DNA from: an uncultured Clostridia bacterium
Lineage (GTDB): Bacteria; Bacillota; Clostridia; Christensenellales; Borkfalkiaceae
Assembly (NCBI GenBank): GCA_944367465.1
Contig: CALVWO010000001.1
Location: 6,758-70,757 of the forward strand
Length of the DNA: 64,000 nt
Direction of reading: 5' to 3'
Shown: positions 1-64,000 of the stretch, in pieces
Layout: the number at the start of each line of letters is the position of its first letter
Numbering within the stretch: position 1 is the stretch's first letter
Position numbers and translations under genes: made by a program
Notes under the pieces: generated by a model
The model's input: only the letters and a program-made list of their open reading frames with translations
Told to the model about the DNA's origin: nothing
Database searches by the model: none

Positions 1-424
1 GCTGATTGGGTTTTTTATGAAGTTCCTCGCCCAGACCGACGCGGCGCAATGCCTCGGCAGCGCGACGGTGCCGCTCTTCACGATCCACACCGGCGATCGT
101 AAGCGCAAGCTCTACGTTGCCGAGCACAGTCTGGTGCGGGATCAGGTTATAGGACTGAAAGATAAAACCGATACGATGGTTGCGGTATACGTCCCAATCA
201 CGGTCTTTGAAATGAGTTGTGCTCGTGCCCTGTATTTCAAGATCGCCCGACGTGTAGTGATCGAGTCCTCCGATGATGTTGAGGAGCGTCGTCTTGCCGC
301 AGCCGGATGGACCGAGGATGCACACGAATTCGCTTTTGCGGAACTCGAGTGAGATACCCTTGAGCGCGTGAACGCTCCCGGACGTAACCTTGTATTCCTT
401 TGTGATGTCTGTCAGTCTGAGCAT
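1..424 (-). CDS. ABC transporter ATP-binding protein (MacB/LolD-like), N-terminal part only; gene runs off the window start
   Basis: Hand translation of the minus strand from ATG at 424-422 gives MLRLTDITKEYKVTSGSVHALKGISLEF... Walker A GPSGCGKTT and Q-loop FIFQSYNLIP are present. It is not in the ORF track because no stop lies inside the window. Confidence 0.85.
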   Translation of the reverse strand, partial: MLRLTDITKEYKVTSGSVHALKGISLEFRKSEFVCILGPSGCGKTTLLNIIGGLDHYTSGDLEIQGTSTTHFKDRDWDVYRNHRIGFIFQSYNLIPHQTVLGNVELALTIAGVDREERHRRAAEALRRVGLGEELHKKPNQ

Positions 425-489
425 TTACCTACCTCGTTTCCGATGAATTCGGGGCGCCCTTGCGGGCGCCCCGTTAATTTTATCTGCTG

Positions 490-942
490 TTATTGCCCCT
501 TCGCTTCTTTGATCGCCTTGTTGATCGCGTTGCTCAGTTCTTCGTACTGCGCAAAGAAGGACTTCATCTTTTCGTCGCCAAGAAGCTCGACCACGCGTGC
601 CATGATCGAATTTGCCTCCTTGCACTGATCTTCGAATACGGCGATCGTGTTCTCCGAAAGGCGGATATATGCAATTTTACGGTCTGTGGGAGAATCGACG
701 CGCTTGACGATCCCCTTCAGCTCGAGTTTTGTAACGATCTGAGAAATTGCCGAACGGGTAATGCCGAGGCGGCGGGCAAGCTCGGAAGAAATGATGCTCC
801 TGCCCTTTTCCTCTTCCATGATCACTTCTCTTAAAAGTCTGAACTCCGTCCTCGAAAGCTTCGCCACTCCTGCGAAGAAATCCATGTTCTCCATATCGCG
901 GACAACCTGGAAAAATTTTACGAGATATTCGTTGATTTCCAT
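490..942 (-). CDS. MarR-family transcriptional regulator
   Basis: 150 aa. Winged-HTH segment ELARRLGITRSAISQIVTKLELKGIVKRVDSPTDRKIAYIRLS. Lies directly upstream of the ABC ATPase on the same strand. Confidence 0.85.
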   Translation of the reverse strand: MEINEYLVKFFQVVRDMENMDFFAGVAKLSRTEFRLLREVIMEEEKGRSIISSELARRLGITRSAISQIVTKLELKGIVKRVDSPTDRKIAYIRLSENTIAVFEDQCKEANSIMARVVELLGDEKMKSFFAQYEELSNAINKAIKEAKGQ

Positions 943-1078
943 AAAAAACCTACACTCCTTTTGTTTTTTGCTCTTATTGGCAATCCCGTTTCTTATTATA
1001 ACATAAAAAACGTAATTGTCAACAAAATCGGATTAACTTTTTTATAAATTCACAATTCCTTCATAAAAGTTTCAGATT

Positions 1079-2197
1079 TTACTTAACAGGTCGTTTCCCC
1101 GCATACGTATACATACTACATGTTAACTTTGCGTTAAAAATATGCCTTTTTTTTGTTACTTTTCCGCCGAACGCGCGCTCGGCGCCGTCGTACGAGGAGA
1201 GAAAAACGCAACTCCAATCGGGCAGAGAACGATATACTTTTCCGAAATCTTTGTAGAGCGTGAAGAGGTCGCATCTGAGCCGTTCGCCATAGGGCGGATT
1301 GCTGATCAGAACGCCGTAGCGCTCAGCGGAGGAAAAACGGCGCATGTCCTGTACGGCAAAACGAATATCCTTTTCAACGCCCGCGCGTTTGGCGTGGAAC
1401 TGCGCGATCTCAATCGCCTGCGGGGAAATATCGGAGGCAAAGACCGGCGCGAGTTCCCCTCTCACTTCTTCCGCGGCAGCCTCCTCCCGAGCACGTGACA
1501 GCACTCCGGCTGGCGCGCATTTCCATTTTGTAAAATCGAAGTCTCGATATCTACCCGGCGCGATCCTGCGCATATAGAGCGCCGCCTCGATCGGGATCGT
1601 CCCGCTTCCGCAGAATAGATCGGCAAAGGGCTTCCCCGCATGAAAAAAGGAGCTCTCGACCATCGCCGCGGCAGTCGTCTCCCTGAGCGGCGCCTCATAA
1701 GTACGCACGCGATACCCGCGCTTATGCAGTCCGTCGCCCGAGGTATCGAGCGAGATCGTGGCGTTGTCGCGGTAAATTTCAAAATTGACGACGGCGCGCT
1801 CTCCACGCTCATCGAGTTCCGACACCCCGAGCTTTCTGCGCAGGCGTTCCACGATTGCTTTTTTGATCACGCCGCCCGTCGCTTTGATCGCCATAAGCGT
1901 ACTTTCGCGGCACTTTCCGTCCATCAGGATCTGTGTGTGCGGCGTGAAGTATTCTTCCCACGGGATCGCTGAAACGCCCTCGAACAGCGCATCGAAATCG
2001 GGCGCGCTGAACTGCTCCAGAACAAGGAGCACGCGTTCGCCCGCGCGCAGACGGACATTCAGCCGCGCAATATCTTCCCAATCCCCTTCCAGCGCGAGCC
2101 TGCCCTGTATGGCGGGACAATCGCCGTATCCGAGCGCGCGTAGCTCTCTCTTGACGGACGCCTCGACGCCCGACGCCGCGGGAATACTCAGTTTCAT
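1079..2197 (-). CDS. THUMP-domain class I SAM-dependent RNA methyltransferase (RlmL/YpsC-like)
   Basis: SAM motif I DLFCGSGTIPIEAA and motif IV NPPYGERL. Start moved to the ATG at 2197 (MKLSIPAASG), which is preceded by GGGAGGA; the track start at 2245 is less likely. Confidence 0.8.
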   Translation of the reverse strand: MKLSIPAASGVEASVKRELRALGYGDCPAIQGRLALEGDWEDIARLNVRLRAGERVLLVLEQFSAPDFDALFEGVSAIPWEEYFTPHTQILMDGKCRESTLMAIKATGGVIKKAIVERLRRKLGVSELDERGERAVVNFEIYRDNATISLDTSGDGLHKRGYRVRTYEAPLRETTAAAMVESSFFHAGKPFADLFCGSGTIPIEAALYMRRIAPGRYRDFDFTKWKCAPAGVLSRAREEAAAEEVRGELAPVFASDISPQAIEIAQFHAKRAGVEKDIRFAVQDMRRFSSAERYGVLISNPPYGERLRCDLFTLYKDFGKVYRSLPDWSCVFLSSYDGAERAFGGKVTKKRHIFNAKLTCSMYTYAGKRPVK

Positions 2198-2269
2198 ATA
2201 TCCTCCCATTTGTATCCGGGCGTAAAAAAGCGAACGCCCAGACAAGGCATCCGCATGATTACGCTCCTG

Positions 2270-2833
2270 TTATTGTTCCGATACGACGTCTGAGACCGTC
2301 GTCAGTTTTCGCCCGATCGTACAGATCCGCGTATCGCCCTTGCAGCCGCGCACGATGACATGCGGGCGCGGCCTGCCGTCATCCGACGGAACGGAAACCC
2401 GGGATCCTGCGCTTTCCGTTTCCGCCGGCAAAGTTTCCTGCGCGGGCGGGAGCGCATCGTCGGGTTCCGTCTTTTCTGTTTCGCTTGCGATCTGTTCCGC
2501 CTGCTCAGTTTTCTGCGGATTTTCCGGAGCCGTTTCCCGCTCCTCCGAAGGCGGTGCGGCGTCAGACGCGTCTTCCAACGCAACTTCTTCGCCGAACTGT
2601 TCCTTTACGGGCGGTTCCGGCAGGAGCCAGTCGGGGATATGGTCGGAAACGGGAGAAGATTGCACCTCGATGAGGCGGTTATGCGCCCGCGCGCACGGAA
2701 AGTCTTCCGTGCGGTTGCAATAGCGGCAGCGCGCGTACCGCCCGCACATATCCGCGCGGATCTTCTCGCTGTCCTTCCACTTTACAACGTCGAGATATTC
2801 CTGTAACGCCTGAAAAGTCATAACTTCCGCCAC
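2270..2833 (-). CDS. Hypothetical protein: N-terminal Cys cluster plus long acidic/Pro-rich low-complexity region
   Basis: 187 aa. Contains CGRYARCRYCNRTEDFPCARAH, then an E/P/A/T-rich stretch, then C-terminal RGCKGDTRICTIGRK. No family recognised. Confidence 0.5.
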   Translation of the reverse strand: MAEVMTFQALQEYLDVVKWKDSEKIRADMCGRYARCRYCNRTEDFPCARAHNRLIEVQSSPVSDHIPDWLLPEPPVKEQFGEEVALEDASDAAPPSEERETAPENPQKTEQAEQIASETEKTEPDDALPPAQETLPAETESAGSRVSVPSDDGRPRPHVIVRGCKGDTRICTIGRKLTTVSDVVSEQ

Positions 2834-2925
2834 CGCCTCGTCGATTTATATAGTTATATTATACGCTTTTCTGCGCTTTTTCGCAAGAGTCTTTTGGAAA
2901 AAATACAGAGAAATCAAAAAATAAT

Positions 2926-3747
2926 TCAATCTTCGTATTCATCGAGAAAGCTTCCGCGCCGCCCGCCCTTCCGCCATCCGACGATGCAGTCAAGGGCGAC
3001 GTTGTGCATGCTGCGGAAAACATTGTCCGCCGCGTCGGGATTGCTCTCCTCCATGTGCGCAAGCAGTTCCTTCATTTCGCGCCGCTTGCTCTCTTCCTCC
3101 TTGTTTGCAACGCGCTCGGTAAACCGACAGGCGCAATTGAGAAAAGAAAGATCGTTATACGCCGCCCACGCGACGATATCCCGTTCGCGGACAGCATACA
3201 GAGGCCGTATAAGCTCCATTCCCGCATGGCTTGTGGAGCGGAGTTTGGGCATCATCGTCTTGATCTCGGCGCCGTAGAACATGCTCAGGAGCGTTGTGCC
3301 GACAACATCGTCGAAATGATGCCCGAGCGCGATCTTGTTGCAGCCGCACTGTCGTGCAAATTCATAGAGGTATCCGCGGCGCATGCGGGCGCACAGGTAG
3401 CAGGGCGAGCCCGTATTCACGCTGTCGACCACAGCGAAAATATCGCTTCGGAAAATGCGGACGGGAACCTCCATGCGGGCTGCGTTTTCCTCGATGCGCG
3501 CGCGGTTCTGCGGCGCATAGCCGGGATCCATGACGATAAATTCAAGATCGAATTTCATTTCGCCGTGGCGTTGCAGTTCCTGCATGCACTTTGCAAGCAG
3601 GAAGGAATCTTTTCCGCCGGAGATGCAAACGGCGATCTTATCCCCTTCACTGACGAGATGATAGCGCTTCACGCTCTTGATAAAGGGACACCACAGTTCC
3701 TTCCGGTATTTTTTGATGATGGAGCGCTCGATTTCGGAAAAGCTCAT
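2926..3747 (-). CDS. ttcA: PP-loop ATPase, tRNA 2-thiocytidine synthase (TtcA) family
   Basis: 273 aa. PP-loop CISGGKDS. Cys motifs PCYLCARMRRG and FLNCACRF. ATGA overlap with the upstream gene. Confidence 0.75.
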   Translation of the reverse strand: MSFSEIERSIIKKYRKELWCPFIKSVKRYHLVSEGDKIAVCISGGKDSFLLAKCMQELQRHGEMKFDLEFIVMDPGYAPQNRARIEENAARMEVPVRIFRSDIFAVVDSVNTGSPCYLCARMRRGYLYEFARQCGCNKIALGHHFDDVVGTTLLSMFYGAEIKTMMPKLRSTSHAGMELIRPLYAVRERDIVAWAAYNDLSFLNCACRFTERVANKEEESKRREMKELLAHMEESNPDAADNVFRSMHNVALDCIVGWRKGGRRGSFLDEYED

Positions 3748-4604
3748 TTGCGCGCTCCGTTGAGAAAGGCATGCGCGGAATAGGCTGCCACGAGCCCTTC
3801 CCCGGCAGCCTTGACGTACTGATAGGGTCTGCCCGTCACATCTCCGGCGGCAAACAGCCCCGCAATATTCGTGGAACCGTCGCGCGCGGTCTTTACGGCG
3901 TCGCCTTCCGTCTCCAGTCCGCCCGCCAACGCAGCGGGAGGCGCCGAATTTTTCAGGAAAAAGACTCCGCTCACGGAGAGCGCGCCTTCGCCCGTGATCA
4001 GCCGCTCAACGCGCAGCCCGCCCTCGACGGCGCGCGGTTTCTCTTCATGAACGATGATGTTTTCTGACCGGAACGACGCGTTTTTATAGAGGCAGAACGC
4101 ATGGACTTTTTCGGCAAAGCCCGCGAGATACTCCACTTCCTCCCTGAACTTTTCGGAAGATACGACGGCGGCGATCGTTTTACCGCGGTAGAGTGCGCCG
4201 TCGCAAACGGCGCAATAGCTCACGCCGCGCCCGAGGAAATCGCGCTCCCCTTTTACGGCGCCCGCCGTCTCCACGCCCGTGGCGAGTATAACGGCTTTCC
4301 CCTGATACATTATGTCACCGACTGTGACGGTGAACGGATCGCCGGCATAAATGCCGTCTGCACGTCCCTGCGTAAAGGAGATATCCTCATGCTCCATCTG
4401 CGCTGCGAGACGGGCGGAAAATTCCTTTCCGTCGCCGATGAGTGCGGGAAAATTCCGAACATATTCCGCGCGGGTGAGCTTGTCGCCGAACAGCTCGGCG
4501 CCCAGCCAGAGACAGCTGCGTTTCAGACTTTTTAAGGTGAGCGCGGCGGTGTAACCTGCGATGCCGCCTCCCACAACGATCACATCGTATAGCGTATTTT
4601 TCAT
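3744..4604 (-). CDS. Thioredoxin-reductase-like FAD-dependent pyridine nucleotide-disulfide oxidoreductase
   Basis: 286 aa. FAD fold YDVIVVGGGIAGYTAA, redox CAVCDG, second dinucleotide motif, C-terminal GLFAAGDV. Confidence 0.8.
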   Translation of the reverse strand: MKNTLYDVIVVGGGIAGYTAALTLKSLKRSCLWLGAELFGDKLTRAEYVRNFPALIGDGKEFSARLAAQMEHEDISFTQGRADGIYAGDPFTVTVGDIMYQGKAVILATGVETAGAVKGERDFLGRGVSYCAVCDGALYRGKTIAAVVSSEKFREEVEYLAGFAEKVHAFCLYKNASFRSENIIVHEEKPRAVEGGLRVERLITGEGALSVSGVFFLKNSAPPAALAGGLETEGDAVKTARDGSTNIAGLFAAGDVTGRPYQYVKAAGEGLVAAYSAHAFLNGARK

Positions 4605-4635
4605 GCCGCAAGTATATCACGGCGCGGCACGCTTG

Positions 4636-5295
4636 TCAAGCGAGATCGACTTTTGCGAATCGTCTGACGCTCACGCGGTACGCAGCCAGATTGCACAGGA
4701 TATAGCAAACGACCCCTGCCGCAAGTACCGGAAGCTGTAAAAGCAGTTCGTGCGGGGAAATGCCGTCCCAGAATGAGAGCGCCGGAACGTGCGCCAACGT
4801 TTCCATAACGAGAACGACTGCAAGAACGGGCAAGATCGCCCTGACAAACGACGCGCCGACTTTGTACGCCGTTTTATAATATCCGGTAAAGAAAACGAGA
4901 TCGTACAGCGCAAAGGCGATCAGCATACAGCCGTAAAAAGCGATATTTGCATCGATGCCGGCGGCATTTCCGTACGGGAAAAGAAACGTACGCAGAACGG
5001 CAAACGGAAGAGAGACAACGATCTGGCTGAGCTGTGTGAAACACGCAAGGGCAAATTTCCCCTTCACGATCTCGTTCCGCGGGATCGGCAGAAGCGCGGA
5101 AAACAGCACATCGTTCGTCTCACGACCGTATTGGATCGTAAGCATGCTTGCAAGACATCCGAACAAAAATACGACTCCGTACGGATAGTTCGGAACGATG
5201 ACAAGCGCGCCGAGCGAGACAAAAATGTACAGAGTAGGATGCGCCGCAAGTCGCAATTCTTTATATATCAGGTTCTTTAACGACGCCCTCTTCAT
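4636..5295 (-). CDS. ABC-2 type transporter permease
   Basis: Polytopic hydrophobic protein immediately downstream of an ABC ATPase. Start set at ATG 5295 (MKRASLKNLIYKEL). Confidence 0.7.
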   Translation of the reverse strand: MKRASLKNLIYKELRLAAHPTLYIFVSLGALVIVPNYPYGVVFLFGCLASMLTIQYGRETNDVLFSALLPIPRNEIVKGKFALACFTQLSQIVVSLPFAVLRTFLFPYGNAAGIDANIAFYGCMLIAFALYDLVFFTGYYKTAYKVGASFVRAILPVLAVVLVMETLAHVPALSFWDGISPHELLLQLPVLAAGVVCYILCNLAAYRVSVRRFAKVDLA

Positions 5296-5992
5296 ACAGA
5301 AAATAGCCCTCCAACCCAGACATGGTACCATGTAAATTTGTGCAGTTACTTAAATACTCCGATTTCGGCGCGTTTCGTACGACGGAGCCGCCGCGGAGAT
5401 AGACAATGCTGTCGGCGCATTGCTCGAGGTCGGTAACGATCTGCGTGGAAAAGAGCACGCCGCATCCGTCGCGTTTCGCATGATCGCGGATCATACTGAG
5501 GATCTCCGCTCTCGCAACGGGATCGAGCCCGCTTGTCGGTTCGTCGAGCACAAGCAGTTTCGCCCTGTGCGAACATGCAAGCGCCAACAGAAATTTCACC
5601 TTCATGCCGTTGGAAAGTTCACGGAAACGCTTGCGTTCATCCAGAGAAAAATCATCGATAAAGCGTCGGTATGCCACGTCATCCCACATGCGGCAGAATC
5701 GTGCATAGACGCCTGCGATCATGCCGATCGGTTTATACGGATAGATTTCTGTTCCGCCGAATACGATACCGAGCTGTTCTCGGTCCGATTCGCTCTGTTT
5801 TCTGCCGCAGATGCGGACTGTTCCAGAGTCTGCGGCGGCGAGCCCCGCTATGATCCGGAGCAGCGTGCTCTTTCCGGCGCCGTTCCTGCCCATCAGTCCG
5901 ATGATGCGGCCCTGCGCAACGGAAAGAGAAACGTTATTCAAGGAAAAAGCGGGAAATTTTTTGCAGATCCCTTCTGCTTCAAGCAGATTCAC
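5261..5992 (-). CDS. ABC transporter ATP-binding protein
   Basis: 243 aa. Walker A GRNGAGKST, signature LSNGMKVK, Walker B LLVLDEPTSGLD. Confidence 0.9.
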   Translation of the reverse strand: MNLLEAEGICKKFPAFSLNNVSLSVAQGRIIGLMGRNGAGKSTLLRIIAGLAAADSGTVRICGRKQSESDREQLGIVFGGTEIYPYKPIGMIAGVYARFCRMWDDVAYRRFIDDFSLDERKRFRELSNGMKVKFLLALACSHRAKLLVLDEPTSGLDPVARAEILSMIRDHAKRDGCGVLFSTQIVTDLEQCADSIVYLRGGSVVRNAPKSEYLSNCTNLHGTMSGLEGYFLYEEGVVKEPDI

Positions 5993-6447
5993 TTCTCCTT
6001 CTCCTCCGCGTGTTCCATGATTTTTGCCGCGTAAGACAGCATGAGCTCGCTCTCCACGAGCGCGATGCCGCGTTCGCCCGCCGTCTCATTGCCGAGTACG
6101 ACGAGACGGCTTCCTGGGCTGAGACGGAATATCTCCCTTGCGCGTTTCGGAAGCACGATCTGCCCGCGCTCCCCCACCGTCGCAATTCCGAAGATGTGTT
6201 TCCCCTTGGGCGGAACGGGATATCCGAGCGCACGTTCGTCGTGCGAAACGAGCGCGTCCAGCGACGTTCCGTAAAATTCCGCAAGGGCAGCCGCATGTGC
6301 GAGGTCGGGCGTGCTTTCTCCCGTCTCCCATTTTCCCACCGCCTGCCGCGTTGCGCCCACGCGATCGGCGACCTCTTCCAGCGTGAGCCCCTTATCGCGG
6401 CGGAGGCGTGAAAGATTACAGGCGAGGTTGGACATACGATTTTTCAT
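5989..6447 (-). CDS. XRE-family HTH regulator fused to an AbrB/SpoVT-like domain
   Basis: HTH segment LTLEEVADRVGATRQAVGKWETGESTPD. C-terminal SpoVT/AbrB-like GERGQIVLPKRAREIF. Start at ATG 6447 is preceded by AAGGAG. Confidence 0.8.
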   Translation of the reverse strand: MKNRMSNLACNLSRLRRDKGLTLEEVADRVGATRQAVGKWETGESTPDLAHAAALAEFYGTSLDALVSHDERALGYPVPPKGKHIFGIATVGERGQIVLPKRAREIFRLSPGSRLVVLGNETAGERGIALVESELMLSYAAKIMEHAEEKEK

Positions 6448-6644
6448 ACTTGTTCTCCTTTTCATACATTGTATCATATTCCGCCCGGGCTTTCAACCAA
6501 CCGCCGCTTACAGGATATGTTTGCCACAGTTGCCTCTCATCTGTCCGGATTATACGTGATATTACTATAATTATATGGAAAGAATGTCCGTACGTATAAG
6601 ATTTATTTGACTTTCGCAGGTGCCAAAATTATAATATACTTTGT

Positions 6645-7193
6645 ATGGAGAACGGGAAAACAAAGAGCGCGGGGCGGAAGATTGCCGTGCTCGGCATACT
6701 GACAGGATGCGGGCTCGCCGCCTTTATGCTGGAGAGCCTTATTCCAATGCCCTTTTTACCCGGAGCCAAGCTCGGATTTGCGAACATTTTTTCGTTGCTT
6801 GCCCTGCTTTTATACGGGCTGCCCGAGGCGCTCATCGTCGTGCTTGTACGCACTTTTCTGGGAAGTCTGTTTGCGGGAAACCTCTCCATGCTGCTTTACA
6901 GCCTTACGGCGGGCGTCATTTCGACTGCCGTCTCCCGTATGCTGCTGTATGCGCTCCCCCGCGTCAGTTTTACAGCGATCTCCGTGGCGGGCGCGGTCGT
7001 TCACAATCTCGTACAGTTGTTCGTCTATTGCGGGCTCACGGGCACGATGCTTTTGTTCGTTTACGCACCCTATCTGTGCCTGATGGGCGCGGGTTCGGGC
7101 GTTATCATCGGTCTGATCGTCGCATGGACGCTGAAAGCGCTGCCGAAAAAGTTCTTTTCCGGGGCGCAGGACAGAAAGGAGGAAATCAAGTGA
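6645..7193 (+). CDS. Gx transporter family membrane protein (heptaprenyl diphosphate synthase component I-like)
   Basis: 182 aa with about 5 TM segments. Pattern LESLIPMPFLPGAKLGFANIFSLLAL. Its stop overlaps the rnfC GTG start. Confidence 0.65.
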   Translation: MENGKTKSAGRKIAVLGILTGCGLAAFMLESLIPMPFLPGAKLGFANIFSLLALLLYGLPEALIVVLVRTFLGSLFAGNLSMLLYSLTAGVISTAVSRMLLYALPRVSFTAISVAGAVVHNLVQLFVYCGLTGTMLLFVYAPYLCLMGAGSGVIIGLIVAWTLKALPKKFFSGAQDRKEEIK

Positions 7194-8482
7194 AGGCAAT
7201 CAAGGGCAAGCCCTTTTTCCGCGGCGTAAAACTTGCGGGGCATAAGGCGCCCACGGAGAACCTGCCCGTTGAACGGGCGGAGCCGCGCGGAGATGTCGCC
7301 ATTCCGCTTCGTCAGCATGCCGGCGCTCCGGCGGAGGCGATCGTCGCGGCGGGGCAGCACGTAATGCGCGGAGAACTCATCGCGAGAGCGGCGGGCGCCG
7401 TATCCGCGAATGTTCACGCCAGCGTTTCCGGCGAAGTCAAAGCGGTGGAAGAACGCGCGGACGGTCGCGGCGGACGCTGCGTACATATTGTGATCGCGCC
7501 CGACAAAGTGTGCGAGGATGCATTCCTGCCTCCCCTTTCCGCACCCGATGCGGAAGCGATCGTAGAGCGCATCGAGGCATGCGGCATCGTCGGGATGGGC
7601 GGCGCAGGATTTCCTGCGCACGTCAAACTCAGACCGCCCGTACCCGTCGATACGCTCATCGTGAACGGCGCGGAATGCGAACCTTATCTCACCTGCGACG
7701 ACGTTCTCATGAAGCACCGCAGTAAAGAGATCGTGCGCGGCGCAAAGTACATGGCGAAGGCGCTCGGCGTGAACAACATCATCGTTGCCATCGAGCGCAA
7801 TAAGCCCGAGGCGATCGCTCTGTTCGAGCAGACCGACCTTACCGTCGTCGCGCTGAAAAAACAATATCCGATGGGCGCGGAAAAACAGCTCATATACTGC
7901 TGTACCGGGCGGAAGGTCCCGCTCGGGAAACTTCCCGCTCATGCCGGCGTTATCGTACAGAACGCAGGCACCGCTTTTGCGGTATGCGAAGCGGTCGAAC
8001 GCGGAAAACCGCTCTTTGAGCGCATCGTCACCGTATCGGGCGGCGGGATCGCGTCTCCGAAAAATCTGATCTGTCCCGTCGGCATGCCCCTTTCCGATCT
8101 GATCGATGCGTGCGGCGGCGTAAAAGACGCCGTAAAGTTTGTTGCGGGCGGTCCCATGACGGGTACGGCGCTGACGGGTGCGGAAAGCGTCGTCACGAAG
8201 ACGACGAGCGGATTTTTGTTCCTGACCAGGGAAGAGACGAATGCCGACGCGCCCACGAACTGCATCAACTGCGGAAAATGTGCCGATGTATGCCCCATGA
8301 AACTCATGCCCATGCAGACGGAATTTTATACGAATGCAAAAGAGTATGAAAACGCCGATAAATACGGCGGCGTGCTGAGCTGCATCGAATGCGGCGCATG
8401 CACATATATCTGCCCTGCGCGCCGTCCGCTTGCTCAGGCGATCAAGACGGCGAAAGAGAATTTACGGAGGAAAAAAGCATGA
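7190..8482 (+). CDS. rnfC: Rnf electron transport complex subunit C
   Basis: GTG start at 7190 (VKAIKGKPFFRGVKL). Two ferredoxin motifs, CINCGKCADVCP and CIECGACTYICP. First gene of an rnfCDGEAB array. The 613-aa track ORF is a 5' over-extension. Confidence 0.9.
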   Translation: MKAIKGKPFFRGVKLAGHKAPTENLPVERAEPRGDVAIPLRQHAGAPAEAIVAAGQHVMRGELIARAAGAVSANVHASVSGEVKAVEERADGRGGRCVHIVIAPDKVCEDAFLPPLSAPDAEAIVERIEACGIVGMGGAGFPAHVKLRPPVPVDTLIVNGAECEPYLTCDDVLMKHRSKEIVRGAKYMAKALGVNNIIVAIERNKPEAIALFEQTDLTVVALKKQYPMGAEKQLIYCCTGRKVPLGKLPAHAGVIVQNAGTAFAVCEAVERGKPLFERIVTVSGGGIASPKNLICPVGMPLSDLIDACGGVKDAVKFVAGGPMTGTALTGAESVVTKTTSGFLFLTREETNADAPTNCINCGKCADVCPMKLMPMQTEFYTNAKEYENADKYGGVLSCIECGACTYICPARRPLAQAIKTAKENLRRKKA

Positions 8483-9489
8483 ATCTCATCGTATCTTCTG
8501 CGCCGCACATCCGTTCGCCGCGCACGACGAAACACATCATGCTTGATGTGCTCATCGCACTCCTCCCTGCCACAGCCGCGGGCATCGTGTTCTTCGGCTG
8601 GGTCGCCGCAGTCACCATTGTACTTGCAATGTTCACCGCCGTACTGACGGAATTCGTTTGGTATATCATCGAGCACAAGATCTGGCGGAACGGGAAAGAG
8701 ACGCTCGCAAACTTCGCCGCGCAGTTTGACTTTACCTCTCTCGTGACGGGGCTTTTGCTGGCGCTGTGCTGTCCTGCCTCGCTCGAGGCGCTCTATATGC
8801 CCGTACTCGGCGCAATCTTTGCGATCGCCGTTGTGAAAATGCTCTTCGGCGGAACGGGAAAAAATATCGTCAATCCTGCGATCGCCGGGCGCGTGTTCCT
8901 CTTTATCTCCTTTATGGCGATGGTTTCCTATCCCGAGGCAAATTTCGCCCCGCTCCTTTCTTATACAGACGGCGCGCTCTCTACGGGGGCAACGCAGCTC
9001 GGGAATTTTCTGAAAGGAACCGCAACGATCTCCGATCTCGACCTGTTCCTCGGAACGGGCGTGGCGGGATGCATCGGCGAAACGTGCAAACTTGCCCTTC
9101 TTGCAGGGTACGTCTATCTCTGCGTGCGCGGCGTTATCAAATGGTACCTGCCCCTCCTCTATATCGGCGTATGCGGTCTGTTTTCGGTCGCGCTGGAAGG
9201 TTTTGATTTTTCGGCGTTCCTGCCCTCCGTGCTTTCGGGCGGTCTCTTCCTCGGCGCGATGTTCATGGCGACAGATTATGTGACATCTCCGAAATCGAAA
9301 CTCGGCAATATCATTTACTTTGTTGCGCTCGGTCTGCTGACGGCAGGACTGCGAAAGGCTACTGGCATCGAGGTCGTTTCCTTCTGTATCCTGCTCATGA
9401 ATTTCCTCGTATTCCTCATCGATCTTGCGATCAAACCCCGTCCCTTCGGATTTGTGCGGGCAAAAAAGACGAAGGAGGCGAAAAAATGA
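8479..9489 (+). CDS. rnfD: Rnf complex subunit D
   Basis: Starts MNLIVSSAPHIRSPRTT. Polytopic. Overlaps the rnfC stop (ATGA). Conserved FMATDYVTSP. Confidence 0.9.
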   Translation: MNLIVSSAPHIRSPRTTKHIMLDVLIALLPATAAGIVFFGWVAAVTIVLAMFTAVLTEFVWYIIEHKIWRNGKETLANFAAQFDFTSLVTGLLLALCCPASLEALYMPVLGAIFAIAVVKMLFGGTGKNIVNPAIAGRVFLFISFMAMVSYPEANFAPLLSYTDGALSTGATQLGNFLKGTATISDLDLFLGTGVAGCIGETCKLALLAGYVYLCVRGVIKWYLPLLYIGVCGLFSVALEGFDFSAFLPSVLSGGLFLGAMFMATDYVTSPKSKLGNIIYFVALGLLTAGLRKATGIEVVSFCILLMNFLVFLIDLAIKPRPFGFVRAKKTKEAKK

Positions 9490-10106
9490 CCGTAAAACAA
9501 TTTTTCAAGAGCACGGCGTTCAAAAGTCTTGCGGTGCTCATCGTCATCGTCCTCGTTGCAGGCGCCCTGCTCGCCGTCTTCAACGATCTTTTGTATGTTT
9601 CCGATGAAGAACGGCTCGCGCGTTCGCTCGCAAAGATCTACGGAACGGAAGTGACCGCGGAGGAGATCGAACTTTCCGAAGAGGAACGCACCTACAACAA
9701 CGGCACGGTAGATGCCGTGTACTACGTTCAGGACGATGGCAATTACCTTTTTCAGACGACGGGCAAAGGCGGATATTCGAACGGCACCGTGACTTTGTGG
9801 ACGATCATTACCTGTACGGGCAGCCGCGAAGAAAACGATCTTATGCTCACGGGCATCGAAAAAGTCGTTTACGATTCCAACAGCGGACAGACCCTGATGG
9901 GAAACTTCGGCGAATCCTTCTATGCCTTGTTTGCTAATCAAGATGAACTCGTGGCAGGCGGCAAGGATTTTACGGCAAACGAGAACATGACGGGCGATCT
10001 CAACAACATTGTAGCGGGCGCAAGCATGACTTCGACGGCAATATGCAATGCCGTGAACACGGCGCTTGCATGTTTCCGAACCGTCTTTATGGGAGGCGAG
10101 GCATGA
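9486..10106 (+). CDS. rnfG: Rnf complex subunit G (FMN-binding)
   Basis: 206 aa with an N-terminal TM. Segment GKGGYSNGTVTLW and C-terminal SMTSTAICNAVN. Assigned from its position in the operon. Confidence 0.85.
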   Translation: MTVKQFFKSTAFKSLAVLIVIVLVAGALLAVFNDLLYVSDEERLARSLAKIYGTEVTAEEIELSEEERTYNNGTVDAVYYVQDDGNYLFQTTGKGGYSNGTVTLWTIITCTGSREENDLMLTGIEKVVYDSNSGQTLMGNFGESFYALFANQDELVAGGKDFTANENMTGDLNNIVAGASMTSTAICNAVNTALACFRTVFMGGEA

Positions 10107-10795
10107 ACGGTAAGATCAAACATTACGGAAAGATCGCGTACGACGGACTGATCACCAACAACGCGACCTTCAAACTCGTGCTCGGCACCTGTGCGACCCT
10201 CGGCATGTCCACCTCTGCCGTCAACAGTTTCGGCATGGGACTTTCCGTCACCGTCGTGCTCCTTCTGAGCAACGTCATCATTTCTCTTCTGCGCAAGGTC
10301 ATTCCCAACACGGTGCGCATCCCCGCATTCGTTGTCATCATTGCAACGATGGTCACGCTGCTCCGCATGGTGCTGGAAAAGTACATTCCGGATCTGTACG
10401 ATTCGATGGGCGTCTTTCTGCCGCTCATCGTCGTTAACTGCGTGATACTCGGGCGCGCCGAGGCATTTGCGAGCAAACAGCCCGTGCTTGACAGCGCCAT
10501 CGACGGTATCTTTACAGGGCTCGGGCTTACCTGCGCGCTCACCGTCATCGGTATCATCCGCGAATTTTTGGGAAGCGGTTCCTTCTTCGGGATCCAGGTC
10601 ATGGACTTTAAGATCGGATTCTTTACTAATTCCGCGGGAGCCTTCTTTGTATACGGGATCTGCATCGCCCTTTTCGTTCTGATCACAGATCAGGCAGATA
10701 AGGCAAGGCGCGCGAAACAGGCAAGGCTGCTGCGCGTTCCGGCAGGCGATCAGCCGCTGCCCGCCGTGGAAAGTTCTGCGGAGGAGGTGAAATAA
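10103..10795 (+). CDS. rnfE: Rnf complex subunit E
   Basis: Start MNGKIKHYG at 10103. Contains NNATFKLVLGTCATLG and LPLIVVNCVILGRAEAFA. Confidence 0.9.
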   Translation: MNGKIKHYGKIAYDGLITNNATFKLVLGTCATLGMSTSAVNSFGMGLSVTVVLLLSNVIISLLRKVIPNTVRIPAFVVIIATMVTLLRMVLEKYIPDLYDSMGVFLPLIVVNCVILGRAEAFASKQPVLDSAIDGIFTGLGLTCALTVIGIIREFLGSGSFFGIQVMDFKIGFFTNSAGAFFVYGICIALFVLITDQADKARRAKQARLLRVPAGDQPLPAVESSAEEVK

Positions 10796-10796
10796 T

Positions 10797-11411
10797 ATGG
10801 CTGCAACCATTTTCCTCATCATAATCTCCGCCGTTTTTTCGCAGAATTTTATTCTTGTGAAATTCCTCGGCATCTGTCCGTTTCTCGGCGTCTCCAAAAA
10901 GACGAACAGCGCGCTCTCGATGGGAATTGCCGTCACGCTCGTCATGATCCTGGCAACGCTGGTGACCTATCCCCTCTATACTTACATTATGGTTCCGCTC
11001 GGGATCGAATACCTCGAGATCATCTTCTTTATCTTTGTCATTGCGGCGCTGGTACAGATGCTCGAGAAGATCATCGAAAAACTTTCGCCCGCACTCTATC
11101 GTTCCATGGGCATCTATCTTCCGCTCATCACGACGAACTGCGCGATCCTCGGCGTTGCAGAGCTCCTGCTTGTAAACGATGTTTCCGAAATCGTATCGGG
11201 CGTTGCGGAAGGGATCTCCATGAATCTTGGGTTCGCGCTCCTTTATGCGCTGTTTGCGGGGATCGGTTTCACCGTTGCGATGGTACTCATGGGCGGTGTG
11301 CGGGAAAAACTGGAAAAACTTCCCGTGGCAAAGTGTATGAAGGGATTCCCCATCACGATGGTCGCGGCAAGTTTTATGGCGATGGCGTTCTACGTCTTCT
11401 CGCTGCTGTAA
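10797..11411 (+). CDS. rnfA: Rnf complex subunit A
   Basis: 204 aa. Contains NFILVKFLGICPFLGVS and LPLITTNCAILGVA. Confidence 0.9.
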   Translation: MAATIFLIIISAVFSQNFILVKFLGICPFLGVSKKTNSALSMGIAVTLVMILATLVTYPLYTYIMVPLGIEYLEIIFFIFVIAALVQMLEKIIEKLSPALYRSMGIYLPLITTNCAILGVAELLLVNDVSEIVSGVAEGISMNLGFALLYALFAGIGFTVAMVLMGGVREKLEKLPVAKCMKGFPITMVAASFMAMAFYVFSLL

Positions 11412-11423
11412 GGAGGTGCGGAA

Positions 11424-12242
11424 ATGAGTAATATGATCATGGCGTCCGTCAACTGGGCACAGGTCGGGATCGTGCTCGGTATCTTTGCAGCGATCGCGGT
11501 CATCCTCACCGTCTGTATTCTTCTCGTTGCAAAGTTTTGCAAGACCAACGCAGACGAAAAGGTAGAAAATATCCTTTCGCACCTCGCAGGCGCGAATTGC
11601 GGCGGCTGCGGCTGTACCGGCTGTGCCGGATTTGCCGAAAAACTCGCCAAAGGCGAGGCGACCCTTTCCGACTGTCATGTGACGGAGGCGTCGCAGAAGG
11701 CGATCATTGCAGAGGTTCTGGGCGTACCTTTTGCCGCAAGCAAGCCGACCGTCAGCGTATGCCGCTGTTCGGGCGGCGTAAATGCCAAAGACGCCTTTAC
11801 ATACTGCGGCGCGCAGGATTGCGCCGAGGACGCAAAGCTCTCGGGCGGTCATAAAGTGTGCAAATACGGCTGCCTCGGAGACGGAAACTGCATGCGCGTC
11901 TGCCCAGAGAATGCGATCTGCCTTAAAAATGAAAAGGCGGACGCCGATCCTGACAGATGCATTTCCTGCGGAGCGTGCATCCTCGCCTGTCCGAAAAAAC
12001 TATTTGACCGTATTCCCGCAGATGCGAAAGTATATGTGGCTTGCTCCTCGCATGAGCGCGGCAAGGCGGTCATGGACGCGTGCGCATACGGTTGTATCGG
12101 ATGCGGTAAATGCGCGCGTACCTGCCCGGAGGGTGCCATTACAATGCAGGATAACCTCCCCGTCATCGATTACGAAAAGTGCGTGAACTGCGGTAAGTGC
12201 GCGGACGCATGCCCGCGCAAAACGATAAAAGTGAGATATTAG
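11424..12242 (+). CDS. rnfB: Rnf complex subunit B (polyferredoxin)
   Basis: 272 aa. N-terminal [18 protein letters not shown], and several CxxCxxCxxxCP motifs. Confidence 0.9.
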
Positions 12243-12304
12243 ATCAATTCAAACCGTCTGTAAAAGTCTGAAAACGAAGAAGGTCTCTTAAATGAGGATC
12301 CGCC

Positions 12305-12808
12305 ATGAACATGAAGCGTACGGAAAACAGAAAGTGGCAATATAATTTTGATTTTGATACAAATTCCCGAACCTTTTTCACGATCACGACGGATCACTAT
12401 ATTGCAGAACTGAGCGGCGGCAGTGTACGGGTGTCGGATAGAACTACGAGAAAACTTCTCTTCCGAAAGAGCGGTTTTAACTACCTTTATACGGCAGACA
12501 TCTCCCCCGATGAAAAAACGCTGGCTGCCTTGGAGAACGGAAAACATTTCTACATATTTTCGCTGGAATTGTTTTCTCAGTGCAGGCGAATAACACTGCC
12601 GCGGGGATATGAGAGCATCGACGGTTATCCGTCCTTTTCGCCGTGCGGAAATGAAATTCTTATCCCGGTCAGCCGATACGAGCGCCGCGACCCCGGATAT
12701 CGATATTATATCTGCAGATACGACGCGAGTACCTATCAGATGCTTTCCATGACGGAAATCGATTATGACAGCTTTCCCGCCTGGCCGATTGCATTGCAGA
12801 CAAACTGA
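12305..12808 (+). CDS. Hypothetical protein with beta-propeller (PD40/WD40-like) repeat flavour
   Basis: 167 aa. Contains ISPDEKTLAALENGKHFYIF and FSPCGNEILIP. The local sequence is AT-richer than its surroundings. Confidence 0.45.
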   Translation: MNMKRTENRKWQYNFDFDTNSRTFFTITTDHYIAELSGGSVRVSDRTTRKLLFRKSGFNYLYTADISPDEKTLAALENGKHFYIFSLELFSQCRRITLPRGYESIDGYPSFSPCGNEILIPVSRYERRDPGYRYYICRYDASTYQMLSMTEIDYDSFPAWPIALQTN

Positions 12809-12837
12809 CGGGTCACATCAAGAATATCAGACGATGC

Positions 12838-12875
12838 GGCGGGCAGAGCGAAAAAACGCTCTGCCCGCCCTTTTC
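12838..12875 (+). terminator. Rho-independent terminator after the 12305-12808 gene
   Basis: 13-bp perfect stem GGCGGGCAGAGCG, loop AAAAAA, CGCTCTGCCCGCC, followed by CTTTTC. Confidence 0.75.
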
Positions 12876-12990
12876 ATGCGTTACCGTCTCCGCCGCGCAA
12901 ACCGTTTGCTCCCGCAAACGCCTCCACCCTCAATTCCTGTCGAATTCTCGGCCATGAAAAAAGACCCTGCACAACGCAGAGTCTTCTTTT

Positions 12991-13075
12991 TGGTGCGGTC
13001 GACAGGAATTGAACCTGCATGGTGTGAACCACAAGATCCTTAGTCTTGCGCGTCTGCCAGTTCCGCCACGACCGC
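12991..13075 (-). tRNA. tRNA-Leu (class II, long variable arm), hand-folded anticodon AAG
   Basis: Acceptor GCGGTCG/CGACCGC plus ACCA. Anticodon stem CAAGA/TCTTG with loop CUAAGGA. T-loop TTCAATT. Variable arm GGT..ACC. Confidence 0.8.
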
Positions 13076-13120
13076 ATCTCGCTGACAGCTTTGTTATTGT
13101 ACCGCAAACAAAATCAAAAG

Positions 13121-13651
13121 TCAAGTTTTTCCATAGAAAATTTCGTAATTTTTCCGAAATTTTGCAACTTTTTTTATATATTCCTCCGTCTCGGGATACG
13201 GGATCTTCCGAAGGACGATGCCATCCGCAGAAAAGTCGGAATTTTTCAGCCATGAACGTACCTTTCCCTCCCCCGCGTTGTATGCGGCGAGCGCAGTTTC
13301 GAGTACGGTAAACCGTTCGATCAGATATTTCAGATACATACACCCGACCGAAATATTATAACTCCCTTCCTTCAGCCGCGCACTTTCGAATGCGATCCCT
13401 TGTCTGGTGCAGATAAATTCCGCAGTCGCAGGTCTGATCTGCATGAGTCCGACGGCGCCCGCACGGCTCACGGCGTCCTCGCGGAAACTGCTTTCCGCTT
13501 TGATCACGGCATAGACGAGCGCGGAAGGCAGCCCGCTTTTCTGCACATCCTCCGCATACGGCCGCGGATATGTCGTCCGCACGAGGAGAAACCCGAACGC
13601 TGACGCAAAAAAGACGCAAATACAGACGATAACGGCGCGATAGACTTTCAT
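13121..13651 (-). CDS. Lytic transglycosylase (SLT domain), membrane-anchored
   Basis: 176 aa. N-terminal TM. SLT motif AESSFREDAVSRAGAVGLMQIRPATA ... AYNAGEG. Confidence 0.85.
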   Translation of the reverse strand: MKVYRAVIVCICVFFASAFGFLLVRTTYPRPYAEDVQKSGLPSALVYAVIKAESSFREDAVSRAGAVGLMQIRPATAEFICTRQGIAFESARLKEGSYNISVGCMYLKYLIERFTVLETALAAYNAGEGKVRSWLKNSDFSADGIVLRKIPYPETEEYIKKVAKFRKNYEIFYGKT

Positions 13652-13690
13652 ACTTTAGCAGTATGCGCCGATTGCGCCATTCTTTCTCTT

Positions 13691-14281
13691 TTATGACGAC
13701 TGCGGAAGAATTTGTTTGAGAATTATCCCGAGCTGACGGCTCAATGCCTCCCTATCCCCATTGTTTTCAATGATATGACAGGTTTTTTCGCTGAGCCGTT
13801 CCGGAGGGAACTGCTCTCTCATGCGGGCGGTCACCTCTTCGGGCGAAAGCCCGTCCCGTGCCGAAACGGCGGCGATCCGAGCCGACGCATCGCGCCGCAC
13901 GGCGATCACTTCGTCAAAGAGGCTCTCATATCCCCCTTCAAAAAGCAGAGGGACTTCGGCAAACGAAATCCCGCCCGCCTTTTCCATTTCCCCGATCAGG
14001 GTGCGCATGATACGCGGGTGAGAAAAATCGTTCAGGCGAGCAAGCGCGCTGCGGTCAGAAAAGACCTTTTTAGAAAGCAGTTCTTTCCTGATCCTGCCGT
14101 TTTCCGTACAATCGGGAAACAGTTTTCCCAAGGCGGCACAATACTCTGCGTTACGCCAAAGCGAACGACTGATCTCGTCACAGGAAAAGACGGCGTATCC
14201 GTATTCTCTGAGCAGCGTGCAGACAAAGGACTTCCCGCTCCCGATGCCGCCTGTTACGGCGATCTTTTTACTTTGCGTCAT
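13691..14281 (-). CDS. coaE: Dephospho-CoA kinase
   Basis: Start MTQSKKIAVTGGIGSGKS at 14281. P-loop present. The gene follows polA, as in many Firmicutes. Confidence 0.85.
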   Translation of the reverse strand: MTQSKKIAVTGGIGSGKSFVCTLLREYGYAVFSCDEISRSLWRNAEYCAALGKLFPDCTENGRIRKELLSKKVFSDRSALARLNDFSHPRIMRTLIGEMEKAGGISFAEVPLLFEGGYESLFDEVIAVRRDASARIAAVSARDGLSPEEVTARMREQFPPERLSEKTCHIIENNGDREALSRQLGIILKQILPQSS

Positions 14282-16811
14282 ACCAACTCTTTCCGACGGA
14301 AACATCCGCGATCAGCGGGACATCCAGCCTTATCGCCGCCTCCATTTCTTCTTTCAGCATATTTTTTGCGTACTCTGCCTCGCCTTCCGGAGCGTCGAGC
14401 ACAAGCTCGTCGTGCACCTGCAAGACAAGCTGCGCGCGGGAGCCGTCTTTTTTCAGCCTGTCGTGTACACGGAGCATGGCGATTTTAATGATGTCTGCAG
14501 CGCTGCCCTGCAAAGGCATGTTCATGGCGGCGCGCTCCCCGAACATCCGCTGGTTATAGTTTCCGGATTTGAGCTCCGGGATAAACCGTTTGCGTCCGAG
14601 CACCGTTGTAACGAACCCGTCCTCCTTGGCGCGGCGGACGTTCTCCTCCATATAAATCTTCACCTCGGGGTGCGCGGCAAAATAGGCGTCGATATACCGC
14701 TGCGCCTCATCGGGCGGGCAACCGAGATCCTTTGCCATACCGAAAGCGCTCATGCCGTAAATGATGCCGAAATTGATCGTCTTTGCCCGCCGGCGCATGG
14801 AGGGCGTAACTTCCGCAAGCGGCGTATGAAAAAGACGCGCCGCCGTTGCCGCATGGATATCTTCGCCCGCCCCGTATGCCTCGCGCAATGCCTTACACCC
14901 TGAAAAATGCGCCAGAAGACGCAGTTCGATCTGGGAATAGTCCGCGTCGATGAGGATATTTCCTTCGCGGGCAATAAAAAGTTTCCTCAGTTCCCTGCCC
15001 ATCTCCGTACGGACGGGGATATTCTGCAGGTTCGGATTCGCGCTCGAAAGACGCCCGGTCGTCGTCATCGTCTGATTGTACGTCGTATGCACGATGCCGT
15101 TTTTCACGAGGGGGCGGATGCCGTCCACATAGGTCGACTGAAGTTTCTGTACCTCTCTGTATTGCAGGATAAGCCGTGCGATCTCATGATCCTCGGCAAG
15201 TTTTTCCAGAACCTCCGCGCTCGTGGAATATCCGCCGCGAATGTTCTTTTTAACGCCTTTAGCGCTGTATCCAAGCTTTTCGAACAGCACTTCGGAGAGC
15301 TGGAACGGAGAATTCAGATTAAAGGGCGCAACGCCTGCAATTTCAAAAATGCGTGCGGAAAGCTCTGCCATCGCACCCTTGAATTTTTCCGAAAAAGCAG
15401 AGAATTTGTTGATATCCACCCTTACGCCCGTGCGCTCCATTTCAAAGAGCACCTGCGAGAGCGGAAGTTCCAGTTCACGGTAGAGTTTCTCCTCCGCCGT
15501 GCCGCGCGTCTGTTCCAGCGCATCGCGGTATGCGCGTGCAAGCGCACAGGCGCAGCAGTCCTCCGGCATGGAATAATCCTGCGCAAACGCCTTCGCTCCC
15601 GAAGGCCGCAGGTTGGAATCGATAAGATAACGCAGGAGCGTAACATCCTCCACGCGGCACGACATCGCGATCCCTGCCCCGTCAAGAAGGTGCGCGATTG
15701 CCTTGTAATCGGCAAGAACGGCGAGTTTATCCCGCTGAAAGAGGGCTGTCAGCAGCGGTTTGAGCTCTTCCAGGAAAAATCCGGGTTCAAGAAAGTTCGT
15801 ACGCAGCGGGAACAGATACTCTTTTCCGTCGATCGCAAGGTGCAGTCCGTCCGATTCCACACACAGAGAAAACTCCGTGCATGCCTCGGCATCCTTTACG
15901 CGGTCGTTGAACTCGTCCGACGTACAGGTATGACATGTCAGTTCGTATGCCTGCTCTTTCGGGAAATATTCACTTCCGACCAGCGAACGGAATTCAAGTT
16001 TTGCAAACGACCTGCGCGCCTCCTCGGGGAAGGGAATGCGAAGCATGCAGTTTTCCAGCGAAATATCGAGCGGGACATGCGTATCGATCGTCGCAAGCGT
16101 TTTTGAAAGACGCGCCTCCGCCTCGTGCTCCGTCAGTTTTGTTTTCAGCGACGCGGAACATTCGTCGAGATGGGCGTACACACCGTCAAGATCGCGGTAA
16201 GACTGCAGCAGCGAGAGCGCGCTTTTCGGACCGATCCCCTTCACGCCCGGGATATTATCGGAACTGTCGCCCATCAACGCCTTGAGCTCAATGACCTGCC
16301 ACGGTTCGATACCTTCGTGCTCCGTAAAATTATCCTTTGTAAGGCGTATAAGATCGCTCACGCCGCGCTTCGTAAAGCAAACGCTCACGTGTTCGCCGAT
16401 GAGCTGATAGGAATCTCTGTCGCCCGTATAGATAAGGGAATCGACGCCCTCGAATTTTTTAGAGAGCGTTCCGATGAGATCGTCTGCCTCGTACCCCTCT
16501 TTTTCAACGATACAGATATCCATCGAACGGAGCAGGTCTTTCAGAACGGGCACCTGTACGACAAGTTCTTCCGGCATAGGTTTACGCGTACCCTTGTAAT
16601 CAGGATATAATTTATGGCGGAAGGTCGGAGCATGCAGGTCAAACGCGACGGCGATGTATTTCGGATTTTCGTCGTCGATGATCTTTAAGAGCAGTTTGAC
16701 GAAACCGAAAATGCCGTTCGTCGGGAGTCCGTCTTTTGTAGTAAACACGCTCATTGCATAAAATGCGCGGTTCAAAAGGCTGTTGCCGTCGATGAGAACA
16801 AGTTTATCCAT
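14268..16811 (-). CDS. polA: DNA polymerase I
   Basis: Start MDKLVLIDGNSLLNRAFYA (5'-nuclease domain). Polymerase motifs DYSQIELRLLAH and QVHDELVLD. Confidence 0.95.
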   Translation of the reverse strand: MDKLVLIDGNSLLNRAFYAMSVFTTKDGLPTNGIFGFVKLLLKIIDDENPKYIAVAFDLHAPTFRHKLYPDYKGTRKPMPEELVVQVPVLKDLLRSMDICIVEKEGYEADDLIGTLSKKFEGVDSLIYTGDRDSYQLIGEHVSVCFTKRGVSDLIRLTKDNFTEHEGIEPWQVIELKALMGDSSDNIPGVKGIGPKSALSLLQSYRDLDGVYAHLDECSASLKTKLTEHEAEARLSKTLATIDTHVPLDISLENCMLRIPFPEEARRSFAKLEFRSLVGSEYFPKEQAYELTCHTCTSDEFNDRVKDAEACTEFSLCVESDGLHLAIDGKEYLFPLRTNFLEPGFFLEELKPLLTALFQRDKLAVLADYKAIAHLLDGAGIAMSCRVEDVTLLRYLIDSNLRPSGAKAFAQDYSMPEDCCACALARAYRDALEQTRGTAEEKLYRELELPLSQVLFEMERTGVRVDINKFSAFSEKFKGAMAELSARIFEIAGVAPFNLNSPFQLSEVLFEKLGYSAKGVKKNIRGGYSTSAEVLEKLAEDHEIARLILQYREVQKLQSTYVDGIRPLVKNGIVHTTYNQTMTTTGRLSSANPNLQNIPVRTEMGRELRKLFIAREGNILIDADYSQIELRLLAHFSGCKALREAYGAGEDIHAATAARLFHTPLAEVTPSMRRRAKTINFGIIYGMSAFGMAKDLGCPPDEAQRYIDAYFAAHPEVKIYMEENVRRAKEDGFVTTVLGRKRFIPELKSGNYNQRMFGERAAMNMPLQGSAADIIKIAMLRVHDRLKKDGSRAQLVLQVHDELVLDAPEGEAEYAKNMLKEEMEAAIRLDVPLIADVSVGKSWYDAK

Positions 16812-16906
16812 ATTCTTATTGTAACACGCCGCGCAGTTTTTTGCAAGGAAATCGCAAAAATCGCTTGCCTTTTCCATATAATTATACTATACTAATATAG
16901 CATTTT

Positions 16907-16993
16907 GCCGCTGTGGTGGAATTGGCAGACGCGCTGGACTCAAAATCCTGTGGTAGTGATACCGTATCGGTTCGACCCCGATCAGCGGCACCA
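16907..16993 (+). tRNA. tRNA-Leu(CAA), intact; its 3' 55 nt lie inside the attL repeat
   Basis: Acceptor GCCGCTG/CAGCGGC plus ACCA. Anticodon loop CTCAAAA. Long variable arm. T-arm GGTTCGACCCC. Confidence 0.85.
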
Positions 16994-17031
16994 TCTAAAT
17001 TCGGTCATTTTTGAGCTGTTTCGCTTAAAAA
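16939..17031 (+). repeat. attL: 93-bp direct repeat (tRNA-Leu from the anticodon loop to the 3' end, plus 38 nt downstream)
   Basis: Identical to 35248-35340 by base-by-base comparison. Imperfect similarity continues for about 55 nt further (…TTTCAGC[A/G]AATTGAAATATATAGCAT). Confidence 0.9.
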
Positions 17032-17467
17032 TGGTCGTTTTTTTTCTTTTTTTCAGCAAATTGAAATATATAGCATAATTCACATTTCCCCAATTTTCCC
17101 CAATCACCGAAAATCCGTTTTTGCTCCCGCACCTTTCCTTGGGTGCGGTTTTGATTTTCTGCGCCGGCACCGCGCCCTGGAAGAACCGCGGCGCGGCGGG
17201 CGGCGCCGCTCCCCTCTCTTCCTGATCGGCGCCATAGGGATAACCGCTTGCAGGACATTCCGCGACCCTCGGGCGCAGTCCTGATCTATCCGCTTGCGCG
17301 GGCGCGCCCGCGCCGTGCTGCAAATCCAAGCCGCCCGCCGATCGGACGATTCCGGGGGAACGCAGCGAGCACATAACACGCCCTGCGGGCGGCTTCCGAT
17401 CTTTCCTTCGTACGGACGGGGGCGGAGCGCCGTCCTATGATTACAGAATACTTAGATACTATACTTA

Positions 17468-17514
17468 TAGTGTCTGTTTTTGATTGCTTTTTCAAAGAGT
17501 AGTGTCTGCTTTTG
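17468..17514 (+). repeat. Direct 15-mer repeat pair TAGTGTCTG(T/C)TTTTG (iteron-like)
   Basis: Copies at 17468-17482 and 17500-17514 match at 14 of 15 positions. They lie in a 650-bp non-coding stretch next to the rep-like gene. Confidence 0.6.
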
Positions 17515-17579
17515 CGCGCGTTAGCGGCGAATCGTGAGCGCGCGAAAAGTATCAAATTCGGACAGTAATCAGGACATAG

Positions 17580-17610
17580 GAAACGGCGCTCCGATGCGGA
17601 GCGCCGTTTC
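17580..17610. repeat. Perfect 14-bp stem hairpin with no flanking T-run
   Basis: GAAACGGCGCTCCG, loop ATG, CGGAGCGCCGTTTC. Confidence 0.7.
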
Positions 17611-17698
17611 TCAAAAACCCGGGTCAGATCACACGACGATAAGCGCGATCGCTCGCGCTTTTCTTTTTATTCAGTTCGCCTGCACTTTCTTATATCCG

Positions 17699-18742
17699 TC
17701 ATGTTCGCCGCCTCCCCCTTTTCTCGGGATAGCAGTCGCACAAATGACCGTCCGGAAGATAGCCTGTATCAGAGCACTTCGGACATATATATTTCGGCTC
17801 CAGATCTTCGAACGTCATGTTCATGGCTGTCAGACGCTCGGCTTTGACGGCAGCGGCGATCTTCTGCTTTCGGATCAGCTCCTGCAAGCCCGGAAGCGAG
17901 AACGCCTCCGCTTTGCCGATTCGGATATCCAGACTGCGATACTCCCGTTCTGCGTCTGCAAAGCGGGCGTCCTCCATAGCCCGTGCCCGCATTTCCTCCG
18001 CGCGGCTTGTGGCGGCGTTTCGGCGCAAAGCATAGAATCTCTCTCGCTCCGCTCTCGCATCCGCGTTCCGCGTTCTTTCGTCTTTGCCTTTTGCGCGCCT
18101 GACGATCTCCTCGCGCTTTGCGCGCAGGAGCTTTCCGTTGACATGGAATTTTGCCCGTTGGTAGTTGTTTCTTGCCGCGCCCTCAACGTATACGAGCCCC
18201 ATCGCCTTCAGGCGGTCGATACTCTTGATGACGGTATCCTTCCCGAACGGCAGGCGGCGCGCGATCCCGCGGCAGGATCCCGACCATGCCTTTTTGTTCT
18301 TGGAGAATGAAATGAGATAGCTTAGCACAAGGACTTCGTTCTTCGTCAGATAGCGCAGCACGCCGTCCGCCTCGAATTGCGCATGATAGAGCCACTCCTC
18401 GATGTATAAATACGGCTCGTCCTCTTTGATCCCTTTGCTCTGATACTCATGCACGTTATCCCCGCGCTCGGCGAGATCGTTATCCAGGACGACGCGGATG
18501 GCACGCGATACAGACGCGCGGGAGATGCGGTATCGCTTGTTGAGCTCGGAATATGTAAAATCGCTCTTATGTCCATCGGCGGAAAAACTGAAAATGGCAG
18601 AGCACACCAAAAGCGCGGCACCGCAGAGCTTTCGCTCGCGCCCGTTCCGCATGACCGTGCGTCCCATAAGACTGTACGGGACGCGCACAAACCCGCTGTG
18701 CGAGCCTCCCGCCCGATTTAATTTTTCCGCCGTATTCATCAT
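17699..18742 (-). CDS. Replication initiator/organizer-like DNA-binding protein (two wHTH-like segments plus a C-terminal zinc ribbon)
   Basis: 347 aa. Contains YRISRASVSRAIRVVL and CRGIARRLPFGKDTVIKSIDRLKAMGLVYVEG. An R/A/E-rich coiled stretch is followed by CPKCSDTGYLPDGHLCDC, which resembles the N-terminal zinc ribbon of DnaI/DnaC-type loaders. No AAA+ motifs. Confidence 0.5.
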   Translation of the reverse strand: MMNTAEKLNRAGGSHSGFVRVPYSLMGRTVMRNGRERKLCGAALLVCSAIFSFSADGHKSDFTYSELNKRYRISRASVSRAIRVVLDNDLAERGDNVHEYQSKGIKEDEPYLYIEEWLYHAQFEADGVLRYLTKNEVLVLSYLISFSKNKKAWSGSCRGIARRLPFGKDTVIKSIDRLKAMGLVYVEGAARNNYQRAKFHVNGKLLRAKREEIVRRAKGKDERTRNADARAERERFYALRRNAATSRAEEMRARAMEDARFADAEREYRSLDIRIGKAEAFSLPGLQELIRKQKIAAAVKAERLTAMNMTFEDLEPKYICPKCSDTGYLPDGHLCDCYPEKRGRRRT

Positions 18743-18871
18743 AGCATTTTCCTCTCAATATCCCTTGCTGCGGGGCTTTCCCGCCCCGCGCGGGATATTT
18801 CGTTCGTTCCCGTTTCTGGGAATGGGGCGGGTCTTACGCGCCCGCTATACGCTTTTTTTCAAAGTCCGCGA

Positions 18872-19264
18872 TTACGAAAGTATTCTGCGGAGCGTTTGTT
18901 CGACGTCGGCGCGATACGCGCTTTGCAAGCGATAGACTGCCGACTGATCTTCAAACCGTTCCGCTACTTCCGCGACCCTCTCCGCGATCCATTGCACCGC
19001 GTCCGCATAACTCGTTTTGCCGCTGAACTCCACTTCTCGAAAATAAGCTTCGGGATCGATAGTCTCGCCGCATACTTTCCGCACGAAGAACTCCGTTTTT
19101 ACCTCGTCTATCGTGCTTTGGATGCGAATCTGATATCCGACATGCTCATACCAAAGCGATATCCATGTTTCAAACCTCTGCCCGTTGAACGTCCAATTAT
19201 GGTTGTTCCTGTCCACCGTCTTGATAATCTGCCTCGTGAGCTTCGCCCTTGCCTTTTCCGTCAT
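18872..19264 (-). CDS. Hypothetical protein (element)
   Basis: 130-aa ORF co-directional with and upstream of the rep-like gene. No recognisable motif. Confidence 0.5.
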   Translation of the reverse strand: MTEKARAKLTRQIIKTVDRNNHNWTFNGQRFETWISLWYEHVGYQIRIQSTIDEVKTEFFVRKVCGETIDPEAYFREVEFSGKTSYADAVQWIAERVAEVAERFEDQSAVYRLQSAYRADVEQTLRRILS

Positions 19265-19286
19265 ATTCGCATCTCCTTGTTTTATT

Positions 19287-19349
19287 CGTTTTGAATAATT
19301 ATATTACTCATTTTGAATAAAGTCAAGTATTATTTTTCATTTTGAATAA
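19287..19349 (+). promoter_or_regulatory. Three direct copies of (C)(A/G)TTTTGAATAA, putative operators in a divergent promoter region
   Basis: Copies at 19287-19298, 19309-19320 and 19338-19349. They lie between the minus-strand gene starting at 19264 and the plus-strand XRE gene. Confidence 0.55.
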
Positions 19350-19350
19350 A

Positions 19351-19569
19351 ATGAATTTTATGAATACTTTTTCGGAAAGGCTCACCGAACTGAGAAAAGA
19401 ACGCGGACTTACCTTAAAACAAGTATCAGCTGCGTTGTCTATTCCGCTTCAAACGTATGCTAATTATGAGCATGGAACCCGACAACCGCCAATCGAACTT
19501 ATTGTGGAAATCTGCAAATTTTATTGTGTTACATCCGATTATTTAATCGGGCTGTCTGACAGCTATTAA
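19351..19569 (+). CDS. XRE-family HTH regulator (Cro/CI-like)
   Basis: Contains FSERLTELRKERGLTLKQVSAALSIPLQTYANYEHGTRQP. The track start at 19342 is TTG; the first ATG is at 19351. No clear SD, so the mRNA may be near-leaderless. Confidence 0.8.
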   Translation: MNFMNTFSERLTELRKERGLTLKQVSAALSIPLQTYANYEHGTRQPPIELIVEICKFYCVTSDYLIGLSDSY

Positions 19570-19765
19570 TCTGCGCTTTAATAATCTCTTCGGCGGTTTC
19601 CCCGTATATATTTGCAAGGACAAGAACTTGTTCTATCCCAATTTTTCTGTTGCCATTCTCATAATTTGAAAATCCCGAGACGCTCACACCCAAAGCGGCG
19701 GCGACGTCGGCACGGGTCTTTCCGCTCTGTTCCCGCAACTCTCGCAAAGTCATCCCATCGTTCAT
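19529..19765 (-). CDS. XRE-family HTH regulator
   Basis: 78 aa. Contains MTLRELREQSGKTRADVAAALGVSVSGFSNYENGNRK. Convergent with the previous gene; their 3' ends overlap by 41 nt. Confidence 0.8.
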   Translation of the reverse strand: MNDGMTLRELREQSGKTRADVAAALGVSVSGFSNYENGNRKIGIEQVLVLANIYGETAEEIIKAQINSCQTARLNNRM

Positions 19766-19794
19766 ACTCCTACCTCAAACGCCTGTACGGACGT

Positions 19795-20010
19795 TTATTC
19801 TTTTTTCAAGTACAGCTTGCCGTCGGTGCAGCCGATCACGCCGGCGGACATCAGTTTTCCGACATTATAGGTGACCGTGGATCGGGAACAACCCAGGCGG
19901 CGCGCGATATCCTCAAAGTCCACGCGGCGCGCGCCCTCCGCAAGCTCGTCCGCAAGCAGACAATACAGCCGCGTTTCGTAGTTCTCCAGCCTCGTGATCG
20001 CGCCATCCAT
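19795..20010 (-). CDS. Small winged-helix DNA-binding protein
   Basis: Start MDGAITRLE at 20010, preceded by GGAGGGG. Contains FEDIARRLGCSRSTVTYNVGKLMSAGVIGCTDGKLYL. The longer track ORF is probably a 5' over-extension. Confidence 0.65.
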   Translation of the reverse strand: MDGAITRLENYETRLYCLLADELAEGARRVDFEDIARRLGCSRSTVTYNVGKLMSAGVIGCTDGKLYLKKE

Positions 20011-20187
20011 CGTTCCCCTCCTTCCGGCGGCTCCACCGCCGTTTTTTGCCGATTTTTCCCGATTTTCGCCCCCTCCTTCGGGGCGGCTCGAAAATCCGCT
20101 ATTCAGCGGATTTTCGAGAAATTCCATGCGGTACCTTCGCTTTCTCAGCACCCGCGCGACAAAGCCGCGCGGGATTTAGTACCGCCG

Positions 20188-20338
20188 TCCGTTTATTTTC
20201 TGCGCGATTTTGAAAGTAATGACAAAATTTTCAAACGAATTTCGCCCCATCGGGCGAAATTCGCCTTCGGTTCGTCTCGAATTTGAAAATTTTTAATGTC
20301 ATTCCTTCTTTTCAAAATCGCGCAAATACAAATAAACG
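20188..20338. repeat. 151-nt long imperfect inverted repeat (compound hairpin) in the intergenic region after the Zot-like ATPase gene
   Basis: Hand pairing found these stems: 20188-97 with 20329-38 (10 bp), 20201-14 with 20309-22 (14 bp), 20217-22 with 20297-302 (6 bp), and 20223-34 with 20281-92 (12 bp). There is also an inner perfect 11-bp hairpin, GAATTTCGCCC, loop CATC, GGGCGAAATTC (20236-20261). Confidence 0.85.
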
Positions 20339-20390
20339 GATAACAACACCGCTGCGCCGTTGATGCAGCCATGCTCCGCGTTACGCAATC

Positions 20391-21671
20391 TTACGCCGTG
20401 CGCCGTTTGGGCTTGTCGTCCTGATCGCGGACGCGCACTTCATCTTCGCCCACCAAAAGCGTTTCCCACGTCGCAAGATCGATGGGTTTATCCTTCGCCT
20501 GATACATTTTCCACCACGTTCTGCCATCGTAGTCCGCCATACCGCGGCGCGGAAAAATGTATGTACCGCGATCGAACACGGTACCCTGCCCGTTTGCTCC
20601 GCCATGCGTATACGGAATTTTCCGAAATCCGATCGTTTCAAGATATTTCTCTCGATAAAAATACTTTTCACCGATATACTGCGCCTTTTCACGGCTGATT
20701 TTGCCCTCTTGCAGCCGCCGAAAATAGCGATTTTTCTGCTTTTGAAAGATCTTCCACGCAAAATTCGGTGCCATGATCGTTTCCTGCCGCTGCAAATTGA
20801 TGTTATAATCCGTCACGCCGCGTATCTGGACGGCGTTTCCCGTCTCCCGCTGATCGGTATTGATCAACGTAAAGTCGCCGAAATGACGGATAAAACGATA
20901 TGTTGCCTGTTCTGCGAGCGACATATCCCGCGAACGGGACGCGCCGCTATCCAATCCCGATTCGTCCTTAAAAAGCACGGAATATTCGGGTACCCTCGTG
21001 ACCTGCGCCTCTACCTCGGGCGTCATAACGTAACTGAACCGCCCGAGAAGGTCGCGGAGCGGGATCGTAGAGACAAGACATGGAATATACCGCGCCTCCC
21101 GTTCTGCGTAGTAAATGTAGCTCTCTTCCAATGCCGCAAACTTTTCGATGGCGTCCGTGTTGCCCTCGAGCTTCCAGCGCGTCACCATGCCGTGTTGCAG
21201 GAAATAGTCGCTTTTCAGCTTCGCCCAACGGCTTGCAGCCACGGCGATCGCGATGTTTGCGCCACCAGAAAACGTCTTGCCACACCCCGGAACGCCCGTA
21301 AGCGTTACCACGCGCGCCGATCCGAGATAGTCCATCGCCTGAACGCGCGCGACGTTCTCGTAATATTTGCATCGGACAACGTTGACGAATGTTTTGATGA
21401 AAAACACCAGCGCGACGATCTGCACCACCAATGCGACGAGCCACAATACCACGTCCGCAATGAAGGAGACTTCCCACCGCCAACGGAAAAAGATCGAGAC
21501 ATCGAGAAAGGAATAGAGAAGATTCTGCCAGCCGTGATAATAATCCTTCGTCACGAAGTACGCTGCCACAAAAACCACGGCGGGAATGTAGTTATACCGC
21601 CTCGTGTTCTTGTACGGCTCCAAAAGCCGGGCTTGTTGCCGTGCAAACCACTCATCGCTGTGCGTTTTCAT
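20391..21671 (-). CDS. Zot/pI-like P-loop NTPase with an N-terminal transmembrane region
   Basis: 426 aa from ATG 21671. Two or three TM helices at roughly residues 30-100. Motifs in order: GVPGCGKT, STIPLRD, VLFKDESG, FIRHFGDFTLINTDQ. This order parallels the Zot/pI motifs GxxGxGKT, TN.., hhhDE, HRxxGxDhhhhTQ. Confidence 0.55.
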   Translation of the reverse strand: MKTHSDEWFARQQARLLEPYKNTRRYNYIPAVVFVAAYFVTKDYYHGWQNLLYSFLDVSIFFRWRWEVSFIADVVLWLVALVVQIVALVFFIKTFVNVVRCKYYENVARVQAMDYLGSARVVTLTGVPGCGKTFSGGANIAIAVAASRWAKLKSDYFLQHGMVTRWKLEGNTDAIEKFAALEESYIYYAEREARYIPCLVSTIPLRDLLGRFSYVMTPEVEAQVTRVPEYSVLFKDESGLDSGASRSRDMSLAEQATYRFIRHFGDFTLINTDQRETGNAVQIRGVTDYNINLQRQETIMAPNFAWKIFQKQKNRYFRRLQEGKISREKAQYIGEKYFYREKYLETIGFRKIPYTHGGANGQGTVFDRGTYIFPRRGMADYDGRTWWKMYQAKDKPIDLATWETLLVGEDEVRVRDQDDKPKRRTA

Positions 21672-21811
21672 AACCTTACCCCGACGAATACCCCGAGAAG
21701 GAATATGATCGCCGCGCACACCGCGATCAATACGACGACGTTGACCTTACGATCTGCGATCTTTTCCTTCTTTTTCGGTTGTTCCTGTTCCTTCTGTTCC
21801 CTGGTTTCCAT
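21668..21811 (-). CDS. 47-aa single-TM peptide, translationally coupled (ATGA) to the Zot-like ATPase
   Basis: Hand translation gives METREQKEQEQPKKKEKIADRKVNVVVLIAVCAAIIFLLGVFVGVRL. It is below the ORF-track size cutoff and fills the gap between neighbouring genes exactly. Confidence 0.55.
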   Translation of the reverse strand: METREQKEQEQPKKKEKIADRKVNVVVLIAVCAAIIFLLGVFVGVRL

Positions 21812-21814
21812 ATA

Positions 21815-23029
21815 TCACAAGTATTTTTCGTAGCGGTCATCGATGGATGCGACAAATTCCTTGTCGTACTTATCGATGGGAACGCTCCAAGCGCTTTCCA
21901 ATGCGTTCCAATGCCATCCGCGTTTCTTCAACGCGTAAATGAGCTGCGGTTTCGGGCGTGTGGTGAACTTGATGAATACGCGCTCGCCCGCGTCGATCCG
22001 CTTGCGGTAAGCGTTCAGATTGTCCGTTTCGAGGAGTTTCTGCGCCTTCGGCGCGCCCTGATAGGTGCCCGCCTTGATCTTGTCGTAGATCTTCGCCGCC
22101 GTCGTGTTCTTGCGGAAACGGTATTTTTTATCCATTTCGTCGTAAAGTTCGACAAACCGCGCGGGATCGTACTGCGCGATGGGCGTCAAAGCGTTTGCGA
22201 TCGTCGTGGGCGATGTGAACCACCCGCGCGCGAGAGCTTCTTTGAAATGCTCTTCTGCCCGTTTCGCATCCTTTGCGCTCGTATCCTCATATTGACGCTT
22301 GCTTTCTCTAACGCTCTCTTCGATCTTTTCGAACCACGTCACAAAATCATGCGCGTCGCGGAGGATCTGTTCGCTCTTGTCGTATTTTTTCGCATTGTAT
22401 CGCGCCGGTCCCGCAACCGTGATGGGAACATGCTGTGCTTCGAGCGAAAGTTTACGCGTCCAACGCTTATGGATCTGATCGATGATCTGCTGTTTTTTGC
22501 TGTCTGCAATATCCCAGCCCAAAACCCGATTAACGTAACGCTGATAATCCCGCGCGGAATTATCGCCGCGATTGAACATGCTGTTCCCGTTTGCCGTTTC
22601 AATGTCCCGCCGGTTCAGCTCGGGGATCACGACGGTGCTTTTCTGTTCGGCGGGCTGTGTCTCCCGTTTCATCGGCGCGGTGAGTTCCGTTTTTCCCCCG
22701 CTCACGACCGGAACGAGCAAAGCAGATACTGCTTTCGGGAGCGCCGCCTGCGGCTTTCTCGGCTCCAAAATGGGGCGCATAGGAGCGGAGGCAGTCTTTT
22801 TCTTCGAGGACTTCTTGCCCTTTGACTTCCCTTCTTTCCGGCGAGCACGCTCCTCCTTGCGATACGCGTTCCACGCCGCCCATGCCTCGCGCGGGCTCAT
22901 ACCGGATGTACTCATCCCGACACCCTCCAAAAGCCCGTACGGACGGCGCCTTAGGTCGCTTTTGACTTGCAGCATGCGGAGCTGCGTCGCCTGCTCCTCT
23001 TTTTCCTCCTCTTTAATGACTTTTCTCAT
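21815..23029 (-). CDS. Hypothetical 404-aa protein: Lys-rich N-terminal region plus a helical C-terminal domain
   Basis: Start ATG at 23029 (MRKVIKEEEKEE), preceded by GGAGGGG; the track start at 23065 is TTG. Contains KEGKSKGKKSSKKK and C-terminal LKKRGWHWNALESAW. Confidence 0.6.
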   Translation of the reverse strand: MRKVIKEEEKEEQATQLRMLQVKSDLRRRPYGLLEGVGMSTSGMSPREAWAAWNAYRKEERARRKEGKSKGKKSSKKKTASAPMRPILEPRKPQAALPKAVSALLVPVVSGGKTELTAPMKRETQPAEQKSTVVIPELNRRDIETANGNSMFNRGDNSARDYQRYVNRVLGWDIADSKKQQIIDQIHKRWTRKLSLEAQHVPITVAGPARYNAKKYDKSEQILRDAHDFVTWFEKIEESVRESKRQYEDTSAKDAKRAEEHFKEALARGWFTSPTTIANALTPIAQYDPARFVELYDEMDKKYRFRKNTTAAKIYDKIKAGTYQGAPKAQKLLETDNLNAYRKRIDAGERVFIKFTTRPKPQLIYALKKRGWHWNALESAWSVPIDKYDKEFVASIDDRYEKYL

Positions 23030-23058
23030 GGATATGCCCCTCCGTTTTTCAAATTCTA

Positions 23059-23087
23059 TTGACAAACTTACAGAAATTGCGTATAAT
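23059..23087 (+). promoter_or_regulatory. Perfect sigma-70 consensus promoter (TTGACA, 17-nt spacer, TATAAT) pointing against the minus-strand operon
   Basis: TTGACA at 23059-23064, 17-nt spacer, TATAAT at 23082-23087. No credible plus-strand ORF lies downstream. Confidence 0.6.
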
Positions 23088-23178
23088 GCTTATAGAAAGG
23101 TTTGTGTCTCCCTCAATATCGGGGTTGCAGACGCGGGGCTATGGACGAATCAGGTTTCGGGCAGCCGCCTTTCTTTTT

Positions 23179-23514
23179 TTATTGCCCTTTTTTCCGCAGC
23201 CGTTCGATAAGTTCCCACACGACAGCTTTATCTTCCGCCGATAAGCCAAGACCATCCAGCTGTTTTCCGTATAATTTTGCCTGTTCCTGCGTAATTTTCG
23301 GGCGCACGTATGCCTGTTTTTCGTCCTTCGGGTTCGGATTCTTTTTCAAAGGAATATTATTGACTCCTTTCGTCCGTTTTCCGTGAGTCACGCCCAGACT
23401 TTGTAATTTACTGCCCGTCATGCCGAAAACATATTGCAAATGACCTTTGGCTTCTTTGGTGTTCAGCTTTCGGAACTCATCCAGATTTTTTGTTTTTTTC
23501 CTTCGCTTGCTCAT
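23179..23514 (-). CDS. Small highly basic protein (element)
   Basis: 111 aa, K/R-rich (MSKRRKKTKNLDEFRKL...). No motif recognised. Confidence 0.6.
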   Translation of the reverse strand: MSKRRKKTKNLDEFRKLNTKEAKGHLQYVFGMTGSKLQSLGVTHGKRTKGVNNIPLKKNPNPKDEKQAYVRPKITQEQAKLYGKQLDGLGLSAEDKAVVWELIERLRKKGQ

Positions 23515-23556
23515 TTTTGCATCCCCCCTGCCTTCATTTCCGCTGGCAGGGTTTTC

Positions 23557-23979
23557 CTATTTCTTTTTGGAGACAGGCTTTTCGGCGAATCTTGTGCGTT
23601 TTGCCTTAGCCTTTTTCGCTGCTTCCTCTCGGTTCATGGCGTCGTACTCTCGTGCGACAAGGTGCCGATACACCTCATGCCGCTTTTCCCCATCCCATTT
23701 TTTGACCTTATCTTTGCCATAGATCTTGCCGAGCATATCGCCCTGCGTAGCGATATTCATATAGGCTCCGTCCACGACCCGCAAAGCGTCCGTATAGTTG
23801 CTTCTCTTCCACTTCGGAATATCGTGCGACGCGCTGTTTGCGGCTTCTCTCATATTGTCGAGAGAGCTTTTCCCATAGCCGCGCACCTTGGGCGCAAAAC
23901 ACCAGCGGATCTCTTGGCGGATGATCTCCTTTGCCTTCTTCGTATTCGATCTTACGGGTTTACTTGCCATTTCCCTCAC
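23557..23979 (-). CDS. Small basic protein (element)
   Basis: 140 aa, K/R-rich at both ends (..SKPVRSNTKKAKE.. and ..AAKKAKAKRTRFAEKPVSKKK). Confidence 0.6.
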   Translation of the reverse strand: MREMASKPVRSNTKKAKEIIRQEIRWCFAPKVRGYGKSSLDNMREAANSASHDIPKWKRSNYTDALRVVDGAYMNIATQGDMLGKIYGKDKVKKWDGEKRHEVYRHLVAREYDAMNREEAAKKAKAKRTRFAEKPVSKKK

Positions 23980-24302
23980 CTCTTGCCTTCGATTTTTCTG
24001 ACGGTAATACCGCTTTTCGCAATCCTGCGCATATTCTCGGGGGTCTGATCGTAATACAGCCGCTCTTCTGTTCGGACATAGCGCCCGGGCGCGTTCTCGG
24101 ATGTCACACGCGTCACGACGATCTTATTCTTCGTCGCCCCCACGGCAGTAGCGTTCGCCAACGCCGTTCCGATGGGGACGGCTGCTTCGTTCCTCCGCTT
24201 CTTCGGGGCGGGTGCTGCACTGCCCTTCTTGTTCACGGGAACCGTAACGGCTTTTGCAGCCTTGCTCCCCACATTGCACTTTCTGCTCTTCGTCTTATCC
24301 AT
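23976..24302 (-). CDS. Small basic protein (element)
   Basis: 108 aa. Contains MDKTKSRKCNVGSKAAKAVTVPVNKKGSAAPAPKKRRNE. ATGA overlap with the next gene. Confidence 0.6.
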   Translation of the reverse strand: MDKTKSRKCNVGSKAAKAVTVPVNKKGSAAPAPKKRRNEAAVPIGTALANATAVGATKNKIVVTRVTSENAPGRYVRTEERLYYDQTPENMRRIAKSGITVRKIEGKR

Positions 24303-24332
24303 ATTTCACCTCTTATCCCTTTTCAGGGTTTT

Positions 24333-24710
24333 TTACTTTTTCTTGATCTCCAAAATTACTTTCACGACAATAAATACGACCATGATCACGGCAAATCCTA
24401 TGAGCGAATAGCCGATCCACGGCACGAACGGCGCGCAGACTGCATATTTTTCGCCCAGCCAACGGAATAGAACGTATACCGCGCCCGTGATCGCCGTCGC
24501 AATGATGGGCGCCACGATGGATACATTCCCAGTGCGGAACGCCTTCACGACCTTCACGATCACCATGACCGCCTCCACCGCAAGCAACGCGTACATAACA
24601 TAGTTGCACCACGGGAGCGCCGCCGTCAGATTCTCGTACTCCTTCGAAAGATATTCCAGCAATACGCGCACCGCAAGCGCCAACACCGTTAAACATACAG
24701 ACCAGATCAT
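24333..24710 (-). CDS. Polytopic small membrane protein (about 4 TM)
   Basis: 125 aa, almost entirely hydrophobic helices, ending in KKK. Starts 1 nt after the stop of the 652-aa gene. Confidence 0.7.
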   Translation of the reverse strand: MIWSVCLTVLALAVRVLLEYLSKEYENLTAALPWCNYVMYALLAVEAVMVIVKVVKAFRTGNVSIVAPIIATAITGAVYVLFRWLGEKYAVCAPFVPWIGYSLIGFAVIMVVFIVVKVILEIKKK

Positions 24711-24711
24711 C

Positions 24712-26670
24712 TTACTTCTCCTTTGCCGCTCCGAGCCCGATCCCTACAAGGCTCACCAATGCCACCCCGGCGAGGATCGCAACCAATGCCCAATCAAAAT
24801 TCCCCGAAATCACAGGAGGCGTATAAGGATTTATGATATCGATGGGGTCGGCTACGACGGGAATGACCGTTAAATTTCCACCATCATTAAACGTTAGTTG
24901 GATAATATCAAAATTCAGGAATATCGTCTGCTGGGCAATATAAGCATTATTTGTAGATGACTTTATACTATCATTTCCCAACGCACTTCTTTTTTCCCAT
25001 TCGCGCAACTGAGCTGATTCGCTGCGATAATCTGTTACTGCAAATCGAAAAAATACCAGCGTTTTTTCCTGTCTTTTCGCTTCGTTGTATGCCGCCCTGA
25101 TTTTTTCGACGTCTGCAACCTGACACATCAGATTGTCCGAAATATTTTCCGGTGTCCCTGCAAAATCCGATTCTTTCGGGAAATAGATCGGTGCAAATTC
25201 TCGTCCCGTTTCGTCTGGAATCTTTCCAAATAACGTATTCCACAGTCCAAAATCTTTTACATTATCCCACCATGAGGGATCCGTATCGTCCCATGAGACC
25301 ATTTCCTGAATATCGGCGTCGATATCGAAGTCATAGCGGGAAATTCCGTCAAAACCGCTTTGCACAATGCCACTTGCATTATTCACTTTGCGGCTCCCGT
25401 CGATATCCCGTTCGAACAAATCGGCGCTGATCGCCTTTTCTTTCACGTTCACTGTACCGTTTTCAAATGAGCGGTCATAGCTGTATATGTAATTTTCGAT
25501 AGCGTTCCGCATGATCCCGCCCTGAGATTGAATATCGGCATACGGGTCATACGAATCTATATCTACTCCATTGGTATTAAAAATTAAATATAATGCTTCC
25601 ATAGGAGTATCTACCGGATCTTCCGGATCATAAGTAGCATTCCATACAAACCCATCCATTTTGCTGCTCACATAGCTACCAAACGACCAAAGAATACTCT
25701 CGTCAAAATATCCTTCGCGTCCAACACCGTAACTCTGAAACCATTCAGATATCCACGGTAATTGTTTTCCAATATAGTTGCTAATCCCATTATAAAATGA
25801 ATCTTCACTTGTTATTAAAGCGGGCTTGAGCTTGAACTCGTACCATTCTGCCATAATACGTTGGAGTTTCCCGTACTCCTCGAAATATCGGTCAGGCACG
25901 GTAAAATACACGGTATCCAACTGATTTTGATGTCCTGAACCAAGAGAGGACGACATTGTCCTCCAAAATGTATGCTCTACATCGAGGCTGATCGTATCGA
26001 GCTTTTCCTCCGCGATTTGAAGCGTGCTTTCTGCCTCTTTATCCGCTCCGCAGCCCTTGCTGTATCCCGTGCAGCGGTATGTCCTGCCCTTCTCTTCGTT
26101 TGCCGAATTGGAATCCGTTGCGTTTGCATCGCCCGAAAACCAAAGCTGGATCCCCGCGATATCGTAGCGGCGTACGCCATCATGCGCGGCAGCATATACC
26201 TTTGCGCGGTCGTATGCGCCCGCGCTGTTCGTCAGCTTGAATTTATAGATCAGATGATCGTCCGTATAATCCAGGATCGTGATCGCGCAGTTTGCATACT
26301 CTGTCGGTTCGCCCTCCGTATCGTATGCCACCGCCATATTCACGACATTCGCGCCCGTACGGGAAGATACTTCCCGCCCCGTGGGGTTGTACACATAGAA
26401 ATAGATCCCGAAATAATCCTCCGCCACCGACGCGTCGCTGCTGTATGCGTACTCCATGAATCCCGCCTCGTCGATCAGGCGATGCCGCCCGTTCCCGTCT
26501 TTGGCATATACGGAGAGATCCACCGAGGCGAGATCCTGCTCGATTGTCGTCTGATCGTATTGTGTGAGCGCATCCGTGAGCGTGGCGGTTGCGGGCGCGG
26601 CGCCCACGCCGAACCCGATCCCCGCCGATAAAATACACGCCGATGCAGTTTTGAAAATTTGTTTTATCAT
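24712..26670 (-). CDS. Large exported protein with an N-terminal signal peptide and a C-terminal TM anchor (spike/adsorption-protein-like topology)
   Basis: 652 aa. N-terminus MIKQIFKTASACILSAGIGFGVGAAPATA. C-terminus NFDWALVAILAGVALVSLVGIGLGAAKEK. Rich in D/Y/W/N; no family recognised. Confidence 0.65.
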   Translation of the reverse strand: MIKQIFKTASACILSAGIGFGVGAAPATATLTDALTQYDQTTIEQDLASVDLSVYAKDGNGRHRLIDEAGFMEYAYSSDASVAEDYFGIYFYVYNPTGREVSSRTGANVVNMAVAYDTEGEPTEYANCAITILDYTDDHLIYKFKLTNSAGAYDRAKVYAAAHDGVRRYDIAGIQLWFSGDANATDSNSANEEKGRTYRCTGYSKGCGADKEAESTLQIAEEKLDTISLDVEHTFWRTMSSSLGSGHQNQLDTVYFTVPDRYFEEYGKLQRIMAEWYEFKLKPALITSEDSFYNGISNYIGKQLPWISEWFQSYGVGREGYFDESILWSFGSYVSSKMDGFVWNATYDPEDPVDTPMEALYLIFNTNGVDIDSYDPYADIQSQGGIMRNAIENYIYSYDRSFENGTVNVKEKAISADLFERDIDGSRKVNNASGIVQSGFDGISRYDFDIDADIQEMVSWDDTDPSWWDNVKDFGLWNTLFGKIPDETGREFAPIYFPKESDFAGTPENISDNLMCQVADVEKIRAAYNEAKRQEKTLVFFRFAVTDYRSESAQLREWEKRSALGNDSIKSSTNNAYIAQQTIFLNFDIIQLTFNDGGNLTVIPVVADPIDIINPYTPPVISGNFDWALVAILAGVALVSLVGIGLGAAKEK

Positions 26671-27704
26671 ATTTCATTCAGCATTTCAAAAAGTGTATTG
26701 ATCTCTGCCCGCGTCAATCCGTCCTGACGATTGCTTTCGGCATAATCCAAAATTGCTTTTATTGCATTCACGGTCGGATGCTGACGATCCGTTTCCGACA
26801 ACTCCGGATACCGCTCGTTTCCGATTTCTATCAACATTCTAAATTGAGCCATTGCTATCCCATCGGGATCCCCGGTTACAACAGCAAGTTCATCATCCGA
26901 CAAATCGGAATATATTTTCAAGATGCCGGTCATCAATTCCTTGATCGAGGAGACAAACTCCTGCGCATCTTGCGACATTGCAGGCACTTCCGGTTCCTCG
27001 GGTTCCTCGGGTTCCTCAGGTTCCTCAGGTTCCTCCGGCTCTTCCGGTTCCTCGGGCTCTTCCGGTTCTTCCGGCTCCTGCCCGCTGCCGTCTCCGAAAA
27101 TGATATGATCCGGATCGAGAATAATACTCTCCGGCGCGGTGGAGAACGTGACCGTAATGCTGTACCCGTTCGCTGCCGTCACCGTCATGGCGAACTTGTC
27201 TGCGACCGTGTCCGAGACACCGTCCTCAAGCGTGACCGTGTTCCCCTTTGCCCCAGCGATGATCTCATCCAGCGCACCGTATTCCACTGTAAATCCCGTC
27301 GCCGCGCGCGTGATCGTAAATCCCGCCGTGAAATCATCTCCCACAACGTTGCTCCACTTATACGGTTCCGCCCCGAGCGTGAACCCGAAATCCTCTGCCG
27401 CCGCGCGGGCGGTCATCGTCACGGTATAATCCGTACCAAAATCCGCTCCCACGGCGTATGTGATTCCGGAGGAAAGTCCCGTCACGCCGCCGTCGCCGTA
27501 TTTCATGCCGTCCAGCTCGATATAATAATTCCCCGTGATCGTGCCGGGATCCTTTCCGGGGGTCTCCGGGTCTTCCTTCTGCCACGGGAACTTCGTGAAT
27601 CCGTCCGTATAATACCATGCCGCATAGATCCCCCCTGCCAATGCCCCAAGCATTACAAGGATCAGCACGATGAGAAAAAATTTCCTGCCGCCGTTCTTTG
27701 CCAT
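26667..27704 (-). CDS. N-terminally anchored membrane protein with a (PEE)n linker
   Basis: 345 aa. N-terminus MAKNGGRKFFLIVLILVMLGALAGGIYAAWYY. Contains EPEEPEEPEEPEEPEEPEEPEEPEEPE and an alpha-helical C-terminal domain. Confidence 0.65.
   Translation of the reverse strand: MAKNGGRKFFLIVLILVMLGALAGGIYAAWYYTDGFTKFPWQKEDPETPGKDPGTITGNYYIELDGMKYGDGGVTGLSSGITYAVGADFGTDYTVTMTARAAAEDFGFTLGAEPYKWSNVVGDDFTAGFTITRAATGFTVEYGALDEIIAGAKGNTVTLEDGVSDTVADKFAMTVTAANGYSITVTFSTAPESIILDPDHIIFGDGSGQEPEEPEEPEEPEEPEEPEEPEEPEEPEEPEVPAMSQDAQEFVSSIKELMTGILKIYSDLSDDELAVVTGDPDGIAMAQFRMLIEIGNERYPELSETDRQHPTVNAIKAILDYAESNRQDGLTRAEINTLFEMLNEI
26987..27079 (-). repeat. About 10 tandem 9-bp units encoding the (PEE)n tract
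   Basis: The plus strand reads TTCCTCGGG, TTCCTCAGG and CTCTTCCGG variants in tandem. The repeat is coding low-complexity sequence. Confidence 0.85.
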
Positions 27705-27767
27705 CTTTCCACCTCTCGTCTTTTCGTCTGGAGCGGGACTTCCGGCGCCCGCTATACCTTCCTTGTC

Positions 27768-28814
27768 TTAAAAAACCAAAGAGCTATCCGAAAGAGAAAC
27801 ATCCTCGACAGGAGTATAAAGATGCCCTACGGAATACGACATCGTTTTTGTGAATTTATCCGAACTCATGATAACGCCGTCATATTTCAGATTAAATGAA
27901 ACGCTTACATAAATTGCATCCGAGTTATCCGGAATATTCAGAACGTTATATGCCGTGGAATCATATTCAAAAGTGAACAAACGTGTATGTAAATCTTCAA
28001 AACTGCAATTCGCATAATAGCCGCCGTTCTTTTCAAAAATATGTGATTCCTCGATTACAGGCCTCTCATAGTAAGCAGCTATATCAGAATGTGCCTCAAG
28101 AAATTCCTCTGTTAATCCAACTTCAAATCTGGTCACCTCGATTTCAGGATCAACAGTCCCGTCGGTATATTTAAAATCCCGAAACTCAAATGTTGTCGGA
28201 TAACCAGGCGAATCGGTAAATCCAAAAAGAACCTTATCAAAACCGGGACCATCAGTCCTTGAAAATCCAAAATTTAACTCGGAAGTAATGCGTTTCATAT
28301 AATCCACAAAACAATTTGCTTTTATTTCAAGATTTTCATCGCACGCAACAGTTACAACAATGGGCTCACTAAATGCTCCTTTGCACTCTACGTTTGCCGT
28401 ACGCGAACCTTCAGCCGTTGGAGTAACCGTCACATAGTTCGTGACCGATTTACCCGTTGCCCACGATGAAGATGGATTAGAAAACGCCACCGTCCAAACC
28501 ACCGCTTGATTTTCTGCATCTGAAGGCGTGATCGTCGCCGTAATCTGATATGCGCTTTCCGCCATGGGAGAAATGCCATTTTCCTCGTAGTCCTCCGCGG
28601 CGATCTTCGTCGACATCATTTCAATGCCGTTGCTTTCGCCTTCACCGATAATCGCTCCGCCCGTTTCGGGAGTTTCTGTCTGTTCTCCGCTGCCGAACCA
28701 ATTCCGGGCATGCGCGAACCAGCCGACCAGCCCACCGCCGACACCGATCGCAAGTGCCAAAAGAATACAGCCGATCGCCTTCACCGCCGTCTTTCCGTTA
28801 CTTTTCGTTTTCAT
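27768..28814 (-). CDS. N-terminally anchored membrane protein with a bacterial Ig-like (Big_2-type) segment
   Basis: 348 aa. N-terminus MKTKSNGKTAVKAIGCILLALAIGVGGGLVGWFAHARNWF. Contains YQITATITPSDAENQAVVWTVAFSNP...VTVTPTAEGSRTANVECKG. Confidence 0.6.
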   Translation of the reverse strand: MKTKSNGKTAVKAIGCILLALAIGVGGGLVGWFAHARNWFGSGEQTETPETGGAIIGEGESNGIEMMSTKIAAEDYEENGISPMAESAYQITATITPSDAENQAVVWTVAFSNPSSSWATGKSVTNYVTVTPTAEGSRTANVECKGAFSEPIVVTVACDENLEIKANCFVDYMKRITSELNFGFSRTDGPGFDKVLFGFTDSPGYPTTFEFRDFKYTDGTVDPEIEVTRFEVGLTEEFLEAHSDIAAYYERPVIEESHIFEKNGGYYANCSFEDLHTRLFTFEYDSTAYNVLNIPDNSDAIYVSVSFNLKYDGVIMSSDKFTKTMSYSVGHLYTPVEDVSLSDSSLVF

Positions 28815-28840
28815 CTTCCAGATCCTCGCTTATGATTGAT

Positions 28841-29173
28841 TCATTCCGATCTCACGGCATCACACGCAGCTTCGTCCGCAGGTTCCTGTCCGTCGTCCGG
28901 CGTCTGTTGTTCGCCCTCTTCCCCGTCCGGCGTTTCGTCTGGGAGCTGCTCTTCCTGCCCGTCGTCCGGCGTCTGCTGTTCGCCCTCTTCCCCGTCCGGT
29001 GTTTCGTCCGGGAGCTGTTCTTCCTGCTGCTCTCCACCGATCCCGAACCGCGTCCAATCCCGATACCAGTTCGTACAGAACCCCAGAATCACCGCGATCA
29101 TTGCCGCAAGAATCAGGATCCCGAGTACAATCAGAACCCCGTTCCCGCCGTTCGTCTTTCTGCCTTGTGCCAT
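28841..29173 (-). CDS. N-terminally anchored small acidic-repeat protein
   Basis: 110 aa. N-terminus MAQGRKTNGGNGVLIVLGILILAAMIAVILGFCTNWYRDW. A 23-aa unit, EEQLPDETPDGEEGEQQTPDDGQ, occurs twice. Confidence 0.65.
   Translation of the reverse strand: MAQGRKTNGGNGVLIVLGILILAAMIAVILGFCTNWYRDWTRFGIGGEQQEEQLPDETPDGEEGEQQTPDDGQEEQLPDETPDGEEGEQQTPDDGQEPADEAACDAVRSE
28883..29026 (-). repeat. 69-bp tandem duplication (2.1 copies, 5 mismatches) inside the acidic-repeat gene
   Basis: Unit 1 is 28883-28951 and unit 2 is 28952-29020, aligned by hand. A third unit starts with TTCCTG. Confidence 0.85.
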
Positions 29174-29243
29174 TGTTCTCTCCTTCCCGTCTGATACGGT
29201 TCTTATATTTTTCCGCTATGCGCCTCTTTTCCCCTGCGCGTTC

Positions 29244-29348
29244 CTATACGATCCATCCCAGGATGACCGCCGCGTATGCAATGCCGCACGCTGCCAGCAC
29301 CGCACATACGCCCACCCACTTCATTACCGCTCTCCACGTCTCTCGCAT
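29244..29348 (-). CDS. Very small single-TM peptide (start uncertain: 34 or 26 aa)
   Basis: MRETWRAVMKWVGVCAVLAACGIAYAAVILGWIV. The 62-aa track version overlaps the upstream gene by 47 nt, so an internal ATG (29348 or 29324) is preferred. Confidence 0.4.
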   Translation of the reverse strand: MRETWRAVMKWVGVCAVLAACGIAYAAVILGWIV

Positions 29349-29385
29349 CTCCTTCAGGGCGGGATTCCGCTCATATCTCACCTCC

Positions 29386-29613
29386 TCACAGATACTTCCC
29401 TGCGAGCCGCAGCAGCTCGCGCGCCGCTTCAAAATTTACTTTGATGTTCCCGCAGTCATCGCTGATCGCCTCGTTCACCGCTGCCGCAAGTTCGCTCAAC
29501 GCCTCGTCCAACCGCTTGGCGGTCGTCACAAGCTGCGGACGCTCCTTTTGGAAATTCACGAACGCGATAAACTCCTCCTGCCCCATCTCTACCGTCACGC
29601 GCATGCCGTTCAT
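29386..29613 (-). CDS. Small hypothetical protein, paralog of 30115-30345
   Basis: 75 aa from ATG 29613, with an ATGA overlap on the upstream stop. N-terminus MNGMRVTVEMGQEEFIAFVNF resembles MITVQMTREEYERFQAF. Confidence 0.55.
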   Translation of the reverse strand: MNGMRVTVEMGQEEFIAFVNFQKERPQLVTTAKRLDEALSELAAAVNEAISDDCGNIKVNFEAARELLRLAGKYL

Positions 29614-29879
29614 CCGCTCACCTCTCCCCGCATGCGGGGATCTGCCTCTGCGGATCCGCACGCCTGCAAGATCTCTCCGTCCCCGTTTCCGGGGATAACG
29701 TTCGGAAGCCGATACAGCAGATACACATAGCGCCGATCTCTCATGAATGCGGCACCGTGTGCATGCAATACCGTAATTGTCTGCGTCAGCTTGTCGTACC
29801 GTAAAACGGGAAACCCATCGGGCAGCGCCGCGATATCCTTTTCGTCAAGTTCCCACAATAAAATGCTGATCGTTTTCAT
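29610..29879 (-). CDS. Small hypothetical protein (element)
   Basis: 89-aa ORF with 4-nt overlaps at both ends with its neighbours. Confidence 0.5.
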   Translation of the reverse strand: MKTISILLWELDEKDIAALPDGFPVLRYDKLTQTITVLHAHGAAFMRDRRYVYLLYRLPNVIPGNGDGEILQACGSAEADPRMRGEVSG

Positions 29880-30103
29880 CGTCCGCCGAGACCTCCGTCT
29901 ACAGCGACCTGGAATATGATGGAGTATGCTCCGTTCATGATATCCGCTACTTCCGGCTCACCCTTCTGGGCGGCGAGCGCCGCAAGATGTACAAGCACCA
30001 ACGACGCATGCGCCAGATCCGTGCTCCCGAACCCGATCCTTCTCACCTGTTCCATCCGCAATTCCGTACTCGGTATGTCCCGCAGCATATCTGTTACTTT
30101 CAT
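29876..30103 (-). CDS. Small hypothetical protein (element)
   Basis: 75 aa, MKVTDMLRDIPSTELRMEQV..., preceded by GGGGGCGAAGAA. This is the 3' part of a 210-aa track ORF; the upstream part of that ORF overlaps better ORFs. Confidence 0.5.
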   Translation of the reverse strand: MKVTDMLRDIPSTELRMEQVRRIGFGSTDLAHASLVLVHLAALAAQKGEPEVADIMNGAYSIIFQVAVDGGLGGR

Positions 30104-30114
30104 TTCTTCGCCCC

Positions 30115-30345
30115 CTATGCAAGTATCTCCGCGGCGCAATCGATCGCACGGCGCGCCGCCACCGTATTTTTCAATGAGATCCCTTCCAGATCGGAACTCA
30201 TCGCCGCCAATACCGCTTCGGAGAGCTCCTCCGCCTGCTTGCGAAAGAGCTTGTCCTGCGTTCGGATGCTCTCGATCGTCCGTTCCGCACCGCGGAACGC
30301 CTGGAACCGCTCGTACTCCTCTCTTGTCATTTGCACCGTGATCAT
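30115..30345 (-). CDS. Small hypothetical protein, paralog of 29386-29613
   Basis: 76 aa, MITVQMTREEYERFQAFRGAE...AARRAIDCAAEILA. Confidence 0.55.
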   Translation of the reverse strand: MITVQMTREEYERFQAFRGAERTIESIRTQDKLFRKQAEELSEAVLAAMSSDLEGISLKNTVAARRAIDCAAEILA

Positions 30346-30536
30346 TGCTTTCCTCCCGTCTGCGAACGGTTAATTTCGATTTCCGCATATACCCGCTCGT
30401 ACTTGCTGTTCCCGCGGTTGGCATACGGGTCGGAAACGGAAAGAATTTCGATTTCGCCTCGGCGCTCACAGGCATCCAAAAATTTTTTCGCCTGCTCGTT
30501 CTCTTCACGCGTGCCTTGAATCCTGATTTTTACCAT
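30342..30536 (-). CDS. Small hypothetical protein (element)
   Basis: 64 aa, MVKIRIQGTREENEQAKKFLDACERRGEIEILSVSDPYANRGNSKYERVYAEIEI. ATGA overlap with the next gene. Confidence 0.55.
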   Translation of the reverse strand: MVKIRIQGTREENEQAKKFLDACERRGEIEILSVSDPYANRGNSKYERVYAEIEINRSQTGGKQ

Positions 30537-30701
30537 GTTGCTTCTCCTATTTTCTCACCTTGCGGCGGTTTTCCCGACTTCTCCTGAACGGCTGCCTCCG
30601 AACTGCGGCGGCAGCCGCCCATAGGAGAATGCTTTCGCCGATGCGGAGGTGCGCCCTCCCGTCAAGGGGTAACGCCGCCGCTTGCGGACATCGGCATATC
30701 T

Positions 30702-31520
30702 TCAAGAACCGTCGCTCAGGCGATTCGTTCCGCCTTCCGGCAGGACATCTGCCGCGGTCAGTTCCGTTCCCTGCGTTCCTTCGTCACGAACGTACAGCGC
30801 CCACTCGCGCCCGAATTTCTCTTCGAGACGGCGGGCAGCGTTCCATCGCTTGATCTCCTCCTCGTTTTGCCATGCGCAGACGCAGATCTCGCCGTTCTCC
30901 CTGAGCCCGCTGCCGCCGCAGAACGGGCATTTTTGTACGGGCTCGAATATCCTGACGTCGATCCCCGCCCGCTCGCACGCCTTCTTGCGCTCGCCGAGAA
31001 TCTGCATATATTCACGGATCAGCTTGCTCACGCGCACATGATCTTCTGCGGCTTCCGCATCGGCAAGCGCTGCCTCCGCCTCTTTTTTTGCCTTTTCGTT
31101 TCCTGCGAACGCGGGATAGGTTTCCGCCAGCTTTATGCGCGCCGCCGCAGCGTCGCGTTTGCGCTTGCTTTCCATCCCCTTGTAGTAGGCTGTCACTTCC
31201 GATTTCAGAAGCGGGATCTCCTCCGCCTTCCCGGGCATGACCTCCTGCGCCCGACAGAATGAAAAATGAGCGGAAAGGCGCTCCAACGTGACGGGGCGCT
31301 CCGTAAAGATGTTCTTCTTCCCGCCGAGCGTCTCGACCGCGTACAGCTCCCCTCTCCGCTCAGAGTAGTCGCATGCTGAAATTGTCACTTTGCCGATCTC
31401 TTCTTCGGCTGTTCCGTAAAGGGCATACACCGCGCCGACACCATAGTTAAAGTACAGCCGTCCATCGTTCCCCACGATAGGCTGTAACCCACTGCTTTTC
31501 TTCGCTCGCGATGCTGCCAT
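30702..31520 (-). CDS. Hypothetical protein with a coiled A/E/K-rich region and a CPFCGGSG..C.C zinc ribbon
   Basis: 272 aa. Contains QKCPFCGGSGLRENGEICVC, the same ribbon type as the C-terminus of the rep-like protein at 17699-18742. Confidence 0.55.
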   Translation of the reverse strand: MAASRAKKSSGLQPIVGNDGRLYFNYGVGAVYALYGTAEEEIGKVTISACDYSERRGELYAVETLGGKKNIFTERPVTLERLSAHFSFCRAQEVMPGKAEEIPLLKSEVTAYYKGMESKRKRDAAAARIKLAETYPAFAGNEKAKKEAEAALADAEAAEDHVRVSKLIREYMQILGERKKACERAGIDVRIFEPVQKCPFCGGSGLRENGEICVCAWQNEEEIKRWNAARRLEEKFGREWALYVRDEGTQGTELTAADVLPEGGTNRLSDGS

Positions 31521-31534
31521 ACTTCGCTCCCCTA

Positions 31535-31780
31535 TTATTCTTGGAAATTCGCTGCCCGAAGAGTTCTGACGATCTCCTCGAAGCTCTCGCGGACGGGGAT
31601 CCCGACCCTGATCCTTCCGTTCCTGGCTCGCTCCATTTGGATAAAAACAGCTCCTTCTAATTCGACAACCGAGATGATCTCCCTGATGGCGATCATGTGC
31701 GGAATATCTGCCCGCCCCTTTTTACTGATTTGATGAACTAAGATAAATCCCGCGCGTTCTGCACACTCTCCCGAAAGCAT
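31535..31780 (-). CDS. Small hypothetical protein, first gene of the long minus-strand operon
   Basis: 81-aa ORF preceded by AAGGAGGAAAAA. Confidence 0.55.
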   Translation of the reverse strand: MLSGECAERAGFILVHQISKKGRADIPHMIAIREIISVVELEGAVFIQMERARNGRIRVGIPVRESFEEIVRTLRAANFQE

Positions 31781-31863
31781 TTTTTCCTCCTTAAAATCTC
31801 TTCGTGCTGTCTTACGATATCGGCATGTGAAAATATATTTGCACTCCTTTCACAATTGTTTCA

Positions 31864-31892
31864 TTGAAGATAATTGTTATTCGTGATATAAT
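31864..31892 (+). promoter_or_regulatory. Near-consensus promoter: TTGAAG, 17-nt spacer, TATAAT with TGn extension
   Basis: TTGAAG at 31864-69, 17-nt spacer ending in TGA, TATAAT at 31887-92. The downstream gene has the RBS AAAGGAGGTGAAGAA. Confidence 0.65.
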
Positions 31893-31945
31893 TTATATGG
31901 CGTACAATCCGCCCTTGTACGACTACCTGAAAAGGAGGTGAAGAA

Positions 31946-32203
31946 ATGAAAATTGCGGTCAAGATAACCTTGATTTTGTGTGAGTATGCAGTCTTGCTGT
32001 TGCTATTCATTCCATATCTCTTTCTTGTTTGTTGCGCTTCTATTGTGTACAACGTTATTGACCTGATTTCGGATGTACAAGATGAAAAGCATATTAAAAA
32101 CAAACAGACACGCGCCACCCGTCAAATTGATAGAGATAACAAACGCAGGCATACCATTGCAAACATGGTTTTCGGATATTGGAAAGAGCGCTTATTCTCG
32201 TAA
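31946..32203 (+). CDS. Small membrane protein (one or two TM plus a basic tail), AT-rich
   Basis: 85 aa, MKIAVKITLILCEYAVLLLLFIPYLFLVCCASIVYNVI... Strong RBS and promoter. Confidence 0.65.
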   Translation: MKIAVKITLILCEYAVLLLLFIPYLFLVCCASIVYNVIDLISDVQDEKHIKNKQTRATRQIDRDNKRRHTIANMVFGYWKERLFS

Positions 32204-32488
32204 AACCCAACTTCTTTCGTCATAGTCTGTGTTTTTAGAAGTAATCAGCTCAATTGTTTCAATTACGCCCAATATCTCCGCCGCACATTCCGTTAATTTT
32301 ATTTTTATTTGCCATCCCGCTTTAAGCCCGCTCGCTTTCGAGCGGGCTTTATACTGCACGTCAAGAAACTCTCTGTAAAACTCCCGCAGCAATTTCAGCA
32401 ATTTATCAAGAGAAAGTTCCTTAAACACATTGTCAAGGAGCTTTTTTTCTTTTATCTCTTGAAATGTCTTCCTGCGAACTCTATCCAT
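32192..32488 (-). CDS. Small hypothetical protein, divergent from the XRE repressor-like gene
   Basis: 98 aa with RBS GGAGCGAAGT. Lys/Glu-rich and helical. Confidence 0.5.
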   Translation of the reverse strand: MDRVRRKTFQEIKEKKLLDNVFKELSLDKLLKLLREFYREFLDVQYKARSKASGLKAGWQIKIKLTECAAEILGVIETIELITSKNTDYDERSWVLRE

Positions 32489-32576
32489 ACTTCGCTCCTT
32501 TATGGAATCAATCCCGTATCCTTGAAATCTTGCTCGTCTCGATATTATACAAGTTAGTTTATTCTAAAAATTCCAT

Positions 32577-32639
32577 ATTTGCATTTTTCTTGAGATTATA
32601 TCATGCATTTTTGGATTTGTCAACACAAAAAATGCAAAT
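32577..32639. promoter_or_regulatory. Three copies (two direct, one inverted) of a TTGCATTTTT-like motif, putative operators
   Basis: ATTTGCATTTTT at 32577-88, TCATGCATTTTT at 32601-12, and AAAAAATGCAAAT (inverted) at 32626-39. They lie between the divergent genes at 32488(-) and 32669(+). Confidence 0.5.
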
Positions 32640-32668
32640 TTGTATAAAATGTTTTTGAGGAGGCTGAT

Positions 32669-33022
32669 ATGAGATTGAAAGATCTTCGCGAAGAACATAA
32701 TCTTACTCAGAAAGAACTTGGCGCTCTTGTAGGCGTTGCGCAGTCTAATATCAACCGTTGGGAAAATGGAACCGTCTGCCCTTCCGCAGATTTTGTTGTT
32801 AAACTTGCTGATTATTTCGATGTCTCAACCGACTATCTTCTCGGGCGTACGGACGAACTCGGCGCAGTCATCACCCCTTTCCCCCCTTCAGATGATTACA
32901 CAGATGAGGAGAAAAAGCTGATCGCGGACTACCGCGAGCTCACGCCCCCTTTGAAACGTATGATCCAGGAGACCCTCAAAACATGGAAAAGCTCAGAGAT
33001 CAACACGAAAAAACTTTCTTGA
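32669..33022 (+). CDS. XRE-family HTH regulator (repressor-like)
   Basis: 117 aa. Contains MRLKDLREEHNLTQKELGALVGVAQSNINRWENGTVCP. RBS GAGGAGG. Confidence 0.85.
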   Translation: MRLKDLREEHNLTQKELGALVGVAQSNINRWENGTVCPSADFVVKLADYFDVSTDYLLGRTDELGAVITPFPPSDDYTDEEKKLIADYRELTPPLKRMIQETLKTWKSSEINTKKLS

Positions 33023-33324
33023 TGAAATCGGATCCCGTTCTGCTTGCGCTTGTCGCGCTTTTCTCCCGCTGCGAGCATGTGGAACGAGCCGCACTCTTCG
33101 GCTCCCGTGCCCGCGGCGACTTTTCTGAACGGAGCGATTACGATATTGCCGTGTTCGGAACGATTCCCGAAAGCGCCAAACTGCAGCTGCGCAGCGCCTG
33201 CCGCGAAGGGCTCCCCACCCTGCACAAGATCGATCTTATCTTTGCAGATGAGGTCACGGACGAAAAATTTATGCAAAGCATTCTGAAGGAGGGCGTTACG
33301 TTCTATGACAAAACTGCAAAATAA
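33022..33324 (+). CDS. Nucleotidyltransferase-domain protein (MNT-type, HI0073-like)
   Basis: Contains GSRARGDFSERSDYDIAVFG (the GS-x10-DxD NTase motif). Start ATG at 33022 overlaps the XRE stop. Confidence 0.8.
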   Translation: MKSDPVLLALVALFSRCEHVERAALFGSRARGDFSERSDYDIAVFGTIPESAKLQLRSACREGLPTLHKIDLIFADEVTDEKFMQSILKEGVTFYDKTAK

Positions 33325-33709
33325 ATACGAAAACTATTCTGCCGCAGTAAAACGGCTGAACGAGGCAAACATTGCCTACAAGAAAAACGCCGACAACGAT
33401 ATCTATCAGGACGCGCTCATCAAACGTTTTGAATTTACCTTTGAGCTTTGCTGGAAAACGCTGCGTGAATTTATGCTCGATCAGGGCTACCTTTTGGAGA
33501 TCGCTTCCCCCAAGGGCGTTTTCGCGCTCGCCTATCAGGAAGGCATCCTCAGTGATGAGGCGCTCTGGTTGGACATGTTGGAATCGCGCAATCTGACTTC
33601 GCACGATTACGGACGAAAAACTGCCGAAGTGATCGCCGAAAAGATCAGCAACCGCTATGCAAAAGCACTTACGGAACTGAGCAAATACATCTCTTCCGCA
33701 CTCAAATAA
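33305..33709 (+). CDS. HI0074-family nucleotidyltransferase substrate-binding (HEPN-like) protein
   Basis: 134 aa. Contains ALIKRFEFTFELCWKTLREFM and RNLTSHDY. Overlaps the MNT gene by 20 nt. Confidence 0.8.
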   Translation: MTKLQNKYENYSAAVKRLNEANIAYKKNADNDIYQDALIKRFEFTFELCWKTLREFMLDQGYLLEIASPKGVFALAYQEGILSDEALWLDMLESRNLTSHDYGRKTAEVIAEKISNRYAKALTELSKYISSALK

Positions 33710-34115
33710 AAACGCGCTCGCTTTTTTCTTTGAAAAAAGTGAGCGAAATTCTACTTTTGTTTTGTTATAAAATTAACTCCGAGGGCGCACTTGCCCGAAA
33801 GGAGTATTTTATGACGTTTCAAGAACAAACCGAGCTGTTAATGACAGCCATCCAAAGCCTGATGGCACTTTACAGGGATATTACAGAAATTGACCGCCCC
33901 TTCGTGCGCGTGTCTTTTTCTGAACTAAAAAAAATCCCGAGCCATCGACTGCGGCTGACGCCGCGCAGAGTGCCCAGGCGGTTTTGCTCGACTTCACCGC
34001 CGAGCTGGAAAAGCGGAAAAGCCGCATGGAGCAAAACTCCATGCAGCCGATCGCGCCGCCGGATCATACGGCAAAAACGGAATTTTTGGAATTTACACCA
34101 AAGGAGATTTCAAAA

Positions 34116-35117
34116 ATGCCGACATTTTTTAGAAAAGAATTTCGCTTAAAAGGAGGTACCGTCGCACACATAAGAGTAAAGCCAAACGGAAGTTACGAGA
34201 TCAGATACCGCCGCGGCGGTATCAATCTCAGTGTATCGGCAAAAACAGTTGAAGCAGCCAAAGAACGATTTATCGAAAAACTCTGTGAGGCAAAAACGGA
34301 CAGCCTAAATAGCCGTACCCTTTTCGGGCAATATGCAACGCAGTGGCTTGAAGTTGTCAAAAAACCACAAGTAAAAGAAACGACTTACGAAGATTATAAG
34401 GTCATGTTCCGCGTTCATATATTTCCGAAATTCGGAAAAATGAGGATGCGCGACATAAAGCCCATCGATGTGCAGAAGCTCATTAACTTCATCTGCGAAA
34501 AGAAAACATTTCGTAACGCTGAAAAAGTCTATGTTCTCTTGAACGCCGTATTCAATTTTGCTGTTGCAGAAAATGTAATAGCGAAATCACCCATGGCACT
34601 CATTAAAAAGCCCGTCCATGAGCCGAAGCACGGACAGGCTTTTACGGTAGACGAGGAGCGGCGTCTCGTAGAAAAATGTCTTGCGGAAAACACACTCTAC
34701 GGTTACGCATTTATCTTTATGCTTTATACGGGGCTGCGTCGTTCAGAGCTATCGTCTGTTACGATCCAATCACAATGGATCACGCTGTATACCGCCAAGA
34801 ACAGACAAGGAACAAACCCAAAAATGCGTAAAATTCCGATCTCCCCCATGCTGCGACCATTTATTCCATTGATGAATCAAAAGATTTTTCAGTTAGACAT
34901 GGGGAATATGTCACGCACCTTCGCGAAATATTTCCCTGGGAGGCATCTTCACGAACTGCGCCATACGTTTATCACAAGATGTCAGGAATGTGGGATCTCT
35001 CGTGAATTGACTTCCCTTTGGGCGGGACACAAGGCAGACAACACGATGACGTCTAATGTCTATACGCATTTTTCCGAAGAGTTCCAACTTGGAGAAATTC
35101 AAAAGCTGCGATACTAA
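34116..35117 (+). CDS. int: Tyrosine recombinase/phage integrase
   Basis: Start MPTFFRKEF is preceded by AAGGAG. The frame is open from 33924. Catalytic region GLRRSEL ... HELRHTFITRC ... NVYTHF. Lies 130 nt from attR. Confidence 0.9.
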   Translation: MPTFFRKEFRLKGGTVAHIRVKPNGSYEIRYRRGGINLSVSAKTVEAAKERFIEKLCEAKTDSLNSRTLFGQYATQWLEVVKKPQVKETTYEDYKVMFRVHIFPKFGKMRMRDIKPIDVQKLINFICEKKTFRNAEKVYVLLNAVFNFAVAENVIAKSPMALIKKPVHEPKHGQAFTVDEERRLVEKCLAENTLYGYAFIFMLYTGLRRSELSSVTIQSQWITLYTAKNRQGTNPKMRKIPISPMLRPFIPLMNQKIFQLDMGNMSRTFAKYFPGRHLHELRHTFITRCQECGISRELTSLWAGHKADNTMTSNVYTHFSEEFQLGEIQKLRY

Positions 35118-35247
35118 GAGAATGTTTTCCCCATAATTTCCCCGTATTTATAAAACGAGGATGAATTTATTATGAATATTCTGCTTTTTTATGTTGATTT
35201 TATGCGGAAAATCACAAAATTCAATGAATAAATGCAGAACGACACAT

Positions 35248-35340
35248 CTCAAAATCCTGTGGTAGTGATACCGTATCGGTTCGACCCCGATCAGCGGCAC
35301 CATCTAAATTCGGTCATTTTTGAGCTGTTTCGCTTAAAAA
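35248..35340 (+). repeat. attR: second copy of the 93-bp repeat (contains a non-functional 55-nt 3' fragment of tRNA-Leu)
   Basis: Identical to 16939-17031. The sequence 5' of 35248 does not match the tRNA. Confidence 0.9.
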
Positions 35341-35403
35341 CGACCGTTTTTTTCTTCTTTTCAGCGAATTGAAATATATAGCATCATTGAAATTATTTTT
35401 TGC

Positions 35404-36360
35404 ATGGAGCAGAACATGATCATAAATGTCGGTGCAAGAACGGATATTGTAAACCATTATGGCGCGTGGTTGTTGGAACGGTTCCGCAAGGGCTTCGTCT
35501 TTACGCGCAATCCCCTCTTTCCCAATCGCGTTACGCAATACGAGCTCTCTCCCGACAAAGTTGACGCCGTAATATTCTGTTCCAAAAATTATGCTCCGAT
35601 GCTCGGTACTCTGCACGAAATAACCGATAGCTACCGCACGTACTTTCATTATACGATCACTGCCTACGGGAAGGATGTGGAACCGAATGTTCCCGATATC
35701 GACGCGAGCATACGAACGCTGAAAGAACTCTCCTCCCTCATAGGCAGAGAAAAACTCGCCTGGCGGTACGATCCCGTCCTGCTTACGCACGCCTATACCG
35801 TCGAACGGCATATTCAGACGTTCTCTTACCTCTGCGAGCACATCGCTCCGTACGTCTCGCGCTGCATTTTCAGCTTTGTGGAGATGTATGCAAAACTCGC
35901 GCACAATATGCCGGAACTCATCCCTTTAACACATGAACAGAAAAATGCGCTTGCAAAAGCCTTTGCGGAGACCGCAAAGAGATATAACCTGCCCATCCAG
36001 ACTTGTTCCACGCGCGATACGTTCCCGCAGTATGGGATCGCGGCGACGGGATGTATCACATTAAAGACGCTCGGCGAGGCAAACCGCTGCATCTTCCGCG
36101 ACGTAAAACATAACGGACTGCGGCGCGGCTGCCTTTGCATCGAAAGCCGAGACGTAGGCTGGTATGATACCTGCCCGAACTTCTGCAAGTATTGCTACGC
36201 CAACAAATCGGAGGCGGCGGTGCGGGAGAATATGCGCCAACACGACGTACATTCCCCGTTGCTGATCGGGCATCTTAACGACGACGATGTGCTGATCAAG
36301 GGAAACCAGGTGAGCTTTTTGAAGAGCGACGGTCGGCAGATCTCTCTTTTCGATCTGTAA
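35404..36360 (+). CDS. DUF1848-family protein
   Basis: 318 aa. Contains IINVGARTDIVNHYGAWLLERFRKGFV and the C-terminal Cys cluster CLCIESRDVGWYDTCPNFCKYCYAN. Confidence 0.7.
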   Translation: MEQNMIINVGARTDIVNHYGAWLLERFRKGFVFTRNPLFPNRVTQYELSPDKVDAVIFCSKNYAPMLGTLHEITDSYRTYFHYTITAYGKDVEPNVPDIDASIRTLKELSSLIGREKLAWRYDPVLLTHAYTVERHIQTFSYLCEHIAPYVSRCIFSFVEMYAKLAHNMPELIPLTHEQKNALAKAFAETAKRYNLPIQTCSTRDTFPQYGIAATGCITLKTLGEANRCIFRDVKHNGLRRGCLCIESRDVGWYDTCPNFCKYCYANKSEAAVRENMRQHDVHSPLLIGHLNDDDVLIKGNQVSFLKSDGRQISLFDL

Positions 36361-36391
36361 AAAAGCTGCGGACAAGATTTGTCCGCAGCTT

Positions 36392-37279
36392 TTATTTTGT
36401 GAGTTTTGCTACAAAGAATCCCTCGTAGACCTGCGTAGGAAGGATCGTCGCCGTACCTTCACGTGAAGGCAGACGGGGTATTTCCGAAGGTATATCCGCT
36501 GTAAGAAGTTTTGCGCCGAGACGGAGCGCTTCGTCGACCGCGCCCTCGTTTTCCTCTTTGAGCAGCGAGCAGGTCGAATAAACGAGCGTACCGCCTTTTT
36601 TCAGGAGACGGATCGCTTTCCCGATCAGTTTTTTTTGCGCTCTGACGCATTTTGCAAGATAATCTGCGGAGAACCGTATGCGCGCCCCTTCCGTGATCGT
36701 ACCCGTTCCCGTACAGGGCGCATCGAGCAGGATCTTATCGAACCGCAGGAAATCGTCGAGCATGAGCGCGTCTGTTCTGACGGCATTGACGCGCGAAGCC
36801 CCCTGACGGGACAGATTGAACTGCATGCGCGCAAAGCGGGCGCCGTCACGCTCACATGCCGTGATAAGCGCCTTTCCGCCGGAGAGCGCCAGAAGTTCCG
36901 TCGTCTTCCCGCCGGGAGCGGCTGTCATATCCAGAACGTTTTCGCCCGCCTGCGGATCCAGCACCAGAGGCGGCAGCATGGATGAAAGACTCTGCAGATA
37001 GAGTCCGCCGTCCGCATAGAGCAGCAGGTGCCGTACGTCCTCCTCGTCGGCAGACGGGAGAATAAAGGCATCCGAATACCATGCGGGGCGCTCGAATACA
37101 ATTTCGTTACCTGTAAGCACCGCTGCAACTTGCTCCGCAGTCGTTTTAAGCGTGTTGGCACGCAGCGTGACGGCACGTTTTGCGCCATATCCATGCAAAA
37201 TATCGGAAAAAAGCGTCCCGTAGGACGCTTCAAGTCTGTTTTTCAGCTCTTCGGGAATCATTTGATCTCTGCGACCCAT
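36392..37279 (-). CDS. RsmB/RsmF (NOL1/NOP2/Sun) family rRNA m5C methyltransferase
   Basis: Contains DMTAAPGGKTT, LLDAPCTGTGT and YSTCSL. Confidence 0.85.
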   Translation of the reverse strand: MGRRDQMIPEELKNRLEASYGTLFSDILHGYGAKRAVTLRANTLKTTAEQVAAVLTGNEIVFERPAWYSDAFILPSADEEDVRHLLLYADGGLYLQSLSSMLPPLVLDPQAGENVLDMTAAPGGKTTELLALSGGKALITACERDGARFARMQFNLSRQGASRVNAVRTDALMLDDFLRFDKILLDAPCTGTGTITEGARIRFSADYLAKCVRAQKKLIGKAIRLLKKGGTLVYSTCSLLKEENEGAVDEALRLGAKLLTADIPSEIPRLPSREGTATILPTQVYEGFFVAKLTK

Positions 37280-37731
37280 TCTTTTACGTCGCTCTCCTCC
37301 GTCACCTGAACGCCCTCGTTAAAACGTATGCTCAGGACAGGCGAAACTACTGCGCCTCGGAGCGCCTTTCTGAAATCGCTGGGCGTGTGACCGAGTTCGC
37401 CGCCGTTCGTCGTAAACGGATAAACTTTTTTACCTTTCCACCTGACGGTCGACATAAATTTTTTGACGGCGGGTGCGTAAGTATACCACCAGACGGGAGT
37501 GCCGATGATGATCGTATCGTATTCGTTTGCATCGTAAGTGAGCGGCGCGATCTGCGGCATATAACCGCTTTTCACTTCCTTTTCTCCGAGTCCGACAAGC
37601 ACGTCGTAGTCATCGGGATACGTCTTTATCGTGCGGATCTCCATCAGATCTGCCCGCAGAGTCTGCGCAATGCGCTTTGCGACTGCGCGCGTGTTCCCGC
37701 TCAGCGAATAATATACGACCAGCTTTTTCAT
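37258..37731 (-). CDS. Flavodoxin
   Basis: Start MKKLVVYYSLSGNTRAVAKRIA at 37731, preceded by GGGAGG. Contains IIIGTPVWWY. Confidence 0.8.
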   Translation of the reverse strand: MKKLVVYYSLSGNTRAVAKRIAQTLRADLMEIRTIKTYPDDYDVLVGLGEKEVKSGYMPQIAPLTYDANEYDTIIIGTPVWWYTYAPAVKKFMSTVRWKGKKVYPFTTNGGELGHTPSDFRKALRGAVVSPVLSIRFNEGVQVTEESDVKEWVAEIK

Positions 37732-37875
37732 CACTCCGCCTCCCAACTGTTCTGATATTATTATATCATGGATCTGCGAAATTGTAAATATCGAAAAAAG
37801 AAAAAATGCCGCCTGAAACGACATTTTTTATAAATATACAAAAAATATGCGATAACTTCGCGAGACATCGCCCGA

Positions 37876-38826
37876 TCAGTAGAACGTTGCAAGTTCCTGT
37901 TCGGGCGGGGCGCTGTATTCGATCTTGCTCGCCCTGAGAACAGGCCCCTTCTGCCCGTAGATCGGGTGATAAGCGATCTCGATTTTTGCCGTAAGTTTGA
38001 CCCAGTCGCGCGTACGGAAAGGCAGATTCACATTGTGCAGACATACAAGCCCGCTGTAAGCGATATCCGCCTCGCAGCAAGTCATGATATGCCTCCCGAC
38101 GACGATCGTGCCCGGTTTCATCTTCTTGTCGACGGCAACAAGCCCCTTGAAGCGGACTGTCTTGCCGCGATATTTCTCCGTCTCCTCCACAAGATCGCGG
38201 TAAAAGAAGGCGTAATCCTTATCCTCGATCTCAATGACGGGAGCGTCGATATCGTACGGGAGCGGATCGACGATCTCATCGTATTCAGCCTTCCCGCCGA
38301 GATATTCATAGACGATACCGGGACGGCGCGTCATACCGCGGACGATCTTGTGATACTCCTCTTTCGAATATTCCCCGCGAAAACGGTTAAAGACGACCAT
38401 ATCTGCGTACTGTACCTTGTCGAATACGAGCTGGCGCATATTCTTGTTATATTGCAGAAATGTCGTTGCGTCAAAGAACGTCATTACCTGCGCGATCGCC
38501 CAGCCCTCAGGCATTGCGTCGAAAAATTTCTGCAATTCCAGCATGCCGTTATATTCGACGCACACGCGCTCCACGCGGTACTTTTCCTGCAATTCTTCCA
38601 GTTTTTCGGGCGTCATTTCCTCGGGATCGAGAAAAGCGACCTCAAAATCGCGTACGGCAAAACGGGAGGTGTCATACTCCTCCTCGCCCTCCTCCAATAC
38701 GAGCAGCAGCGTGCGTTCGCCCGAATCGAACCGCTCGTCCTCAAAGGTCTCCTGTATGAACTTCGTCTTTCCGGATTCCAGAAATCCTAAAAAGAGATAG
38801 ACGGGAATTTCCTGTTGTTCCTGCAT
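37876..38826 (-). CDS. G3E/CobW-like P-loop domain fused to a DUF1980 (TIGR03943)-like C-terminal domain
   Basis: 316 aa. Contains GFLESGKTKFIQ but no CxCC motif. The C-terminus, GRHIMTCCEADIAYSGL...DWVKLTAKI, resembles the DUF1980 CC.aD motif. Confidence 0.6.
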   Translation of the reverse strand: MQEQQEIPVYLFLGFLESGKTKFIQETFEDERFDSGERTLLLVLEEGEEEYDTSRFAVRDFEVAFLDPEEMTPEKLEELQEKYRVERVCVEYNGMLELQKFFDAMPEGWAIAQVMTFFDATTFLQYNKNMRQLVFDKVQYADMVVFNRFRGEYSKEEYHKIVRGMTRRPGIVYEYLGGKAEYDEIVDPLPYDIDAPVIEIEDKDYAFFYRDLVEETEKYRGKTVRFKGLVAVDKKMKPGTIVVGRHIMTCCEADIAYSGLVCLHNVNLPFRTRDWVKLTAKIEIAYHPIYGQKGPVLRASKIEYSAPPEQELATFY

Positions 38827-38829
38827 AAT

Positions 38830-39894
38830 TTAACCCAAAAACAAAGTTTGCAGCGCATCTTCATCGAGTTTGCAGCCGATCACACAGAGCCTTCCCGTAA
38901 CGGCGGCAGAGCCTGTGCGCACATCCGGTTCCCCGGGAACATAGTCAAAGTGATACCAGACGTCTCCGCCGTCTACAATACCCTTTGCACGGAGCACCTG
39001 ACCGAATTTTCCGGAAGCGAGCGCCGCAAGTTTCTTCTCGAGATCTTCTCTGGTGAAAGATTTACCCGTCTCGACGCCCCAGCTCGTGAAAACTTCATCG
39101 GCATGATGATGGTGCTCATGTTCGTCGCCGTCGTGGTGATGGCAGCAGTGCTCGCGCTCTTCGTCGTCGTGATGGTGATGGCAGTGCTCATGCTCTTCGC
39201 CATCATGATGATGGCAATGCTCATGCTCTTCACCGTCGTGGTGATGGCAGCAGTGCTCGTGCTCTTCATGCGTTTCGTGCGCAAGACGTTCAAGCTCCGC
39301 GGCAAGACTGTCTTTCTTCTCGATCGCGGCAAGGATATCCGCGCCTTTAAGCTCCGTCCAGTCCGTCGTGACGATAGTCACATCTGTATGCTCGCGCAGC
39401 AACGATACCGCCTCTGCAACTTTTTTCTCGTCGCCCGTATGCGAAAGGACGATGCAGCTTGCATTTTCCACCTGATCGAGGAAAAATTCGCCGAAATTTT
39501 TCAGATACATCTTGCATTTTTTCGCATCGACAACGGTGCAGAACGCATTGAGCTGCGCATCCTCCACGCCCGCGCGCTGAACGGCGCGGATGACATCGGA
39601 GAGCTTTCCGACGCCGGAAGGTTCTATGACAATGCGGTCGGGCGCGTATTTTGACGCCACTTCCTTGAGCGCTTTTGCAAAATCACCCACGAGCGTACAG
39701 CAGATGCACCCGGAATTCATCTCGGTGATCTGGATCCCGGCGTCCTGCAAAAAGCCGCCGTCCACGCCGATCTCGCCGAATTCGTTCTCGATAAGAACGA
39801 CCTTCTCGCCCTTGTAAACTTCCTGAATGAGTTTTTTGATGAGCGTCGTCTTGCCTGCGCCCAGAAATCCGGAAAAAATATCTACCTTGATCAT
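38830..39894 (-). CDS. CobW/COG0523-family metallochaperone GTPase with a His/Cys-rich insert
   Basis: Contains GFLGAGKTTLIKKL and GCICCTL. About 60 aa of HETHEEHEHCCHHHDGEEHEHCHHHDGEEHEHCHHHHDDEEREHCCHHHDGDEHEHHHH. Confidence 0.85.
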   Translation of the reverse strand: MIKVDIFSGFLGAGKTTLIKKLIQEVYKGEKVVLIENEFGEIGVDGGFLQDAGIQITEMNSGCICCTLVGDFAKALKEVASKYAPDRIVIEPSGVGKLSDVIRAVQRAGVEDAQLNAFCTVVDAKKCKMYLKNFGEFFLDQVENASCIVLSHTGDEKKVAEAVSLLREHTDVTIVTTDWTELKGADILAAIEKKDSLAAELERLAHETHEEHEHCCHHHDGEEHEHCHHHDGEEHEHCHHHHDDEEREHCCHHHDGDEHEHHHHADEVFTSWGVETGKSFTREDLEKKLAALASGKFGQVLRAKGIVDGGDVWYHFDYVPGEPDVRTGSAAVTGRLCVIGCKLDEDALQTLFLG

Positions 39895-39984
39895 GAAAAA
39901 GCACCTCTTGTTTTCTATCCTACATTATATACCCGCGTACGCATAAAATCAAACGCACGCGGGTAAAAATTATATTCCGTTAAC

Positions 39985-41211
39985 TCAGAACGCCCAGTTT
40001 CCGTTTTTGAAGATCGCGACGCGCTCTCCCTTTGCGGTTACGCCCGTGATCTCAAGATCTTTGCAGCCGATCATGAAATCGACGTGGATCATGCTGTCGT
40101 TGATCCCCATGGCATGCAACTCTTCCTGCGTTTTGTTTTCATATCCGCGGACAAGATTTGTGAACCCGCGGCCGAGCGCAAGATGGCAGCTTGCGTTTTC
40201 ATCGAACAGCGTATTGTAAAAGAGGATCCCGGCATTGCTGATGGGAGAATCGTCGGCGATCAGCGCACATTCGCCCAGCATGCAGGCGCCCTCGTCCATG
40301 GAGATCATCTTTTCAAGAAGATGCTGATTCTTTTTCGCCTTTACCTCGACGACTTTGCCGCCCTCGAAACGTACGGAAAAGTCTTCGATGAGTTCGCCCT
40401 GATAGGAGAGCGGCTTCGTCGCATAGACGATCCCCTCCGCCTCGCCCGCTTTGGGGGAGGTGAAGATCTCCTCCGAGGGAATATTCGGATTGAAGTAGCG
40501 ACCACTCAGCGTATTCTCACCGCCGCCGGCAAAGAGACCTTCCGGAATGAGCCCCACTTTGAAATCTGTGCCGTTTCCCGCCTTGTACTCGAGAGAGACA
40601 AGCCCGAGTCGGTTCAGATAATCGCATCTTCCGCCGATCGTATCGTTATGGCGCGCCCACTCGCGGACAGGATCGGGTCCGTCGGCGCGCGACGCCTTCA
40701 GGATCGCATCCCACAGCGCCTCGACTGCACGATTGACCTGCATGGACGGGAACACCTTTTTCGCCCACGCCTTTCCGGGAACGGCGGCAATGCACCACTG
40801 ATACCTGTTTTCCATTGCGTCGTTATAAGGTTTGAGCACCTTCATCCTGCCGATGCGTGCGCGGGTGAATTTTTCCTGGTCGATCCCCGCAAGTCCGTCG
40901 GGATCCTCGGAGATGATGTGGAGCATTGCGGGAAGTTCCTTCGTATAGGTCTCCATGCGCTCGACTTCCCACTTCATGACGTTGGAAAGCACCTCTTCCT
41001 TCTCATATTTATATTTGAGCTTGGTGACGGGCTGATGCGACCATTCCACTGTGACTTTGCCTGCTCCGGCGCGATAGAGCTCCTCGACCACCCACTCGAC
41101 GAACTCTGGCTGATCGAGCGCCGCGTTGACGATGACCCACTGTCCGCGCTTTACGTTGATGCCCGTCTTTGCCAGAAGTTTTGCATAGCGCTTCAGCTGC
41201 AATTTATTCAT
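39985..41211 (-). CDS. M29-family aminopeptidase (AmpS/PepS-like)
   Basis: 408 aa. Contains LAKTGINVKRGQWVIV and HLALGRGF. Confidence 0.8.
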   Translation of the reverse strand: MNKLQLKRYAKLLAKTGINVKRGQWVIVNAALDQPEFVEWVVEELYRAGAGKVTVEWSHQPVTKLKYKYEKEEVLSNVMKWEVERMETYTKELPAMLHIISEDPDGLAGIDQEKFTRARIGRMKVLKPYNDAMENRYQWCIAAVPGKAWAKKVFPSMQVNRAVEALWDAILKASRADGPDPVREWARHNDTIGGRCDYLNRLGLVSLEYKAGNGTDFKVGLIPEGLFAGGGENTLSGRYFNPNIPSEEIFTSPKAGEAEGIVYATKPLSYQGELIEDFSVRFEGGKVVEVKAKKNQHLLEKMISMDEGACMLGECALIADDSPISNAGILFYNTLFDENASCHLALGRGFTNLVRGYENKTQEELHAMGINDSMIHVDFMIGCKDLEITGVTAKGERVAIFKNGNWAF

Positions 41212-41386
41212 ATTATGTTTTCCTCCGTTTGTTTTATCGTTCCCATTATAGCACAGTTCCCGCCGTCCGTCAATTTTTTGACCGTGAGAAAGCGTAATCC
41301 CTTATACAAGGACCGTGCAAAAAGGGCAGACGATTTTTTATACAAAAAAACGGGTCTCCCCTGTTTTTTTGAAAGTCAGAACAGTA

Positions 41387-41908
41387 TTATGTCAGATATA
41401 GTACTACGTTATTCTCCGATAAACTGCGCTTTACATCGATCACGCGCTGATTGGAAGAGCCGCGGAATTTGAGGCGTATATCCTTGAGTTCCTCGACAAA
41501 GCGTCCGTCGACAAGCACATCGAAGAGCGCAATCAGTTCTCGCGTCACTTCGCAATTTGCTGATTGTTCCTCGATCGCCCCGTCTTTATAGGTATATCCC
41601 GTATAGCACCAGATGTTTTTGCGCGGCAGACGGGCGCGCACCTTTTTTACGAACGGCAGAAGCGCGCGCTGATTCTCCGGCTCCATCGGATCCCCGCCGA
41701 GGAGCGTGAGCCCCGCGATATAATCGGGAGAGAGCGCGGCGATGAGCTCTTCTTCCACCTCTTCGGTAAACGGTTTACCGTAGGAAAAATCCCACGCCAC
41801 TTTATTGAAGCAGTTTTTGCAACCGCGCCTGCAACCGGAAACGAAGAGGGAGACGCGAACCCCCTCTCCGTTTGCGATATCTGTTTTTTTGATCTCTGCG
41901 TAATTCAT
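41387..41908 (-). CDS. nrdG: Anaerobic ribonucleoside-triphosphate reductase activating protein (radical SAM)
   Basis: Start MNYAEIKKTDIANGEGVRVSLFVSGCRRGCKNCFN at 41908 overlaps the nrdD stop (TAATG). Confidence 0.9.
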   Translation of the reverse strand: MNYAEIKKTDIANGEGVRVSLFVSGCRRGCKNCFNKVAWDFSYGKPFTEEVEEELIAALSPDYIAGLTLLGGDPMEPENQRALLPFVKKVRARLPRKNIWCYTGYTYKDGAIEEQSANCEVTRELIALFDVLVDGRFVEELKDIRLKFRGSSNQRVIDVKRSLSENNVVLYLT

Positions 41909-44082
41909 TAAAGGTGCAACACCCTGTCTTTGATTTCCTGCGTTCTGCCCTGATTCCAGAACTGCGTTCCGATGTAGCCGCAGGTACGGCGGGCAACGTT
42001 CATCTTCGTCTGATCGCGGTTGTGGCAGTGCGGGCATTCCCAGACGAGCTTTCCGTCCTCGTCTTCCACGATCCGGATCTCGCCGTCATAGCCGCACACC
42101 TGGCAATAATCGCTCTTGGTATTGAGCTCCGCATACATGATATTGTCGTAGATATACTGCATCACGGCGAGCACGGCGGGAATGTTGTCCTGCATGTTTG
42201 GCACTTCGACATAGGAGATCGCACCGCCGGGAGAGAGCTGCTGGAATTCGCTCTCGAATTTGAGTTTCGTGAAGGCGTCGATCGGTTCGGAAACGTGAAC
42301 GTGATAGCTGTTCGTGATATAATTCTTGTCCGTCACGCCCTCGATCACGCCGAAACGCTTTTGCAGGCACTTTGCGAATTTATACGTCGTGCTCTCGAGC
42401 GGCGTACCGTACAGCGAGAAATCGATGTTCTCCTTCGCTTTCCACTCCTTGCATTTGTCGTTCATGTGCTGCATGACGGAGAGCGCGAAAGGTTTTGCCT
42501 CCTCGTCGGTATGGCTCTTGCCCGTCATATATTTGACGCACTCATACAGTCCGGCATAGCCGAGGGAGATGGTCGAATAGCCGCCGTAGAGAAGTTTATC
42601 GATGGTCTCGCCCTTCTTGAGACGCGCAAGCGCACCGTACTGCCAGAGGATGGGAGCTGCATCGGAGAGCGTGCCCTTCAGACGGTTATGACGGTACATC
42701 AGCGCCTTATAGCACAACTCGAGGCGCTCATCGAAGATCTTCCAGAATTTCTTTTCATCCTTTCCGGAGGAGAGCGCCACGTCGACCAGATTGATGGTGA
42801 CGACGCCCTGATTGAATCTGCCGTAATATTTGGGCTTTCCGTTCTCATCCACATAGGGCGTAAGAAAACTGCGGCAGCCCATGCAGGTATAGCAATGCCC
42901 TTCGCCGTTCTTGTCGATCTTATACTCGAGCATCTTCTTCTCGGAGATATAGTCGGGAACCATACGCTTTGCCGTGCATCTGGCGGCAAGCTCCGTAAGA
43001 TACCAGTACTTGCTCCCTTCGCGGACGTTGTCCTCTTCGAGCACATAGATGAGCTTGGGGAACGCGGGCGTGACCCAGACGCCGGACTCGTTCTTGACGC
43101 CCTTGATACGCTGATTGAGCGTTTCCTCGATGATGAGCGCAAGGTCGGCTTTCTCCTTTTCGCTCCGCGCCTCGCCGAGATACATGAACACCGTAACGAA
43201 GGGCGCCTGACCGTTCGTGGTGAGGAGCGTGACGACCTGATACTGAATGGTCTGAATGCCCTTTGCGATCTCCGCTTTCAGGCGCTTCTCCGCAACGGCG
43301 GCAATATGCGCCTCGTCGTTGATGCCGACGCTTGCAAACTCTTCGCGTACGTCCTTTAAGATCTTCTGACGGCTGATATCGACGAACGGCGCAAGATGCG
43401 TGAGCGAGATGCTCTGCCCGCCGTACTGATTGGAGGCGACCTGCGCAATGATCTGCGTTGCGATATTGCAAGCCGTCGAGAACGAATGCGGCTTTTCGAT
43501 AAAAGTACCGGAAATAACCGTGCCGTTCTGGAGCATATCCTCGAGGTTGACGAGGTCGCAGTTATGCATGTGCTGAGCAAAATAGTCCGCATCATGGAAA
43601 TGGATGAGCCCCTCGTCGTGCGCCTGAACGATGTCGGGCGGCAGCAGGATGCGGCGCGTGAGGTCTTTGGAGACTTCGCCCGCCATATAGTCGCGCTGCA
43701 CCGAATTGACGGTGGGATTCTTGTTGGAGTTTTCCTGCTTGACTTCCTCGTTGTTGCACTCGATGAGCGTGAGGATCTGTGCGTCCGTCGTGTTCGACTT
43801 TCTGACAAGCGCACGGGAATAGCGGTAAGTGATGTACTTCCGCGCGACGGCAAACGCCTTCTGATCCATGATCTGGTTTTCGACGAAGTCCTGGATCTCC
43901 TCGACGTTCACCGCACGGTTGAGGTCGTTGGCGAGCGCCGTGACCTTGTTTGCGATGAGCTCGATCTGCTTCTCCTTGAGACGGTTGCCCTCACTGACTT
44001 CGTTGTTTGCCTTGCGGATCGCGTTCAGGATCTTTTCGATATCGAATGCGACTTCCGTACCGTTACGCTTGATGATTTTCAT
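41908..44082 (-). CDS. nrdD: Anaerobic ribonucleoside-triphosphate reductase
   Basis: Start MKIIKRNGTEVAFDIEKI (ATP-cone) at 44082. C-terminal zinc site CQVCGYDG..CPHCHN and glycyl-radical tail RRTCGYIG. Confidence 0.95.
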   Translation of the reverse strand: MKIIKRNGTEVAFDIEKILNAIRKANNEVSEGNRLKEKQIELIANKVTALANDLNRAVNVEEIQDFVENQIMDQKAFAVARKYITYRYSRALVRKSNTTDAQILTLIECNNEEVKQENSNKNPTVNSVQRDYMAGEVSKDLTRRILLPPDIVQAHDEGLIHFHDADYFAQHMHNCDLVNLEDMLQNGTVISGTFIEKPHSFSTACNIATQIIAQVASNQYGGQSISLTHLAPFVDISRQKILKDVREEFASVGINDEAHIAAVAEKRLKAEIAKGIQTIQYQVVTLLTTNGQAPFVTVFMYLGEARSEKEKADLALIIEETLNQRIKGVKNESGVWVTPAFPKLIYVLEEDNVREGSKYWYLTELAARCTAKRMVPDYISEKKMLEYKIDKNGEGHCYTCMGCRSFLTPYVDENGKPKYYGRFNQGVVTINLVDVALSSGKDEKKFWKIFDERLELCYKALMYRHNRLKGTLSDAAPILWQYGALARLKKGETIDKLLYGGYSTISLGYAGLYECVKYMTGKSHTDEEAKPFALSVMQHMNDKCKEWKAKENIDFSLYGTPLESTTYKFAKCLQKRFGVIEGVTDKNYITNSYHVHVSEPIDAFTKLKFESEFQQLSPGGAISYVEVPNMQDNIPAVLAVMQYIYDNIMYAELNTKSDYCQVCGYDGEIRIVEDEDGKLVWECPHCHNRDQTKMNVARRTCGYIGTQFWNQGRTQEIKDRVLHL

Positions 44083-44191
44083 AACTCTCTGCTCCTTATC
44101 GTACCTCTTCCCCGGGACGGGAAAGAAAAGCGCTCCCTCAAGAGGGAACGCTACCATCATACACCATATATATGGATTTGTCAAGGGTCTG

Positions 44192-44207
44192 CCACAAGAT
44201 TTTGGGA
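44192..44207 (-). promoter_or_regulatory. Weaker second NrdR-like box, 32 bp from the first
   Basis: CCACAAGATTTTGGGA matches about 10 of 16 positions. The 32-bp phasing is typical of tandem NrdR boxes. Confidence 0.4.
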
Positions 44208-44223
44208 AAAAATTTTTTTCGTA

Positions 44224-44239
44224 ACACTATATCTTGTGG
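44224..44239 (-). promoter_or_regulatory. NrdR box upstream of nrdD
   Basis: ACACTATATCTTGTGG matches 14 of 16 positions of the published NrdR consensus acaCwAtATaTwGtgt. Confidence 0.6.
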
Positions 44240-44322
44240 TCGTGGCGGATTGTGTCACTTTTTGCGCGTGAAACGCGGGGGCGCGGTTTTTTCACGCAGA
44301 AACACCCTGCGGACGCACGCGC

Positions 44323-44988
44323 TTACAGCAGCGCAACGCCGTTGATGACGAGCGAGAACTTACACCCGAGGAACTCCGCAGCCTTGCGCGAGAGCTGCAT
44401 CCTGCCGAAATAGATCTCGAAATAATCCATGACGGAACAGATGGCGGTATCGATCTCGATATGAAGCGCGATCGTCTTTCCCCCATCCTCCACCTTCACG
44501 AACGAACGTTCCGCCGCAAGGTTGACGCGGTCGTGGATGTTCGCTTTGAACACGTCGTTGATGGTATTTTTGACACGGCTCTTATGAACGTCCGCCTTAT
44601 CCGCAATGATGAGCGCGGAAGAGACATCGGATACGGGCTGTCCGTATTGCTCGTCGTGATTGCCGATCGCCATCATGATCTCGGCAGCGTCGGAAAAAGG
44701 CATGCCGAGCCGCGTAAGGATCTTATAAGCGAGGATCGCTCCCGACTGCGCGTGATCTTTGCGGTTGATACAGTTGCCGATATCGTGCAGATACCCTGCG
44801 ATCTCTGCAAGGCGGATGCGCGATTCGTCCTTTCCGAGCTCACGCAGAAGTTCACCCGACCACTTGCTCACGATACCGGCATGGCGGCGGGAATGCTCCG
44901 TAAAGCCGAGCGCCTCGATCTGTTTTTCGGACATCTCCATGATCGCCTCGACTTCGGCGTCGCGGCGGAGCGTCCCCATCTCGATCAT
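44323..44988 (-). CDS. HD-domain phosphohydrolase
   Basis: 221 aa. Contains HSRRHAGIV and AGYLHDIGN. Confidence 0.75.
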   Translation of the reverse strand: MIEMGTLRRDAEVEAIMEMSEKQIEALGFTEHSRRHAGIVSKWSGELLRELGKDESRIRLAEIAGYLHDIGNCINRKDHAQSGAILAYKILTRLGMPFSDAAEIMMAIGNHDEQYGQPVSDVSSALIIADKADVHKSRVKNTINDVFKANIHDRVNLAAERSFVKVEDGGKTIALHIEIDTAICSVMDYFEIYFGRMQLSRKAAEFLGCKFSLVINGVALL

Positions 44989-44989
44989 A

Positions 44990-45913
44990 TCAGAACTCCG
45001 TGACGTTCAGACTCTGCAGGATCTCCTCGTATTTGTTCTTCGTAAAGGAAATGGTCTCAAACGTCGTGACTGTTGCCGTGCCGGCTGCAACGCCCGCACG
45101 CAGGATATCGGGAAGATCTGCCCCCTGCTGGAGCATGACGGCAGCCGCGGCGACCATGCCGTCGCCCGCGCCGACCGTGGAATTGACTGCAACATTGATG
45201 CTCTTGCAGTAATAATTTTTCGTGCCGTTCGTGATGACTGCGCCGTCCTTCCCGAGCGAAAGGAGAACGATCTTTGCGCCGCGGTCAAGGATCTCGCGGC
45301 AGCCTGCAAGCATATCGTCTTTATCGCGGAACTCTCTGCCGAGCGTCTCTTCAAGCTCTTCTAGATTGGGCTTTACGAGATCGATGCCTGCCTCGAGCGC
45401 GGCGAACATCTTTGCGCCCTCGGTGTCGGCGATGCGGAGCGATTTGGGATCGACGCAGCGGAAGATCTCACGGTAAAAACTTGCGTCGACGCCGCGCGGC
45501 AGTCCGCCCGAGATCACCGTGACGTCTGACCGCGAAGAGAGATTGCGGATCATGTGCGAGAGTTCGCCGAGCTTTTCGGCGGCGACCTGTCCGCCGACGT
45601 CGTTGATCTCTGTGAGCATGGAGCGCTTGTCGATGCACTTGTAATTTTCGCGCACACGGCCGCTGTTCCAGACAAATGCAAACGGAACGCCCTCTTTATC
45701 GAGCGCACGTTCGAACATCGCGCCGTTTTCGTTGTACATAAATCCCGTAGCGTAGGCGTCCGCACCCAGCCGCGAAATACCGATCGCCACATTGAGCGCT
45801 TTTCCCGTAAAGGAAAGCGTCTTGTTTTTGACGATGTTCACCTTTCCGACGTTCAGCTGATCAAGCTCGATGGTGACGTCAACGCTCGGACTCATGCAAA
45901 CTGTTAAAATCAT
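44990..45913 (-). CDS. PfkB-family hexose-phosphate kinase (1-phosphofructokinase/tagatose-6-P kinase type)
   Basis: 307 aa. Contains MILTVCMSPSVDVTIELD, GKALNVA and C-terminal VNSTVGAGDGMVAA. Confidence 0.8.
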   Translation of the reverse strand: MILTVCMSPSVDVTIELDQLNVGKVNIVKNKTLSFTGKALNVAIGISRLGADAYATGFMYNENGAMFERALDKEGVPFAFVWNSGRVRENYKCIDKRSMLTEINDVGGQVAAEKLGELSHMIRNLSSRSDVTVISGGLPRGVDASFYREIFRCVDPKSLRIADTEGAKMFAALEAGIDLVKPNLEELEETLGREFRDKDDMLAGCREILDRGAKIVLLSLGKDGAVITNGTKNYYCKSINVAVNSTVGAGDGMVAAAAVMLQQGADLPDILRAGVAAGTATVTTFETISFTKNKYEEILQSLNVTEF

Positions 45914-46109
45914 CTTAACCAGGTCCCCCTATGCCTCTCCGCGGCAAGCGGAAGAGGGTCGATCAGATCAATGGATCTCCCCGCCGCATGGGCGGATCTT
46001 TCACATTGTAAAATTATTATAGTATCTTTTCGGGAAAAATTCAAGAGGCGAGGCAGAAAATTTTGCAGAAAATTCGCTCTTTTTTACTTCGGAATGCCGG
46101 AACAGACGA

Positions 46110-47072
46110 TCACATGGAGATCATCTGAAGCGTTTCGTACAGTTCGTAATTGAACTTCTTCTTCATGGAAACGGCTTCGATGATGTCCATATCGATGATC
46201 TCGTTTTTGTGGATGCCGACGACGCGGTTGCCGATGCCGTCTTTGAGGAGACGCACTGCCTTGTTGCCGAACTGTGCGGCGAGCATTCTGTCCGCCATCG
46301 AAGGAGATCCGCCGCGCTGCATGTGTCCGATGCAGGAGGAACGCACGGAATACGTTGTGACTTCCTGCAATTCGCGGGCAAATTTCTCCGCCGTCGTCAC
46401 GCCTTCCGCGACGATGATGATGTTCGAATGCTTGCCGTTCGCGCGGGAACGGTTGATGCGCATGACGATGTCGTCCATGTTATAGGCGATCTCGGGAACG
46501 ACGATGATCTCCGCACCCGAGGCGATGCCCGCGTAGAGCGCGATGTCGCCGCAATGGCGCCCCATGACTTCCACGACGGAAATGCGCTCGTGCGAGTTCA
46601 TGGTGTCGCGCAGTTTGTTGATGACCTCGAGACAGGTATTCACCGCCGTATCGAACCCCAGCGTATAATCGGTATACTCAAGATCGTTGTCGATGGTGCC
46701 GGGGATGCCGATGGTCGGGATGCCGTAATCCTCCGTAAGGCACTTCGCCCCGCGGAAGGAACCGTCGCCGCCGATGACGACAAGCCCTTCGATGCCGCGG
46801 CGTTCCAGCGTTGCGACCGCCTGTTTCTGCCCGTCTACCGTGAGCATTTCGAGGCATCTCGCCGTTCTGAGTTTGGTGCCGCCGCGCTGGACGATATCGG
46901 AGACGGAGCGCATCTCCATGGGCATCATCTGATCTTCGATGAGTCCCGCGTAACCGCGCTCGACGCCGTACACTTCCATCCCGAAATAGATCGCCGTTCT
47001 GACGACCGCGCGGATCGCCGCATTCATGCCGGGCGCGTCGCCGCCGCTCGTCAAAAGTCCGATTCGTTTCAT
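46110..47072 (-). CDS. pfkA: ATP-dependent 6-phosphofructokinase
   Basis: Contains MKRIGLLTSGGDAPGMNAAIRAVVR, GGDGS, IPGTIDND and MGRHCGD. Confidence 0.95.
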   Translation of the reverse strand: MKRIGLLTSGGDAPGMNAAIRAVVRTAIYFGMEVYGVERGYAGLIEDQMMPMEMRSVSDIVQRGGTKLRTARCLEMLTVDGQKQAVATLERRGIEGLVVIGGDGSFRGAKCLTEDYGIPTIGIPGTIDNDLEYTDYTLGFDTAVNTCLEVINKLRDTMNSHERISVVEVMGRHCGDIALYAGIASGAEIIVVPEIAYNMDDIVMRINRSRANGKHSNIIIVAEGVTTAEKFARELQEVTTYSVRSSCIGHMQRGGSPSMADRMLAAQFGNKAVRLLKDGIGNRVVGIHKNEIIDMDIIEAVSMKKKFNYELYETLQMISM

Positions 47073-47264
47073 TCAACAACCTCCGCTTATGCAAATCGTT
47101 TTTGCGTTCTGTGCCATTATATCAAAAAATTTCCGAAAAGAAAAGAGGTTTTCCGCACTTTTTTCGGGAAATATTTTGTTACCCTCTGTTTCCCTGCAGG
47201 ATGTGCTTTTTTCGGCTCCTTTACCCCTCTTACGCGCACCGCCGAAACAAGAAAAAACGTGTAT

Positions 47265-50200
47265 TTATACCAGTTTCATACATTCTTCGGGCAGGAACGT
47301 CCGCAATTCTGCCGTGAGCGCGCGCGAAAGGCGGACGGAGAACTCGTATCGCTTTCCGCCGTGCAGGATCTTTGTACGGACGTCGCCCTCGTATGCAGAG
47401 ACCGTTTCGAGCAGTTCCCCGAAGTCCTCGTCGGACAGCGCGCGCGCGTCCAGCCAGAAGACCTGCGGGCGCTCGACGGGCGCCTCCTCCGCCGCGGCGG
47501 GTTTTTCTTCGGGCGGAACGAACGCCTCGAGGCGGTCGAGAATGATGCTGGGAAGTTTTTCGGATGGAATATCGATCTTCCCCGAGAGCCGTACGACGGC
47601 GTCCTGACGAAGAAAGGGCTTGATCTTTTCGTAGATGCGCGGGAAGGCAAGACATTCCACGCTCCCGTAAAGATCTTCGATCGTAATGAACGCCATGATC
47701 GCCCCTGCGCGGGTATTGATTTTTTTGACTCCAGCAACGATCCCTCCCATCGTCACCTGATCGCCCGCTTTGATCTGGTGATAGGTCCTGTCGCCCGTCT
47801 CCTCGTCCTCTTCAAAGTCCGCAAGGAGACCCGTATGGAAGGTGCAATCGGTAAAATGGGAGGCATAGGCGCCGAACGGATGTCCGCTGACGTACACGCC
47901 GAGCACGGATTTTTCCTTGGAAAGAAGTTCCGCGGTGCTCCATTCGGGAATATCGGGATAGGATGCTTTGGGCGCCTCCTCGGCAATGATGTCGCCGAAC
48001 AGAGACATCTGCGCGCTCGCCTTCTGCTTGTCGATGGCGGCGATGCGGCGCATGAGCTCTTCGTAGACGGCATGATACTGCGCGCGTTTCATGCCCATGG
48101 AATCGAACGCACCGCCGAAGATGAGGCTCTCGACCATCTTTTTGTTGATGAACTTGGTGCAGCGCATGAGGAAATCCTCAAAATTCCTGAACTTCCCGTT
48201 CTGCTCGCGCTCTTCAATGACCTTTTCCATCGCGCCGATGCCCACGCCGCGGAGAGCGCAGAGTCCGAAACGGAGCCCCTTCCCCTGCACCGAAAAGTAC
48301 GCCTTGGAGGCATTGACGTCGGGCGGGTAGACGGCAATGTTCTTTTCCTTCATGTAGACGACGTACTTTGCGATCTCGTCGATCTTATCGATGCGGTTGT
48401 TCAGAACGCCCGCCAGGAACTCCTTCGGGTAGTATTTTTTCAGAAACGCCGTCTGATATGTGACGACCGCATAGGCAGCGGCATGCGATTTGTTGAACGC
48501 ATAGGACGCGAAACTCTCCATCTGCGCGAAGAGTTCGGCGCTGATCTCGGGCGGGATCCCGCGCGAGATGCACCCTGCGATGTTGCCGCCCTTGTCGATA
48601 TCGCCGTAGATGAATTTATCCTTCTGCGCCATCAGCTCGGAGCGGTGCTTTTTTGCCATGGCGCGGCGCACGAGGTCTGCCTGCCCCAGGGAGTAGCCTG
48701 CAAGATTCTGGAAGATCTGCATGACCTGCTCCTGATAGATGATGACGCCGTACGTCTTTTCGAGGATGGGAATGAGCTGCGGCGTGAGATAACTGATGTG
48801 TGCGGGATCCGCCCTGTTCTTGAGATATGTAGGGATGAAGTCCATGGGCCCCGGACGGTAGAGCGAGATCCCTGCGATCAGATCTTCGAGACAGTTGGGC
48901 TGAAGCTGTTTCATGAACCGCTTCATCCCCCCTTGTTCAAGCTGGAACACTGCGTCGGTATCCCCTTCCGCGATCAGCTGATAGGCGCCCTGATCGTTGC
49001 ACTCCTGTCCGAATACGATATCCTCGCCCGTATCTTCCTTGATGTAATCGAGCGTCTTTTTGATATCGGTGAGCGTTGTGAGCGCCAGGAAGTCCATTTT
49101 GAGCATGCCGATGGACTCCACTTCCTTCATGTCGAACTGCGTTGTCACATCCTCGCCGTTGCGGGAAAGCGGAACGTTATCGGCAATCTTTTTGCGGCAG
49201 ATGACGACGCCCGCGGCGTGCATGGAAGTATTGCGCGGCATGCCTTCGAGCTTGAGCCCCATATCGATGACGCGCTTAAGCTGTTCGTCCGACTCGTAGA
49301 TCTGGATAAATTCCGTGTTGCGCTTGCTCTCCTGATCGGCGAGTTTTTTCACCGCCTCGTCGTGCGCGTCGGGGTCGTTCTCCGTTTCGGCGACCTTTTT
49401 GCGGCATTTTTCAATATTCAGCCCGAGAAGCTCGCGGATGGTGGATTTTCCGTCCATGAGCTTTGTGACGCGGTCGGTGTCCGAATACGGCACGCTCATG
49501 ACGCGCCCCACGTCCTTGATGACGGCGCGCGACGCGAGCGTACCGAACGTGACGATCTGCGCGACGTTTTCGGGGTGATAGCGGCGGCGGACATACTCGA
49601 TCGTCTCACCCCTGCGCGCCGTACAGAAGTCGACGTCGAAGTCGGGCATGGAGACGCGGTCTGGATTGAGGAATCGCTCGAAAAGCAGGTCGTAGCGGAG
49701 CGGATCGACGTTCGTGATGCCGATGGCGTACGCGACGATGCTCCCGACACCCGACCCGCGCCCCGGACCGACGGGAATGCCGTTCAGGCGAGACCAGTTG
49801 ATATAGTCCCACACGATGAGGAAGTAGTCGGCGAATCCCATTTTGATGATGATACCGAGCTCGTATTCCGCGCGCTGCATGATCTCGTCGGTGACGGGAT
49901 CGTAGCGCCTGGGGAGCCCCTCCATCGTGAGTTTTCTCAGATATTCGGGCGAAGGCGTACCGTCGTCCGCCGTGTAGAGCGGAATGAGAGATTTATCGTA
50001 GACGGGCGAGCCGTTATCTTTAAGATTGAACGGCGTATCCGTTTCGGAGACCTTATTGGCAATGACGCGCGTGTTGGCAATCGCATCGGGCAGATTGGGA
50101 AAGAGCGCCGCCATCTCGTCGCCCGATTTCATATAAAATTCGTGCGTCTGCATCTTCATGCGGGAGGGATCGTCGAGCGTGCGTTTCGTCTGGATGCACA

Positions 50201-50849
50201 TCAGAACGTCCTGCATCTCCCAGTCCTCTTTTTTGAGGTAATGCACGTCGTTGGTGGCGACAAGCTCGATGCCCGTTTCGCGCGCCAGCCGTACAAGGAG
50301 CGGCAGGATCTGCTTTTGTTCGGGGATCCCGTGATCCTGGATCTCGATATAGAAATCTTCCCCGAACGCCTCCTTCATTTCCAGCGCGAACGCTTTGGCT
50401 TTATCGTACTCCCCCGCCATGAGATAGCGCGGGATCCGCCCCGCAAGGCATGCGGAAAGGCAGATGACGCCGTCCGTATGTTCCTTGAGAACGGTATAGT
50501 CGATGCGCGGACGGTAATAGTACCCGTCTACGAACGCGAGCGAATCGAGCTGAACAAGGTTGACGTAACCTGCCTTATTTTTTGCAAGGAGAATGAGATG
50601 ATCGGCGTGCTGATCGATGTGCTCGCGGTAATCGTCCACCACATAAAACTCACACCCGATAATATATTTGATGCCGTTCTTCTTGCATTTTTCTGCGAAT
50701 TTCAGCGAGGAATACATGTTGCCGTGATCGGTGACCGCCACGGTATCGATGCCGTTTTCCTTGCAATGGCGGACGAGATCGTCCACTTTCACCGCGCCGT
50801 CGAGCAGGCTGTATTCGGTATGAAGATGGAGATGCACAAAATCCGTCAT
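47265..50849 (-). CDS. dnaE: DNA polymerase III alpha subunit
   Basis: 1194 aa. PHP domain FVHLHLHTEYSLLDG. Contains GSGVGSIVAYAIGIT and FNKSHAAAYA. Confidence 0.95.
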   Translation of the reverse strand: MTDFVHLHLHTEYSLLDGAVKVDDLVRHCKENGIDTVAVTDHGNMYSSLKFAEKCKKNGIKYIIGCEFYVVDDYREHIDQHADHLILLAKNKAGYVNLVQLDSLAFVDGYYYRPRIDYTVLKEHTDGVICLSACLAGRIPRYLMAGEYDKAKAFALEMKEAFGEDFYIEIQDHGIPEQKQILPLLVRLARETGIELVATNDVHYLKKEDWEMQDVLMCIQTKRTLDDPSRMKMQTHEFYMKSGDEMAALFPNLPDAIANTRVIANKVSETDTPFNLKDNGSPVYDKSLIPLYTADDGTPSPEYLRKLTMEGLPRRYDPVTDEIMQRAEYELGIIIKMGFADYFLIVWDYINWSRLNGIPVGPGRGSGVGSIVAYAIGITNVDPLRYDLLFERFLNPDRVSMPDFDVDFCTARRGETIEYVRRRYHPENVAQIVTFGTLASRAVIKDVGRVMSVPYSDTDRVTKLMDGKSTIRELLGLNIEKCRKKVAETENDPDAHDEAVKKLADQESKRNTEFIQIYESDEQLKRVIDMGLKLEGMPRNTSMHAAGVVICRKKIADNVPLSRNGEDVTTQFDMKEVESIGMLKMDFLALTTLTDIKKTLDYIKEDTGEDIVFGQECNDQGAYQLIAEGDTDAVFQLEQGGMKRFMKQLQPNCLEDLIAGISLYRPGPMDFIPTYLKNRADPAHISYLTPQLIPILEKTYGVIIYQEQVMQIFQNLAGYSLGQADLVRRAMAKKHRSELMAQKDKFIYGDIDKGGNIAGCISRGIPPEISAELFAQMESFASYAFNKSHAAAYAVVTYQTAFLKKYYPKEFLAGVLNNRIDKIDEIAKYVVYMKEKNIAVYPPDVNASKAYFSVQGKGLRFGLCALRGVGIGAMEKVIEEREQNGKFRNFEDFLMRCTKFINKKMVESLIFGGAFDSMGMKRAQYHAVYEELMRRIAAIDKQKASAQMSLFGDIIAEEAPKASYPDIPEWSTAELLSKEKSVLGVYVSGHPFGAYASHFTDCTFHTGLLADFEEDEETGDRTYHQIKAGDQVTMGGIVAGVKKINTRAGAIMAFITIEDLYGSVECLAFPRIYEKIKPFLRQDAVVRLSGKIDIPSEKLPSIILDRLEAFVPPEEKPAAAEEAPVERPQVFWLDARALSDEDFGELLETVSAYEGDVRTKILHGGKRYEFSVRLSRALTAELRTFLPEECMKLV

Positions 50850-51736
50850 GATCTGGTTTCCTCGTAAAGTTTCATGAGTTTTCTCATCCTGTGATTGAGC
50901 CCCCCTTTGCTCATGCCGAGAAGGGAGGCAAGTTCAGAGAGCGAGAGCGTGGGATGGGTGAGCCGCGCCTCTGCGCTCTCGCGCAATTCGGGGGAAAGCG
51001 CAGCGAGCCTGCCCTCCTCTTTAAGCGCCGACATCGCAAGCGTCTGCGCGGCGGAGGCGATCGCGGCTTTATCCGCATTGCCCGCGATGCAGTTCTGGAT
51101 GCGGTTCTCGTTATTGTTTGCCTCGCGGCGGGCGGAAACAGCGTCCAGTTTTTTCAGCGCGCTCTCCGCGCCGAGCACGGAGAGAAGATCGGAGATCGCC
51201 TCGCGGCTCTTGACGTAACATACGTACTTCTCGCCGCGCGGCACAAGTTTGCAGAAAAGTTCGAATGCAGAGAGCAGTTCGCAGTATTCCTCCGCGCGCA
51301 CACGGGAGGAAAAGACGCATTCAAAGTGATAGCCCGTGGAGGAGCCGTCCTTCGGGAGGGTACAGCTCCCGCCGCCCAGAAAGGCGGCACGAAGATAGCA
51401 GAGCGCCGCCTGCTCGTCCTCCGAAAGGTGTTCCCGCAGCGAGCGCGTCATGGAGATGATGCGGCGCGCATCTTCGCCGCCGCAGGAAAACGCCAGCTTG
51501 TCCCGCTTGCGCTTCGGATCCTGCGAAACGCCCGTCAGCTCCGGGCGCACGCCGAACATCTCAAGAAGGCGCAAAAAATATTCGGCAACCTTTTCATTTT
51601 CGCTGACGACCTCAAATCCGTCCCCTTTCAGGCTCCCGCACGTTGAAAGAATCGCCGCGAGCGCCGCTGCCGCGCCCGCCTTTCCGGCGGGGAAATGCGC
51701 GAGAAGGTCGCGCTTGATCTCACCCGTAAAGTTCAA
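50846..51736 (-). CDS. whiA: DNA-binding protein WhiA
   Basis: 296 aa. Contains FTGEIKRDLL and FLGGGSC. C-terminal HTH LSLSELASLLGMSKGGLNHRMRKL. Confidence 0.85.
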   Translation of the reverse strand: MNFTGEIKRDLLAHFPAGKAGAAAALAAILSTCGSLKGDGFEVVSENEKVAEYFLRLLEMFGVRPELTGVSQDPKRKRDKLAFSCGGEDARRIISMTRSLREHLSEDEQAALCYLRAAFLGGGSCTLPKDGSSTGYHFECVFSSRVRAEEYCELLSAFELFCKLVPRGEKYVCYVKSREAISDLLSVLGAESALKKLDAVSARREANNNENRIQNCIAGNADKAAIASAAQTLAMSALKEEGRLAALSPELRESAEARLTHPTLSLSELASLLGMSKGGLNHRMRKLMKLYEETRS

Positions 51737-51747
51737 TGCGCGCCCCC

Positions 51748-52521
51748 TTAAGCGTGTTCTTTTTTCCAGCGCGCGAGCCGGAAATCGGGCAGGCGACCGT
51801 CGATATTGTCTATCCGGTCGAGCGGGATCCCCACGCGTGCGATCTGCTCCTCGGCGAGGCGGGTATCCCCGATGCGGTCAATGGAGTGCGCGTCGGAATT
51901 GACGACGAACCGCACGCCCGTATCCGCAACGGCGGCGAGCTCCTCATCGGTGAGATGTTGTTTTTTGGAGCTGATCTCGAGATAGGTACCGTAATCGCGG
52001 CATGCCTTTGCCACCTCGACGGGATCGGAAAAACAACAGTAATTGATGTGCGCGAGCACATCGATCGGGTTGCGTTTGATGGCGTTGATGTACGCCTTCG
52101 TCGTAAATTTTACAAGGCTTTTCGAAGGTCTGGCATGCAGTTTGGTGCGCATGAGACTGCCCAACCCCAGCTTGCTGTCGCGCATTTTTTCAAAGTCGAC
52201 GAGCACATGGATCCCCATGACGTAAAGATCGAACAGCTCAAGATCTTTCTCCGTATAATCGCACAGGCCGGACATGCCGCGGAGGTTGTTTTCCAGCCCC
52301 AAGAGCCCCTTCACGCCCGTCTCTGCCTCCGCCGCGCGCAATTCTCTGATATACTGCGGCAGTTTTTTGCGGCGAAGTCCGAAAAAGACATGCGAAAAGC
52401 CGTGCTCCGTGCAACCGATGGCGCTGAGCCCGACTTTTTTTGCCTGCATGAAGTTTTCCATCAGCGTGTTTTTTCCGTCGGAATAGACGGTGTGCGTATG
52501 GTAGTCAGCTGTGAGTTTCAT
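51748..52521 (-). CDS. PHP-domain (histidinol-phosphatase-family) phosphoesterase
   Basis: Contains MKLTADYHTHTVYSDG and VVNSDAHS. Confidence 0.8.
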   Translation of the reverse strand: MKLTADYHTHTVYSDGKNTLMENFMQAKKVGLSAIGCTEHGFSHVFFGLRRKKLPQYIRELRAAEAETGVKGLLGLENNLRGMSGLCDYTEKDLELFDLYVMGIHVLVDFEKMRDSKLGLGSLMRTKLHARPSKSLVKFTTKAYINAIKRNPIDVLAHINYCCFSDPVEVAKACRDYGTYLEISSKKQHLTDEELAAVADTGVRFVVNSDAHSIDRIGDTRLAEEQIARVGIPLDRIDNIDGRLPDFRLARWKKEHA

Positions 52522-52558
52522 ATCGACCTTCTCATGTATATATGTATAAATTAAAATC

Positions 52559-53440
52559 CTATGGAATTTTGCGGAATTCCTCTTTCAGAAGGATGCCCGT
52601 CTGCATTTGTACGCGCGCCTTGACAAGTTCTGCAAGCGCGAGCACGTCGTCGGACGTCCCTCCCTCGTTGAGGAGAAAGTTCGCGTGGAGTTCCGAGACG
52701 CGCGCCCCGCCCACGCGCGTATCTTTGAGTCCGCACCGTTCGATGAGTTCGCCCGCGGAGCATTCCGCCGGATTGACGAACGCACAGCCCATGCTGCGCC
52801 CCTTGGGAAGACATGCGCGCCGCCTGCGGTAAAAACACGCCCGTGAGGCGATCGACGCGGCATCGGAGCGCCTCCCGATGAGATATGCGCCGAGAACGGC
52901 GATGCCTGATTGGAATATGCTCGTCTTTTCGCCGAATCCGCAGTCCGCATGCGAGAGAACGCGAAGTTTCCCGTTCTCGGCGGCAAGCACGCGCGCCGTG
53001 ACGTCGCCAAAATGCAGATCGGCGATCCCGGCGTTCATTGTTATGCCCCCGCCGACGGATGTCGGGATCCCGGAAAGCGGTTCGAATCCGCCGATGCCGT
53101 TCGCCGCAGCAAAAGAGAGCAGTCTGCCCCCCGTCACGCCAGCGCCGGCATAGATCGTCGTTCCCGTCGAGAAAAGCGCACCGAGCGCGCGAAAACGGAC
53201 GACGACGCCCTCAAACCGCCCTTCCGCGGGCAGCACATTCGCCCCCGCGCCGAGAAAGCAATACGGGATCTTCTCTGTAAAGAGATATGCCAGCAATCCT
53301 GCGGCCTGTTCTGCGGATGCCGGCTCTGCGGCAACGGCGGCAGTCCCTCCGCATCCGATCGTGGTGTGCCGCGCGAAAGGAAAATCCTTGGTGAGAGTAA
53401 GTCCGGAAAAATGTTCCCGAAGACGGTCTGCGATATTCAA
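52559..53440 (-). CDS. murB: UDP-N-acetylenolpyruvoylglucosamine reductase
   Basis: 293 aa. Contains TIGCGGTA, GAGANVL, GIPTSVGGGITMNAG and FVNP. Confidence 0.9.
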   Translation of the reverse strand: MNIADRLREHFSGLTLTKDFPFARHTTIGCGGTAAVAAEPASAEQAAGLLAYLFTEKIPYCFLGAGANVLPAEGRFEGVVVRFRALGALFSTGTTIYAGAGVTGGRLLSFAAANGIGGFEPLSGIPTSVGGGITMNAGIADLHFGDVTARVLAAENGKLRVLSHADCGFGEKTSIFQSGIAVLGAYLIGRRSDAASIASRACFYRRRRACLPKGRSMGCAFVNPAECSAGELIERCGLKDTRVGGARVSELHANFLLNEGGTSDDVLALAELVKARVQMQTGILLKEEFRKIP

Positions 53441-53480
53441 AATTTCTCCTATATTATCTTATCATACTTCCAGGTATATT

Positions 53481-54371
53481 TCAAACAGTTTTCAAAAAAT
53501 TCTCTATATTTTTTCGCGGAGCACCCGCGCGCACTGCGGCAAGCAGAGCGGAGAGCGTGCCCTCCTCCGCAAACGCCCCCGTCGTGAACCCCTCCGCGCC
53601 CGCATAAGTGAGCATGCCGATATCGGAAAGCTGGCATTGCACGGCACCCGAACGCAGCGTCTGCACAAAAAATATCGCGTCATCGTAATTCTCCCGCGAG
53701 AGCACCGCAACATACTCGTACAGGTCGCAGAAATTGCCGAGCGCTCTCTCACAGACGGACGCCCCGCGCGCCGCAAAACGGCATTTATCCCGCTGCGTTC
53801 CGAGAAGATACCGATAATCGCCGCCCAGAAAATTCACGTACGCGGAGAGCGAAGCGACCTCCTCGCCCTGTACGTCCGCAAAGTACGCTGCTACGGACGG
53901 AAGATTGTTCCCCCCGACGGAAACCGCGGTCTTCCCCTCCGCATCAAAATCGTCTGTGAGCGAAAACAGGTAGTATTGCCCGCGGCACCACGGGAGCGCG
54001 CGGTCGTCCCCTGCAAACCGTTCGCCGAGGGGAAGGCAGAACTCTGCAAATTCCGCCAGTCCCGTACCGAAGGAAAGCACATCGGGCAGCTCACCGCGAC
54101 TGAGCGCATCGAGCGCTCCTTCCCGCGTGACGCTTTTGACGAGATAGCGTACGTCCTCCAGCTCCCGTTCCGCAAACGCGGCGGCGCGTTTCAGAAAGTT
54201 AGTGCGGGAGCCCTTTCCGCCCTCGAACGTATCGACGTTCCATACCTGCAGGACGCGGATCGCGCCGCTCTCCTCCGCATCCGCGCGCGGATAACAGATC
54301 ACCGCAACGAAAACGGCAATCAGCAAGAGAAACGGGACTGCACGGCGCAGAAAAACAAAAACACCCTTCAT
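53481..54371 (-). CDS. Hypothetical exported/anchored protein
   Basis: 296 aa with an N-terminal hydrophobic segment, AVPFLLLIAVFVAVICY. No family recognised. Confidence 0.5.
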   Translation of the reverse strand: MKGVFVFLRRAVPFLLLIAVFVAVICYPRADAEESGAIRVLQVWNVDTFEGGKGSRTNFLKRAAAFAERELEDVRYLVKSVTREGALDALSRGELPDVLSFGTGLAEFAEFCLPLGERFAGDDRALPWCRGQYYLFSLTDDFDAEGKTAVSVGGNNLPSVAAYFADVQGEEVASLSAYVNFLGGDYRYLLGTQRDKCRFAARGASVCERALGNFCDLYEYVAVLSRENYDDAIFFVQTLRSGAVQCQLSDIGMLTYAGAEGFTTGAFAEEGTLSALLAAVRAGAPRKNIENFLKTV

Positions 54372-54613
54372 CTGTTTAATATATGCTCGGTCGCCCGAGC
54401 GCTATTCCCGCCGAGTTTCCCGCAAAAAACAGTTCGGGAGGAGCGACAGCCCCTCCCGCAGTCCTTCCGTACGCACGGCGCGCGAAAAGACCTATATCGT
54501 AAAGCGCGCCGCGCATAGTGCTGCGACACACTGCAAAAGCAGTCTTTGCCATGTACGGAGGATTATGCGCGCTGCAAAAAAAAGAGAGGGTCACCCCTCT
54601 CCCGTCTGCACGT

Positions 54614-54769
54614 TCAGGAACGCTTGCAGAAGCTGTCGCAGCAAGTGCAGTGCTCGCAGTCGCAGGTGTTTCCGACGTGAATGGTCGTGAGCTCGCAGTG
54701 CATGCCGTCGCGGTTGTACTTGCAGTCAGTCACCCCGCAGGAGACGCCGCTGTTGATTGCGTTTTGCAT
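54614..54769 (-). CDS. DUF1540-like small Cys-rich protein (51 aa), not in the ORF track
   Basis: Hand translation gives MQNAINSGVSCGVTDCKYNRDGMHCELTTIHVGNTCDCEHCTCCDSFCKRS. Strong RBS GGAGGTAACAAT lies before the ATG at 54769. Confidence 0.7.
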   Translation of the reverse strand: MQNAINSGVSCGVTDCKYNRDGMHCELTTIHVGNTCDCEHCTCCDSFCKRS

Positions 54770-54882
54770 ATTGTTACCTCCTTATCTGCCGTCAGTATGC
54801 GTAAAAATCACGAAAATATCGGAAACGCCATTGACAAACCGCTTTTTTCCCTGTAAAATAGAGGTATCCAAGGAGGTCATAT

Positions 54883-55329
54883 ATGAAAGTTATTTTAAAG
54901 GCGGACGTGAAAGGCAGCGGCAAAAAGGGAGACATCATCGAAGTCTCGGACGGCTACGCCAGAAATTTCCTCCTCAAAAAAGGGCTTGCGGAGATCGCAA
55001 CCGCGGGCGGCATCAATGAAGCGCAGCAGCGCCGCACGGCGGACGCTTACCATAAAGCGGAAAACGAGAAAGCACTCCGCGAGCAGGCGAAAGAACTCAA
55101 CGGAAAACAGGTGACGCTTTCCATCCGTACAGGCGAGAACGGGCGCGTATTCGGCTCGGTCACGACGGCGCAGATCGCCGCAGCCCTCTCCGAAATGGGC
55201 TATGAAGTCGATAAGAAAAAGATCTCGACGAAGGAAGCCATCAAGACGGTCGGTCTGTTCGACGCGGAGATCCGTCTGATGGAGGGCGTTACGGCAAAAG
55301 TTATCGTGAACGTTGTTCCGATGGCATGA
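54883..55329 (+). CDS. rplI: 50S ribosomal protein L9
   Basis: [36 protein letters not shown]. Confidence 0.95.
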
Positions 55330-55375
55330 CCGCTACATTTTATATGAATCAGATTATATGAATCAGAAATCATAA

Positions 55376-55411
55376 AAACCCACCCGCTTTATTAGCGGAT
55401 GGGTTTTTTCT
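55376..55411. terminator. Bidirectional Rho-independent terminator between rplI and the hydrogenase gene
   Basis: AAAAACCCACCCGC, loop, GCGGATGGGTTTTTT. An A-run precedes it and a T-run follows. Confidence 0.7.
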
Positions 55412-55489
55412 ATGCTTTTCCCTATAATATGACAGAATTAGTCCTATTATTTCAGACATAGTACATTGTACGATGCCTAAAAACGCATT

Positions 55490-56998
55490 TTATGGCAACT
55501 GGATCTCGTAAAGATCCTTCTCGGGAAGTTTCTTGGTGGAATCCGAAACGAAGCGACGGAGTTCCGAAGCACCCTTTTCGGGAGCAGCATTCACGCCGGC
55601 GCCTGCGACGCATCCGCCGGGGCAGCCCATGCCCTCGATCAGGCAGCCGTTCTTCTTCCCGAGTTTGGCGAGCAGCAGGATCTTCTTGCACTCCTCGAGC
55701 CCTTCCGCATGTTCGATCTTGACTTCCACATCGGGATAATACTCCTGAATGCACGCGCCGACCGCTGCCGCAACGCCGCCTGCAACGCCGTAACCGCGCC
55801 CGGCTGCTGTTGCGTCGTGGATGGGATCCTCTTTACCGTAGGTTGTAAAATCGATCCCCTTCGCCTCGAAAATCGCAGCGAGTTCCTCGAACGTGATGAC
55901 AAAATCGACGTCGCTGCGCACGGTGCGCCGGCGCGCTTCGAGCTTCTTGGCGGCACAGGGTCCGATAAAGACGACACGGGAATTGGGACGGAGCTGCTTA
56001 ATGGAACGCGAGGTCGCTACCATGGGCGTAAGCGCGCTGGAAACCTTGTCCACCATATCGGGGAACTGCAACTTTGCGAGCATGCTCCATGCGGGGCAGC
56101 AGGACGTGAGCAGGAACGGAAGTTTACCCGTTGCGACTTCCGTGGCATAGTGATGCGCCTCGGTCGCCGCGCCGACGTCTGCGCCGTGCGCAACTTCATA
56201 GACTTCCTTGAAACCGATATCTTTGAGCGCCGCCTTGATCTTCCAGAGCGTTACGTTGGGGCCGAACTGACCGACGATGGAAGGCGCAACTTCCGCAACG
56301 ACTTCGTCGCCCTTTTTGATCGCGCGGATCAGCTGGAAGATCTGCGATTTATCGGCGATCGCGCCGAACGGACAGCTGACCATGCACTGACCGCACCCGA
56401 CGCACTTTTTGGGATCGATGCTCGCACGCCCGAGACCGTCGCTCGAGATCGCCTTTACGCCGCACGCCTGCGCGCACGGACGCGTTCTGTGCGCGATCGC
56501 CTCGTAAGGGCAAGCTGCCTTGCACTTGCCGCACTTGATGCACTTGTTCTGGTCGATGACGGCTTTTCCCGTTTTGCTGTCCACGGAGATCGCGCCCTTG
56601 GGGCAGACCGTCATGCAATAGCGCGCAACACAGCCGCGGCACTGATCGCTGACTTCGTACTTATTTTCTTCGCATCTGTCGCATGCCGAAGGAATGACCT
56701 GCATGAGCGGCGGTTCGTAATAACTGTCGGAAATGTTGCTCGCATTCAGCCCGTTCGTGATATGGGCGGGACGATCCTGCGGATTGAGCGACATACCCAT
56801 CGCAAGGCGGACACGTTCGGAGGCGATGGCGCGCTCACGATAAATGCTCTCGCGGTACATCGGCGTCTCCGTCGGCGTGATCTTGTAAGGGATCTCTTCC
56901 AGATCGCTCGCCACATTTTCCGATTCGAATGCAACTTTTGCGACCTCGACGAAGACCTGCCGTCTCAGCTTTTTGACAGAAGTTTCCAGACCTCTCAT
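55490..56998 (-). CDS. [FeFe]-hydrogenase-family protein with an N-terminal ferredoxin-like cluster domain
   Basis: H-cluster motifs TSCCPAWS (L1), GPCAAKKLE (L2) and GMGCPGGCVAG (L3). Several CxxCxxCxxxCP motifs. Confidence 0.8.
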   Translation of the reverse strand: MRGLETSVKKLRRQVFVEVAKVAFESENVASDLEEIPYKITPTETPMYRESIYRERAIASERVRLAMGMSLNPQDRPAHITNGLNASNISDSYYEPPLMQVIPSACDRCEENKYEVSDQCRGCVARYCMTVCPKGAISVDSKTGKAVIDQNKCIKCGKCKAACPYEAIAHRTRPCAQACGVKAISSDGLGRASIDPKKCVGCGQCMVSCPFGAIADKSQIFQLIRAIKKGDEVVAEVAPSIVGQFGPNVTLWKIKAALKDIGFKEVYEVAHGADVGAATEAHHYATEVATGKLPFLLTSCCPAWSMLAKLQFPDMVDKVSSALTPMVATSRSIKQLRPNSRVVFIGPCAAKKLEARRRTVRSDVDFVITFEELAAIFEAKGIDFTTYGKEDPIHDATAAGRGYGVAGGVAAAVGACIQEYYPDVEVKIEHAEGLEECKKILLLAKLGKKNGCLIEGMGCPGGCVAGAGVNAAPEKGASELRRFVSDSTKKLPEKDLYEIQLP

Positions 56999-57078
56999 TC
57001 TCTTCTTTCCTCTCTCCTTGAATTATATCGGAATAAGGGCAAGGTTTCGCCCTGCCCTCATCCCTATTTTTTTGTATC

Positions 57079-59706
57079 TTATTTCTTCTTGCGGTTGGAA
57101 CGGCCGTAGTATGCGTTAAGGTACATCTCCTTGATCTCGCTCATGAGCGGATAACGAGGGTTCGCACCCGTGCACTGATCGTCGAACGCGTCCTCGGTCA
57201 TCTGATCGAGACGGGCAAGGAACTGCTCTTCCGTGACCTTGTCGCGGAGGGCTTCCTTGATCGTCTTGGGCTGACCGATCGCCTCCTGGAGCTCCTTGAG
57301 CTTCTTGATGAGCGCTTCGACAAGCTCGTCGTCGTTCTTGCCCTTGAGCCCGACGTAACGGGCAACATCGGCATAGCGCGCCTTGCACTGAGGATAAGCA
57401 TACTGCGGGAAGGTACCCATCTTGGTAGGCTGCTCGGCGCTATTGAAGCGGATGACCTCTTCAAGCATGAGCGAGTTCGCCATACCGTGAGGGATGTGCC
57501 AGTAAGAACCGAGCTTGTGCGCCATGGAGTGGCAGACGCCGAGGAATGCGTTTGCGAACGCCATACCTGCCATCGTTGCCGCATTTGCCATGCGCTCACG
57601 CGCCTCTGCATCATGCGCGCCCTTCTCGTATGCAGCGGGCAGATACTCGAAGATAAGTTTTGCCGCTTCCTTCGCGATGCCGTTGGTGAAGTCGGTCGCC
57701 ATGACAGACGCGATCGCCTCGAGCGCGTGGCTCATAGCGTCGATACCCGAGCAGGATGTAAGTCCCTTGGGGATGTTCATCATGAGGTCGGAATCGACGA
57801 TCGCCATATCGGGCATGAGCTCGTAATCTGCAAGCGGATACTTCGTACCCGTCTTTTCATCGGTGATGACCGCGAAAGGCGTAACTTCCGAACCGGTACC
57901 TGCCGTCGTGGGGATCGCAACGAAGAGCGCCTTGTCGCCCATGTGCGGGAAGGTATAGACGCGCTTACGGATATCCATGAAGCGCATTGCCATATCCTGG
58001 AAGTCCACTTCGGGGTGCTCATACATCACCCACATGATCTTTGCAGCGTCCATAGGAGAACCGCCGCCGATCGCAATGATGACGTCGGGTCCGAAATCGC
58101 GCATCTGCTTGACGCCCTCGTTCGCGCATGCGAGCGTAGGATCGGGCGTGACGTTGAAGAAAGTGGAGTGCATGATGCCCTCTGCATCGAGAATATCGGT
58201 GATCTTCTTGGTGAAGCCGCTCTGATACAGGAAACCATCCGTAACGATGAAAGCCTTCTTCTTGTTATAGACCTGCTTGCCCAGCTCTTTGAGAGCGACG
58301 CCGAGGCAGCCGCGCTTGAAATAAACCTTTTCGGGTGCTCTGAACCACAACATATTTTCCTTCCTCTCCGCAACAGTCTTGATATTGATGAGGTGCTTGA
58401 CGCCGACGTTCTCGGAGACGGAGTTGCCGCCCCACGAACCGCAGCCCAGCGTGAGTGACGGGGGCATCTTGAAGTTGTAAAGATCGCCGATGCCGCCCTG
58501 CGAGGAAGGCGTGTTGATAACGATACGGCAGGTCTTCATGATGGAGCGGAAGTACGCAATCTTGTCTGCGCCCGTCTCGACGTTGATATAGAGCGAGGAG
58601 GTATGACCCAGACCGCCGTCTTTGATGAGCCTGTCCGCCTTGGAGACAGCCTCTTCGAACGTCTCCGCCTTGTACATTGCAAGGACGGGAGAGAGTTTCT
58701 CGTGCGCGAACTCCTCGGAAAGTTCGACGGACTCCACTTCACCGACGAGAACTTTGCTGCCGGCGGGCGCCTTGAATCCGGAGAGCTCCGCGATCGTGCA
58801 TGCGCTCTGACCGACGATCTTGGCGTTGAGCGCGCCGTTGATGATGATGGTCTTTCTGACTTTTTCCGTCTCTTCGGGAGTCAGGAAGTATGCGCCGCGA
58901 AGCTGCATCTCCTTCTTGAACTCGTCGTACACGTCCGCGAGAACAATGGTCGACTGCTCGGACGCGCAGATCATGCCGTTATCGAACGTTTTGGAGTGCA
59001 GGATGGACGAAGCCGCGAGCTTGATATCCGCGGAGGAATCGATGATCGCGGGCGTGTTGCCGGCACCGACGCCGAGCGCGGGTTTGCCGGACGAATAAGC
59101 CGCCTTGACCATGCCGGGACCGCCCGTAGCAAGGATCATATCCGCCTCGCGCATGATCATGCCGGAGAGCGGAACGGTGGGCTGATCGATCCAGCCGATG
59201 ATATCTTCGGGTGCGCCCGCCGCAACGGCAGCCTCGAGGACGACCTTTGCCGCCTCAATGGTGCACTTCTTCGCGCGGGGGTGAGGCGAGATGATGAGAC
59301 CGTTTCTCGTCTTTAAGCAGATGAGCGATTTGAAGATCGCCGTGGACGTGGGATTGGTCGTAGGAATGACCGCAGCAAGCACGCCGACGGGCTCCGCAAT
59401 GCGCGTAAGGCCGAAACCTTCGTCGCGCTCGATGACGCCACAGGTCTTGGTGTCCTTATAGGCGTTGTAGATATACTCTGCCGCATAGTGGTTCTTGATG
59501 ACCTTGTCTTCGACGACGCCCATGCCCGTCTCTTCCACTGCCATCTTTGCGAGAGGAATACGCATCTTGTTCGCAGCGACTGCCGCTGCAAAGAAGATCT
59601 TGTCGACCTGCTCCTGCGTGTAGGTCGCAAACTTCTCCTGTGCCGCTCTGACGCGTGCAAGCATCTTGGCGAGCGATTCCTCATCGTTGACGATGAAATC
59701 CTTCAT
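57079..59706 (-). CDS. adhE: Bifunctional acetaldehyde-CoA/alcohol dehydrogenase
   Basis: 875 aa with an ALDH N-terminal half and an Fe-ADH C-terminal half (GGGSPMDAAK, HSMAHKLG). Confidence 0.95.
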   Translation of the reverse strand: MKDFIVNDEESLAKMLARVRAAQEKFATYTQEQVDKIFFAAAVAANKMRIPLAKMAVEETGMGVVEDKVIKNHYAAEYIYNAYKDTKTCGVIERDEGFGLTRIAEPVGVLAAVIPTTNPTSTAIFKSLICLKTRNGLIISPHPRAKKCTIEAAKVVLEAAVAAGAPEDIIGWIDQPTVPLSGMIMREADMILATGGPGMVKAAYSSGKPALGVGAGNTPAIIDSSADIKLAASSILHSKTFDNGMICASEQSTIVLADVYDEFKKEMQLRGAYFLTPEETEKVRKTIIINGALNAKIVGQSACTIAELSGFKAPAGSKVLVGEVESVELSEEFAHEKLSPVLAMYKAETFEEAVSKADRLIKDGGLGHTSSLYINVETGADKIAYFRSIMKTCRIVINTPSSQGGIGDLYNFKMPPSLTLGCGSWGGNSVSENVGVKHLINIKTVAERKENMLWFRAPEKVYFKRGCLGVALKELGKQVYNKKKAFIVTDGFLYQSGFTKKITDILDAEGIMHSTFFNVTPDPTLACANEGVKQMRDFGPDVIIAIGGGSPMDAAKIMWVMYEHPEVDFQDMAMRFMDIRKRVYTFPHMGDKALFVAIPTTAGTGSEVTPFAVITDEKTGTKYPLADYELMPDMAIVDSDLMMNIPKGLTSCSGIDAMSHALEAIASVMATDFTNGIAKEAAKLIFEYLPAAYEKGAHDAEARERMANAATMAGMAFANAFLGVCHSMAHKLGSYWHIPHGMANSLMLEEVIRFNSAEQPTKMGTFPQYAYPQCKARYADVARYVGLKGKNDDELVEALIKKLKELQEAIGQPKTIKEALRDKVTEEQFLARLDQMTEDAFDDQCTGANPRYPLMSEIKEMYLNAYYGRSNRKKK

Positions 59707-59732
59707 GTTCTACCTCCGTTTTGATCTCCCTG

Positions 59733-60371
59733 CTATATTTGATCTCCGGCACTCTCGCCGCACAGAGCGGCGAGCGATACCGCCAAATCCTCATATCTTA
59801 CCGTGACCCCTTCCGGCACGTGCAGATGCACGGGCGCGAAATTCAGGATCGCCTTTATCCCCACCGCCACGATCTCATCGCATGCCTCCTGCGCGGCAGC
59901 GCGCGGCACCGTAAGGATGGCGACGCGAATGCCGTTGCGCCTGGCAATATCCGGCAGCTGCTCCATGGGATAGACGGGCTTTCCGCCCACCGCCCCCACT
60001 TTTGCAGGCGACGCGTCGAACGCCGCGATGACGTGGATCCCGTAATTTTCAAATCCTTCGTAGGCAAGGATCGCCCTGCCGAGCCCGCCGGCGCCGATGA
60101 TGACGGCATTCGTCCAGCGGTGGTACCCTAAAAATTTCTCGATATCTTCGATGAGAAGCCTGATCTCGAACCCGAACCTCGGTTTCCCGGGACGGGAAGA
60201 CACGAGCGCAAGATCTTTGCGGACGCCGACTGCCGAGAGCCCCAGATCTTTTGCGATCGCCGCAGAGGAAACGTACTCGACGCCTTTGCCCGCCTCTCCT
60301 TTGAGATAGCGAAGATACGCGGGCATGCGGGAAACGGTCGCTTTGGATACCGCTGTTTCACCGTTTTTCAT
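59733..60371 (-). CDS. rex: Redox-sensing transcriptional repressor Rex
   Basis: Contains VSRMPAYLRYL and IIGAGGLGRAI. Lies 26 nt upstream of adhE. Confidence 0.9.
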   Translation of the reverse strand: MKNGETAVSKATVSRMPAYLRYLKGEAGKGVEYVSSAAIAKDLGLSAVGVRKDLALVSSRPGKPRFGFEIRLLIEDIEKFLGYHRWTNAVIIGAGGLGRAILAYEGFENYGIHVIAAFDASPAKVGAVGGKPVYPMEQLPDIARRNGIRVAILTVPRAAAQEACDEIVAVGIKAILNFAPVHLHVPEGVTVRYEDLAVSLAALCGESAGDQI

Positions 60372-60560
60372 GCCGCCCCTCTTCCGACTGCCGCGGCAAC
60401 ATTGCCGTCCGCATAATCGATAAATTTTTATCGATTATTATTTTACCAAATTTTCGGCCGTATGTCAACTGTTTGAAAGCATTTTTTTCGGCTGCGGAAC
60501 TTTTTCGCCGGCGCCCCTTATATACATTATAATATAAAAGAAAAATTTTTCAAGAGGTAT

Positions 60561-60592
60561 GAAAAAAATTCCGCGCAATGCGCGGAATTTTT

Positions 60593-60596
<4 letters not shown>
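60561..60596 (-). terminator. valS terminator (symmetrical, A-run/T-run on both sides)
   Basis: AAAAAAATTCCGCGC, loop AAT, GCGCGGAATTTTTTT, immediately after the valS stop. Confidence 0.75.
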
Positions 60597-63223
<2,627 letters not shown>

Positions 63224-63401
63224 GATCTTCTCTTCTTACAAAAATATCGCGTGCAGTCAAGTTCCGCGACCGGACAGCCGATTTTCTGCCCATTTTATAC
63301 GGAAGCATTATAAACGATTTTTCCCGCGTTGTCAATTATTCCTCGCCGGGCATAACATATATTATTCCCTAAATTTTGATCAGGAGGTCATGGTCATTAC
63401 C

Positions 63402-64000
63402 ATGAAAAAAATTTTGGCATCTCTGGGAGCGGCGGTATTCGCCCTTCTCCCCCTCTCCGCCTGCGGCGGAAACGACGACGGCACGGTCACGCTGAAGATA
63501 AACGAAGTGACCCACTCCGTCTTTTATGCGCCCATGTATCTTGCGGATTCCCTCGGTTATTTTGAGGAAGAAGGCATCTACGTCGAGCTGACGAACGGCG
63601 GAGGCGCGGACGCCGTGATGGCGGCAGTGCTCTCGGGCGACGCGGACATCGGCTTCTGCGGCCCCGAGGCGGCGATCTATGTACAGCTCGGCGGTTCGAA
63701 CGATCTTCCGACCGTATTCGGCCAGCTCACCAAACGCGACGGTTCCTTTCTCGTCGGGCGCGAACCCGAACCGGATTTCACATGGGAGAGCCTCAAAGGC
63801 AAGGAGATCCTTGCAGGCAGGAAGGGCGGCGTCCCCGCGATGACCTTCGAATACATCCTCCGCGAACACGGGTTCCGTGACGAGGACATCGACCTCAACT
63901 TCGACGTTGCCTTCAATCTGATGACGGGCGCCTTCGAGGCGGGCACTGCGGATTACTGCACGATGTTCGAGCCCGTCGCGTCCGAATATCAGGCGGCGGG
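63402..64000 (+). CDS. ABC transporter substrate-binding lipoprotein (NMT1/THI5-like, nitrate/sulfonate/bicarbonate type), 5' part; runs off the window end
   Basis: MKKILASLGAAVFALLPLSACGG lipobox. Contains THSVFYAPMYLA. An alternative in-frame ATG lies at 63390. Confidence 0.75.
   Translation, partial: MKKILASLGAAVFALLPLSACGGNDDGTVTLKINEVTHSVFYAPMYLADSLGYFEEEGIYVELTNGGGADAVMAAVLSGDADIGFCGPEAAIYVQLGGSNDLPTVFGQLTKRDGSFLVGREPEPDFTWESLKGKEILAGRKGGVPAMTFEYILREHGFRDEDIDLNFDVAFNLMTGAFEAGTADYCTMFEPVASEYQAA

Follow-up and report, generated by a model that had tools for sequence, protein, structure and literature searches.

The ATPase gene closes a long operon in a tRNA-integrated element

The window, that is, the whole 64,000-nucleotide stretch of DNA that was analyzed, holds an element that is integrated at a tRNA-Leu(CAA) gene and spans about 18.3 kb between its attachment repeats. 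Both repeats lie on the plus strand; the left copy (16939 to 17052) overlaps the 3' part of the tRNA-Leu(CAA) gene at 16907 to 16993, and the right copy (35248 to 35361) is 95% identical to it. The tyrosine integrase of the element is encoded on the same strand at 33984 to 35117 (XerD/XerC-type models; E = 2.5e-8), and the element's replication protein belongs to the DnaD/HTH_36 type. When the element was scanned for a major coat protein, an ssDNA-binding protein, and a rolling-circle Rep, none was recognized, and Pfam and PHROG scans of ten element proteins returned no conjugation or tailed-phage family.

The minus strand carries an operon of roughly 11 kb that encodes secreted, membrane-anchored, and basic proteins, and the gene closing it (20391 to 21671, minus strand) encodes a 426-aa protein, which was assigned as a membrane-anchored P-loop ATPase of the Zot/pI superfamily on the basis of its ORF, its homologs, profile comparisons, and an AF2 model. 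A large operon product of 652 aa has a signal peptide and a C-terminal anchor, and its gene lacks a Shine-Dalgarno sequence. The upstream neighbor of the ATPase gene encodes a 416-aa basic protein (21815 to 23065, minus strand; its true start may be an internal ATG) for which no match was found in Pfam, PHROG, NCBIfam, or the PDB, and a 47-aa ORF (21668 to 21811, minus strand) exactly fills the 143-nt gap between the two genes. Directly downstream of the ATPase stop codon, folding predicted a compound hairpin of about 150 nt (20188 to 20338, minus strand), which has a free energy of -69.6 kcal/mol (z = -9.4) when folded as ssDNA.

In related loci, too, the ATPase gene is always the last in an operon whose other products are uncharacterized membrane and basic proteins, and in many of these loci it is followed by a comparably long hairpin. 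Homologs of the 416-aa protein (380 to 447 aa) are encoded just upstream of the ATPase in loci L009, L010, L012, L021, L026, and L027, and in L009 the two genes are joined by a direct ATGA overlap. The related elements are small; an integrase is present where the locus reaches the element end (L003, L004, and L011), and XRE regulators were found in L001, L003, L009, L010, and L011.

The ATPase carries its hydrophobic region ahead of the P-loop

The ATPase reading frame runs from an ATG at 21671 to the stop at 20391. This ATG was taken as the start because homologs begin at the same M-K-x-H-S motif; a GTG at 21719 was ruled out, as homologs align from the ATG. Residues 1 to 26 (21594 to 21671, minus strand) form a family-specific N-terminal motif, H-S-x-x-W-F ... 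E-P-x-x-N-T-x-x-Y, in which T23 and Y26 are invariant, and H4, W8, P19, and N22 nearly invariant, across an alignment of 34 close relatives (A1). The motif is modeled at a pLDDT of 90 to 93 within an AF2 model of the 426-aa protein that has a pLDDT of 83.5. It is followed by a hydrophobic membrane region at residues 27 to 99 (21375 to 21593, minus strand), apparent from sequence, hydropathy, and the AF2 model and composed of segments at residues 27 to 41, 48 to 62, and 68 to 99, which the model renders as two long helices (residues 19 to 56 and 68 to 113). All three segments lie ahead of the Walker A motif GVPGCGKT (residues 126 to 133; 21273 to 21296, minus strand), and none lies after it. 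This bears out the preliminary description, which had placed hydrophobic helices before Walker A, and the same TM-before-P-loop order was found family-wide, with a hydrophobic region that varies in length between subfamilies.

Within Walker A, A1 shows no variation at residues G126, P128, G129, G131, K132, and T133. Walker B (D236-E237; 20961 to 20966, minus strand) likewise falls in invariant columns and could be aligned to canonical Zot and to ORF2 of the plectrovirus SpV1, and downstream of it stands a Zot-type R-H-F-G ... T-D-Q ... R motif that includes Q274 and R284. K132, D236, E237, Q274, and R284 are all invariant in A1; among 100 diverse family members, K132 is invariant and the other four are nearly so. 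Furthermore, the gene is under strong purifying selection (dN/dS = 0.03). With its catalytic motifs intact, the 426-aa protein belongs to the Zot/pI branch of P-loop ATPases in the FtsK-HerA superfamily.

The N-terminal helical region would tether the ATPase to the cytoplasmic membrane, most likely as a two-helix hairpin, which would put the ATPase domain on the cytoplasmic side together with the conserved N-terminal motif. The topology is nevertheless ambiguous, as a single-segment subfamily would place the N terminus and the ATPase on opposite sides of the membrane unless the segment forms a re-entrant hairpin.

Profile comparisons place the ATPase family with Zot/pI

A total of 104 close homologs of the ATPase were found, and the wider family comprises at least 162 clusters when grouped at 50% identity. 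Named family members come from uncultured Clostridia, genome matches are mainly to Christensenellales (metagenome-assembled genomes), and the five close homologs that carry a source name are hypothetical proteins. Direct Pfam, PHROG, and NCBIfam scans of the window ATPase gave no family assignment and P-loop noise at most; for Zot itself (PF05707) there was no match at an E value of ≤0.1, and the gathering score was not reached. Within the family, however, PF05707 was matched by 18 of 100 members (E ≤ 0.01), and three of nine individually scanned members exceeded the gathering cut-off of 20.3 bits (P0134, 36.3 bits; P0118, 25.8 bits; P0112, 20.6 bits), the domain beginning after the TM segments in each of them.

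Profile-profile comparisons were made with A1, a wider family alignment (A2), and a canonical Zot alignment of six sequences, namely five Clostridia proteins and M13 pI (A3). In hhalign, A2 matched A3 with a probability of 97.5% (E = 5.9e-12) and A1 matched A3 with 94%, and the likeness includes the motifs that follow Walker B (R-H-x-G, Q, and R). Against M13 pI alone, the family profile reached 65% and A1 only 1.6%, showing that A2 and the six-sequence Zot alignment were needed. A locally built canonical-Zot HMM matched 28 of 250 family proteins, from their Walker A onward. When the ATPase model was searched with Foldseek, Inoviridae Zot models, PDB entry 2r2a, STIV B204, and RecA folds were matched, while a PDB sequence search with the family profile returned Walker A matches to AAA+ proteins only. 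The tie of the window ATPase to Zot, as drawn from these comparisons, is transitive or profile-based. Collectively, the PF05707 matches of distant members, the 97.5% profile-profile match, and the Foldseek results uphold the Zot/pI-like identity that had been proposed for this protein.

The protein was not assigned to KAP, AAA_22, or IstB; the preliminary description had named KAP and AAA_22/transposition helpers as clades whose match would speak against a Zot/pI identity. AAA_22 matched two of 100 family members weakly, over the P-loop only and far under the cut-off; the IstB model NF038214 scored 19.3 bits against a cut-off of 200, again over the P-loop only, and nSTAND3 scored 15.7 bits against a cut-off of 27.2.

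In the resources searched, this large family, with its at least 162 clusters, is without a curated assignment or a functional name. It also stays under the Pfam Zot threshold on which inovirus detectors rely, and its gut Christensenellales elements therefore did not surface in the virus collections searched. Among 50,697 phage records, tblastn (E ≤ 0.01) found no relatives of the ATPase, and of 590 matches to two peptide patterns in IMG/VR, none was confirmed as a relative.

The TM-first layout is shared with plectrovirus ORF2

The preliminary description had called the TM-first order inverted relative to established Zot/pI proteins; that the order is without precedent is not supported. ORF2 of the plectrovirus SpV1-R8A2B (Plectroviridae, Tubulavirales; X51344) has the same order, with a TM region at residues 12 to 56, Walker A at residue 82, and then the Zot domain, and both proteins carry the same series of Zot-type Walker B, R-H-F-G, Q, and R. 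SpV1 ORF2 matched the Zot HMM at an E value of 2.4e-17 and the ATPase family profile in hhalign with 95.5% probability (E = 1.6e-8; 122 columns). By this comparison of sequences, the layout is already known and not new. The kinship is remote, because tblastn (E ≤ 0.01) gave no match to SpV1 ORF2 in a collection of 50,697 records that contains SpV1.

Both elements belong to a monoderm host without a secretin. In contrast to the window family, SpV1 ORF2 is only 337 aa long and lacks the 26-residue N-terminal motif, a helical insert of about 50 residues between Walker A and Walker B, and the greater part of the conserved C-terminal section (I-G-F-R ... Y-D-x-R motifs). SpV1 infects Mollicutes and measures 8.3 kb, whereas the window element, at 18.3 kb, is tRNA-integrated, encodes a tyrosine integrase, and resides in Christensenellales; it does not conform to the plectrovirus genome type (about 4.5 to 8.3 kb, Mollicutes host).

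With M13 pI/Zot, the window ATPase has in common an ASCE P-loop core and the series of motifs after Walker B, and both the Ff pI gene and the window ATPase gene are terminal in a morphogenesis operon (presumed for the latter). Ff pI, however, has its P-loop at residues 7 to 15, a TM segment after the ATPase, and a periplasmic domain that contacts the secretin pIV. The window ATPase departs from this architecture of N-terminal P-loop, TM segment, and periplasmic domain, having its TM region first, no TM segment after the ATPase, and no secretin. The C-terminal region of cholera-phage Zot holds toxin activity; the window ATPase is without a counterpart of the Ff-type pI/Zot C-terminal region, and so the name "Zot" implies nothing on toxicity here.

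Stand-alone Zot proteins are known from Firmicutes gut inoviruses (Clade-1, Sugimoto et al. 2021, PMC8530359; Enterocloster inoviruses, PMC10061712), whose genomes of 5.6 to 9.4 kb have recognizable coat genes. They share with the window family the host class and a Zot core without the Proteobacteria-type C-terminal fusion, and we recovered such proteins in six of 400 genomes of the class. These proteins have 200 to 240 aa, and their P-loop, at residue 7, is followed by no more than a weak hydrophobic patch, whereas members of the window family have 370 to 490 aa, are N-terminally anchored, and occur in elements with no recognized coat gene. Viewed as an N-anchored, plectrovirus-type branch of pI/Zot, the family offers a usable marker for a hidden class of integrated elements, and it shows that pI-type motors are evolutionarily flexible as to where the membrane anchor sits.

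A putative export motor of a filamentous-phage-like element

On sequence grounds and by analogy, we consider it fairly likely that the 426-aa protein is the ATPase that serves assembly and export in an integrated element of a hitherto undescribed, non-tailed and filamentous-phage-like kind. By analogy with Ff pI and plectrovirus ORF2, the ATPase would most likely be a membrane-bound oligomer, and it would use ATP to assemble the element DNA with membrane-inserted structural proteins and to extrude it through the monoderm envelope. In a monoderm host, which lacks both an outer membrane and a secretin, the C-terminal periplasmic domain of Ff pI would not be needed.

The ATPase could instead be a DNA translocase that is anchored in the membrane and belongs to a conjugation-like integrative element, pumping the element's DNA into a neighboring cell in the manner of TraB of actinomycete AICEs or TcpA of Clostridium pCW3. 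Such translocases are similarly arranged in general, with TM helices at the N terminus and an FtsK-HerA-type P-loop domain after them. The presence of an integrase and a Rep-like protein beside numerous small membrane proteins, with no recognizable capsid or coat gene, would also suit such an element, and FtsK and HerA motors were among the Foldseek matches, although weakly. We nevertheless judge this role unlikely. FtsK_SpoIIIE (PF01580) was not among the 18 families matched (E ≤ 0.01) by 100 family members, whereas Zot was matched by 18 members, and the profile-profile likeness goes to Zot and plectrovirus ORF2. Moreover, no relaxase, VirB4, VirB6, or cell-wall hydrolase was seen in the ten scanned element proteins, and the 652-aa protein fits an adsorption or spike role better than that of the small spread (Spd) proteins of actinomycetes.

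The Foldseek matches to the STIV B204 packaging NTPase (E of about 1e-2) and to A32-like ATPases were about as strong as those to Zot, which would fit a genome-packaging ATPase, with its anchor built in, of a membrane-containing non-filamentous virus, be it a pleomorphic one that buds or an icosahedral one with an internal membrane. The element encodes several anchored ectodomain proteins and, at 18.3 kb, is large for an inovirus, and a 2026 preprint argues that pI-like ATPases together with hydrophobic proteins also fit budding viruses (bioRxiv 10.64898/2026.09.15.751708). Against this, the sequence profiles specifically favor Zot/pI and plectrovirus ORF2, no double-jelly-roll or other capsid family appeared in the scanned proteins, and a long hairpin like that downstream of the ATPase gene is found more typically among the signals of ssDNA filamentous phages; a packaging role seems quite improbable to us.

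Among known systems, the integrative element IME1 of Dehalococcoides has been proposed as a virus, filamentous or budding, that standard virus classifiers miss (bioRxiv 10.64898/2026.09.15.751708). By its description, IME1 resembles the window element in having an integrase, a repressor, a pI-like ATPase (HOG04), and a set of adjacent genes for TM and signal-peptide proteins. IME1 differs in host phylum and in the position of the ATPase gene, which lies upstream of the membrane-protein block rather than at its end.

The 47-aa ORF upstream of the ATPase is confined to one lineage

As described initially, the 47-aa ORF has a charged N terminus, a single TM segment, and an ATGA overlap with the ATPase start. 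It begins 3 nt past the stop of the 416-aa gene, and its TGA overlaps the ATPase ATG (GTT ATG A). The product consists of a 23-residue Lys/Glu-rich N-terminal part followed by a clean, C-terminal TM helix of about 24 residues, and Pfam, PHROG, and NCBIfam scans found no family match for it. It was rejected as a major coat protein, since its basic segment stands at the N terminus, with just four residues left after the TM helix; the lack of a Shine-Dalgarno sequence and its absence from related elements also contradict that assignment.

Among 5.8 billion proteins, homologs were found at 98% and 89% identity only, and none beyond the near-identical lineage. The ORF is intact, at 47 codons, in L021, L022, and L026, solely in DNA copies that are at least 95% identical, and it was absent upstream of every ATPase at 33 to 56% identity (15 other loci surveyed). 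In L003 and L033, its place is taken by an unrelated N-terminal-TM protein of 134/137 aa. The check for conservation in homologous loci therefore came out against the micro-ORF, and the conserved pI/pXI-like partnership suggested at the outset is not supported, given this distribution, the lack of any similarity to the ATPase, and a pN/pS of 0.69. Indeed, pXI is an in-frame internal restart product of gene I, whereas the 47-aa ORF is a separate gene.

The ORF could have no function as a gene, being a chance-open spacer or only the ribosome-binding or coupling region for the ATPase, and we regard this as a serious if somewhat doubtful possibility. Besides its absence with the more distant ATPases and the direct overlap of the 416-aa homolog with the ATPase start in L009, this reading is favored by the missing Shine-Dalgarno sequence, which most genes of the operon possess, and by the substitution pattern: two synonymous and five non-synonymous changes give the pN/pS of 0.69 against 0.03 for the adjacent ATPase, with no clear sign of purifying selection on the ORF. 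Against it, the ORF fills the 143-nt gap exactly, from 3 nt after one stop to an ATGA end, and encodes a clean TM helix; the frame has stayed open at 47 codons in three variants whose DNA identity goes down to 95%, and each of the five amino acid changes is conservative. The 652-aa gene of the same operon likewise lacks a Shine-Dalgarno sequence and depends on coupling, and in SpV1 a 67-aa ORF with a C-terminal TM segment (ORF10) adjoins the ORF2 start in a comparable manner.

Probably, the 47-aa ORF is a genuine gene that is restricted to one lineage and encodes a small tail-anchored membrane protein, accessory to the ATPase and not its core partner. A more far-reaching proposal is that the export motor of monoderm filamentous-phage-like elements consists in general of an N-anchored Zot ATPase and a small tail-anchored protein, encoded upstream and coupled to it in translation, with the 47-aa ORF, SpV1 ORF10, and the TM proteins of L003 and L033 as non-homologous, fast-evolving functional replacements of pXI. 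Sequence conservation of the partners would fail under such a scheme because the replacements are non-homologous and fast-evolving; we hold it to be very unlikely. Translation of the 47-aa ORF itself would probably proceed by termination-reinitiation inside the operon. Its ATGA overlap with the ATPase does not set the two genes apart, as several such overlaps occur in the same operon.

Sequence features of the ATPase gene

The ATPase gene is the final gene of a long minus-strand operon and lies inside an 18.3-kb element. Its product, read from the sequence, comprises 426 aa (minus strand, ATG at 21671 to stop at 20391). This start was chosen because homologues share an M-K-x-H-S-x-x-W-F motif at their N-terminal start; a GTG further upstream (21719) was rejected, as homologues align from ATG 21671. 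Hydrophobic segments were found at residues 27-41, 48-62, and 68-99, followed by a Walker A motif (GVPGCGKT, residues 126-133) and a Walker B motif (D236-E237), with no hydrophobic segment after the P-loop. The features reported in the preliminary description were all present: the ATPase ORF, a TM region ahead of the P-loop, Walker A, and a 47-aa ORF joined to the ATPase by an ATGA overlap. The catalytic residues K132, D236, E237, Q274, and R284 show complete or almost complete conservation in the family alignments, and comparison of the gene in two element variants revealed 52 synonymous and 6 non-synonymous changes (dN/dS = 0.03).

Relationship of the ATPase family to Zot/pI

The ATPase alone matched no family in Pfam or PHROG. 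It belongs to a family with 104 close homologues and at least 162 clusters at 50% identity, and its homologues are in all cases without a name or annotated as hypothetical. PF05707 was matched by 18 of 100 diverse family members; the scores of three distant members (P0134, 36.3 bits; P0118, 25.8; P0112, 20.6) all exceeded the curated cut-off of 20.3 bits, and the Zot domain in these proteins starts at residue 115-124, downstream of the TM segments. A canonical Zot alignment was assembled from M13 pI and five proteins of Clostridia retrieved by means of PF05707. The wider family profile matched this alignment with 97.5% probability (E = 5.9e-12) over a span running from Walker B to the R-H-x-G, Q, and R motifs, and an alignment of 34 close relatives matched it at 94% in the same kind of profile comparison. 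An HMM built from the canonical alignment matched 28 of 250 family proteins, with alignments beginning at Walker A. Searches with an AF2 model of the ATPase (pLDDT 83.5) found Inoviridae Zot models in BFVD, together with weaker matches in the PDB to Zot (2r2a), STIV B204, RecA, HerA, and FtsK. Collectively, these findings bear out, at the superfamily and profile level, the proposal that the ATPase is Zot-like. KAP, AAA_22, and transposition helpers, the clades named beforehand as competing assignments, yielded sub-threshold P-loop matches only.

The best-supported reading makes the protein an assembly/export ATPase, bound to the membrane, that serves a non-tailed, filamentous-phage-like element in a monoderm host. 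Some results speak against a firm virus classification: nothing in the element was recognised as a coat protein, an ssDNA-binding protein, or a rolling-circle Rep, and no relatives were found among 50,697 phage records or, with the patterns used, in IMG/VR. That the protein is instead a conjugation-type DNA translocase, or a packaging ATPase from a virus that is pleomorphic or has an internal membrane, has a lower probability than an assembly/export role.

Relatives of the ATPase occur in MAGs of Christensenellaceae, Borkfalkiaceae, Ca. Scatosoma, and other Clostridia. In an even 400-genome sample of the class, the family was detected in 2 of 399 scored genomes, including the window's own, and canonical PF05707 in 6 of 400; both counts are floors, since only four candidates were scored per genome.

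Domain order and membrane topology

Throughout the family, hydrophobic segments lie ahead of Walker A and none lie behind it, while their number varies by subfamily. Proteins of ~375 aa possess a single short segment whose centre often reads G-L-P-T; those of ~425 aa, including the window protein, possess two long helices; and those of ~490 aa possess about four segments. In contrast, the P-loop of canonical Clostridia Zot is at residue 7, and Firmicutes inovirus Zot is a stand-alone domain (Sugimoto et al., PMC8530359). The domain order of the ATPase thus really differs from both. However, ORF2 of Spiroplasma phage SpV1-R8A2B, translated with code 4, has TM helices at residues 12-56 and Walker A at residue 82, and it matched both the canonical Zot HMM (E = 2.4e-17) and the profile of the window ATPase family (95.5%, E = 1.6e-8). 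The N-anchored order is therefore already present in a classified family of Tubulavirales, the Plectroviridae. The inverted order claimed in the preliminary description is real, unannotated, and shared across the family, but it is not unprecedented. Compared with SpV1 ORF2, only the window ATPase family has a conserved 26-residue N-terminal motif, a helical insert of ~50 residues between Walker A and Walker B, and a conserved C-terminal region of ~130 residues.

The hydrophobic region of the ATPase is flanked by basic residues on both sides (R24 and R25 before; K93, R100, and K102 after), and AF2 modeled it as two long helices of antiparallel length. The four-segment subfamily likewise has an even segment count. 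The simplest topology consistent with sequence and model would be a hairpin, with the ATPase domain on the cytoplasmic side together with the N-terminal motif; under such a topology, the single-segment subfamily would need a re-entrant hairpin.

The 47-aa ORF and the upstream slot

The 47-aa ORF (minus strand, 21668-21811) begins 3 nt past the stop of a gene for a 416-aa basic protein, and its product consists of METREQKEQEQPKKKEKIADRKV followed by one TM helix. Among 5.8 billion proteins, its only relatives were 47-aa products with 98% and 89% identity, carried by elements that share at least 95% DNA identity with the window element. The ORF is intact and unchanged in position in the near-identical elements L021, L022, and L026. 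Comparison of the window with L021 revealed 2 synonymous changes and 5 non-synonymous ones, each of the latter conservative, giving a pN/pS of 0.69, which rests on too few changes to decide but is far from the ATPase's 0.03. None of the loci surveyed with 33-56% ATPase identity has an equivalent ORF ahead of the ATPase. The position is occupied by non-TM ORFs or plain gaps in L010, L011, L012, and L001, by a zinc-ribbon protein in L005, L029, and L031, and by an unrelated protein of 134/137 aa whose TM is N-terminal in L003 and L033, and is thus a variable slot. A Shine-Dalgarno sequence is absent from the 47-aa ORF and likewise from the certainly real 652-aa gene of the same operon. On balance, we lean towards regarding the ORF as a real small membrane protein. 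Its conservation being confined to near-identical elements, a pI/pXI-type conserved partnership with the ATPase is unsupported. An intriguing parallel to the arrangement of 47-aa ORF and ATPase was seen in SpV1-R8A2B, where a 67-aa ORF10 (7289-7492), with a polar N-terminal part and a C-terminal TM, overlaps the N-anchored Zot-type ORF2 (7492..232) by TAATG.

The usual upstream neighbour of the ATPase is the 416-aa-type gene (21815-23065 in the window). Its counterparts include a gene in L009 (8832-10004), whose stop directly overlaps the ATPase start by ATGA, and a 397-aa ORF upstream of 9995 in L027. The micro-ORF thus gives the appearance of having been inserted between genes that are ordinarily adjacent. 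These basic proteins (~380-450 aa) matched no family and share a conserved C-terminus (...TRPKPQLIYALKKRGWHWN..AWSVP...KYL). A sequence matching the TTGACA-17-TATAAT promoter consensus perfectly (12/12) is located on the plus strand at 23059-23087, between the 111-aa and 416-aa genes, and is directed against the operon.

The integrated element and the downstream hairpin

The element is bounded by direct repeats (16939-17052 and 35248-35361), the left copy of which overlaps tRNA-Leu(CAA), and encodes a tyrosine integrase (33984-35117). Its other end carries regulators of the XRE type along with a replication protein of the DnaD/HTH_36 type. The source genome assembly is 1.58 Mb and 93% complete.

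Directly after the ATPase stop, a compound hairpin of ~150 nt (20188-20338) has a folding energy of -69.6 kcal/mol as ssDNA (z = -9.4). Long hairpins of 120-150 nt (z of -6.6 to -10.7), diverged in sequence, were located within the first 200 nt past the ATPase gene in seven further loci (L003, L011, L012, L028, L029, L033, and L034); that of L001 is weaker (z of -5.1). The hairpin may act as a signal for packaging or as an origin; alternatively, it could be a large terminator.

Two element proteins (17699-18742 and 30702-31520) carry a terminal or internal C-P-x-C ... C-x-C zinc-ribbon and match the N-terminal part of PRK06835 (DnaC/DnaI-like; E = 4e-8 and 1e-3, respectively), and both are without an ATPase domain. 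In L005, L029, and L031, the zinc-ribbon protein that immediately precedes the ATPase is a homologue of the second. Near the integrase end, a small gene pair (32983-33709) looks, from its sequence, like nucleotidyltransferase/HEPN-type toxin-antitoxin cargo; the related element L001 has a ParE/YoeB-Phd pair within the operon instead, and L010 has two DNA methyltransferases immediately after the ATPase. Between L026 and the window, the ATPase is 99% identical and the 652-aa protein is the same, whereas the anchored ectodomain genes differ (329, 433, and 221 aa in L026; 348, 345, and 110 aa in the window, at ~26.6-29.2 kb), which suggests mosaic exchange of the surface-protein block.
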